Of a stretch of 32,000 nt of DNA, positions 1 through 32,000 are shown piece after piece. The stretch is from Candidatus Methanoperedens sp. (GTDB lineage Archaea; Halobacteriota; Methanosarcinia; Methanosarcinales; Methanoperedenaceae). The notes under the pieces are model-generated. The model was not told where the DNA came from. It did no database searches and worked only from the letters and a program-made list of their open reading frames with translations. The DNA is taken from positions 240,001 to 272,000 of the forward strand of contig JBGQBI010000003.1 of the NCBI GenBank assembly GCA_041494705.1. The letters are read 5' to 3'. The translations under genes and the position numbers were made by a program. Every line of letters begins with the position of its first letter. Position 1 is the first letter of the stretch.

Positions 1-1525
1 TGAGAATACCTGCAAAAGGAAGATGAAGGTAGTCTATCACGCCGTCTTTTGCAAGCACTATGCCCCCCTGCAATTCCCGGAGCTTGTTCGCGCAGAGCGC
101 CATGTCTTCAAAATTCGTGCCCGCAAGGATGACATTATGCGAGTCATGGGCAATACTCTGCCCTATCGCGCCTTCTTTCAGGTTAAAGCCCCTTACAAAT
201 CCCCTGCCAAGGTTTCCCGACTTGCCGTGCCTTTCTATCACAGCGATGGCAAGAATGTCGCGCTCTATGTCAGGCATAACGGTCTCTCTGTCGGTTTTTA
301 ATTCCCCGATACTCCTGTTTGTAATAAGCTGACCCGGCACGAGCTCAATGATATGGGCAAAAATCGTCTTTTTCCTAGATTTGAGCTTCAGGTCGTCCGG
401 TTCTATTTTTTTATATTTCACTGTCCTGAAGACATAACCGGGGTATTCGATTCCCTCTATTTTTGGTTTCATCCTGCCGCGTACCATCACATTTTTTATC
501 TCAAACTTATGCAGGTCATCAAGTATTACAAGGTTTGCCCGCCTGCCGATGCTTATCGAGCCCACGAGCTGGTCTATCCTGTAATGGCGCGCCGTGTTGA
601 TGGAAGCCATGGAAATCGCCTGAAGCGGGTCCAATCCAAGTTTGATTGCAGCCCTGACTATGACGTCCATGTGCCCTTTTATGAGGTCGGCAGGATGTTT
701 GTCGTCTGTAACGAAGAAAAAGTTTTCAAGCGAGATACTATCGCGAATCAATCCCGGGATAAATTCCTGAAGGCTTTTTGCAGCCGAACCTTCGCGTATC
801 ATGACCTTCATGCCAAGGCGCGCCTTTTCAAGCGCCTCATCGTATGTTATGGATTCGTGGTCGCTTGAGATGCCGGCGCTCATGTACCCGAACAATTCCT
901 TACCACGGACGCCGGGACAGTGACCGTCCACAACGAGTTTTCTTTCAAGGGCGGCGGCAATCATCGCAAGTTTTTCAGGATTCCCGCGAAGGATTCCGGG
1001 GTAATCCATTACCTCCCCAAGCCCGACAACGAATTTCTTATCAAGGAATTTTTTAATCTCCAGAAGACCCAGTTTTGCCCCCGATGTTTCAAGAGGGCTG
1101 GAGGGCACGCATGACGAAAGCGTAATAAAAACATCGATAGGCAGCCTTTTTGCCTCCTGCATGACAAGCTTGATACCTTTTATGCCCAGGATATTTGCAA
1201 TCTCATGCGGGTCGATGACGATTCCCGTTGTCCCGTGGAGGATGGATTGTTTTGCAAATTGTGTAAGCGTCACCATGCTTGACTCAAAATGCACATGCCC
1301 GTCGATTAAGCCGGGGCATACAAAGGCATTTTTTAAATCAAGTATCTCTGTTTTCCCGCCAGTCAGCCCATCCACATCGCCTATACCGGAGATGAAACCT
1401 GAGCTTATTGCTATATCGCCTTTTATAATCTCTTTTGTGTTTACGTTTACAATCCTGCAGTTTTTAAGTACGGTGTCAGCCTTAAGCTTGCCTTCCCCCG
1501 CGAAAACCCTCTCTCTCAAGAACAT
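1..1525 (-). CDS. ade: Adenine deaminase; the N-terminus is complete and the C-terminus runs off the window edge
   Basis: This gene is absent from the ORF track because it has no stop inside the window. My manual minus-strand translation from the ATG at 1525 stays open to base 1. It reads MFLRERVF..CPGLIDGHVHFESSM..GLGEVMDYPG..DGHCPG..SDHES..MIREGSAAK..FVTDDKHPADL..ERHGKSGNLGRGFVRGFNL..GQSIAHDSHN, the amidohydrolase motif series of adenine deaminases. The plus-strand ORFs at 23-1568 are antisense shadows. Confidence 0.85.
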   Translation of the reverse strand, partial: MFLRERVFAGEGKLKADTVLKNCRIVNVNTKEIIKGDIAISSGFISGIGDVDGLTGGKTEILDLKNAFVCPGLIDGHVHFESSMVTLTQFAKQSILHGTTGIVIDPHEIANILGIKGIKLVMQEAKRLPIDVFITLSSCVPSSPLETSGAKLGLLEIKKFLDKKFVVGLGEVMDYPGILRGNPEKLAMIAAALERKLVVDGHCPGVRGKELFGYMSAGISSDHESITYDEALEKARLGMKVMIREGSAAKSLQEFIPGLIRDSISLENFFFVTDDKHPADLIKGHMDVIVRAAIKLGLDPLQAISMASINTARHYRIDQLVGSISIGRRANLVILDDLHKFEIKNVMVRGRMKPKIEGIEYPGYVFRTVKYKKIEPDDLKLKSRKKTIFAHIIELVPGQLITNRSIGELKTDRETVMPDIERDILAIAVIERHGKSGNLGRGFVRGFNLKEGAIGQSIAHDSHNVILAGTNFEDMALCANKLRELQGGIVLAKDGVIDYLHLPFAGIL

Positions 1526-1626
1526 AATATTGTATTGTCCTCTATTACTAAAAAAGTTCGCTGCTTGACCTGTGATCCCAGTCGAATCAGGAAAGAATAT
1601 GTATTACAATAAACCATCTACAATAC

Positions 1627-2292
1627 ATGGAAAAACCCGGGGACAAATTCAAATGCTACCTTGTAAGCTGGAAAGAGTCTTACAGGCTGGCAAAAGTCCT
1701 GGCGCGTAAGATTAAAAGTTCTGGGTTCAAGCCTGACCTTGTAATAGGTATAGCAAGAGGAGGACTTGTCCCGGCGCGTGTTGTTTGTGACTTTCTTCTC
1801 CAGAAAGACCTTGCCGCAGTAAAAATCGAACACTGGGGAATTGCGGCAACGCTCGGAAAAGCCAGGATAAAGTTCCCTCTTCCTGTGGATATATCAGGAA
1901 AAAATGTATTGATAGTGGACGATGTGGTAGATACCGGGGATACATATGCCGTGCTTATGGATTATTTGAAGGAAAAGAATCCTTCGGAGGTAAGGACTGG
2001 AGTACTGCATTATAAAACCTGTTCGACCAGCATCCCGGATTACTGGGCTGAGAAGCAGGATAAATGGGAATGGATAATATATCCCTGGGCTGTTTATGAG
2101 GATTTGACAGGTTTTATTATAAAAGTCCTGACCGGACCCATGACGCTTCCTGATATCAAAAAAGGCCTGGTGGACGATTATAACATAAAGATTTCAAAAA
2201 AAGACCTTCTGGAAATATTGAATGATATGCATGCAGAAGGAAAAATCCGCAAATTAAAAAAAGGGAAAAAGGAAAACCTGTGGGTTTCCTGA
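1627..2292 (+). CDS. Purine phosphoribosyltransferase (Hpt/Gpt-like) with a C-terminal extension
   Basis: The PRPP-binding motif VLIVDDVVDTGDT and the upstream GIARGGLVPARV loop are present. The gene is divergent from adenine deaminase, which fits purine salvage. Confidence 0.75.
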   Translation: MEKPGDKFKCYLVSWKESYRLAKVLARKIKSSGFKPDLVIGIARGGLVPARVVCDFLLQKDLAAVKIEHWGIAATLGKARIKFPLPVDISGKNVLIVDDVVDTGDTYAVLMDYLKEKNPSEVRTGVLHYKTCSTSIPDYWAEKQDKWEWIIYPWAVYEDLTGFIIKVLTGPMTLPDIKKGLVDDYNIKISKKDLLEILNDMHAEGKIRKLKKGKKENLWVS

Positions 2293-2323
2293 ATATATCT
2301 TAACCAACCGCAGTTTTGCACTA

Positions 2324-2848
2324 TCAACGTGAACCGAATCTTTCACGGGAAACAAGTTCATCGAGGTTTTTCCTCTCAGAAACCCTTGTTTTATTTACCG
2401 GATGACCGAGAGCGACCACAGCCATTAATTCATGCGATTCCGGCGCTCCAAGGACTTCATTGACTTTCTCTTTATTTTTCAATATCTCACCAAGCCATAC
2501 CCCACCGAGCCCCATCGAATGAATCGCAAGCAGCATATTCTGGATGCAGGCTCCTATGGATTGGACATCCTTTATGTAATTATACATGTGGTATTTATCA
2601 AGGAAAACCACTATCAGTACAGGTGCATTTTTTATGGTCGGACCATATTCAGTGAGTACTGATAGAGCCGCTTTTGTGTCAGGATTTCTCACAATAATAA
2701 ACCGCCATGCCTGGTTATTTAATCCTGAAGGCGCCCATCTCCCGGCTTCTAAAATCTCTTCAATTGTATCATTGCTTATGTCCGTTTCAGTGAAACCACG
2801 AACGCTGCGGCGAGTCTTGATCGCCTCAATGGTTTCCACGATTATCAC
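2324..2848 (-). CDS. Nitroreductase family (FMN-dependent) oxidoreductase
   Basis: The N-terminal IKTRRSVRGF motif, APSGLNNQAWRF, and the typical length of about 170 aa support the call. Confidence 0.8.
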   Translation of the reverse strand: MIIVETIEAIKTRRSVRGFTETDISNDTIEEILEAGRWAPSGLNNQAWRFIIVRNPDTKAALSVLTEYGPTIKNAPVLIVVFLDKYHMYNYIKDVQSIGACIQNMLLAIHSMGLGGVWLGEILKNKEKVNEVLGAPESHELMAVVALGHPVNKTRVSERKNLDELVSRERFGSR

Positions 2849-3183
2849 ACGTACATTTGTGGGTCAGGCGGCTGTGATTGTAACATCGGGATGAGGTTTT
2901 CAAGCGATAAAGGAAATATCACGGTTATTTCTTCACCGCATTCAGGGCATTTTTTTGATAGTTGAAGGGGCGTGACATTGACGGTTTCATCATATACTGA
3001 TTCGGATATAAACGGGCTCAAAACAGGGACAGGCTGTCCAAAATTGAACTCTCCCCCGGCCAGGAATTCAAAGTAACTTATATTATCCGAATAACCGCAT
3101 TTGCAGCGAATTTCAATTTTGTTTTTTAAGAACTTATTATACCTGTTTTTCTGCGATAATGAAATGATTGTTTCTTTCATCAT
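2845..3183 (-). CDS. Hypothetical small protein with split zinc-ribbon cysteines (CKCG ... CPECG)
   Basis: The ORF overlaps the downstream nitroreductase start by 4 nt, suggesting translational coupling. I recognise no family. Confidence 0.5.
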   Translation of the reverse strand: MMKETIISLSQKNRYNKFLKNKIEIRCKCGYSDNISYFEFLAGGEFNFGQPVPVLSPFISESVYDETVNVTPLQLSKKCPECGEEITVIFPLSLENLIPMLQSQPPDPQMYV

Positions 3184-3204
3184 ACTAAGATTAACCTTCT
3201 TGTA

Positions 3205-3801
3205 CTAAATTCCTTCGGATTTTTTTTCAAGATAATAAAATGTTAAAGAACATGTTATTATGGAAAGGGCAATAGTCACCAACGAAACAATTTTGATGTT
3301 TTCCTCAGGGATAATGGGATGCGTACCTATGACATAATCAAAAAAGTCAGATACCATGAAAAAGGTAAATATCAATAAGTACCGGCCGAGGTTTAACTTT
3401 TTCATCTCTTTTAAAAGGGTCATTGCAACAAGAATCATTCCAACGTGCAGTAACACGATAACAAAGCGGAAAGCCCTTGTTTCAGGAGAAAAATAATAAT
3501 CATAATTCAGGAATAAAACAAAGAGCGTCCATATGCCCACTTTAGCGAGGCCGATAAAAGTGAACGCATCAAATGTATCGGAGCGCAAACCGGATGAATA
3601 AAAAAGCAAAACCAGAACATACATAAACGTGAAAAAGGGGCTGTCGGGCACGAAAAACCATAAATAGACTGGTGTTATTTCAAATTGTCCCAGGTAATAA
3701 TAAAAACCAAAAAGCGTTCCGATGATGCAGGAAATCAAAACAACAAGTCTGGCTCTTCGTTCCTTTTTAAACCATAAGAAGAAATCTAATGTTCCGGTCA
3801 T
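3205..3801 (-). CDS. Polytopic membrane protein, possibly DUF1405-like
   Basis: About six hydrophobic helices and an FVPDSPFF motif are present. The family assignment is from memory only. Confidence 0.55.
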   Translation of the reverse strand: MTGTLDFFLWFKKERRARLVVLISCIIGTLFGFYYYLGQFEITPVYLWFFVPDSPFFTFMYVLVLLFYSSGLRSDTFDAFTFIGLAKVGIWTLFVLFLNYDYYFSPETRAFRFVIVLLHVGMILVAMTLLKEMKKLNLGRYLLIFTFFMVSDFFDYVIGTHPIIPEENIKIVSLVTIALSIITCSLTFYYLEKKSEGI

Positions 3802-4292
3802 GATTCTATTCCATTTTTCAATGGCCGCGCTGGCACGCCGCCCACAAACCCGGATACATCGCTGTTCACAAGAGACTGTGCTGAAACAACGCTGCCGTCT
3901 GCGATAGTGACCCCGGGAAGTATGGTGGTATTCGCTCCGATTGTTACGTTTTTTCCTATAACGACATTTCCTGTCCTGTACTCACCGACCAGGAATTCAT
4001 GGCACAGGATTGTGGAATTAAAGCCAATGATGCTGTTTTCCCCAATATCAATGAGTTCGGGGAAAAACACATCCATGTTCACTTCAAGCCCCACCGACAC
4101 ATGCTCGCCTACCTTTATGCCCATAGCTGAATAAAGAAAGTTTTTCAATCGGAGGGAAGGCGAGATGCGGGCGAGGGACATGCAGATGTAATTGAACGCG
4201 ACCTTGAAAGGAGAGACTATGTCTTCCCAGTACCAGAGGGAGTTGTGGACGCCTTTTGAGCTGTATGTTTTTAGATTACGCATTAAGCTCAT
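3798..4292 (-). CDS. Left-handed beta-helix (hexapeptide repeat) acyl/acetyltransferase
   Basis: Hexapeptide repeats are visible: IGENSIIGFNSTI, VVIGKNVTIGANTTILPGVTIADGSVV. The ORF overlaps the downstream membrane protein gene by 4 nt. Confidence 0.75.
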   Translation of the reverse strand: MSLMRNLKTYSSKGVHNSLWYWEDIVSPFKVAFNYICMSLARISPSLRLKNFLYSAMGIKVGEHVSVGLEVNMDVFFPELIDIGENSIIGFNSTILCHEFLVGEYRTGNVVIGKNVTIGANTTILPGVTIADGSVVSAQSLVNSDVSGFVGGVPARPLKNGIES

Positions 4293-4390
4293 AGATGAGC
4301 TTACAGATAAAAAATTTTTGCATCAATGAAGCTGAATAAGTAAAGATAGCTTTGTCAACTTTATTAAAATGAGCCCGGATAAGGATAATC

Positions 4391-4460
4391 AACCACGGAG
4401 GACACAGAGAGCACAGAGCGTAGTTGTTTTTACTCTGTGTCCTCTGTGCACTCTGTGGTT
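4391..4460. repeat. Composite inverted repeat: CACAGAG-type units on the left arm and three CTCTGTG units on the right arm around a 16 nt loop
   Basis: Read directly as aaccacGGAGgaCACAGAGagCACAGAGcgtagttgtttttaCTCTGTGtcCTCTGTGcaCTCTGTGGtt. It lies in the divergent intergenic region between the acyltransferase gene and tgtA. Confidence 0.8.
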
Positions 4461-4558
4461 TATAGAATATTATCAGATGTTATGTGGAAGACTATATTAT
4501 ATTCTATTTAACGGACAACCTCATCCTAATATACTCCTCCATCATAATTTAGCCAATC

Positions 4559-5995
4559 ATGCCCCCAATCTTCGAAATAACCCACAAAGCCTGCGCCGGC
4601 AGAATCGGGCGCCTTGAGACCCGCCACGGGATTGTGGAAACGCCCACAATCATGCCAGTGGTCAATCCCAATATCCAGACCATCAAGCCATCTGAACTTC
4701 GAAAATTCGGCGCAGAGATTATTATCACGAATTCTTATATCATTTACCGAAAAGCCGAGCTCAGGGAGCGCGCCCGCAGCGAGGGGCTGCAGTCCCTTAT
4801 CGGTTTTGACGGCCCCATAATGACAGATTCGGGTTCCTACCAGTTATCCGTGTATGGTGAGGTGGAAGTAAATAACGCTGAGATAGTGCAATTCCAGCAG
4901 GAAATCGGCTCGGACATCGGCGTACCTCTTGACATACCCACTCCGCCCGATGTCCAGCGCGCTCGCGCTGAGGAAGAGCTTGGAATCACATATATGAGAG
5001 CAAAAGAAGCCCTCGGTTTAAAAAAGGACATGCTGTTAGCCGCGCCAGTGCAGGGTTCGACCTATCCAGAGCTTCGGGAACGGGCTGCGCATGAGCTAAG
5101 CCAGCTTGATTTTGACGTCTATCCGCTTGGGGCTGTTGTGCCACTTATGGAATCATACAGGTATTCAGACCTTGTGGATGTCATCGTGGCGTCCAAAAAA
5201 GGTCTCTCACCCGCAGCGCCGGTGCATCTTTTCGGCGCCGGGCATCCCATGATGTTCTCACTCGCAGTGGCATTGGGCTGCGATTTGTTCGATTCCGCCT
5301 CGTATGCCCTGTATGCCAAGGACGGGCGGTATATGACCGTGCGCGGCACCTATCATGTCGATAACCTCCAGTACCTTCCGTGTTCCTGCCCGGTATGCAT
5401 ATCTCATGATGCCGGTGAACTGATAAATAGCGAAAACCGCGAAGAATTGCTGGCGCGCCATAATCTCTATGTGACTTTTGAAGAAATCAGGGAAGTCAAA
5501 CAGGCGATTAAAGAAGGAAGCCTCTGGGAACTCGTGGAGCAGCGGTGCAGGGCGCATCCGCAGTTGTTAAACGGGCTCAAGCGCGCGCTTCACTATTCTG
5601 ATTGGATAGAGCAAATCCAACCGGTTTCAAATTCAACATTTTTTTACAGTGGACCTGAATCGGCGCTTCGACCAGAGGTGATTCGGTACAGGAAAAAGCT
5701 TAAAAACCTGAAGCTTGAAGGCAGGGTGCTTATCAGGATGCGAAGGCTTGGTAATGAAGATGATTTTGATTGGGTTCTTGATTTTAAACCGCCGTTTGGT
5801 CCTTATCCAATAGAATTGAAGGAAACCCATCCTTTCAACGCTGAAACAACAGATGAACCTGATTATGAATCATTGACAGTCGCGCTTCAGAATACGCTTG
5901 AGTTGATGAAATTAAATCCTGAATCCGAGTTCACGCTCGTATTGGATGATTTACCAGAGCATCCGTTAATGAAGGAAATTAAAAAACTATTATAA
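4559..5995 (+). CDS. tgtA: Archaeosine tRNA-guanine transglycosylase, short form without a PUA domain
   Basis: The N-terminus reads FEITHKACAGRIGRLETRHGIVETPTIMPVVNP. Further motifs are MTDSGSYQ, GAVVPLM and the zinc motif CSCPVC..H. Confidence 0.9.
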   Translation: MPPIFEITHKACAGRIGRLETRHGIVETPTIMPVVNPNIQTIKPSELRKFGAEIIITNSYIIYRKAELRERARSEGLQSLIGFDGPIMTDSGSYQLSVYGEVEVNNAEIVQFQQEIGSDIGVPLDIPTPPDVQRARAEEELGITYMRAKEALGLKKDMLLAAPVQGSTYPELRERAAHELSQLDFDVYPLGAVVPLMESYRYSDLVDVIVASKKGLSPAAPVHLFGAGHPMMFSLAVALGCDLFDSASYALYAKDGRYMTVRGTYHVDNLQYLPCSCPVCISHDAGELINSENREELLARHNLYVTFEEIREVKQAIKEGSLWELVEQRCRAHPQLLNGLKRALHYSDWIEQIQPVSNSTFFYSGPESALRPEVIRYRKKLKNLKLEGRVLIRMRRLGNEDDFDWVLDFKPPFGPYPIELKETHPFNAETTDEPDYESLTVALQNTLELMKLNPESEFTLVLDDLPEHPLMKEIKKLL

Positions 5996-6076
5996 TGCAC
6001 AAATTTCTAAACTTTTGTGCAGTATAATATCCGGATGCGTAGGTCAGGGCGTTCATCAGCGGTTCCATATTTTTAG

Positions 6077-7156
6077 CTATTCAAACAACCTTGCCAGCAG
6101 CCACTGCGGCTCAAACTTCACAAGATCCTTATACGTCTGCCCTACCCCGAGGAACAATATGGGCTTCCCTGTCGTATAAGAAATTGAAATAGCCGCCCCG
6201 CCCTTTGAGTCTGCATCCGCTTTTGTCAGGATGCTGCCGTTAAAAGGCACTGCATTGTTGAACAGCTTTGCCCGTTCAACCGCGTCATTTCCAGCCACAG
6301 CCTCATCCACGAAAATAACAAGGTCAGGCTGGTTCACCCTGCACACCTTCTTTAACTGGTCCATCAGGTTCACGTTCGTGTGCATCCTACCAGCCGTGTC
6401 AGCAAGCACGATATCCTTGTGCTTTGCCTTTGCAAATTGTACTGCGTCGTACACGATAGCCGCAGGGTCAGCGCCTTCCTGGTGTTTGATTATCTTAACG
6501 CCAAGAGCCTCTGCATGCCTGTCTATCTGTTCAATCGCGCCTGCGCGGAATGTGTCGGCGGCGGCAATCACTACCGAATATCCCTGCGCCATGAAACGCT
6601 CTGCCATTTTGGCCACAGTTGTAGTCTTGCCTGTTCCGTTCACACCTACGAAAACAATGCTGACGGGTTTACTGGCTTTCCTGATAAAATCATCAAAATC
6701 AAAAGAGTCAACCGATATTACTTTTAAAATAGCATTTTTAATCGCCGTTTCGACAATTTTCCCGGTATCAGAGCCGATTTTCCTCCGGCTTCCCACAAGT
6801 TCTGTTTTCACAGATTCCACAATTTTCTCAGCCACAGGCAGTGCCACATCGCTCTCAAGAAGCGCTATTTCTAGCTCCCATAAATGGTCTTTCAGGCTGC
6901 CCTCGCCGATAATGAATTCCTGTTCAAGAACCGCCGCTTTAATCTTATCAAAAATGCCGATTTTTTCAGGCGCTTTGGTTCCAGCTTGCTCAGGAGTTTT
7001 GGGAGTCTCTTTTTTAACAGCGACTTCCGTTTTAACGGCTTCAGTCGCTTCAGTCTTAACAGGCTCTGTTTTTATAGCTTCTTTCTCTTTTTCTTCTATT
7101 GCGCCGCCAAGAATCTTTTTAAAACTGCCAAGCTTTTCCTTAAGTTTATCAAACAT
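6077..7156 (-). CDS. ftsY: Signal recognition particle receptor FtsY
   Basis: An SRP GTPase NG domain is present (GVNGTGKTTTVAKMA, DTAGRMH, TKADAD), preceded by an acidic, lysine-rich N-terminal region. Confidence 0.92.
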   Translation of the reverse strand: MFDKLKEKLGSFKKILGGAIEEKEKEAIKTEPVKTEATEAVKTEVAVKKETPKTPEQAGTKAPEKIGIFDKIKAAVLEQEFIIGEGSLKDHLWELEIALLESDVALPVAEKIVESVKTELVGSRRKIGSDTGKIVETAIKNAILKVISVDSFDFDDFIRKASKPVSIVFVGVNGTGKTTTVAKMAERFMAQGYSVVIAAADTFRAGAIEQIDRHAEALGVKIIKHQEGADPAAIVYDAVQFAKAKHKDIVLADTAGRMHTNVNLMDQLKKVCRVNQPDLVIFVDEAVAGNDAVERAKLFNNAVPFNGSILTKADADSKGGAAISISYTTGKPILFLGVGQTYKDLVKFEPQWLLARLFE

Positions 7157-7171
7157 ATTTACGGAAAAAAC

Positions 7172-7621
7172 TTACTGTGCGCGCATGGGCTGCTGCGCCT
7201 GGTGAGCCTGTTGGTGCTTCTGTACAAGCTTCTGGATATTTTGCAATTCCTGCCCGAGTTTTGTGATTGTGCCGTTTAATTGCTCAAGATACTTGTTAAG
7301 CTCCTCTTTTTTCTTTTCAAGGAACGATTTTGCATCGTCAATATTCTTTTCGACGCTCACGCCTGCGCCAACTCCTACAACTACTTTATCCGTGCTGGTG
7401 AGAGTGGCTTTGACAAAAGAGCCGAATCCCACTGGCACAAGGGTTTCTCCTCCTGCAGGTTCGTCTTTTAAAGCTGTAATTGTCGTTAATGCGGTTTCCA
7501 CATCCCTGATGGTCAGTTTTACCATGTTTATCTGCTGGGCCAATGACTCTGCCTGATACTGGTAAACCTCGTGTTTTTCTGACAATTCCGCAAGCTGCTG
7601 TTGGGTTAACGCACCGCTCAT
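7172..7621 (-). CDS. pfdA: Prefoldin alpha subunit
   Basis: The architecture is coiled coil, beta hairpins ([24 protein letters not shown]), coiled coil. The gene sits in the conserved archaeal LX-pfdA-ftsY neighbourhood. Confidence 0.85.
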
Positions 7622-7797
7622 TTTGCAACCTCTTCTACGGATTCAATTTTTACCAGGCGGCGTTTAAGTCCGTGTTCACTTCCTATTAAAGAATATGCTT
7701 TTTCCGATGCATTCTTTTTATTCAGACTTGTTATTGTTTTTGTAAATCGTTCCCATTTGAGTCCTGCTTTGAATGTGCCTTTTACCATGAAATTCAT
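7618..7797 (-). CDS. rplX: 50S ribosomal protein LX (L18Ae)
   Basis: The sequence [38 protein letters not shown] is typical of LX. I trimmed the track ORF (7618-7872) to the ATG at 7797, which is preceded by GGTGAT. The gene overlaps pfdA by 4 nt. Confidence 0.75.
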
Positions 7798-7926
7798 AAT
7801 ATCACCTGAACAGGGGTTCGAGTTGTACTCAATCAGATATATAACTACTGTTATTCCGGGTGACCGTTTCAATAAAAGAGGATATAAGATTAATTATAGA
7901 GCCAAAGAGGTAAAGAAGGATTTTGA

Positions 7927-8772
7927 TTACCTTAAATTTGTTAAGTATTTGCTAATAGATTCTATTTTTTTAACTTCAATTGCGAACTCACCTTGAATTT
8001 TGTGCGTACTATAAAAATTAACTTTTATGTCTTGCTGTAAATAGTGCGCGTTGATAATTTCATAAATCTCTTTAATTTTTTCTGGTTTGGCATTTAAACC
8101 AAAAATAACGCCCTCTAAATCTTCTTTATTAAACTTTTTAGTATAACCTTGCACAAATTTATCCTTCAATATAGGTATCCTATATTCAGTTTCATAATCC
8201 CAATCGGAATATTTTGTTAAGATAAAATCCATTAGTTTTATATATTGTTCTTCATATAACATATTTACTATTTTGGGCTTTTCTTTATCATACTTGACAG
8301 GAAATAAAATATGTGGTATTGAGTCCAATGTTAAAAAATGTCCATTTCCTATTTTGTGTGTCCTAAAACAAAGACATATACCTTCATGATTTTCAGCATA
8401 GTGGCTCCACATTAAAATATTTAATTTTGTAGCACTAAAACAGCATACTCTATGAGGACTTTTTTCGAAAAACTCCTCACCTAATTCATTATTAATTTTG
8501 GTTCGATTTAATATATAAAAATTTTTCTTTCTTTTTATCTTCTTATCCTTTATTAACTGATTAATTTCTGATGGACGACGATTTCTTAACAAATAATTCA
8601 ACCAATCTTCTTTTGTACCTTCAAGTGTTATGTCAATTTTGCAATCAAATGGGTCATTAAAGTTTTCAGGGTCATTAAAATATAACACATTTTTTTTTAG
8701 ATTATCTTTTGTATAATCATCAATTTTCTGATATCTAAAAAATAATTTCTCCTCAGTTTCCTCTTTTTCCAT
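7927..8772 (-). CDS. DUF2971 family protein (function unknown)
   Basis: Motifs are LYFNDPENFNDPFDCK and VCCFS..LNILMWSHYAENHEGICLCF. The gene is strongly AT-rich relative to its neighbours. The track start at 8790 is TTG; I prefer the ATG at 8772. Confidence 0.7.
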   Translation of the reverse strand: MEKEETEEKLFFRYQKIDDYTKDNLKKNVLYFNDPENFNDPFDCKIDITLEGTKEDWLNYLLRNRRPSEINQLIKDKKIKRKKNFYILNRTKINNELGEEFFEKSPHRVCCFSATKLNILMWSHYAENHEGICLCFRTHKIGNGHFLTLDSIPHILFPVKYDKEKPKIVNMLYEEQYIKLMDFILTKYSDWDYETEYRIPILKDKFVQGYTKKFNKEDLEGVIFGLNAKPEKIKEIYEIINAHYLQQDIKVNFYSTHKIQGEFAIEVKKIESISKYLTNLR

Positions 8773-8923
8773 AATGAAACAATAAAGCAAGTTGAATATA
8801 TTTTTTTCTATTGAGGAAATATCAAATTTGTTAATGTTTAATTTTTTGTTAGATTCATTTTCAGGAATGTTTTAATTTACCAACCCCAAATGTAACGGTT
8901 ACTATTCTTGAAAAACCATGAAA

Positions 8924-10216
8924 TTATAAGAAGGACATTTCAAGCGCCAGCACAAGGCTTGCCCCCAGAATAGCTATGGGAGTAATAAATAATCCGATTT
9001 TCAAAAGATCAGTCATTGTCGTGCTCCATCCATATCGCCGCGCGCTTTCAAGCCAGAGAATCCCGGCAAGTGCGCCGAACGTAGTGAAATTCGCCCCGAG
9101 ATTTGAGCCTATGACCAGTGAATATCCCATTGCCGTGTTCATTTGCGAAGAAAGACCCGCGTGATGTGTTATAGATAGCATCATGGCAGTCATGGGTATG
9201 TTATTAACGAGATTGCATAAAAAAGCAGAAAAAATGGACACTGTGAAGATAGCAGCAGTCATATTACTGCTTAAATTCGAAAACAGGAATTCCCCGGCGT
9301 TATCAGCAGCTCCGCTTACCTCAATCCCTTTTACTACAATGAAAAGCCCGATAACGAAAAGCACGACATTCCATGAGACTTTCCGCAACCGCCGGATCGG
9401 GCGCCGCTCAAACAGCAGCAGGATTAAAGCGCCTCCAAATGTAACTATAGAGAGAGGTATCCCGTAATGGTTCATAAGTCCGCCAAGTAAAATAACTGCA
9501 AGCAGGACTGCCAGCCCCATGCCTACCAGGAATTTATTTTTAATTTGGGTTCTTCCATTATCCAGGGAATCAAAAGTCTCAGGTATCTGGTTCCTGAAAA
9601 TATACTTCATCAGGTAATAATTTACAAAAGCAGCGGCTAATGTCGGGAGAATCATGTATCCTGTGAAACCGAAAAAATCAAGTTTGAAGCTGTCGCCAAT
9701 CAATATATTGGTCAGGTTTCCGATATACAGCGGCATTGAAAATGTGTTTGCGGCGAAAAAAGATACATACATGTAGGGTTTCGGGTTAATGCCCGCCTTC
9801 CTGCAGAAAATAAGTATTATAGGCGTGGTGGTCAGGATAACAACGTCATTTCCAGCAAAAAGGGAAATAACCGAAACTACAAGGAAGGTATACAGGAAAA
9901 GCCGTTCCCCGCTGTTTTTTGATGCATAAATCGCCCGGGAAGCGCAGTACTCAAAGAAGCCGTAATCGTCAAGCAGGGTTGAGATTACCATCAAAGTCGC
10001 AAGTATTATGACCACGTTCCATGTAGTCACGAGCGGCTGCGGCATTTCCGTGGTCGAAATACCAAGCGCCTCAACTATGTGATGCGGCTTGAGTAAAAAA
10101 ATAATAGTAATTGCGGCGCCGATTAACGCAGCACTGGCTTCATTGATTCCTTTGGGTTTTAAGACTATCAGTGCATAAGTTAATACAAAAACAGCAATAG
10201 CCAGAATCTGACTCAA
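8924..10216 (-). CDS. ArsB/NhaD-superfamily anion permease (arsenite or citrate-type transporter)
   Basis: The protein is about 430 aa with 10-12 TM helices. Its N-terminus, AIAVFVLTYALIVLKP, is typical of this permease fold. The substrate cannot be inferred. Confidence 0.7.
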   Translation of the reverse strand: MSQILAIAVFVLTYALIVLKPKGINEASAALIGAAITIIFLLKPHHIVEALGISTTEMPQPLVTTWNVVIILATLMVISTLLDDYGFFEYCASRAIYASKNSGERLFLYTFLVVSVISLFAGNDVVILTTTPIILIFCRKAGINPKPYMYVSFFAANTFSMPLYIGNLTNILIGDSFKLDFFGFTGYMILPTLAAAFVNYYLMKYIFRNQIPETFDSLDNGRTQIKNKFLVGMGLAVLLAVILLGGLMNHYGIPLSIVTFGGALILLLFERRPIRRLRKVSWNVVLFVIGLFIVVKGIEVSGAADNAGEFLFSNLSSNMTAAIFTVSIFSAFLCNLVNNIPMTAMMLSITHHAGLSSQMNTAMGYSLVIGSNLGANFTTFGALAGILWLESARRYGWSTTMTDLLKIGLFITPIAILGASLVLALEMSFL

Positions 10217-10222
10217 TTTTGC

Positions 10223-10369
10223 CTATAAGCGTTCTTCTTTGAATTCTTTGCACTCACGGCCGGTTTCGTACACGTTTTTCTTCATCAGCGTGCAGGAACC
10301 ATCGTATTGTTCCCTATTGCTTCCTTTTACTTTTGTTGAGAAGTATCTGCAATCAACACAATACTTCAA
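10223..10369 (-). CDS. Putative 48-aa cysteine-rich small protein with a TTG start
   Basis: My manual translation is (M)KYCVDCRYFSTKVKGSNREQYDGSCTLMKKNVYETGRECKEFKEERL. A GGAGG sequence lies 7 nt upstream of the TTG. The ORF ends 6 nt before the permease start codon on the same strand. It is below the size cutoff of the ORF track. Confidence 0.35.
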   Translation of the reverse strand: MKYCVDCRYFSTKVKGSNREQYDGSCTLMKKNVYETGRECKEFKEERL

Positions 10370-10649
10370 GATTCATCCTCCATGTTGTGATAAAAAATTA
10401 GCATAAACTTTTCAGTATATAATTTTATCTATAAACATCAAAAAATCTATTCGCGTTTTTTTTTTGGAAATCAATTTAAGAACCAAATCCTTCACTAAAA
10501 CCCAATATATCCAAACTCATTAATAAATCTTACCCCCAATTTATCATATTATTCAATGGTTTGCAACAGTCATTATGTTCATGGAAGTTATTAACTGCTT
10601 AGTGACTGGAATGTATTAAACGGGAGATAATAAAAAAATCAGGCTCAAA

Positions 10650-13097
10650 ATGACAGACTACAAGGAATTCATATTTAAAAACCTCTACAGGGTGGATGGT
10701 TATCGCGCATACTTCCCACGCAACAACCCGACTTTTAATAATCCGGGATTCGAAGATGCACAACTGAGGGTGCTGATTGTCAGGCTGTCCCCATTTCCGA
10801 ATATCCGTGAATCCATAACCCATCATTTCCTGTTCCAGGAAGCCAGAAGGGCACTACCTTATGCGTATATTGATTATGCCTTTTTCCCTAACCCGAAGAA
10901 CATCCCGCTTTTTGTCGATAACAATATACCGTTTTTCCTGGGCATTCAATCGCTTCGCTCGATGTCGGATTTCGACCTCGTGCTTGTATCTAATTCTTTC
11001 ACTCTTGAGTTATTCAACCTGCCTTACCTTTTTATGAACACGGGAATTCCTGCAACTAAAAAAGAAAGGAGGCCGGTCAGGCCTATCGTTGTCATGGGCG
11101 GCTCAAATGCGCTTATGGCGCAGTGTGCGATTTCTCCTGAAGGTGACTCGTTTGTCGATGCCCTCTTCTTCGGGGAAGGCGAAGGCTCTGTGCAAAAAAT
11201 CGTATCTATAATAAACGAAAAAAAGGATTGTCCTAAATCAGAATTACTTAGAATTCTTGAGAAAGAGATACCCGGTTTCTTTGATATCAGGCTCGACATC
11301 CCTGAAAGCGCATGTGCCGCACCTCCGAAAGCTCCTCTCGCTTCGCATATCCTTACCGATTATCCCATACTGAACACCGATATCGAAAATACCGCAAAAC
11401 TCCAGATTACACAGGGCTGTTCTTGCTTTTGCTCTTTCTGTTTTGAAGGATATACGAGAAAACCTTTCAGGGAGTATGCGCCTCAGGATATACTGGAAAA
11501 GGCGCTTGAAGTAAAAACAAAACATTCTCCAACAGAATTTGATTTCCTGAGTTTTAATTTCAACATGCACACAGGAATATCGCGGATTATAGCCGACTTA
11601 AACGAAGTAGCCAAGTTCGTGAATTTCAAAAGCCAGCGAGCCGATATAATTGCATTGCGTCCTGAGCTTCTGGATATAGAGATACTTTCAGGAAAACGGA
11701 CTTATACCATAGGCGTGGAAGGAATCAGCGACAGGATGAGACGTTATTTACACAAGAGCCTTAATGAAGAGGAACTTTTGAAGGCTCTTGAACACATATA
11801 TGCAAAAAAACCAAGGCAACTGAAATTATTCTTTATGATAACCGGACTTGAAAATGACAAGGACCTGAAAGAATTCAAGGACTTCATAATGAAGCTCAAG
11901 CGCCTGAAAATCGGGTTATCCCCGGGATGCCGGACTATTATGAGTTTCGGGCTGCTTGTGAACCTCCCGTTTACTCCGATGCAGTTTGCTCCAACCATAA
12001 AAGACCCGGACAGCATAAAACAAATAAAGGGCGATTTGAAAAGGGATTGCGAAACCAATGGTTTTGAGTTCAGGATGGCGCAGGATATGGAGGAATTCCT
12101 GGTATCACAGCATATTGCGATAGGGGGTTTTGAATGTTTTGATGTCATATCTGATTTCGCAAAAAAGGGAGGATACTTTGACGGGGAACATATAACCGGG
12201 GATAAAAATGCGCTTATTTCATCGTTGCGGTCTGCATCCGGTGAAGGATTATCCGGCGCTAAAGACGAGAACTATGTTTTTCCTTTTGAGAACTTAAGAG
12301 GCTCGCCTGCCAAATCATTTCTTTACAGGATGTATGATGAAGCGAGGAATTTCAAGGACAGCGGATATTGCCTTCTGGGAAAAGGGGAATGCATCGGATG
12401 CGGAGGCTGTGAAGACCGTAAACTTTCAAGGCTTCCCGAAGTCGGGCAGGAAGATATAGAGAGGCTCAAGAAGATTGTTGAACTGAAGAAAAAGCCAAAG
12501 ATTGCGCAGGCGGTTGTTACAGTAAAAGAGCCAGGAAGATTTCTGACCCCGGAGGCAAAATGCGCCTTTATCGGCAGGGCTGTTTTTGAGCATATACCGT
12601 CTCTTGCTAAAGATTATCTTGCTTGCAGGCAGGTGCAGAATATGCCCGCCTCGAAAGGATACGGGTTCCTGTTCGGGCGATTCCTGTACGATTTTGAGTT
12701 CATGGGTTCATCCGATGTTTTTTTAAGCTATCTTGAAAAGAACACAATCGAATCTCCGCTTTTGGGTATTTCAAGGGTTTCGGAGAAGGAAATCGGAAAT
12801 AGTTTCAGGATAACATCGGTGTGGAAAGACGTATCAAAGTACAGTTTCCAGAACAGGTTGCAGGATTTTCTGCTTGAGAATGGAATGGGGTTTGATATAA
12901 GGAAAACAGATGAAGTGACTTATTTTGAAGTTGCTGCAAAGGACAAAAAGAAGAAGCTCCTGAATTCTGCTGCGCTGCGGCAGGAAAACGGCAGCGTTTC
13001 ACTGGAGATAGAAACGGGGTCTAATTTTAGCATTGTCTCGCTGCTCAAACATCTTTTTGGGGAGGAATGGATGGATGCAAGAGTGGAATCGATTTAA
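10650..13097 (+). CDS. Large radical SAM protein with an N-terminal B12-binding-like domain and a C-terminal DUF2344-like extension; function unknown
   Basis: The CxxxCxxC cluster motif is present in QGCSCFCSFCFEGY. The 815-aa length and layout resemble the TIGR03960/TIGR03936-type fusion, as far as I remember it. Confidence 0.75.
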   Translation: MTDYKEFIFKNLYRVDGYRAYFPRNNPTFNNPGFEDAQLRVLIVRLSPFPNIRESITHHFLFQEARRALPYAYIDYAFFPNPKNIPLFVDNNIPFFLGIQSLRSMSDFDLVLVSNSFTLELFNLPYLFMNTGIPATKKERRPVRPIVVMGGSNALMAQCAISPEGDSFVDALFFGEGEGSVQKIVSIINEKKDCPKSELLRILEKEIPGFFDIRLDIPESACAAPPKAPLASHILTDYPILNTDIENTAKLQITQGCSCFCSFCFEGYTRKPFREYAPQDILEKALEVKTKHSPTEFDFLSFNFNMHTGISRIIADLNEVAKFVNFKSQRADIIALRPELLDIEILSGKRTYTIGVEGISDRMRRYLHKSLNEEELLKALEHIYAKKPRQLKLFFMITGLENDKDLKEFKDFIMKLKRLKIGLSPGCRTIMSFGLLVNLPFTPMQFAPTIKDPDSIKQIKGDLKRDCETNGFEFRMAQDMEEFLVSQHIAIGGFECFDVISDFAKKGGYFDGEHITGDKNALISSLRSASGEGLSGAKDENYVFPFENLRGSPAKSFLYRMYDEARNFKDSGYCLLGKGECIGCGGCEDRKLSRLPEVGQEDIERLKKIVELKKKPKIAQAVVTVKEPGRFLTPEAKCAFIGRAVFEHIPSLAKDYLACRQVQNMPASKGYGFLFGRFLYDFEFMGSSDVFLSYLEKNTIESPLLGISRVSEKEIGNSFRITSVWKDVSKYSFQNRLQDFLLENGMGFDIRKTDEVTYFEVAAKDKKKKLLNSAALRQENGSVSLEIETGSNFSIVSLLKHLFGEEWMDARVESI

Positions 13098-13117
13098 CCA
13101 CTGGTTTCAATGATTAG

Positions 13118-13417
13118 CTAATACGGCCGCCTCATCTGTTTTCCGCAAACCGTGCAGGTGGTTGTTATGTGCGTACCCTGAAGCCTTGTCCGCGCGGTCA
13201 CGCCTTGCACCAGATACGCATGGCAGTGTTTGCAAATCCGGTGCTTTAATTCAGGCGGCATCCTGACACGGTATCTCATCCCGATGCGGCGCGCCAGTCC
13301 AACATACCTGTTGCTGAGGTAGGGGTGGGTTTTGAATTCATGGTCTGCAAGCTCAAAAAGCAGGTGTATGCGCTCGTATGCCATGTCTTTTGCCCAGTCT
13401 TTCTGTTTTTTACGCAT
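13118..13417 (-). CDS. rnp4: RNase P protein component 4 (Rpp21/Rpr2)
   Basis: Motifs are ERIHLLFELA, YVGLARRIGMRYRVRMP and the zinc ribbon CKHCHAYL..CTVCG. Confidence 0.85.
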   Translation of the reverse strand: MRKKQKDWAKDMAYERIHLLFELADHEFKTHPYLSNRYVGLARRIGMRYRVRMPPELKHRICKHCHAYLVQGVTARTRLQGTHITTTCTVCGKQMRRPY

Positions 13418-13436
13418 AGGTAATCACAATTGTATT

Positions 13437-13571
13437 TTATTTAGCTTCTAGCTGCCAGCTCTCCCGTTCTTTTTTAATGTATTCGTCAACATCAATGTCT
13501 TCCCAGATTTCCTTACCAAGCCCTTTCAAATTTTTAAGGGATAAGGGCTTTTTGATTTCTGCTTTTTTCAT
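13437..13571 (-). CDS. Putative 44-aa orphan antitoxin-like protein
   Basis: My manual translation is MKKAEIKKPLSLKNLKGLGKEIWEDIDVDEYIKKERESWQLEAK. The C-terminal motif EYIKKERES matches EYIKKLRES in the VapB-like ORF at 16288-16464. No toxin gene follows it. Confidence 0.4.
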   Translation of the reverse strand: MKKAEIKKPLSLKNLKGLGKEIWEDIDVDEYIKKERESWQLEAK

Positions 13572-13734
13572 AATTTCATAATTTTTACTATATGGTTGTA
13601 TATTATTTTAATTTAAGCCTGATGGCTAAAGAGTGTCGTATTTGCGAATGTGAATAACGACTGTATATACAAAATTATATTTCTTTTGAGATGGAAAAGA
13701 TTTAATTAATACAGCGTTAATTAAAAAATAAATC

Positions 13735-15495
13735 ATGAAATTATCTGAAATCAAGGAGAAATTGAAGAGAAATGAATGGATACTTCCACCTTTTCAACGG
13801 GAATTTGTATGGAACGAAGAGCAAAAAATAATTGAATTTATAGAATCTGTTTTTCATGAATGGCCAATAGGTACTATAATCCTTTGGAAGCCTGATCCTA
13901 AGGATGAGGCTATAATTAAAAAACGGAATTTACAAATCTCATCTGGTGGAAAACCCGACGGTGCTCAAGAATATGTAATCGATGGTCAACAAAGGATAAC
14001 TACTCTGTTAAAAATATTAAATAATGAGCCATTTATTTTTAACGATAAACAATATATAATTTTTTATGATTTCTCATCGAAAAAATTTGTTTTTATGGAA
14101 GCAAATGATTTACAAGAAAATGTTCACTCTAAGCGGGAAAGGGCGCTCCGCAAGATAAAAGCTTCTTACAGGCGCAAGACGCACCGGTGCGTGAAGAAGG
14201 GCGTGGAGTACGAATACACCTACTGGCACAGGATAAAACCTGACGGCGGTCTTGAGTCTGTGGGGAAAGAGGAGCCTGATTGGAACGAAATCATCAAGCA
14301 GAAATATGATATGCTCATGGAACAGAAGGACTACGATAATAACCGAATCTTAGTGGGAGATATAATCAATCTAAAACATTCAGAAATAAAAGACAGATTG
14401 AAACAGAAGAACTTCAATTACAATATAGACGATCTTATAGACGAAATAAAGAAAATAAGTGAGTACGATATTACTATCCAAAGACCGAATAAACCAATAT
14501 TCTTAAAAGATGCTCTAGAATTATTTATTCGATTAAATACTGGTGGAAAACAATTACCTTCTGAAGACTTAGCACTAGGTTATATTTCATTATTATGGGA
14601 AGATTCGCGAGATGAATTTAAGAATTTTAAAGAGTCGCTTAAGGCAACAGGATTTGATTTTGACTTAGATTTTTTCGTCAGATGTTTATCGGCAGTATCA
14701 CTAAATCAAAGTCTTACACAAAAATTAATAAGGTCATTTAAAACAGAAACCATAAAGAAGGATTGGGAGCTAACAAAAAATGGTATAGAAGAAACAATAG
14801 ATTTTTTGAAAACCATGAAATTGAATAGTAACCATTTTTTAGAAGCTGAAAACTCTCTGGTACCTATTGTTTTAATATTTAGTAAAAAAGAAGGCGCAGT
14901 AAAAAATAAAATGAATCTTTTTTATTGGTTTTTAATATCATACATTAATCAACGATTTAGTGATCAATCAGCGGGTATTTTGAATAAGGATATTAAAACT
15001 ATCCTCGAATCTAGCGATCCTATTAATGAATTAATTAAGAATTTAGAAGACGAAAGGTCGATTTTTATCACAACATCTAAAGACATAAAAGGAAACCAAT
15101 TTAAGTTCGTTCTTTATTGTTTACTGAAAGATTCAAACACACGTGATTTTGTTTCAGGTTTTGGTATAGATACCTTAACAGCCAGTAAATCAAATCGATT
15201 AGATTTCCATCATATTTTTGCGGATTCTCTCTTGAAAAATTCGGATTTTAAAGATAAAAAAGAAGATATAGCTAACAAAACTTTTCTTACAAATAATTCA
15301 AATAAAAAATTAAGCGATTCCCATCCAACCTATTTATCAGAATATTCTAAAGAATTATTGAAGGCACATTTTATCCCGACAGATGATAGATTGTATAAAT
15401 TAGAGAAATACGAAGAGTTCTTAGAAGAAAGGAAAAAATTAATAAGCGAGGGGTTAAATAAATTTTTGAATGAACTTAGAACAAGCACCATATAA
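13735..15495 (+). CDS. DUF262 (ParB-like NTPase/nuclease) plus DUF1524 (His-Me finger) protein; GmrSD-like type IV restriction candidate
   Basis: N-terminal motifs are ILPPFQREFVW..FIESVFHEWPIGTIILW and DGQQRITTL. C-terminal motifs are RLDFHHIFADS..NKTFLTNNSNKKLSD. The gene is very AT-rich except for a GC-rich patch at about 14131-14335. Confidence 0.8.
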   Translation: MKLSEIKEKLKRNEWILPPFQREFVWNEEQKIIEFIESVFHEWPIGTIILWKPDPKDEAIIKKRNLQISSGGKPDGAQEYVIDGQQRITTLLKILNNEPFIFNDKQYIIFYDFSSKKFVFMEANDLQENVHSKRERALRKIKASYRRKTHRCVKKGVEYEYTYWHRIKPDGGLESVGKEEPDWNEIIKQKYDMLMEQKDYDNNRILVGDIINLKHSEIKDRLKQKNFNYNIDDLIDEIKKISEYDITIQRPNKPIFLKDALELFIRLNTGGKQLPSEDLALGYISLLWEDSRDEFKNFKESLKATGFDFDLDFFVRCLSAVSLNQSLTQKLIRSFKTETIKKDWELTKNGIEETIDFLKTMKLNSNHFLEAENSLVPIVLIFSKKEGAVKNKMNLFYWFLISYINQRFSDQSAGILNKDIKTILESSDPINELIKNLEDERSIFITTSKDIKGNQFKFVLYCLLKDSNTRDFVSGFGIDTLTASKSNRLDFHHIFADSLLKNSDFKDKKEDIANKTFLTNNSNKKLSDSHPTYLSEYSKELLKAHFIPTDDRLYKLEKYEEFLEERKKLISEGLNKFLNELRTSTI

Positions 15496-15510
15496 TTTCT
15501 GACAATATAA

Positions 15511-15807
15511 CTATAAACCTCGCATAATTACATCCCCCACCGTAAACGCCAGCATACTCAAACTCACCGCCGCATTCACATTAAAGAACGCCACAGGAAT
15601 ATTCTCAAAATTATCAGCCTTCACAAGCGTATGCTCATACCATATCAGCGCCGCAATAACCACCAGCCCCGCCTTAAAAACAACCCCAAGCCTCAGCACG
15701 AACATCAACCCAACAAGCAGCGTCAGCATCAAGACGTGCGCCGCAAACGATAGACTGAGCGCCGCCGTGACACCGAACACAGACAGCACGGATAAAACCA
15801 CCTTCAA
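15511..15807 (-). pseudogene. Displaced 3' fragment of a ubiA-type prenyltransferase gene
   Basis: The last 80 or so codons (LSLSFAAHVLML..LIWYEHTLVKADNFENIPVAFFNVNAAVSLSML) are near-identical to the C-terminus of the intact ubiA at 16547-17425. The fragment has no N-terminal two-thirds and only a TTG-started stub. Confidence 0.8.
15530..15777. repeat. Direct repeat copy 1 (ubiA 3' end)
   Basis: It aligns without gaps to 16560-16807 at a constant offset of 1030 bp. I counted about 15 mismatches in the first 220 bp or so, including a 46 nt identical run. Similarity decays toward the inner end. Confidence 0.85.
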
Positions 15808-16301
15808 AACATTTCAGTTTTAATTTTATTATAGATTTGAGGGAAATATTCTTGCAAGAATTTTTCTGGAGTATGAGCCCCAGTATTAATGCTCTCCACC
15901 AACTGCATGAAATCACTGTCTCTGCTTACAAGAGAAACAGAGTCAATCGATTGAATTATGCTCAATCCAATTGCATCGAAAGGGTCAAAGGGATACTCTT
16001 CCTGTAATTTATTTGCAGAAAGCAAATCAATAGAATCTGGAATTTCAATACTGATATTCGAATACACATCAGTTATGAAGCCTTTGATTTTTGCTTCTGG
16101 ATATTTCATTTTTCTTCGTAAAACGAATCTTATTTCAAACACATTAGTCATTGCAGTGAAAGCCGTAACCTTTTTTGCCTCAACCAGTTTCATTATTTCA
16201 TAAGGGCATCGCCATAACTTAAATCCTGAATTTTTATCGACCTCTTTTGCTATCCAGTTAATCAAAACGTCAGTATCCAGAAATATCCTAGGTTTTTCCA
16301 T
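15804..16301 (-). CDS. vapC: PIN-domain toxin (VapC-like ribonuclease)
   Basis: Motifs are IFLDTDVLINW near the N-terminus, DPFDAIGLS, and SRDSDF near the C-terminus, which supply the PIN acidic residues. Confidence 0.85.
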   Translation of the reverse strand: MEKPRIFLDTDVLINWIAKEVDKNSGFKLWRCPYEIMKLVEAKKVTAFTAMTNVFEIRFVLRRKMKYPEAKIKGFITDVYSNISIEIPDSIDLLSANKLQEEYPFDPFDAIGLSIIQSIDSVSLVSRDSDFMQLVESINTGAHTPEKFLQEYFPQIYNKIKTEMF

Positions 16302-16464
16302 AACAGCTTTCTCTCAACTTTTTAATGTATTCGGTACTGGTTATTCCTTCTGGAACTACTCCCTCAAATGCACCAAGCCATCTATCCGCAAAATCCTTTT
16401 TGGTTTTTGCTTTAGTTTCTATGCTCTCCAGGGCTTTAATCAATTTTTCAAGCATTACAGGCAT
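16288..16464 (-). CDS. VapB-like antitoxin (58 aa)
   Basis: My manual translation is MPVMLEKLIKALESIETKAKTKKDFADRWLGAFEGVVPEGITSTEYIKKLRESCYGKT. Its stop overlaps the vapC start by 14 nt, the classic TA arrangement. Confidence 0.6.
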   Translation of the reverse strand: MPVMLEKLIKALESIETKAKTKKDFADRWLGAFEGVVPEGITSTEYIKKLRESCYGKT

Positions 16465-16546
16465 TTTTTCACCATATGAATCATGTGCAGAATAGTATAT
16501 AATGTTTTGTTTTAAATTTTAATCAATGTATATGAAGAAATAACGT

Positions 16547-17425
16547 TCAAACCGTCATCACATCCCCCACCGTAAACACCAGCATACTCAAACTCACCGC
16601 CGCATTCACATTAAAGAACGCCACTGGAATATTCTCAAAATTATCCGCCTTCACAAGAGTATGCTCATACCATATCAACAATGCAATAACCACCAGCCCT
16701 GCCTTAAAAACACCCCCGAGCTTCAGCACAAACATCAACCCGACAAGCAGCGCCAGCATCAAGACATGCGCCGCAAACGACAATCCGAGCGCCTTCTTCA
16801 CCCCGAATATCGTCGGCACTGAATAAAGCCCCTCTTTTTTATCAAAATCAAGGTCCTGAAGCGAGTATATCATATCAAATCCAGCTACCCACAAAGTAAC
16901 CGCGAAAAGCAAAAGCAGCATCGCAAGTTCAGGCGCGCCGAATGGGATATTGAATAGACCAGTCACCGCAATCCAGCCCCCTACTGGAGCATAACCGAGA
17001 TTAAGCCCGAGGACGAAATGCGAGATTGGTGTAAACTTTTTAAGATACGGATAGATGACCGACGTAACCAGAATGACAGGCGAAAGCGCAAAGCACAGCG
17101 GATTTAGCTTGTAAGCTGAATAGAAAAGCAGGACATAGGAAATCAGGATTATTCCCCATACCTCATACAACTTTATTCTTCCTGACGGCAATTCGCGATT
17201 CGCAGTTCTCGGATTTTTCGCATCTATATCCCTGTCAACCAGATTATTCAGTGCCATTGCAGCGCTCCTCGCGCCTATGAATGCAAGCCCGACCCAGAAA
17301 AGAATGCGAAGTTCAGGAACCCCCCTGCTCGCAAGGAAAGCGCCAAGATATGCAAATGGGATAGCGAACAGGCTGTGCTTGAGAACCACAAAATCAGCGT
17401 ATAATTTAAGTTTTTGAAGCATCAC
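16547..17425 (-). CDS. ubiA: UbiA-family aromatic prenyltransferase (4-hydroxybenzoate polyprenyltransferase-like)
   Basis: The first Asp-rich motif is NNLVDRDIDAKNPRTANRELPSG and the second is YSLQDLDFDKKEG. About 8-9 TM helices are predicted. Confidence 0.85.
   Translation of the reverse strand: MMLQKLKLYADFVVLKHSLFAIPFAYLGAFLASRGVPELRILFWVGLAFIGARSAAMALNNLVDRDIDAKNPRTANRELPSGRIKLYEVWGIILISYVLLFYSAYKLNPLCFALSPVILVTSVIYPYLKKFTPISHFVLGLNLGYAPVGGWIAVTGLFNIPFGAPELAMLLLLFAVTLWVAGFDMIYSLQDLDFDKKEGLYSVPTIFGVKKALGLSFAAHVLMLALLVGLMFVLKLGGVFKAGLVVIALLIWYEHTLVKADNFENIPVAFFNVNAAVSLSMLVFTVGDVMTV
16560..16807. repeat. Direct repeat copy 2 (3' end of the intact ubiA)
   Basis: This is the partner of 15530-15777, in the same orientation. 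Confidence 0.85.
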
Positions 17426-17466
17426 AAATCTTTTCTCTTATCACCGATATTATCACCCTGATACAA

Positions 17467-18231
17467 ATGATTAACCTTTACTTTATCGGCTCGGCAGGGA
17501 GCGGCAAATCCTCGCTAACAGGCGCATACATGGGATGGATGCAGAACCAGGGGTATGATGCGATTACGGTGAACCTTGACCCGGGCATTGAAAACGCGCC
17601 TTACGTTCCTGATGTGGACATCCGGGACTGGATAAAATTGCGCGACATTATGAAAGAGCATGGTGTAGGACCAAACGGGGCGCAGATTATTGCGGCGGAT
17701 ATGCTCGCCCTGAATATTAATGAAATGAAGGAGATAATCGAAAGCTTTGAAACAGAATACGTCATATTTGACACTCCGGGACAGATGGAATTATTCGTGC
17801 TGCGGCAATCTGGAAAATACCTGATCGATGCTTTTGGCGCAGATAAGTCGATAATCGGCTTTCTTTACGACCCTGTAATTTCAAGAAATCCGTCAGGCTT
17901 CATCTCATTGATGCTTCAGGCAGCTTCTGTCCAGGTGAGGTTCAACGTGCCTTTCCTCAATATTCTCACAAAATCCGATCTGCTTTCAGAGGAAGAACGC
18001 GGGAAAATATCGGGCTGGAGCAGGGATTTAATGGCACTTGACGACGCAATCAACAGCGAACGGCCCACATTGCGAAGCCAGTTGAGCATTGAGTTTCTGT
18101 CTGCCCTTAAATCATTTGGCGCAAGCCAGGATATAATTCCTGTATCATCGACTTATGGTTCTGGCATGGAAGATATTTACAATGCAGCACAGCAGATATA
18201 TTTTGGAGGCGAAGATTTGAGCAGGGATTAA
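17467..18231 (+). CDS. GPN-loop GTPase
   Basis: Motifs are the P-loop GSAGSGKSS, the GPN loop HGVGPNGA, and DTPGQMELF. Confidence 0.85.
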   Translation: MINLYFIGSAGSGKSSLTGAYMGWMQNQGYDAITVNLDPGIENAPYVPDVDIRDWIKLRDIMKEHGVGPNGAQIIAADMLALNINEMKEIIESFETEYVIFDTPGQMELFVLRQSGKYLIDAFGADKSIIGFLYDPVISRNPSGFISLMLQAASVQVRFNVPFLNILTKSDLLSEEERGKISGWSRDLMALDDAINSERPTLRSQLSIEFLSALKSFGASQDIIPVSSTYGSGMEDIYNAAQQIYFGGEDLSRD

Positions 18232-18270
18232 GGTGTTAACATAATATAAATTCCAGACGCATGTGTGCCC

Positions 18271-18840
18271 TTAAGAAGGAGACGCACGATTTACATGAAT
18301 CTGTCTAACCTTTGCCGTGCTGAAGGATTTATCCATCAAGTCGCCGATGAGCACAAAAAGTTCGATCAGCAGCAGGAATATAAAAATCACCGAGGAAGCA
18401 GATGGCGGTTGAATACCGTTAGCTGCCATCAGGTTCGCACGTATTGCCATTACGCCTCCTATGAACAACGCAAACAGGAAGCCATTAATTGTCCAGTATG
18501 CATTTTTTCCCCAGGAAAGACGCCATACGAGGAACAGTATTAGGAAAGTGAACCATATCTTAATGCTGATAACACCATTCCCGCCTGAGGTAACGTACAT
18601 GAAGCGGATAACCGGGTTAACTTCCTCCGTGACCCCCCTTATTTGCATCATGTAAGCTGAGGATATCCCATCGCCAACGCCAAATGTCAGAAATGATAAT
18701 ACAAATAAAAGCCTTTGGAGGTTTGTTACGGTTAGAAAGTATTTTATTGGCAGGAGAAATATATCGGCAAATGGGATAGGGTCAGGTTTTTTCTGTTTGT
18801 CTAAAACTTCCCCTGTAAGCGTTTTCTGTACTGTTTTCAT
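18271..18840 (-). CDS. Membrane protein, possibly DUF5658-like
   Basis: Four to five TM helices and a GDGISSAYMM...EEVNPVIRF segment are present. It overlaps the upstream DUF835 gene by 4 nt. The family call is tentative. Confidence 0.5.
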   Translation of the reverse strand: MKTVQKTLTGEVLDKQKKPDPIPFADIFLLPIKYFLTVTNLQRLLFVLSFLTFGVGDGISSAYMMQIRGVTEEVNPVIRFMYVTSGGNGVISIKIWFTFLILFLVWRLSWGKNAYWTINGFLFALFIGGVMAIRANLMAANGIQPPSASSVIFIFLLLIELFVLIGDLMDKSFSTAKVRQIHVNRASPS

Positions 18841-20195
18841 GTATTGTGTGACTTTTCAATTTCAGTGAATTCCATACCATGCTTTAGCTTTTCAAGATTT
18901 TCGCCTTTAAGTCCGGTCTGAATTATCAGGCGGCTGCCCGATGCTTGTGAAATGCTCTTTAACCCCTGAATGAATTGAAGTACACTGCCAAAGCCGTTCA
19001 CCTTTACCAATTCGTCGATACCGTCGAGCAACAAAACCGGGTTTTCCGTTTTTTTCATGAAGTTTGTGAGTACTGTGGCAAGCCGCTTCAGGTCATCAGG
19101 TTTGACGTCTCTCTCAACTGCTTCATTCGATATCCATATCATAGGAGTCGTTTTGATGTTATATTTCTCTCTAACCTGCTGTGGGAACGTTGTTGTTGCC
19201 ACAAGACCAGGTGAACCGTGTTTGACAGCATCCAGAAAGATGGGGTAGCCGTCCCCCTCTACAAGATATGTGCAGCCCGGTCTGAGGTTGTATGCGGGCT
19301 TTGAAATGAAGTTGCTTTTGACAGCATCTTTTCGTAAGGTGCAGAAAGTTACATCGGGACAATCACTGCATCCTGAATATCCATTTTCAGCTACGCATCT
19401 GTAAACCTCACAATCCCTGTACTTCTCAACATTGAATTTACAGCCTGGACAGTGTTTTTCGATAAACCCAGAACATAATAAACAGTCTGCGCCGCAAAAG
19501 GAGGTGATGGAAAGCTCTGGAATGGGCGTTATGAAAAGCCCGTAATGGTAAACTGCATACGCAAAGAAAACCCCCATTATGGCAGGCGCAAGGGTCGAGA
19601 GCGCAAGGAAATATGCGTCAAAGAACATGGGCAGTATTATGTTAATGGTAACTGCTGTCAATATTGCGATTATGGCGCCTGTCAGTATGAGCTTTGACTT
19701 CTGCCGCTCCATGTATTTACTTGCCATGTAATGCCGTAATAAAAGATAGACGCCCGCGACTGAAAAAATTGTTGTGAACAAAAAGAAATCCAGTCTTGTT
19801 CCTTGCATTGGTAAGAATACGCCTGGTTCTATACGCGATACGTCTGAGGTCCATATCAGGTACAGCAGGTAGATAGACGGTATGATGAACAGGTAGGTGA
19901 AGGGATTTTTAATGACTTTGTCTGTTTTGGTCAGTGAAAGGGCGAAAAGGACGAATAATGTGAGAGAAAGGATTATTCCGCTTAACTGGAGCTTTATGTA
20001 CAGCACTATCTCGCTTACTGAAGCGTTTTCCGAAGTTATACCCAGGTTGTAGGTTCCCACAGCCCAGATTATAAAGGCTATCATCAGGAGCGCAAAGATT
20101 TTGTTGGTGCGTTCATTCGGGTTTTTTGTAAGAACATACGTTCCAAGAGTAGTGTAGAGGAATATGGTAAACAGGGAAATTATTGCACTCAGCAT
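18837..20195 (-). CDS. Membrane sensor-like protein: N-terminal 6-7 TM region, Cys-rich module, C-terminal DUF835
   Basis: The Cys cluster is CGADCLLCSGFIEKHCPGCKF..CEVYRC..CSDCPDVTFC. The C-terminal signature is GLVATTTFPQQVREKYNIKTTPMIWISN..VLLLDGIDELVKVNGF, as I remember the DUF835 signature. Confidence 0.7.
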   Translation of the reverse strand: MLSAIISLFTIFLYTTLGTYVLTKNPNERTNKIFALLMIAFIIWAVGTYNLGITSENASVSEIVLYIKLQLSGIILSLTLFVLFALSLTKTDKVIKNPFTYLFIIPSIYLLYLIWTSDVSRIEPGVFLPMQGTRLDFFLFTTIFSVAGVYLLLRHYMASKYMERQKSKLILTGAIIAILTAVTINIILPMFFDAYFLALSTLAPAIMGVFFAYAVYHYGLFITPIPELSITSFCGADCLLCSGFIEKHCPGCKFNVEKYRDCEVYRCVAENGYSGCSDCPDVTFCTLRKDAVKSNFISKPAYNLRPGCTYLVEGDGYPIFLDAVKHGSPGLVATTTFPQQVREKYNIKTTPMIWISNEAVERDVKPDDLKRLATVLTNFMKKTENPVLLLDGIDELVKVNGFGSVLQFIQGLKSISQASGSRLIIQTGLKGENLEKLKHGMEFTEIEKSHNT

Positions 20196-20252
20196 ATCTG
20201 ATAACTCCTATGAATTTTGCTTTTTGAATGATTTGATTAATGTTACTTTTAA

Positions 20253-21716
20253 CTAAGATTTTTTGAGTGATATACCTAACCCAAGCTCGTTCCAGAGCTT
20301 ATCGATTTTTGATTTTACTCCGGTGTCCATCTTTAATACGCCCGGCCATTCCCTTTCAAAGCCCTCATCCTTTCCCTTTCGTGTGGCATCGATACCCATC
20401 TTCGAGCCAAGATTGGGGAGAGGCGAAGCATGGTCAAGCGTATCGGTTGGCGCCCTGTCAATTATCGTGACATCCGTCGCCGGGTCCATGCGCGTTGTGG
20501 CAGCCCAGAGCACCTCTCTCATATCCTGCACGTTCACGTCGTCATCAAGCACGATTATTGTCTTTGCGAACATCATCTGCCCCATTCCCCAGAGCGCGAA
20601 CATGACCTTTTTGGCATGACCAGGATACCGTTTTTTTATTGACACAATGCATAGGTTGTGGAACACGGCTTCAACAGGCAGGTTGATGTCAACGATTTCG
20701 GGAAGCTGGGCCTTCATGAGAGGGAGGAATATCCTCTCGGTGGCTTTGCCAAGATACGCATCTTCCATCGGCGGGATTCCCACAACTGTTGCATGATAAA
20801 TCGGGTTTTTGCGGTGGGTGATGCAGGTTATGTGGAACACAGGGAATTCATCTGCAAGCGAGTAATACCCAGTATGGTCCCCGAATGGCCCTTCAACGCG
20901 CCGTTCCTTTGCATCCACGTATCCTTCAAGTATTATTTCCGCACGAGCAGGCACATAGAGGTCAACAGTCTCGCATTTGACAAGCTCGACGTTCTTTTTC
21001 CGAAGGAACCCGGCGAACATCATTTCATCGATATTATCGGGCAGCGGGGCAGTGGCTGAATACACGACAGCCGGGTCGGCGCCGATGGCGACGGCGACCT
21101 CTATTTTTCCGTCTTCTGCCGCATCCGCATAATCCCGCGCGCCGTGTTTATGGATGTGCCAGTGCATGCCTGTTGTTTTGCCGTCATAGACCTGCATCCT
21201 GTACATTCCCACGTTCTGCTTCCCGGTTTTTGGGTTTTTGGTGAATACTAGAGGCAGGGTGATAAAGCGCCCGCCGTCCTCTGGCCAGCATTTCAATACC
21301 GGGAATTCATCAAGCGAAAAGCCTTCTCTTAGAATGACTTCCTTGCATGGTCCGCTGTTCACATGTTTTGGCGGGAAGGAGGTAATCTCTGCAACCTTCG
21401 GAATCATCTTGATACCTTCCCAGAGGCTTGACGGCGCTTCGAATTCCAGCAGTTTCCGGATTCTTTCGCCAATTTCATCAAGGTTGTTGACGCCAAGAGC
21501 AAGACACATGCGTTCCATTGTCCCGAATGCGTTGGCAAAAACCGGGTGCTTATAGCCTTTGACATTCTCGAATAACAGCGCAGGGCCGTTGTTTTTTACG
21601 ACCCTGTCCAGTATCTCGGTTATCTCAAGCTCGGCGCTTACTTCGGTTTTTATGCGTTTGAGCAGCCCTTTTTTCTCAAGGACTTCAATGAATTCGCGTA
21701 AATCTTTGTATGCCAC
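20253..21716 (-). CDS. ubiD: UbiD-family (prenylated-FMN dependent) decarboxylase
   Basis: The gene uses a GTG start. The N-terminus is AYKDLREFIEVLEKKGLLKRI. Further motifs are GMYRMQV, HWHIHKHGA and FGDHTGYYS. Confidence 0.9.
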   Translation of the reverse strand: MAYKDLREFIEVLEKKGLLKRIKTEVSAELEITEILDRVVKNNGPALLFENVKGYKHPVFANAFGTMERMCLALGVNNLDEIGERIRKLLEFEAPSSLWEGIKMIPKVAEITSFPPKHVNSGPCKEVILREGFSLDEFPVLKCWPEDGGRFITLPLVFTKNPKTGKQNVGMYRMQVYDGKTTGMHWHIHKHGARDYADAAEDGKIEVAVAIGADPAVVYSATAPLPDNIDEMMFAGFLRKKNVELVKCETVDLYVPARAEIILEGYVDAKERRVEGPFGDHTGYYSLADEFPVFHITCITHRKNPIYHATVVGIPPMEDAYLGKATERIFLPLMKAQLPEIVDINLPVEAVFHNLCIVSIKKRYPGHAKKVMFALWGMGQMMFAKTIIVLDDDVNVQDMREVLWAATTRMDPATDVTIIDRAPTDTLDHASPLPNLGSKMGIDATRKGKDEGFEREWPGVLKMDTGVKSKIDKLWNELGLGISLKKS

Positions 21717-21952
21717 TATACGACCCCGGAAACGCTGTCATCCGACACATTATTCTTTGAGCCGGATTTTTCAAGGCATGCCCTGTGGATGTATCCGAGC
21801 TGCCTCTTTTTCCAGTTCTTCGATTCGTTGCTCATGCCTTCGACGGGTTCATATACGATTAGCATGTTTTTCGCATCCTCAGGGAACATGAGTTTCACAA
21901 AATCGCCGCATAGCAGGCATTTTTTCCAGCGTGTATATTTTCGTTCTGTCAT
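21716..21952 (-). CDS. Small hypothetical protein with CxxC ... HxxC residues
   Basis: The 78-aa ORF has a TAG stop that overlaps the GTG start of ubiD by 1 nt. It lies immediately downstream of palindrome array A. I recognise no family. Confidence 0.5.
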   Translation of the reverse strand: MTERKYTRWKKCLLCGDFVKLMFPEDAKNMLIVYEPVEGMSNESKNWKKRQLGYIHRACLEKSGSKNNVSDDSVSGVV

Positions 21953-21966
21953 AGTTATGTTTACTG

Positions 21967-22059
21967 CGTTACGGGAATATATAAATATGCCGTTACGGGA
22001 TTTTGTGGATTAAATTCCGTTACGGAATATGCACTATATGCACTAATTCCGTTACGGAA
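21967..22059. promoter_or_regulatory. Palindrome array A: four copies of CGTTACGG / TTCCGTTACGGAA
   Basis: Cores lie at 21967-21974, 21991-21998, 22018-22025 and 22050-22057. A tandem 9-bp duplication, tatgcacta, lies at 22028-22045 between copies 3 and 4. The array sits in the divergent intergenic region between the ubiD operon and the RCC1 operon. Confidence 0.8.
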
Positions 22060-22163
22060 TATGTAATTTTAAGACGATAACTTTTTATGCCTTTAATTAA
22101 TAGTTGACAAATCCCAGACTTTACTCAAATCCTCGGATTGGAGTATTGAAAAACGGTGAAAAA

Positions 22164-24371
22164 ATGGAAATTAAAAACGTTTACAGAGGGCGCGCCCTCA
22201 GGATAGCGGCAGGAATTTTGGTGATGGTTTTGTTGTTGACGGGAGGCGCGGGGGCGAAAGGCGTGGATGTTGTGGCAATAGCGCCTGCAACAGCTACACA
22301 GCCCGCATTGAGTGTTACTGTGACTCCAAGCACTTTAACAGCAGGCACAACTACACTTGTGACCTTCACGGTGACCAGTAAGATGGGTGCAGTGGTAAGC
22401 GGCGCAGCAGTCACCCTGACCGGCGCAGCCTCAGGCAGCGGGACTACAAATGCTAACGGCGCAGTAACCCTGACCGTGAATACCGCAAATGCAGGCACAA
22501 TAACGGCAACAGCGAGTAAGACAGGATTCATAAGCGGCAGCACGACCATAACCGCAACAGTGCCTGCGGTGGCAGTGTATATGCCGGTGTATATTAGTGC
22601 AATAGCCCCTGCGGCGACAGAAGTATGGGCGTGGGGAAGTAATTCCAACGGTCAGCTGGGAGACGGCACAACCACCCAGAGTTTATCCCCGGTTAAGGTA
22701 AGCGGGCTTACAGGTACCATAACAGCCATTGCCGCCGGTTATGACCATACTGTTGCCCTGAAGAACGACGGGACGGTATGGGCGTGGGGAAATAATGTGC
22801 TGGATCCGGCATGCGTCGGTACATTCGGTTGGCAGTGTGCTGGAGACGGCGCACACCCTCAGAGTTCATCCGCGGTTCGGGTAAGCTGGACTACAGGTAT
22901 TTTTACACCTGTAAGTTCGCTTACAGGCGTAAAAGCCATTGCCGTCGGTCAAGTACATACTGTTGTCCTGAAGAACGACGGTACTGTATGGGTATGGGGA
23001 GATAATAACGCCGGTCAGCTGGGAGACGGCTTAACCTATCCGATGTTCGGAGGAGCGGGTTACCCCGTTTCGAGTTCATCCCCGGTACAGGTAAGCGGGC
23101 TTACAGGTATAACAGCCATTGCCGCCGGTAATTACCATACTGTTGCCCTGATGAACAACGGTACGGTCTGGGCGTGGGGAAGTAATTCCTACGGTCAGCT
23201 GGGAGACGGCACAACTACTAATAGATTTACCCCGGTTAAGATAAGCGGGCTTACAGGTATAACAGCCATTGCCGCCGGTGAAACACATACTGTTGCCCTG
23301 AAGAACGATGGTACGGTATGGGCATGGGGAGATAATGGCTACGGTCAGCTGGGAGATGGCACATTCACCTCCCAGAGATTATCCCCGGTTCAGGTAAGCG
23401 GGCTTACAGGTATAACAGCCATTGCCGCAGGTGGAATAGATACTGTTGCCCTGAAGAACGACGGGACGGTATGGGCGTGGGGAGATAGGGTGATGTCCCC
23501 GGTTCAGGTAAGCGGGCTTACAGGTATAACAGCCATTGCCGCAGGTGGAACAGAAACCGGTGGAACACATGCTGTTGCCCTGAAGAACGACGGCACGGTA
23601 TGGGCGTGGGGATATAACGACTACGGTCAGTTGGGAGATAACACAACCATTGGTAAGAAATCCCCGGTTCAGGTAAGCGGGCTTACAAACGTAAAAGCCA
23701 TTGCAGCAGGTGGTTACCATACTGTTGCCCTGAAAGGTTCTCCTCCAACATTGAGCGTGAGTACAATCCCGGATACAACAGCAGGCACACCTGCAAGCGT
23801 GACCTTCACCGTGACGGGCGCCGGCTCTCCTGTAAGCGGCGCAACAGTCACCCTGATCGGCGCAGCCTCAGGCAACGGAACAACAGATGCAAGCGGCAAA
23901 GTTAACATAACCGTGAACGCCACCGGTGCAGGCACCATAACAGCCACAGCAGGAAAGACAGGGTTCACAGACGGAAGCACAACCATAACCGCAACAGCCC
24001 CTGCCACCACCGCAACCACACCTACAGTTACACCTGCAATAACCCCCCCAACAGGCAGCGCAACCCCCACCATCGTAACCCTTCAGGGAAAACTCACCGA
24101 CAGCGCAGGAAATCCTGTCCAGACAGGAAGCATGAACATCACAATCACCGACTCCTCAGGCGTGCAGGTATGGCAGGAAACCTTTAACGATGTCATAGAC
24201 AACGGTGTGTTCAATATTCCGCTGGGAGCTATACACGAACTCAGGCTTCTATCCGGCAGCATATACAATATGAAAGTGGCGATCGATACCAAATCCAAAA
24301 CATTCTCAACCGTTGACGTTACCTTCGGAGAAAATTTACTTGAGGGCGATGTGATAAAGTTCAAGGCGTAG
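22164..24371 (+). CDS. Secreted RCC1-repeat (beta-propeller) protein flanked by Ig-like domains
   Basis: I trimmed the start to the ATG at 22164, which follows GGTGA. The signal/TM segment is [22 protein letters not shown]1-like units of the form VWAWGxNxxGQLGDGT..[17 protein letters not shown]..HTVAL are repeated. Two similar Ig-like modules ([25 protein letters not shown]) lie before and after the propeller. Confidence 0.85.
22620..23745 (+). repeat. Intragenic tandem repeats of about 150 bp (RCC1 blades) with long identical DNA cores
   Basis: The core (a/g)taagcgggcttaca occurs six times. In several copies it is followed by an identical ggtataacagccattgccgc. Confidence 0.85.
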
Positions 24372-24373
24372 GC

Positions 24374-24721
24374 ATGCCCCGAATGCTATTCCTGCTTCTT
24401 GTTGCAGCCGTCGTAAGCTCTGGCTGCGTGGCAGAAAAAAAGGCGGGGCTAAATGAGAGCCTGCTTGATATCGCCTCCCATGAGCCCGAGGTAAGCTCGT
24501 TCATCGCCCAGAACCCTGATGCCCATCCTGATATTACAGCTCTTGCGCCTGAGACTATCGCGCAGTTATCGAAAAAGTATCCTGCGCTCTACGGCAGCCT
24601 GCCAAACAAGACGCTATATAAGCTCGAATACAAGGGCGAAAGGGGATTGCTTGTGATTGTTGACCTTGAGAATAAAAAGGTGCTGAAGTATTTCAGGACT
24701 GCCGGGGTGAGTTTGCAATGA
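24374..24721 (+). CDS. Small secreted protein or lipoprotein, function unknown
   Basis: The signal peptide has a lipobox-like LLLVAAVVSSGC. The start lies 2 nt after the RCC1 stop, and the ORF overlaps the YVTN gene start by 4 nt. Confidence 0.6.
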   Translation: MPRMLFLLLVAAVVSSGCVAEKKAGLNESLLDIASHEPEVSSFIAQNPDAHPDITALAPETIAQLSKKYPALYGSLPNKTLYKLEYKGERGLLVIVDLENKKVLKYFRTAGVSLQ

Positions 24722-26937
24722 TGAGGAAACTGAAATATGCAGTCCTTTTTTTAATAGTCATATCCTGTTTGGGTCAGGTATCAAGCGCGGCGCCATTTGC
24801 ATATATCACGAACTCTGGTAGCAACAACGTATCTGTAATAGACACGGCAACTGACACTGTTACAGCCACTGTGGAGAATGTAGATATCAGCAGTCCTTAT
24901 GCCGTTGCAGTGAACCCCACAGGAACAAAGGTATACGTGACGAACTCTGGCAGCAACACCGTCTCTGTAATTGACACAGCAACAAACAATGTTACAGCCA
25001 CCGTGCCTGTAGGAAGCCATCCTTATGCCGTTGCAGTGAACCCTAATGGAGCATGGGTATACGTGGCTAACGAGAACAGCAACAACGTATCTGTAATTAA
25101 CACAACAACTAACAGTGTTACAGCCACGGTGAATGGATTATGCATGCCTGAGGGAGTTGCAGTGAACCCCACAGGAACAAAGGTATACGTGACGAGTGGT
25201 GAATGTAGCGAGGTCTCTGTAATTGACACAGCAAATAACACTGTTACATCCACGGTGAATGTAGACAGTTATGGAGTAGCAGTGAACCCTAATGGAGCAT
25301 GGGTATACGTGACTAACGGTTACTCTAGCGGCAGAGTCTCGGTAATTAACACAACAACAAACACTGTTAAAGCCACGGTGAATGTAGGAAGCTATCCCTG
25401 GGGGGTTGCAGTAAACCCGACGGGGACAAAGGTATACGTGGCGAACTCTCACAGCAACACCGTCTCTGTTATTGACACAGCAAATAACACTGTTACAGAT
25501 ACGGTGGATGTAGGAAGCAGTCCTTATGGAGTTGCAGTAAACCCGACGGGGACAAAGGTATACGTGGCGAACCAAGTCAGCAACACCGTCTCTGTTATTG
25601 ACACAGTCACAAACACTGTTACAGACACGGTGAATGTAGGAAGCATTCCTGTCGCTTTTGGTCAGTTTATAACGGATACTACTCCGCCTGCAAGCGTTAC
25701 CAGCCTGGCAAACATCAGCTATGCATCAAACTATATCAACTGGACATGGACTGACCCCACGGATTATGATTTGTCCGGGGTAATGGTATATCTCAATGGA
25801 ACCTTCCAGACCAACGTTACTAAAGGTACGCAGCATTACAATGCAATAGGACTTAGCGCCAATACTTCTTATGAAATAAGTACACGCACTTTTGATAATT
25901 CAGGGAATATCAATCAGAGCTGGGTGAATCATACATCAAGGACAGCAGACGCTGATACCACGCCGTCTGCCAGCATCACGAACCTTACGGCCGGAAGCAT
26001 TGGGCAAACATACATAAACTGGACATGGACTGACCCCTCGGATTCGGATTTTTCTAAAGTAATGATATACCTGAACGGAGTATCCAAACCAGACGTGTTA
26101 AAAGGTGTGCAGTATTACTATGCAGGAGGACTTAGCGCCGATACTGATAATGTAATAAGTACACGCACTGTTGATAATTCCGGGAATATCAATCAGAGCT
26201 GGGTGAATCTCACATCAAGAACAACTCGGGTAACATCATCGGGCGGAAGCAGCGGTGGATATTATCCGCCTCCGACTGCCACGGCGACTGCTACAGCGAC
26301 CCCTACTCCGACGACGACTGCGCCAGTACTTCTATTGAAAACGATAACAGTCTCGCCATCGAATACATCAATTGTTGTAAATAATACAAAGACATTCACA
26401 GCATCAACATATGACCAATTCGGCAACCCGATCACCATTGTAGTGAGCTGGAGCAGCAGCAACAACTCGGTGGGCACAATTGATGCAGCCGGCGTATTTA
26501 CGGCATCAGCCCCAGGAAAAGCTACAATAACCGCAAGAAGCGGAGATGCCAGCGGGACTGCCATAGTAACCGTGACACCTGCAATGGGTTATCGTATATG
26601 GTTGTTAACGCCCCTTATATTCTCTGACATATCGCAAGTAAAAGGCTACAAAATGAGTTTTATTGCAAATCCAACTACATCGGGTTTTTCAAGAGCAGTA
26701 GGGAACTATAAAATCTCTCTAAACCTCTACAGTAGTGGTGTAGGTGGCGTATATAACAATAACAGGTACAAACTTTATCTTGTTCCTGTTCAGGCGCACA
26801 TCTCTTATTCCAATGGTATTACCGTGAATGACCCGATAACCCAGGCTCCCATAAAATCGTTTTTTTTAAATTATATATCTACCAAGATAGATAACTTGTT
26901 AAGAACGGTTGTAAATCTAATCAATTCTGTCATTTGA
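24718..26937 (+). CDS. Secreted YVTN-family beta-propeller repeat protein with two FN3-like modules, a Thr/Pro linker and a Big_2-like Ig domain
   Basis: A signal peptide is present. About 13 units of the form VAVNPTGTKVYVTNSGSNTVSVIDTATNTV occur. Two INWTWTDP modules follow, then PPPTATATATATPTPTTT, then TITVSPSNTSIVV..VSWSSSNNSVGTIDAAGVFTA. Confidence 0.85.
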   Translation: MMRKLKYAVLFLIVISCLGQVSSAAPFAYITNSGSNNVSVIDTATDTVTATVENVDISSPYAVAVNPTGTKVYVTNSGSNTVSVIDTATNNVTATVPVGSHPYAVAVNPNGAWVYVANENSNNVSVINTTTNSVTATVNGLCMPEGVAVNPTGTKVYVTSGECSEVSVIDTANNTVTSTVNVDSYGVAVNPNGAWVYVTNGYSSGRVSVINTTTNTVKATVNVGSYPWGVAVNPTGTKVYVANSHSNTVSVIDTANNTVTDTVDVGSSPYGVAVNPTGTKVYVANQVSNTVSVIDTVTNTVTDTVNVGSIPVAFGQFITDTTPPASVTSLANISYASNYINWTWTDPTDYDLSGVMVYLNGTFQTNVTKGTQHYNAIGLSANTSYEISTRTFDNSGNINQSWVNHTSRTADADTTPSASITNLTAGSIGQTYINWTWTDPSDSDFSKVMIYLNGVSKPDVLKGVQYYYAGGLSADTDNVISTRTVDNSGNINQSWVNLTSRTTRVTSSGGSSGGYYPPPTATATATATPTPTTTAPVLLLKTITVSPSNTSIVVNNTKTFTASTYDQFGNPITIVVSWSSSNNSVGTIDAAGVFTASAPGKATITARSGDASGTAIVTVTPAMGYRIWLLTPLIFSDISQVKGYKMSFIANPTTSGFSRAVGNYKISLNLYSSGVGGVYNNNRYKLYLVPVQAHISYSNGITVNDPITQAPIKSFFLNYISTKIDNLLRTVVNLINSVI
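25684..26232 (+). repeat. Tandem duplication of a 279-bp (93-aa) FN3-like module
   Basis: The string aactggacatggactgacccc occurs at 25738 and 26017. Long shared stretches include ataagtacacgcac..gataattc.gggaatatcaatcagagctgggtgaatc. Confidence 0.8.
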
Positions 26938-27009
26938 TTTAGATATGTAAAAACGGTTGAACTACCTCCTAAATAGACCTGCAAACCTCAAATCCCTTAT
27001 TTTACATCA

Positions 27010-27113
27010 CCCGTAAACTATAAATACTATAGTTCGTATATATGCGAATTGTTGTGGGCAGAAAAAAATAACTTTTTTTGCATACCACCATAATCCCCTT
27101 TCTGCCCACTAAC
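27010..27113 (-). repeat. Inverted repeat element, copy L (about 100 bp), with an internal GTGGGCAG/CTGCCCAC stem
   Basis: The reverse complement gttagtgggcagaaaggggattatggtggtatgcaaaaaaag..ctgcccac..attcgcatatatacgaac aligns to 30620-30715 at roughly 80% identity by hand alignment. Confidence 0.8.
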
Positions 27114-27134
27114 TTTCTTAATGACAAACTTGAT

Positions 27135-27226
27135 GCCGTACGGAAATTTAATAAATATATCCCGTTACGGTATTTACTAAATAAAAAATCCGTTACGGGA
27201 TAATCCGCCGAACATTCCGTAACGCA
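27135..27226. promoter_or_regulatory. Palindrome array B: four copies, one of which lacks the central base
   Basis: The copies are gccgtacggaa at 27135-27145, cccgttacgg at 27161-27170, tccgttacggga at 27189-27200 and ttccgtaacgca at 27215-27226. Spacings are 26-28 bp. The array lies directly 3' of the recombinase gene. Confidence 0.8.
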
Positions 27227-27234
27227 ATATAAAT

Positions 27235-28071
27235 TCATAGCATATCCAGCGGGCTTTTTATCTTCTTAATTTCTTCGGAAGATACTTGTGTATAAATCTG
27301 CGTGGTCTGTAAATTCGAGTGACCAAGGAGCTTCTGTATTTTCCTGATATCCACGCCGTTTTCAAGCAGGTGCGTGGCGAATGAATGCCGGAGGGTATGG
27401 ACATGGACGTCTTTTTCTATCCCGGCCCTTACTGCCGACACTTTTATCGCATGCTGTATGCCGCGCGGCGACATTTTCTTCCCATTTACTGAAAAAATAA
27501 GTCCTTTGCTATCGGCGCCTTTCTTTTCCTGGTACTCAATAAGGTCTTTCCTGAACATTTCTGAAATTATAAAGATCCTGTCCTTCGCGCCTTTACCCAT
27601 GCGCACCCACCCGATTCCATCGTTTAAGTCGAGGTCTGAGTATTTCAGGTTAATACATTCCGAAAGCCGAAGCCCTGTTGAGTATAGCAATTCGATTAAC
27701 AGCCTGTGCTTTTCATTTTTAGTATTATCAAGCAAATCTTTAATCTCTTTTCGGCTCAAGACCACAGGCAGCCTTTTCGATGCCTTTGGTGTTTTTATCA
27801 GCGACAGGTTTTTCCCCAGCATATCGGTGTAGAAAAATTTCAGTGATGCTTTTATCAACGCAATTGAAGCGTTTGACAGTGAATGGTCGGACATTTTGTA
27901 TGCAAGAAATTCCTTTATGTCGTCATCAATTATTTCTTCAGGGGATTTTTTTATATACTCAAGGAACTTGCGGTTGTAGAAAAGGTACATCTTTGAGGTC
28001 TGCTTTGAAAAACCCCGGAGTTTCAGCTCGGTCTCAAGCTTTTTTAATGTTGATGGCAGTTCACCGACCAT
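27235..28071 (-). CDS. xerA: Tyrosine recombinase, XerA/XerC/XerD-like
   Basis: An N-terminal SAM-like core-binding domain is present (LRGFSKQTSKMYLFYNRKFLEY). Catalytic motifs are GLRLSE, HTLRHSFATHLL and LLGHSNLQTTQIYTQV. At 278 aa it matches the size of archaeal XerA. Confidence 0.85.
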   Translation of the reverse strand: MVGELPSTLKKLETELKLRGFSKQTSKMYLFYNRKFLEYIKKSPEEIIDDDIKEFLAYKMSDHSLSNASIALIKASLKFFYTDMLGKNLSLIKTPKASKRLPVVLSRKEIKDLLDNTKNEKHRLLIELLYSTGLRLSECINLKYSDLDLNDGIGWVRMGKGAKDRIFIISEMFRKDLIEYQEKKGADSKGLIFSVNGKKMSPRGIQHAIKVSAVRAGIEKDVHVHTLRHSFATHLLENGVDIRKIQKLLGHSNLQTTQIYTQVSSEEIKKIKSPLDML

Positions 28072-28095
28072 AATACTCTGATTTGATTATCCGGG

Positions 28096-28105
28096 TATAT
28101 AAAAA
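28096..28105 (-). promoter_or_regulatory. Candidate TATA box for the recombinase gene
   Basis: The minus strand reads TTTTTATATA, ending about 24 nt upstream of the ATG at 28071. It abuts the dif-like palindrome. Confidence 0.45.
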
Positions 28106-28135
28106 CTGCGTATAATATATCTTATACGCAGTTTT
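28102..28135. other. Perfect 14-6-14 palindrome with dif/recombinase core-site architecture
   Basis: The sequence is aaaactgcgtataa-tatatc-ttatacgcagtttt. The arms are exact reverse complements. The inner ATAA-N6-TTAT layout resembles Xer dif sites. Confidence 0.6.
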
Positions 28136-28295
28136 AGGAATTTTTTGCGATTTTTTGATTATTTGACCGGGAAAATTAACGATATTAGCCGGAAAACCAG
28201 GAAAGTCCATGATAGGGCTATCAAATGGTTGAATGAATAACGAAGATTTGCCATAAATTAAAATAAGAGGTTTGAATAAAAATAAAATGCAGAAT

Positions 28296-28493
28296 TTCCG
28301 TAACGGAATTGTTCAAAGAATTTACTGTAACGGATTTTATTTGCTAAACCCCGTTACGGAATGATTAAGAGTCCAAAATACATGATGGATTATTGGAAAT
28401 GCATAATAATAAAGTCTATGAGTTTTTTCCGTAACGGGAATTTTGGCATTTAATTGCGTAACGGGAATTCTCTAATAAAATTGCGTTACGGAT
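28296..28493. promoter_or_regulatory. Palindrome array C: six copies arranged 3+3 around an AT-rich spacer
   Basis: Cores start at 28299, 28326, 28352, 28430, 28458 and 28484, giving spacings of 27, 26, 78, 28 and 26 bp. The extended consensus is roughly AATTYCGTWACGGRAATT. The array lies between the divergent xerA and dut genes. Confidence 0.8.
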
Positions 28494-28582
28494 TTATTAG
28501 ATTTTAGGTGTTCGGAATTTTGAAAAATTATGAATTTTTTGATTCAGCAATATTTATTCTCTCATCTTCTAATTGAGTTCTC

Positions 28583-29104
28583 ATGTCTTTACTATCCCAT
28601 GAAGAACTGATTTCCCTCATCAATCAAAAACCGCCGCTCGTGGAACAAATGATTGACCCGGATATCCAGGTTCAGCCTAACGGCATCGAATTGACGCTCC
28701 AGCGCGTGGAAATTCATGAAGGCTCAGGTTCTATAGCTTTTGACAATTCCGAAAGAAAACTCCCACAAACAAAAGCCATGGATTTTGATGCTGAAGGTTG
28801 GATTCATCTGCCCAAAGGCAGCTACAAAATCGTATTCAACGAGATAGTGAACATCCCGAAAAACATCGCAGCTATCGCAAAACCTCGCTCAAGTCTGCTG
28901 CGGTGCGGCGCGACTGTAGAAACTGCTGTATGGGATGCCGGTTACAGTGGCAGGAGCGAGAGCCTGCTCGTTGTTTTCAATGAGAACGGCTTTAAAATAA
29001 AAAAAAATGCGCGCGTTCTGCAGCTTTTGTTTTTCAGGCTGGGAGAAGAAGTGAATGAAGGCTATTGCGGAATCTATCAGAACGAGAATATCAAAAAAAT
29101 ATAA
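28583..29104 (+). CDS. dut: dUTP diphosphatase of the dCTP deaminase family (archaeal Dut)
   Basis: Motifs are IQVQPNGIELTL, AIAKPRSSLLRCG, AVWDAGYSGRSESLLVV and GIYQNEN. The length is 173 aa. Confidence 0.8.
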   Translation: MSLLSHEELISLINQKPPLVEQMIDPDIQVQPNGIELTLQRVEIHEGSGSIAFDNSERKLPQTKAMDFDAEGWIHLPKGSYKIVFNEIVNIPKNIAAIAKPRSSLLRCGATVETAVWDAGYSGRSESLLVVFNENGFKIKKNARVLQLLFFRLGEEVNEGYCGIYQNENIKKI

Positions 29105-29228
29105 TTTGGAGGATGGTATTTGAATACAAGTTCAATTCGCCTGCTATCCCCCCGATATGGCTGATTTGCGGTGTGTATTTAATATATCTCTTAAACCCTT
29201 AAATATAAGTTTCCACATTATTCAATCA

Positions 29229-29726
29229 ATGAAAAGCTCCGAGTTTGAAAATTCAGTGAAAACTTCAAACCTTAATGAATTGACAGAATTTTCAAAGATA
29301 CTCACCTGTTTCCAGTGCGGCACATGCACTGGAAGCTGCCCTTCCGGAAGGTACACAAGCCTTAATGTCAGGAGGATTATCAAAGATTCCATCCAGAAAG
29401 ACATCTCAGATGAACTTGAACTCTGGATGTGCACTACATGCTACAACTGCCAGGAAAGATGCCCGCGGGGAATAAAGATAACCGATGAGATACTCAAACT
29501 CCGTAGCGTTGCAGTGAAAAAAGGAAAAGTGCTCCCGGCGCACAGGGCTGTATGCAGGTATCTTATTGAAACAGGACATGCCATCCCGATTGATGACCTG
29601 CACATATCCATCAGGGAACAAATAGGACTTGACGCTCCTGAAACTGTCCACAAATACAAAAAAGCGCTCAATGACGTAAAAACCCTCCTCCGTTCAACCG
29701 GGTTCGATGAGCTGATAAAAGAATGA
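29229..29726 (+). CDS. hdrC: Heterodisulfide reductase subunit C
   Basis: Two 4Fe-4S motifs are present, CFQCGTCTGSCP and CTTCYNCQERCP. I trimmed the start to the ATG at 29229. The gene overlaps hdrB by 4 nt. Confidence 0.85.
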   Translation: MKSSEFENSVKTSNLNELTEFSKILTCFQCGTCTGSCPSGRYTSLNVRRIIKDSIQKDISDELELWMCTTCYNCQERCPRGIKITDEILKLRSVAVKKGKVLPAHRAVCRYLIETGHAIPIDDLHISIREQIGLDAPETVHKYKKALNDVKTLLRSTGFDELIKE

Positions 29727-30619
29727 AGGAACTATCTCTTTTTCTGGGATGCCTCATCCCGAATCGCTATCCGGGCATTGAAAAGGCGACAAAGCTTGTC
29801 CTTGATAAGCTTGAGGTAAAATGGAGCGAGTTGAAAGAAGCTTCATGCTGCCCCGCGCCAGGTGTATTTCGCTCATTTGATAAAATAACATGGCTCGCTC
29901 TTGCATCAAGGAACCTTATTCTTGCAGAGGAGAAGAACACGGATTTGCTGACGCTCTGCAACGGGTGCTTCAGTTCGCTTCTGGATGCCAACAATATCCT
30001 GAAAAACGATGCAAGTCTCAGGAACGAGGTGAATGCTCATCTTAAAAAAATAAATAAGGAATTTATGGGAACGATTGAAGTGAGGCACATAATAGAATTC
30101 CTTTACAGGGATATAGGTCCAGAGAAACTTGGTAATTCAATAGAGAAACCTCTTCCGCTGAAAGTGGCTGTCCATTACGGCTGTCATCTCCTTAAGCCCA
30201 CAAAGGACAGGAAGCTCGGGGGCGCCGAATGCCCCGTATTTTTTGATGAGCTTGTTGAGGCTACGGGTGCGACAAGCGTTCCATACGAAGGCAAAACGAG
30301 CTGCTGCGGCGCAGGTGGAGGAGTCAGGTCGGCAATGCTTGAGACTTCGTTAAAGATGACGGAATACAAACTTGAGCGGATGAAAAAAGCCGGCGTTGAC
30401 TGCATCGTGAATGCCTGCCCTTTTTGCCATTTGCAGTACGACGGCGGGCAGGTTGAACTTGCAAAAACCGGCAAGAAATATAACCTTCCTGTTATTCATT
30501 ACAGCCAGTTCCTCGGGCTTGCGCTGGGATATACGCCCGAAGATGTAGGACTCCACCTTAATGCGATTGTGAGCGCAGGATTTGAAGAAAAAATAGCGCT
30601 GATACAGAAAAAAGATTAG
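29723..30619 (+). CDS. hdrB: Heterodisulfide reductase subunit B
   Basis: Two CCG domains are present (CCPAPG..CNGC and CCGAGGG..CPFC). The N-terminus LFLGCLIPNRYPGIE is typical of HdrB. Confidence 0.88.
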   Translation: MKELSLFLGCLIPNRYPGIEKATKLVLDKLEVKWSELKEASCCPAPGVFRSFDKITWLALASRNLILAEEKNTDLLTLCNGCFSSLLDANNILKNDASLRNEVNAHLKKINKEFMGTIEVRHIIEFLYRDIGPEKLGNSIEKPLPLKVAVHYGCHLLKPTKDRKLGGAECPVFFDELVEATGATSVPYEGKTSCCGAGGGVRSAMLETSLKMTEYKLERMKKAGVDCIVNACPFCHLQYDGGQVELAKTGKKYNLPVIHYSQFLGLALGYTPEDVGLHLNAIVSAGFEEKIALIQKKD

Positions 30620-30715
30620 GTTAGTGGGCAGGAGGGGGTTGATGGTGGTTTGGAAAAAAGGTTTGTTCTGCCCACTATTCGTATATAGGCGAACATAATA
30701 TTTAAAGGTTGCGCA
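30620..30715 (+). repeat. Inverted repeat element, copy R
   Basis: The sequence gttagtgggcaggagggggttgatggtggtttggaaaaaagg..ctgcccactattcgtatataggcgaac starts immediately after the hdrB stop codon. It is the partner of 27010-27113. Confidence 0.8.
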
Positions 30716-30724
30716 ATGGATTTT

Positions 30725-30991
30725 TTAGTTGTTGGTGTATCCGCATTTGTTACATCTAACGCGATTTTCATTGATAGAAAGATTCTTAGAATTACAAACA
30801 GGGCATTTTTTTAACTTGCTTTGGCGGGGATTACAATCCCTACAACGCCATGATTCGCCACGGATAGCCAGATTATTGCCCTTACATATCGGGCAGGTCA
30901 TTTTGGAAGGTTGGTCATATCCACAATCCCCGCATTGAAATCTCGTTCCTTCAACTCTTACGTTGTTCGAGCCGCATGTGGGACAGGGTTT
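30725..30991 (-). CDS. Triple zinc-ribbon coding segment with no canonical start for its first ribbon; probably the frameshifted C-terminus of the upstream ORF
   Basis: My manual translation is KPCPTCGSNNVRVEGTRFQCGDCGYDQPSKMTCPICKGNNLAIRGESWRCRDCNPRQSKLKKCPVCNSKNLSINENRVRCNKCGYTNN. The frame is open back to a TAG at 31058-31060 with no ATG, GTG or TTG before the internal ATG at 30901. The plus-strand track ORF at 30729-30938 is its shadow. Confidence 0.55.
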   Translation of the reverse strand, partial: KPCPTCGSNNVRVEGTRFQCGDCGYDQPSKMTCPICKGNNLAIRGESWRCRDCNPRQSKLKKCPVCNSKNLSINENRVRCNKCGYTNN

Positions 30992-30996
30992 TAGTA

Positions 30997-32000
30997 TCAG
31001 ATGTTCACCTTTTTGATTTTTGAAAAATTGAATTGTTGTAGTATCAAGCCTGAGTTGCTAAGGTCAACAGCAATATCATATACACTTTTTTCAAATTTCT
31101 TTTCAATGTCATCCAACGATATCCATTTTTCTCCGGTTTCATCATGTAGTTTTTGAAGTTCTACCAAAAACTTTTCATGGTCGCGCGAATGTTTAATTTT
31201 AATATCTTCGGAGTAAATTAAGGCTGTGATTTGCTCTCTGTTTCTCCTTAATTTTTCAGCCTCGTAATCCCAAAGATAAGGTTTCCAATCATTGACATGC
31301 TGTAAGAATAGGTCGGTTGCTTCGTTTATTTCCCCGGTTTTTACGTTGGAATCGAGATATAATCTACTGAATGCAGTGGCTAATTTATTAACCGTATTCG
31401 CATCCACATTCAATATATTGCGCTCATCCATTATTTTTCTGATATTATCTTCAATGTTAGCGAGCGCATTATTGGTTTCGGCAAATGTCGGGTTATACAT
31501 CAAAGCCGTGATTTGATATTGGAGTAAAAGATAGGGTTCTGCAAGTTCAGCTTTCTTATATGTTGCTGATTTTATGAGCATTGGGATTTGTACGGGTAAT
31601 GATTCCGTAACCGCCAGCGCGTCTTTTGCTGATATACATGGTTTGCAGTAATTGACTTCACAGGGATTATTTCGTCTTAGATTATTAATAACATTCACGT
31701 CTTGCTTATTATTTATCATATTAAAATAATATTTATCGTTCATCTTCCTGAAATTCTTGGCTAAAATCGTATTGTATGTCACTTTTAAGTTTGGGATAAC
31801 AGTATTCGATAGTTTGCCGTAATTAGACAGTTTTGAAGCAATCGTGCCGATACCGCCTATTCCGTAAATAGAGGCAGGGCATGAAAGTAATTCCAGCGCA
31901 AGCATTAAATCAAGGTCGTCCTCGGCTGCGTCCTTCCAGTTCAAAGCGCATTGATACTTAAAGTCCTTATAACCGATATCGGGTTTGTGGTCTTTGATAT
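30997..32000 (-). CDS. Unknown AT-rich protein; its 5' end lies beyond the window
   Basis: The track starts this ORF at a TTG at 31944, but the frame stays open to base 32000 (..IKDHKPDIGYKDFKYQCALNWKD..). I recognise no family. The C-terminal part looks helical and possibly winged-helix-like. Confidence 0.6.
   Translation of the reverse strand, partial: IKDHKPDIGYKDFKYQCALNWKDAAEDDLDLMLALELLSCPASIYGIGGIGTIASKLSNYGKLSNTVIPNLKVTYNTILAKNFRKMNDKYYFNMINNKQDVNVINNLRRNNPCEVNYCKPCISAKDALAVTESLPVQIPMLIKSATYKKAELAEPYLLLQYQITALMYNPTFAETNNALANIEDNIRKIMDERNILNVDANTVNKLATAFSRLYLDSNVKTGEINEATDLFLQHVNDWKPYLWDYEAEKLRRNREQITALIYSEDIKIKHSRDHEKFLVELQKLHDETGEKWISLDDIEKKFEKSVYDIAVDLSNSGLILQQFNFSKIKKVNI

Follow-up and report, generated by a model that had tools for sequence, protein, structure and literature searches.

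The closest known counterparts of the locus described here are insertions of restriction–modification genes with long target duplication (described by Nobusato et al. 2000, whose work is cited and extended by Furuta, Abe & Kobayashi, Nucleic Acids Res 2010, PMC2853133). The direct repeats flanking these complexes are 46–420 bp long, far beyond the target duplications of transposons, often overlap the 3′ end of a neighbouring gene and occur only once where a related genome has no insert. The cargo includes type IV restriction genes, most repeat pairs are 93–100% identical, no archaeal case passed the screen, and the proposed life cycle consists of insertion, use of the repeat and release (PMC2853133).

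The present locus lies in a 32,000-nt stretch of a Candidatus Methanoperedens genome (G000), referred to below as the window, between a conserved GTPase gene and the gene for an RNase P subunit. Its features are as follows.

17467–18231, plus strand: GPN-loop GTPase, conserved core gene of the left flank (PF03029; syntenic in all relatives)
16547–17425, minus strand: ubiA, intact UbiA-family polyprenyltransferase (MqnP-like), 292 aa (PF01040, 3.4e-57)
16557–16833, minus strand: DR1, repeat copy 1, the final 277 nt of functional ubiA (repeat search, MAFFT)
16465–16546, minus strand: spacer from the ubiA stop to the antitoxin start, with the cassette's own upstream region (blastn)
16288–16464, minus strand: antitoxin-like gene, 58 aa, with a 14-nt overlap with the PIN start (position, size, pairing)
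15804–16301, minus strand: PIN-domain putative toxin (VapC-like), 165 aa (PF01850, 27.2 bits against a cutoff of 23.6)
15527–15803, minus strand: DR2, repeat copy 2, the mosaic 3′ stub of ubiA; ORF 15511–15807, 98 aa (repeat search, MAFFT)
15549–15594, minus strand: 46-nt perfect run between DR1 and DR2, inside a block near-invariant across the genus
13735–15495, plus strand: GmrSD-type gene (type IV restriction, DUF262 N-terminal domain), convergent with the stub (PF03235, 9e-25)
13437–13571, minus strand: VapB remnant, the C-terminal 44 aa of a 79-aa AbrB-type VapB (synteny in relatives)
13118–13417, minus strand: Rpr2, RNase P subunit, conserved right border of the hotspot (PF04032, synteny)

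The 3′ end of ubiA is present twice in the same orientation. The copies at 15527–15803 and 16557–16833 are identical at 241 of 277 positions (87%), with a start-to-start offset of 1030 and zero indels within the 277 nt, so that the duplication claimed in an earlier note on this DNA is borne out by repeat search and MAFFT alignment; a 3-nt indel occurs solely past ...GGGGATGT, in the last codons. With BLAST E-values of 1e-93 the repeat is not a chance match. Identity drops inward from the gene terminus and the longest perfect run measures 46 nt, both as the note had described. The run is probably not an att-like core: it lies within a block whose nucleotide sequence hardly varies among all ubiA orthologues of the genus, including those of insert-free genomes. 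Such orthologues were found in 44 of the 48 other genus genomes. The ubiA protein scores 311.6 bits against TIGR01475 (ubiA_other; cutoff 180.8), and the MqnP models stay under their own cutoffs. The stub ORF opens with a TTG that overlaps the PIN stop as TTGA, and the exact sequence of its predicted protein has no record in public gene calls. An RNA element or tRNA as the target was rejected, as an Rfam search of positions 12500–18500 gave no match and a tRNA search found none in the window.

Between the copies, the ORF list and Pfam confirm that only a PIN gene (15804–16301) and an overlapping upstream gene (16288–16464) are enclosed. The PIN gene has 55 homologues at E ≤ 1e-20, and acidic residues were located by eye in the FLDTDVL, FEIRF, DPFDAIG and SRDSDF segments of its translation. 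The 58-aa protein has no match in Pfam or NCBIfam; the name antitoxin reflects its location, its small size and its unfailing association with the PIN gene in at least eight assemblies, the pair being conserved in G052, G023, L080, L081, L082, L163 and L164. Its gene carries a TAG stop where relatives have CAG, and the relatives' product is 64 aa long. With a PIN domain and a small, overlapping, co-inherited upstream gene, the pair is a predicted VapBC type II toxin–antitoxin system. A scan for bacterial sigma-70 promoters and terminators was left aside as uninformative for an archaeon. The GC content of the cassette cargo is 0.34, against 0.44 for the genome, and homology to vapBC cassettes elsewhere (blastn against G052, G023 and L081) starts at approximately 16512–16522, in the spacer. 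In G063 and G005 the spacer is conserved and the antitoxin gene retained, and the PIN gene is deleted apart from its first ~40 nt.

The point at which the PIN stop runs directly into the ubiA-like stub is found at the same position in G000 and in L082 (JGI), L163 (Logan) and L164 (NCBI); downstream of the stub G000 has the GmrSD gene as cargo, whereas L082 has a gene of 129 aa and then Rpr2. Recurrence of the junction in three other independent assemblies means that it is neither an assembly artefact, the outcome that the earlier note had named as refuting, nor the product of a recent event. A search for the same vapBC between ubiA-like ends had been suggested; in L082, L163 and L164 it is joined to a ubiA-like stub, and in G052, G023 and L081 the family sits at other loci, where ubiA-like flanks are absent. 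Divergence of the cassette between species matches that of core genes (89.5% identity between G000 and G063, against 88.5% for the GPN gene; ~81% between G000 and G005, against 79.5% for the ubiA 5′ part), which argues that the insertion is old. A recent transfer of the cassette between G000 and G063, considered because sliding windows gave 88–97%, was dropped in view of these full-length values. A history of inheritance with many losses cannot be told cleanly apart from horizontal movement of the cassette.

The gap between ubiA and Rpr2 is a hypervariable toxin–antitoxin and defence hotspot. The empty site that had been proposed for comparison was found in five relatives (G004, G018, G011, G008 and G023), in which ubiA adjoins Rpr2 at a distance of 12–420 bp. 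Where a match was obtained, the ubiA end is single in 42 of 45 genus genomes, and a second end occurs in only 3 of 49 (G000, G010 and G063). The earlier reading as a scar left by insertion into the 3′ end of a coding gene is supported. The content of the gap differs in nearly every close relative and includes a 1256-aa ORF without a Pfam match, PD-(D/E)XK pairs, an ATPase_2/DUF234 protein, AbrB–PIN, an HNH-like protein, GmrSD and MNT/HEPN-like pairs, the last named from sequence alone. The ATPase cargo of G010 was seen in no other context among the loci examined, and about 20 ubiA–Rpr2 islands of relatives contain no integrase.

The GmrSD gene is an older cargo module of this hotspot. Among the 49 genus genomes it is found, besides G000, only in G010, where it likewise stands directly after a ubiA stub and is 93% identical in amino acid and 94.4% in nucleotide sequence; the GC content of 13430–15510, which contains the gene, is 0.31 against 0.44 for the genome. 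Local alignments for a further ubiA end, past GmrSD or close to Rpr2 in G010 and G063, were no better than shuffles. With no third copy on the distal side of GmrSD, flanking repeats do not enclose all cargo modules, which speaks against the explanation favoured below. In G053 and G064 a full-length AbrB-type VapB with a 138-aa PIN gene adjoins Rpr2. The VapB remnant of G000 shares a 30-nt similarity with the other antitoxin gene (family D11).

Over 264 nt the stub and DR1 have 33 differences, and at 29 of these sites the state of the stub is present in functional ubiA of other species. The four changes private to the stub are all nonsynonymous and all fall within the first 77 of the 264 nt, a clustering with a chance probability of (77/264)^4, or ~0.007, by our own arithmetic. 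Compared with the G010 stub, the left part differs at 31 of 101 positions (69% identical) and the right part at 20 of 189 (89.4% identical; Fisher p = 4e-5). The stub accordingly consists of an older left part of ~75–100 nt, which holds all four private substitutions, and a right part of ~190 nt that is contiguous with GmrSD; against G010, GmrSD is 94.4% and the right part of the stub 89.4% identical, with core genes at 87–89%. The dN/dS ratio is 0.27 for stub against DR1 and 0.15 for stub against G001, within an orthologue range of 0.06–0.40. As a test of decay the whole-stub ratio is ambiguous between the two models, since the 16 nonsynonymous and 17 synonymous differences fall between purifying and neutral expectations, and the mosaic reading rests for this reason on the positions of the private changes, which are only four.

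Judged by these comparisons, the stub is not a decayed self-copy; the gene end is present in two allelic versions, and to that extent the earlier idea of a displaced end holds. The right ~190 nt look like a functional end that arrived from another lineage together with GmrSD and was retired only recently. The corresponding state before insertion, a complete ubiA with ...RGL as its end beside GmrSD, had no match in the metagenome contigs scanned with GmrSD. The polarity that had been claimed, with an element-supplied functional end and the native end displaced into the stub, is not upheld: DR1 is 93.2, 92.8 and 93.7% identical to its clade-A relatives, the same level as the ubiA 5′ part, so the functional end looks native. 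A tree of the two 3′ segments was set aside as a means of identifying the ancestral copy, because the segment, short and mosaic, has homogenised synonymous sites, so that pairwise identities do not resolve ancestry; the evidence used in its place was where the private substitutions lie and what the stub is physically linked to.

The end of ubiA is also distinct in its synonymous divergence, which between clades is 2–2.5 times lower in the last 126 nt than upstream (pS of 0.16–0.23 over nt 739–864, against 0.40–0.58 over nt 1–600), with no reduction of nonsynonymous divergence. This fits a gene end that may serve as a homology anchor for cargo exchange. Alternatively, a nucleotide-level function could lie behind the low values, although the region has no Rfam match.

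Set against the long-target-duplication class, the locus agrees in most respects. The screen of PMC2853133 called for direct repeats of >30 bp, present once in an empty-site relative, around an insert of <20 kb that carries complete restriction–modification genes and no mobility gene. The repeats here extend over 277 nt at 87% identity, the ubiA end is single in most of the genus and stands beside Rpr2 in the five empty-site genomes, and the nearest recombinase, a core gene, is 10.4 kb away. The cargo is a PIN gene with an antitoxin instead of restriction–modification genes, and the ubiA cassette thereby extends the class to another addiction module. Common to both are a small addiction or defence module without transposase or integrase, long repeats and the presence of a type IV gene (GmrSD). 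The ubiA locus differs in its type II toxin–antitoxin cargo, its archaeal host, its 87% identical allelic repeats, the stacking of modules behind successive gene-end copies in a multi-cargo hotspot, and the occurrence of many such loci in one genome.

That occurrence emerged from a BLAST comparison of the G000 genome with itself, in which at least eight other cassettes have flanking repeats in the same layout (DUF4258, MazF, MNT, PIN, DUF433/DUF5615, Fic, Bro-N, HepT–MNT and Yip1). Wherever the neighbouring gene could be named, one of the two repeats corresponds to an end of it: the CobB 5′ end, the TldD 3′ end or the FeThRed/rubredoxin 3′ end. Similar architecture is present in G052 (GatB tail) and L081. 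The repeats of the other loci are unrelated sequences of 85–180 nt, and those of 10 loci share no k-mer beyond what is found in shuffled sequences that would indicate a common recombination motif. A target other than a tRNA, which had been considered unusual, is therefore not so in this genome.

The best explanation of the ubiA locus, to which we assign a probability of about 0.6, is an integrase-free vapBC insertion with long target duplication, followed by recombination at the gene ends. A vapBC-type cassette of ~0.75 kb would have been inserted, in a single and ancient event without an integrase, at the stop-codon end of the UbiA-family (MqnP-like) gene, duplicating its last ~277–300 nt. 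Both copies of the gene end could then have acted as anchors for ordinary homologous recombination with DNA of related lineages. In G000 the right two-thirds of the stub and everything downstream would have been replaced by another lineage's functional ubiA end together with GmrSD, and this import would make the copies 87% identical allelic variants rather than a gene and its decayed duplicate. A crossover between the copies would remove exactly the cassette and leave one intact ubiA, and from such losses the patchy distribution among species would follow.

For the first insertion several routes fit the data equally: one-sided homology with an illegitimate join, single-crossover entry of a circle, and a staggered-break or template-switch duplication. 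The first of these resembles homology-facilitated illegitimate recombination, which de Vries and Wackernagel reportedly described in 2002 for naturally transformable bacteria and in which an anchor and an illegitimate join would yield a donor-type end, the insert and a leftover resident end; it is not known from archaea.

An unlikely alternative, which corresponds to the second option of the earlier note, is a self-propagating mini-circle, in which a 1030-bp circle of ubiA end and vapBC is excised through the repeat and enters the ubiA end of a new host by a Campbell-type crossover. The structure is exactly the product of a single crossover, with a unit length equal to the 1030-nt offset; the same vapBC–stub junction precedes different downstream cargo in G000, L082 and G063; allelic copies are expected where donor and recipient differ; and the genome contains no local repeat pair of >97% identity. 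This reading is weakened by the equality of cassette and core divergence between species, for which vertical descent suffices, and by the left parts of the stubs in G000, G063 and L082, which are not especially alike. The vapBC family also occupies loci in G052, G023 and L081 that have no homology to ubiA; homology alone cannot found such sites, which goes against the earlier suggestion that a cassette carrying ubiA homology is its own vehicle.

Considerably less probable is the remnant of a classical integrative element, with an integrase that was lost or acts in trans, a replacement end supplied by attP and the stub as the displaced native end (attR). The layout is formally attL–cargo–attR with a 46-nt perfect run, the low GC content of the cargo points the same way, and a tyrosine recombinase gene lies 10.4 kb away (27235–28071). 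That gene, the only one of its kind in the window, is however single-copy and conserved as a core gene throughout the genus, also in genomes with empty sites, and with no tyrosine or serine integrase at the element's end or in the ~20 islands at this site the decayed integrase element that had been proposed loses its ground. The perfect run lies in a block that is invariant across orthologues of insert-free genomes as well; the unrelated repeats of the other loci, without a common motif, and the native appearance of the functional end are further points against such an element. A tandem duplication of the ubiA end in situ with later divergence, or an assembly chimera, would account for two close, indel-free copies in one orientation and is the most improbable reading of all, in effect already refuted: only four differences are private to the stub and the other 29 are functional-allele states of other species, the DNA between the copies is foreign in composition and its cassette recurs at other loci, and the junction is reproduced in assemblies from different projects.

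Beyond this locus, integrase-free insertion at gene ends may, as a tentative and rather doubtful generalization, be one instance of a cassette system of Methanoperedens that uses the final or initial 60–300 nt of core genes as attachment-like anchors, and of which the ubiA locus would be the largest and best-resolved example. Toxin–antitoxin and defence cassettes would enter with duplication of a gene tail, stack behind successive tail copies, be swapped between species by recombination of the tails and be removed precisely by tail-to-tail recombination. Integron arrays and CALINs offer a parallel in their small, promoter-poor, often toxin–antitoxin cassettes, which are stacked, separated by repeats and variable in content among close relatives. 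They are defined by IntI and attC sites; here no IntI is adjacent, the repeats are coding tails of local core genes and not attC hairpins, no motif or k-mer is shared between loci, Rfam gave no match, and many different genes serve as anchors of the arrays. Defence hotspots between conserved core genes, for example in Pseudomonas aeruginosa, exchange their content by homologous recombination in the flanks. The gap between ubiA and Rpr2 is similar in its core-gene flanks, species-variable content, lack of mobility genes and signs of inter-lineage recombination in the flank, and differs in that the flank is duplicated inside the island, which provides internal anchors and a route of precise deletion. 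Such a system, if real, would be a functional archaeal analogue of the integron, driven by the enzymes of homologous recombination or by a dedicated, unrecognised factor.

How chromosomal toxin–antitoxin and small defence genes move without mobility genes is a long-standing open question. The ubiA locus offers a natural series that bears on it: empty sites, an ancient shared junction, toxin-deleted derivatives (G063 and G005), varied cargo behind the same gene-tail copy, a mosaic stub and lower synonymous divergence in the anchoring end. This series argues for gene ends as recombination anchors in the gain, exchange and precise loss of cassettes in an archaeon that is important biogeochemically as an anaerobic methane oxidiser. 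It also indicates that an imported allele, and not necessarily self-duplication, can be the source of a duplicated gene tail, which matters when pseudogene fragments are annotated in metagenome-assembled genomes. The long-target-duplication mode, so far one of bacterial restriction–modification genes, would be extended to toxin–antitoxin cassettes and to the archaea.

The intact prenyltransferase gene ubiA is followed by a two-gene cassette and then by a second, ubiA-like gene end. The two ends form a direct repeat of 277 nt (15527–15803 and 16557–16833), defined by repeat search and MAFFT alignment at an indel-free offset of 1030, with 241 of 277 positions identical (87%) and a longest perfect run of 46 nt (15549–15594). 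The repeat that the earlier note described around a PIN/antitoxin cassette at the ubiA 3′ end is thereby confirmed, and only the PIN gene and the 58-aa gene lie between its copies.

Features at the ubiA locus
16547–17425, minus strand: intact UbiA-family prenyltransferase gene (PF01040, TIGR01475; MqnP models below cutoffs), its 3′ end being copy 1
16288–16464: 58-aa antitoxin-like gene, upstream of the PIN gene and overlapping it at 16288–16301
15804–16301: PIN-domain gene
15511–15807: ubiA-like stub ORF of 98 aa (copy 2)
13430–15510: second low-GC block, after the stub, with a type IV restriction gene of GmrSD type and a 44-aa ORF

Beyond this last block lies Rpr2, a core gene. The GC content of the cargo between the copies is 0.34; ubiA has 0.47, and the source genome, of 2.06 Mb in 6 contigs with the window at C3 240001–272000, has 0.44. 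The antitoxin stops at a TAG where relatives read CAG, giving 58 rather than 64 aa.

Comparison of ubiA loci in about 25 genomes of the genus, its members named Candidatus Methanoperedens, showed a conserved order of GPN GTPase, ubiA, Rpr2 and a radical-SAM gene. At empty sites ubiA and Rpr2 are 12–420 bp apart (G004, G011, G018, G008 and G023), and in closer relatives the intervening cargo differs in nearly every genome.

Cargo between ubiA and Rpr2 in relatives
G019: 1256-aa ORF, no Pfam match
G015, G053, G048: PD-(D/E)XK-type pairs
G058: HNH-like protein
G059: 810-aa membrane/Ig protein
G010, G064, G048: putative MNT/HEPN-like pairs, named from sequence alone
G053, G064: AbrB–PIN pair adjoining Rpr2
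G010: ATPase_2/DUF234 protein and GmrSD

No integrase was found in these islands of closer relatives. In the window, the 44-aa ORF (13437–13571, minus strand) is the C-terminal half of an AbrB/SpoVT-type VapB of 79 aa, which is complete and accompanied by a 138-aa PIN gene directly beside Rpr2 in G053 (L052, 5454–5693) and G064 (L056, 10208–10447); it is a second, decayed toxin–antitoxin pair at the opposite edge. The varied cargo lacking an integrase, together with this VapB remnant, identifies the interval as an integrase-free toxin–antitoxin and defence hotspot. Its boundary lies inside the last codons of ubiA, since UbiA C-termini in all genomes diverge directly after ...TVGDV. The motif EYIKK.RES is common to this VapB and the 58-aa antitoxin. 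In G001 (L036, contig C30), the Rpr2/radical-SAM block (894–3656) is inverted relative to ubiA (9212–10090), with the core genes FtsY, prefoldin and an ArsB/CitMHS-like transporter in between, which indicates a rearrangement that ends on one side within the hotspot.

Among 49 genomes of the genus, a second ubiA end occurs only in the source genome, G010 and G063. The G010 order is ubiA, ATPase, a frameshifted stub containing a TGA, and GmrSD; like the stub of the window, this one ends in ...RGL* and has GmrSD downstream. In G063, ubiA is followed by the antitoxin (95% aa identity), the first ~40 nt of the PIN gene, the stub and other cargo; in G005, by the antitoxin and a PIN remnant, the stub being absent. 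In both, the PIN gene is deleted past its first ~40 nt and the antitoxin is intact (L054, 11828–12022; L058, 5756–5950), which is the order of decay expected of an addiction module. Closer copies were found by protein search in other assemblies.

Cassette copies in other assemblies
L082 (JGI): antitoxin end, PIN (90%), 98-aa stub ORF overlapping PIN at TTGA as in the source genome, 129-aa gene, Rpr2
L163 (Logan): ubiA end, antitoxin, PIN, stub start
L164 (NCBI): antitoxin, broken PIN, stub
L080: ubiA end, antitoxin, PIN; stub absent

The passage from the PIN stop into ubiA-like sequence occupies an identical position in the source genome, L082, L163 and L164, so the junction has a single origin and an assembly artefact is ruled out. 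The cassette has diverged about as far as core genes have (89.5% identity to G063, with 88.5% for the GPN gene; ~81% to G005, with 79.5% for the ubiA 5′ part), so the insertion is old; vertical inheritance accompanied by several losses is probable. By recombining with each other, copies 1 and 2 would remove the cassette precisely, and ubiA would stay intact.

Between the stub and copy 1 there are 33 differences in 264 nt (17 synonymous, 16 nonsynonymous), and their dN/dS of 0.27 is within the 0.06–0.40 range of orthologue pairs; for the stub against G001, dN/dS is 0.15. Neutral decay of a self-copy over such a time should have degraded it heavily, and this is not seen. No more than 4 of the 33 are private to the stub; each is nonsynonymous and falls within the first 77 nt (chance of such clustering by our own arithmetic (77/264)^4, ~0.007); the other 29 states are present in functional ubiA of other species. 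Compared with G010, the left 101 nt of the stub carry 31 differences and the right 189 nt carry 20 (Fisher p = 4e-5 for the contrast); GmrSD differs at 99 of 1761 positions (94.4% identity), and core genes are 87–89% identical. On these sequence patterns the stub is read as a mosaic: the left part would be old, decaying and derived from the original duplication, and the right part would until recently have terminated a functional ubiA gene of a different lineage and would have entered jointly with GmrSD by recombination anchored in the stub. The earlier note took the stub for the displaced native end, and here the polarity appears reversed. Copy 1 is as close to the nearest relatives (G019, 93.2%; G015, 92.8%; G053, 93.7%) as the ubiA 5′ part is (93.7, 92.7 and 92.4%), so the functional end looks native, with certainty limited by the short, mosaic segment.

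Between clades, synonymous divergence (pS) of ubiA nt 739–864 (window 16547–16688) is 0.16–0.23, compared with 0.40–0.58 for nt 1–600, and is thus 2–2.5 times lower; nonsynonymous divergence is not reduced (A versus C, 0.066 against 0.079). This indicates homogenisation or constraint at the nucleotide level. The 46-nt run falls inside this block, so its identity is probably a matter of nucleotide conservation across the genus rather than of an att core. A nucleotide-level function may also explain the low synonymous divergence, but there are no Rfam matches in 12500–18500 and no tRNA in the window. Repeated recombination between lineages, the gene end travelling with adjoining cargo, is the simplest reading.

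The only tyrosine recombinase of the window (27235–28071, minus strand; 278 aa; PF00589 with an N-terminal SAM-like domain) is a single-copy gene, present in 17 of the 18 searched genomes of the genus, 79–97% identical and usually within 3–7 kb of ubiA, with which it is syntenic also at empty sites; at E ≤ 1e-20 it had no match in three other sampled Methanosarcinales families. Around it lie four copies (21978–22030, 27178–27230, 28312–28364 and 28417–28469) of a repeat of ~53 nt with paired CCGTTACGG palindromes; the enzyme could be Xer-like with these as its sites, or they could be binding sites of a regulator. Elsewhere in the window, 22104–26937 (plus strand) encodes two large repeat proteins whose DNA is strongly repetitive internally, one an RCC1-repeat protein of 755 aa and the other a beta-propeller/Big_2 protein of 739 aa. 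A DUF2971 gene (7927–8790, minus strand), flanked by prefoldin and an ArsB/CitMHS-type transporter, may represent one more small insertion.

Self-BLAST of the source genome revealed many local direct repeats of 85–280 nt, 83–96% identical and 0.5–1.4 kb apart, with no pair above 97%; ORF and Pfam analysis showed that they bracket small cassettes. Wherever the neighbour was identified (CobB, TldD, FeThRed/rubredoxin), one copy is that gene's head or tail.

Repeats around other cassettes of the source genome
CobB/CbiA 5′ end, 180 nt: around a DUF4258 pair
TldD 3′ end, 85 nt: around MazF
Three ~130-nt copies: between MNT and an antitoxin–PIN pair
FeThRed/rubredoxin gene 3′ end, 162 nt: around DUF433/DUF5615
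Further repeats: around Fic, Bro-N, HepT–MNT and Yip1

Apart from the ubiA locus, these small cassettes bracketed by imperfect direct repeats (83–96% identity) number at least eight, at C5 53278–54252, 130067–131280 and 109245–110704; C1 226495–227687, 114007–116041, 437185–438237 and 13064–15610; and C4 53099–54279. Repeats of different loci have no k-mer in common beyond shuffles, which argues against one site-specific recombinase.

Members of the cassette family (73–77% aa identity) also occur at unrelated loci of G052, G023 and L081 without ubiA-like flanks, their homology being confined to window 16512/16522–15841. In L081 (GCA_014132295.1, a groundwater assembly), three copies of a local, non-ubiA repeat of 126–172 nt (5542–5708, 6537–6662 and 7201–7369) bracket the homologous vapBC cassette (77% aa identity) and separate it and the next gene. 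In G052 (L060, contig C125), an 89-nt, 84% identical duplicate of a GatB/Yqey-like gene tail (2220–2308 and 3237–3325) surrounds a 177-aa ORF, with the vapBC homologue directly behind the stub: the stacking rule seen at ubiA, but with a different core gene and species.

The earlier interpretation stands in part, as to an insertion scar with allelic ends. Its decayed integrase element finds no support in the integrase-free islands or in the recombinase's synteny at empty sites, and the locus is very unlikely to be an integrase element; a cassette that itself carries ubiA homology does not fit the family members lacking such flanks. With neither IntI nor attC, the locus is not an integron. The closest described kind is the ‘insertion with long target duplication’ of restriction–modification gene complexes (Furuta, Abe & Kobayashi 2010, PMC2853133), in which direct repeats of >30 bp and up to ~420 bp, single-copy in the empty-site genome, often overlap a gene 3′ end, mobility genes are absent, type IV restriction systems are among the cargo, and a cycle of insertion, repeat use and release was proposed. 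The ubiA locus has this structure, but differs in its toxin–antitoxin cargo, its allelic repeats (87% identity), its stacked hotspot character and its archaeal host, no archaeal case having survived those authors' screen. Candidate routes for the first insertion are one-sided homology with an illegitimate join, entry of a circle by a single crossover, and staggered-break or template-switch duplication. At the ubiA locus an unexplained mode of toxin–antitoxin mobility can be followed through a natural series that is well resolved.

What the first reader, a model, noticed from the sequence alone, without database searches (positions are those of the whole stretch)
28102..28135. Perfect dif-like 14-6-14 palindrome placed on the promoter of the XerA-like recombinase
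The sequence aaaactgcgtataa-TATATC-ttatacgcagtttt has exactly complementary 14-bp arms and a 6-bp central region. This is the geometry of tyrosine-recombinase core sites.

The inner 11-6-11 part (ACTGCGTATAA-TATATC-TTATACGCAGT) shares the GCG.ATAA-N6-TTAT signature with E. coli dif (GGTGCGCATAA-TGTATA-TTATGTTAAAT). By my count the left arm matches 8 of 11 positions. Fully symmetric arms fit a single-recombinase (XerA-type) system.

The site starts 31 nt upstream of the xerA ATG and touches a TTTTTATATA box. Recombinase binding there would also autoregulate the gene. A dif site adjacent to its recombinase gene is known for the XerS/difSL and XerH/difH systems. As far as I know, it is not the described arrangement for archaeal XerA.
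Basis: partly seen in the sequence, partly recalled or inferred. Interest (0 to 1): 0.72.

Follow-up and report, generated by a model that had tools for sequence, protein, structure and literature searches.

The report
Lox-like recombination site beside archaeal xerA
A perfect 34-base palindrome directly upstream of an archaeal XerA recombinase gene is almost certainly that enzyme's own DNA target (a dif-type site that closely resembles loxP); this is a known kind of system newly seen in methane-oxidising Methanoperedens archaea, with some unusual evolutionary behaviour.

Summary
Window 28102-28135 is a perfect 14-6-14 palindrome, expected about 0.00016 times by chance. It lies 30 nt from the start codon of a bona fide XerA gene (27235-28071, minus strand), and its outer bases overlap that gene's TATA box.

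In 40 related Methanoperedenaceae loci the site always lies 5' of xerA. The arms change symmetrically, the inner TATAA/TTATA never changes, and the centre is always 6 bp but free in sequence. Each of 27 genomes showed one copy. Insertions and deletions of cargo genes end exactly at the site. This supports a XerA core recombination site of the dif type.

The site matches loxP better than E. coli dif: 27/34 overall and 22/26 in the arms, against 18/28.

Promoter autoregulation is only inferred, and in 12 loci the site sits 200-2900 bp from the promoter.

Side findings:
- The central 6 bp repeatedly flips orientation.
- Cargo genes lie between the site and a decayed promoter copy.
- A viral contig carries the same site.
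- Periodic motif arrays bracket the module.
- Paenibacillus Xer-like genes carry the same palindrome.

Verdict: new member of a known kind, moderately interesting.

The parts
28102..28135 (.). 34-bp perfect palindrome, the putative XerA core recombination site. It can be read as 14-6-14, as 11-6-11 (28105-28132), or as lox-style 13-8-13.
   Evidence: existence and chance. (conservation and arm symmetry in 40 loci). (27/34 to loxP, 18/28 to E. coli dif).
28102..28115 (.). xerA-proximal arm (AAAACTGCGTATAA on the + strand). Its outer bases overlap the TATA box, and the predicted BRE position (28104-28110) lies inside it.
   Evidence: The inner TATAA is invariant in 28 distinct sites, while arm positions 5 and 7-9 change symmetrically with the other arm. 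The BRE position is inferred from standard archaeal promoter geometry.
28116..28121 (.). 6-bp central (crossover) region: TATATC on the + strand, GATATA when read towards xerA.
   Evidence: The length is invariant at 6 bp in all 41 sites and the sequence is variable. It occurs in both orientations among relatives, with 7 reverse-complement pairs among 19 spacer variants.
28122..28135 (.). Distal arm (TTATACGCAGTTTT on the + strand).
28096..28103 (-). TATA-box-like TTTATATA of the xerA promoter. 24 nt separate it from the ATG, which implies a leaderless or very short-leader mRNA.
   Evidence: Sequence. The junction CAGTTTT-TATATA is conserved in 26 of 41 related sites. Promoter function is inferred, not tested.
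27235..28071 (-). xerA, a 278-aa tyrosine recombinase.
   Evidence: Pfam Phage_integrase plus Phage_int_SAM_4. NCBIfam XerA_Arch equivalog 264.8 bits, above the 220 cutoff. PDB 4a8e P. abyssi XerA at 1.5e-48. Catalytic R135, K160/163, H225, R228, H251 and Y260 are present.
28295..28498 (.). Array of 6-7 copies of a dyad motif (consensus AAATyCCGTWACGGrATTT), mostly 27 bp apart, on the far side of the site from xerA. It is associated with the module; its role is unknown.
   Evidence: An equivalent array lies 150-560 bp from the site in nearly all related loci, including loci with different neighbouring genes.
27137..27225 (.). Second array of the same motif (2 exact and 2 degenerate copies), immediately downstream of the xerA stop codon.
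21965..22062 (.). Third array of the same motif (4 copies). In relatives it is contiguous with the 27.1-kb array; here a 4.97-kb insertion separates them.

Best explanation
The 34-bp palindrome is the cognate core recombination site of the adjacent XerA, a dif-type site with lox-like sequence and geometry. The window comes from a Methanoperedenaceae (ANME-2d) chromosome.

Proposed mechanism: two XerA protomers bind the two identical arms. Two copies of the site, on a chromosome dimer or multimer, synapse. Strands are cleaved and exchanged at the borders of the 6-bp centre, which returns monomers.

In this lineage the proximal arm covers the BRE position and overlaps the TATA box of xerA, so XerA bound there probably also lowers its own transcription.

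Shown here:
- the site exists and is not a chance feature;
- it is strictly linked to xerA;
- its arms co-evolve symmetrically;
- the centre is invariant in length but free in sequence;
- the scanned genomes carry one copy each;
- DNA gain and loss have endpoints at the site.

Inferred only:
- XerA binding and the cleavage positions;
- the dimer-resolution role;
- autoregulation.
For: 1. The recombinase is an XerA by curated model and has a complete catalytic set.

2. In 40 related loci from metagenomes and from 27 Methanoperedenaceae assemblies, the site is always on the 5' side of xerA. It lies 19-79 bp from the start in 28 loci. This holds where the neighbouring genes differ. No other gene is consistently linked to the site.

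3. The arms stay symmetric: 95.9% of cells are symmetric. Four of 14 positions change on both arms, in 19 cells, a value reached by 0 of 500 shuffles. The inner TATAA/TTATA is invariant. The centre is always 6 bp but takes 19 different sequences. This is the pattern expected for two identical protein-bound half-sites around a crossover region, and it meets the TAA-N6-TTA hallmark of archaeal dif (PMC11840125).

4. Each of the 27 genome assemblies gave exactly one match, and there is none elsewhere in the window.

5. There are footprints of recombination. In 12 loci a cargo gene lies between a perfect site and a decayed right arm left at the xerA TATA box. Homology to the window resumes at that right arm. 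L008 lacks 633 bp present in L004, and the missing stretch starts just beside the site.

6. An IMG/VR contig carries the same perfect site and a homologue of one cargo gene. No recombinase was found in the roughly 19 kb of it that I read.

7. The same palindrome lies 66-276 bp upstream of Xer-like genes in 27 bacterial loci. The closest known site is loxP, which also lies upstream of its recombinase gene cre.
Against: - There is no biochemical or genetic test.
- The position relative to the replication origin or terminus is unknown. The window has no Orc1/Cdc6 gene and its GC skew is uninformative.
- Symmetric arm changes would equally fit a hairpin or any dimeric DNA-binding protein.
- More distant XerA homologues (46-47% identity; L018, L019) show no such site nearby.
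- Autoregulation cannot be general, because in 12 loci the intact site is far from the promoter.
Confidence: 0.75

Rival explanations
1. The palindrome is only a transcriptional operator. XerA itself or another dimeric regulator binds it to control the xerA promoter, and no recombination takes place there.
For: The proximal arm overlaps the TATA box and covers the BRE position. The junction with TATATA is conserved in 26 of 41 sites. A dyad with a variable centre is also typical of operators.
Against: - In 12 loci the perfect site lies 203-2901 bp from the promoter, while the promoter-proximal copy decays. This is the reverse of what an operator should do.
- Insertion and deletion endpoints coincide with the site.
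- No regulator gene is linked to it.
- The same site accompanies Xer-like genes in bacteria, 66-276 bp from their starts.
- Its closest known relative is loxP.
Confidence: 0.1
2. The site is primarily the attachment or cassette-insertion site of a mobile module, an integron-like or IMEX-type platform, with XerA acting as an integrase rather than as the chromosome-dimer resolvase.
For: - Different cargo genes sit between the perfect site and a relic arm: a TIR-STAND-TPR protein, a Zn-ribbon ORF and an HNH endonuclease.
- A viral contig carries the site and a homologue of one cargo gene.
- The module occurs in different genomic contexts.
- XerA scores 209.5 bits on the integron-integrase model.
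Against: - The protein passes the XerA equivalog cutoff but not the IntI cutoff (209.5 against 265).
- There is one copy per genome in 27 assemblies.
- The surrounding genes are housekeeping: dcd, hdrBC, ubiA/D, ftsY, tgt.
- No attC-like array was seen.
- In the window itself there is no cargo.
- Mobile elements exploiting a dif site is compatible with the main explanation rather than opposed to it.
Confidence: 0.1
3. The palindrome is a nucleic-acid structure, either a bidirectional terminator hairpin or a structured RNA, and not a protein-binding site.
For: The consensus scan flags it as terminator-like, with a 14-bp stem followed by a T-run. As single-stranded DNA it folds at -12.8 kcal/mol, z = -7.9. 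The arms keep their complementarity.
Against: - It lies between divergent genes, upstream of the xerA TATA box, so no known transcript ends or passes there.
- The five loop-proximal pairs are invariant in sequence rather than covarying.
- There is no Rfam match.
- Archaeal termination does not need hairpins (established knowledge).
Confidence: 0.03
4. The palindrome is a chance feature of AT-rich intergenic DNA.
For: The intergenic region is AT-rich.
Against: The expected number is 1.6e-4 per window and 0 of 100 shuffles matched. The site is conserved in 40 related loci.
Confidence: 0.01

Closest known systems
Archaeal XerA/dif chromosome-dimer resolution (Pyrococcus abyssi, Thermoplasma acidophilum, Thermococcus kodakarensis; putative sites in Haloferax and Halobacterium)
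   Same: - A single XerA recombinase.
- A site built of 11-bp inverted repeats around a 6-bp centre with TAA-N6-TTA.
- One copy per chromosome in the genomes scanned.
- In haloarchaea the putative dif also lies upstream of the xerA operon (PMC11840125).
- Conserved sequences flank dif in Thermococcales (PMC2958812).
   Different: - Here the arms are perfectly symmetric over 14 bp, whereas published sites are imperfect.
- The site is fused to the xerA promoter.
- Thermococcales dif is not next to xerA, and Sulfolobales candidates are 29-122 kb away.
- No activity data exist for this site.
- The flanks carry periodic arrays of a dyad motif.
Cre/loxP of phage P1
   Same: - A 34-bp site made of perfect inverted repeats around an asymmetric centre.
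- 27/34 identity to the window site, with 22/26 in the 13-bp arms.
- A single recombinase.
- In the P1-like E. coli plasmid retrieved here, the lox site lies about 190 bp upstream of a small ORF followed by cre.
- Its natural role includes resolving plasmid dimers (established knowledge).
   Different: - XerA is only 19% identical to Cre over 165 residues and belongs to the XerA/XerCD/IntI group.
- The context here is a chromosome with housekeeping genes, not a phage-plasmid.
Bacterial single-recombinase Xer modules: XerS/difSL, XerH/difH and XerL/dif
   Same: - One recombinase acts on both arms.
- The site is genetically linked to the gene. xerS is 'immediately adjacent' to difSL (PMC5357621), and the Coxiella plasmid site is adjacent to xerL (PMC9765430).
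- Integration of a mobile element helped to identify the Legionella dif.
   Different: - The protein is not an orthologue. XerS model scores 76 bits against a 267 cutoff, and XerH is a weak PDB hit.
- difSL has an 11-bp centre and unequal arms, whereas this site is 11-6-11 and symmetric.
IMEX elements (CTXphi, TLC, LME-1) and pdif modules of Acinetobacter plasmids
   Same: - DNA lacking its own recombinase carries a dif mimic.
- It ends up between an intact dif and a degenerate copy. The loci with cargo genes and the viral contig L146/L175 fit this picture.
   Different: - Known only in bacteria with XerCD or XerL.
- No excision or integration junctions were observed directly here.
- The cargo is one small gene, not a phage genome.
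Integron IntI/attI platform
   Same: - The recombinase gene has its site at its 5' end, and captured genes are inserted next to that site.
- IntI4 is the second-best PDB match.
   Different: - The protein is below the IntI model cutoff and matches it in two pieces, so the IntI-specific insertion is probably absent.
- No attC arrays were seen.
- The site is a simple symmetric duplex site.

Membership tests
Archaeal XerA/dif | The recombinase is an XerA orthologue with the catalytic residues R-K-H-R-H/W-Y. | tested here: met
   NCBIfam NF040815 scores 264.8 bits, above the 220 cutoff. PDB 4a8e matches at 1.5e-48 with an alignment over residues 7-271. R135, K160/163, H225, R228, H251 and Y260 are present.
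Archaeal XerA/dif | The site has two roughly 11-bp inverted repeats, a 6-bp centre and TAA-N6-TTA. | tested here: met
   ACTGCGTATAA-TATATC-TTATACGCAGT. The criterion is taken from PMC11840125 and PMC8371274.
Archaeal XerA/dif | The site is a single copy per chromosome. | tested here: inconclusive
   There was one match in each of 27 Methanoperedenaceae assemblies and one in the window. However, the scan was truncated, required exact matches, and covered draft MAGs.
Archaeal XerA/dif | The site lies in the replication-termination or late-replicating region. | not testable with these tools
   Only 32 kb plus 8-kb blocks were available. The window has no Orc1/Cdc6 gene and its GC skew is uninformative.
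Archaeal XerA/dif | XerA binds, cleaves and recombines the site, and loss of the site or of XerA gives a dimer-resolution defect. | not testable with these tools
   This needs biochemistry or genetics.
Cre/lox-type simple tyrosine recombinase system | The target is 34 bp: 13-bp inverted repeats around an 8-bp asymmetric spacer. | tested here: met
   AAAACTGCGTATA-ATATATCT-TATACGCAGTTTT. Identity to loxP is 22/26 in the arms and 27/34 overall.
Cre/lox-type simple tyrosine recombinase system | The recombinase belongs to the Cre family. | tested here: not met
   19% identity over 165 aa, pairwise E = 0.002. Cre is absent from the PDB hits at E below 1e-3.
XerS/difSL or XerH/difH module | The recombinase is an XerS or XerH orthologue with the corresponding atypical site. 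| tested here: not met
   XerS model NF003462 scores 76 bits against a 267 cutoff. XerH structure 5jjv matches only at 1.5e-14. The site has a 6-bp centre, not the 11-bp centre of difSL (PMC5357621).
XerS/difSL or XerH/difH module | The site is immediately adjacent to the recombinase gene, forming one module. | tested here: met
   30 nt separate the site from the ATG in the window. The site is linked to xerA in all 40 related loci.
Integron (IntI/attI/attC) | The integrase is an IntI that passes the curated model. | tested here: not met
   TIGR02249 scores 209.5 bits, below the 265 cutoff, in two stretches. NF011946 scores 149 against 435.
Integron (IntI/attI/attC) | There is an array of cassettes, each ending in an attC. 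| not tested
   At most one cargo gene lies between a perfect and a decayed site. No attC search was run.
IMEX (element exploiting host Xer) | An element without its own recombinase carries a dif mimic and is found integrated at dif, flanked by an intact and a degenerate site. | tested here: inconclusive
   The intact-plus-relic architecture occurs in 12 loci. Viral contig L146/L175 carries the perfect site and a homologue of one cargo gene (E = 1e-13), and no recombinase in about 19 of its 29 kb. No excision or circular junctions were observed, and the host of the contig is unproven.

The most novel reading that the evidence does not exclude
The Methanoperedens xerA-dif module may be more than a dimer-resolution site. 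The evidence does not exclude that it is an archaeal gene-insertion hotspot exploited by extrachromosomal elements that carry a dif mimic, which would be the first IMEX-like system in archaea.

Its perfectly symmetric, lox-like arms could let XerA act without regard to orientation. That would explain why the 6-bp centre is found flipped again and again.

The periodic 27-bp arrays of a dyad motif that bracket the module could be accessory or boundary elements. They might supply the directionality that archaea, which lack FtsK, must obtain in some other way.
Probability: 0.25. Interest if true: 0.75.

Novelty: new member of a known kind. Interest (0 to 1): 0.55.

Why it matters
It gives a concrete, testable dif candidate for Methanoperedens (ANME-2d), a group of uncultivated methane-oxidising archaea. 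I found no published dif for this group: a search for Methanoperedens with dif and Xer returned only incidental matches. The site could anchor analyses of replication termination and chromosome architecture in these organisms.

The system is minimal: a 278-aa recombinase and a perfectly symmetric 34-bp site that differs from loxP at only 2 of 13 arm positions. That makes it attractive for studying how Xer- and Cre-type enzymes read DNA, and possibly as a recombination tool.

If the side observations hold, they bear on an open question: how archaeal Xer systems achieve control and directionality without FtsK. The relevant observations are the flips of the central region, the cargo genes between an intact and a decayed site, the virus-borne copy of the site, and the flanking periodic arrays.

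Tried and rejected
- **Rfam.** An E-value-mode scan of 26900-28700 gave only a spurious miRNA-like hit at E = 0.67, outside the palindrome at 27049-27115. I rejected an RNA-family explanation.
- **Terminator reading.** The scan flags the palindrome, but I rejected this on context: it lies between divergent genes and upstream of the TATA box.
- **tRNA integration target.** There are no tRNAs in the window.
- **GC skew across the window.** It tracks gene orientation and shows no inflection at the site.
- **Origin hypothesis for the CGTAACGG arrays.** It is not supported. The window has no Orc1/Cdc6 gene, and the motif is a plain dyad repeated every 27 bp.
- **Exact-protein look-up (look-up of encoding contigs).** It returned only two short Logan contigs although longer ones exist, so the source genome could not be read whole.
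- **Protein homologue search.** The 120 best hits were all close Methanoperedens relatives. I therefore could not test whether Methanosarcina or other Methanosarcinales share the arrangement.
- **Published Thermococcales dif sequences.** The machine-read supplementary tables were too garbled to use. Only the Sulfolobales table was readable.
- **Integron hypothesis.** Rejected on the IntI model score.
- **Second viral-contig hit (L147).** It lacks the A/T flanks and has asymmetric arms, so I judged it a chance match.
- **K/E-rich matches to the cargo-like ORF in other viral contigs.** Apart from L175-L177, these probably reflect amino-acid composition, and I did not use them.
- **Conserved hairpin element downstream of xerA.** It shows no covariation, so I make no RNA claim.

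Full report
**1. The observation**

The window + strand at 28102-28135 reads AAAACTGCGTATAA-TATATC-TTATACGCAGTTTT. The arms are exactly complementary over 14 bp with a 6-bp centre. From base composition, 1.6e-4 such palindromes are expected in 32 kb. Only one other inverted repeat with arms of at least 8 bp and a 6-bp spacer exists in the window. None of 100 shuffles matched the 11-6-11 pattern even with three mismatches, and there is no second copy in the window.

The ORF at 27235-28071 on the minus strand starts 30 nt from the palindrome. On that strand the proximal arm runs directly into TTTTTATATAC, so a TATA-like TTTATATA (28103-28096) overlaps the outer A/T bases of the arm. The usual BRE position falls inside the arm. 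The 24 nt between the TATA box and the ATG suggest a leaderless or near-leaderless mRNA. That last point is an inference from standard archaeal promoter geometry.

**2. The gene**

The 278-aa product has Phage_int_SAM_4 and Phage_integrase domains. It passes the curated NCBIfam XerA_Arch equivalog, at 264.8 bits against a cutoff of 220. It fails the XerC, XerD, XerS and integron-integrase cutoffs. Its best solved relative is Pyrococcus abyssi XerA, 4a8e, at 1.5e-48. The catalytic residues R135, K160/163, H225, R228, H251 and Y260 are in place.

The surrounding genes are housekeeping: dCTP deaminase, HdrC/HdrB-like ORFs, UbiA, UbiD, FtsY and archaeosine TGT. XerA is 96-97% identical to proteins on contigs named Candidatus Methanoperedens, and those contigs share the dcd and hdr neighbours. 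The window therefore comes from a Methanoperedenaceae (ANME-2d) chromosome.

**3. Comparative evidence**

I gathered related loci in two ways: a protein-based scan of metagenome contigs, and a DNA-pattern scan of one genome per species. Together they gave 40 related archaeal loci.

- **Position.** The site is on the 5' side of xerA in every locus. It lies 19-79 bp from the start codon in 28 loci and 203-2901 bp away in 12.
- **Linkage.** The neighbours vary: dcd is adjacent in some loci and absent in others. Only xerA is always linked.
- **Arm symmetry.** Among 28 distinct site sequences the inner TATAA/TTATA never changes. Arm positions 5 and 7-9 change on both arms together, giving ACTGCGTATAA, ACTGTATATAA, AGTACGTATAA and AGTTCGTATAA. 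Overall 95.9% of cells are symmetric. There are 19 cells with changes on both arms, a value reached by 0 of 500 shuffles.
- **Centre.** It is always 6 bp but takes 19 different sequences.
- **Copy number.** Each of 27 Methanoperedenaceae assemblies gave exactly one match.

This is the pattern expected for two identical protein-bound half-sites around a crossover region. It meets the TAA-N6-TTA hallmark used for archaeal dif (PMC11840125).

**4. Footprints of recombination at the site**

In 12 loci the perfect site is separated from xerA by a cargo gene, while a decayed right arm remains fused to the xerA TATA box. Examples of the relic are TTAGACGGAGTTT and TTATGCAAGTTTT. The cargo differs between loci:

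| Loci | Cargo | Evidence |
|---|---|---|
| L003 | 912-aa TIR / STAND-NTPase / TPR protein | |
| L004, L007 | 186-209-aa Zn-ribbon ORF | |
| L032, L035, L061, L066, L088 | roughly 120-aa HNH endonuclease (PHROG HNH families, E about 3e-7) | |

DNA homology between these loci and the window resumes at the right arm of the palindrome. L008 lacks 633 bp present in L004, and the missing stretch starts just beside the site.

A predicted viral contig, IMG/VR UViG_3300020171_002226 (29 kb, GC 0.31-0.33), carries a perfect AAAACTGTATATAA-N6-TTATATACAGTTTT site. That site is its only DNA similarity to the Methanoperedens loci. The contig encodes a homologue of the L004 cargo ORF (34% identity, E = 1e-13). 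No tyrosine recombinase appears in the roughly 19 kb that I read.

Taken together this looks like DNA entering or leaving at the site, as with bacterial elements that exploit Xer (IMEX). It argues that the palindrome is a recombination site and not merely an operator.

**5. Comparison with known sites**

The whole-site match is 18/28.

A BLAST of the 34-mer against plasmids returned Paenibacillus plasmids and, unexpectedly, P1-like E. coli plasmids. In those plasmids the match is the lox site, ATAACTTCGTATAATATATGCTATACGAAGTTAT. It lies about 190 bp upstream of a small ORF followed by Cre, whose identity is confirmed by a 765-bit match to PDB Cre.

Against canonical loxP the window site is 27/34 identical, with 22/26 in the 13-bp arms. 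The layout is the same 34 bp, because 13-8-13 equals 14-6-14. XerA and Cre are only 19% identical over 165 residues. The resemblance therefore lies in the DNA site, not in family membership of the enzyme.

The same palindrome, AACTGCGTATAA-N6-TTATACGCAGTT, lies 66-276 bp upstream of a Xer-like gene in 27 bacterial loci. These are Paenibacillus, Ureibacillus and Acutalibacteraceae. The bacterial proteins are 25-34% identical to XerA and fall below the XerC, XerD and XerA model cutoffs. A recombinase gene preceded by this symmetric site is thus a module found in both domains.

**6. Literature**

- Thermococcales dif is not next to xerA (PMC2958812).
- The Sulfolobales candidates described as 'close' are in fact 29-122 kb away.
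- A 2025 study places putative dif sites upstream of xerA operons in Haloferax and Halobacterium, and shows that dif-flanking DNA forms chromosome domain boundaries (PMC11840125).
- Adjacency is the rule for XerS/difSL.
- In Coxiella a dif-like site lies immediately adjacent to plasmid-borne xerL (PMC9765430).
- A search for Methanoperedens with dif and Xer returned only incidental matches, and a search for Methanosarcina with XerA returned no paper that appeared to describe a dif site in that genus.

**7. Mechanism and rivals**

The best explanation is that the palindrome is XerA's own core site. Two protomers bind the identical arms, strands are exchanged at the borders of the 6-bp centre, and chromosome dimers are resolved. 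I give the site assignment a confidence of about 0.75. My confidence in the dimer-resolution role is lower, because position and uniqueness in a closed genome could not be tested.

Autoregulation by occlusion of the BRE/TATA region is plausible in this lineage, where 26 of 41 sites abut TATATA. It cannot be general, since the intact site is far from the promoter in 12 loci.

The rivals are an operator-only role, a cassette or attachment platform as the primary function, a hairpin terminator or RNA, and chance. They are weighed in the rival-explanations section. The evidence against them includes the absence of any Rfam match, the divergent-promoter context (one search read), and the failed integron-integrase cutoff.

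**8. Things seen on the way**

- **Flipping of the centre.** Read towards xerA, 14 of the 19 centre variants have their exact reverse complement in another locus: GATATA/TATATC, GATAGA/TCTATC, GGTAGA/TCTACC, TGTAGA/TCTACA, TGTTGG/CCAACA, CAAATA/TATTTG and CAGATA/TATCTG. About 0.04 such pairs are expected by chance. The flanks are unchanged, for example in L032 against L061 and in L050 against L066. In the bacterial loci the centre keeps one orientation. Template switching at a hairpin, or antiparallel synapsis by XerA on symmetric arms, could cause the flips. Neither was tested.
- **Flanking arrays.** The module is bracketed on both sides by arrays of a dyad motif, AAATyCCGTWACGGrATTT. The exact 8-mer occurs 210 times in 279 kb against 8.5 expected. 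Of 128 neighbouring gaps under 120 bp, 105 are 26-28 bp. The arrays are present even where the outer neighbours differ.
- **An insertion in the window.** Relative to L031 the window carries a 4.97-kb insertion at 22028-26997, holding RCC1-repeat and beta-propeller surface-protein genes. It splits the array region downstream of xerA.
- **A conserved element.** A roughly 110-nt element with an 11-bp-stem hairpin follows xerA at 26998-27130 and recurs at 30614-30714. It shows no covariation.

**9. Verdict**

The core interpretation, a dif-type site for the adjacent XerA, is well supported by comparison but untested biochemically. The novelty claim about adjacency is overstated. The finding is a new member of a known kind. 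The side observations listed in section 8, together with the lox-like sequence and the cargo capture, raise its interest to moderate.

Noticed in passing
window 28116-28121; related loci L022, L129, L009/L020/L040/L104/L003, L143/L008, L140, L050/L107/L012, L061: The 6-bp centre of the site occurs in both orientations relative to xerA among close relatives. There are 7 exact reverse-complement pairs among 19 variants, against about 0.04 expected, and the flanks are unchanged. In 27 bacterial loci with the same palindrome the orientation is constant. The mechanism is unknown; hairpin template switching and XerA acting in antiparallel alignment are both possible.
   Followed up: partly
L003 76-3005; L004 3143-4001; L007 3270-4001; L008 3770-4001; L032 6476-6977; L035 1144-1682; L061, L066, L088, L107, L012, L050: A cargo gene lies between a perfect site and a decayed right arm left at the xerA TATA box. 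The cargo is a TIR-STAND-TPR protein, a Zn-ribbon ORF or an HNH endonuclease. Some loci carry deleted versions whose deletion endpoints lie at the site. This resembles site-specific insertion and excision at dif (IMEX-like).
   Followed up: partly
L146 1711-1744 (= L175 11264-11297), IMG/VR UViG_3300020171_002226: A predicted viral contig (29 kb, GC 0.31-0.33) carries a perfect Methanoperedens-type 14-6-14 site. It also encodes a ligase-like protein (by eye, KYDGLR motif), an ORF that looks HNH-like by eye, and a homologue of the L004 cargo ORF (E = 1e-13). No tyrosine recombinase was found in the roughly 19 kb read. Its host is unproven.
   Followed up: partly
window 28295-28498, 27137-27225, 21965-22062; equivalent positions in nearly all related loci: Arrays of a dyad motif (AAATyCCGTWACGGrATTT) with a 26-28-bp period bracket the xerA-plus-site module on both sides. 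The exact 8-mer occurs 210 times in 279 kb against 8.5 expected. The arrays are present even where the outer neighbours differ. They may be accessory or boundary elements; the binding protein is unknown.
   Followed up: partly
window 22028-26997 (also 18230-20276): Relative to L031 (XerA 97% identical), the window has a 4.97-kb insertion carrying RCC1-repeat and YVTN beta-propeller surface-protein genes, at GC about 0.50. It splits the motif-array region downstream of xerA. A further roughly 2-kb segment is also absent from L031, L071 and L116.
   Followed up: partly
window 26998-27130 (+) and 30614-30714 (-): A conserved element of about 110 nt contains a TATA-like box, a TTCGTATATATRCGAA palindrome and an 11-bp-stem hairpin (GTGGGCAGAAA...TTTCTGCCCAC). 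It occurs twice in the window and lies downstream of xerA in many relatives. There is no Rfam family and no covariation. It may be a small RNA gene or a repeat element.
   Followed up: partly
L029 4214-4239, L070 1331-1356, L148 2501-2533 and 24 other bacterial loci (Paenibacillus, Ureibacillus, Acutalibacteraceae): The same palindrome, AACTGCGTATAA-N6-TTATACGCAGTT, lies 66-276 bp upstream of a Xer-like tyrosine recombinase gene that falls below the XerC, XerD and XerA model cutoffs. One instance is on Paenibacillus plasmid pHD01. This may be an undescribed single-recombinase module in bacteria.
   Followed up: partly
L149 2505-2538 (E. coli P1-like plasmid) compared with window 28102-28135: The window site is closer to loxP (27/34 overall, 22/26 in the arms, same 34-bp layout) than to E. 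coli dif (18/28), although XerA and Cre are only 19% identical.
   Followed up: yes
L039, L044, L053, L056, L058, L068, L077, L081, L102, L108, L123, L128, L137, L138 (Oscillospiraceae and relatives): A longer palindrome, CAAAACCTGCGTATAAC-N4-GTTATACGCAGGTTTTG, is conserved across gut Clostridia, with no recombinase gene in the 8-kb blocks fetched. Its nature is unknown; an operator, a terminator or a chromosomal Xer site are possibilities.
   Followed up: no
L151-L174 (IMG/VR contigs, GC about 0.40, 47-90 kb): About 20 viral contigs, many from one sample, carry AAAAGTACGTATAA-CAAACA-TTATACGTACT or AAAAGTTCGTATAA-CAAACA-TTATACGAACT within conserved flanks. These are the two minority arm variants also seen next to xerA in L004/L008 and L010/L011. 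No recombinase was found in the fetched stretches, and the host is unknown.
   Followed up: no
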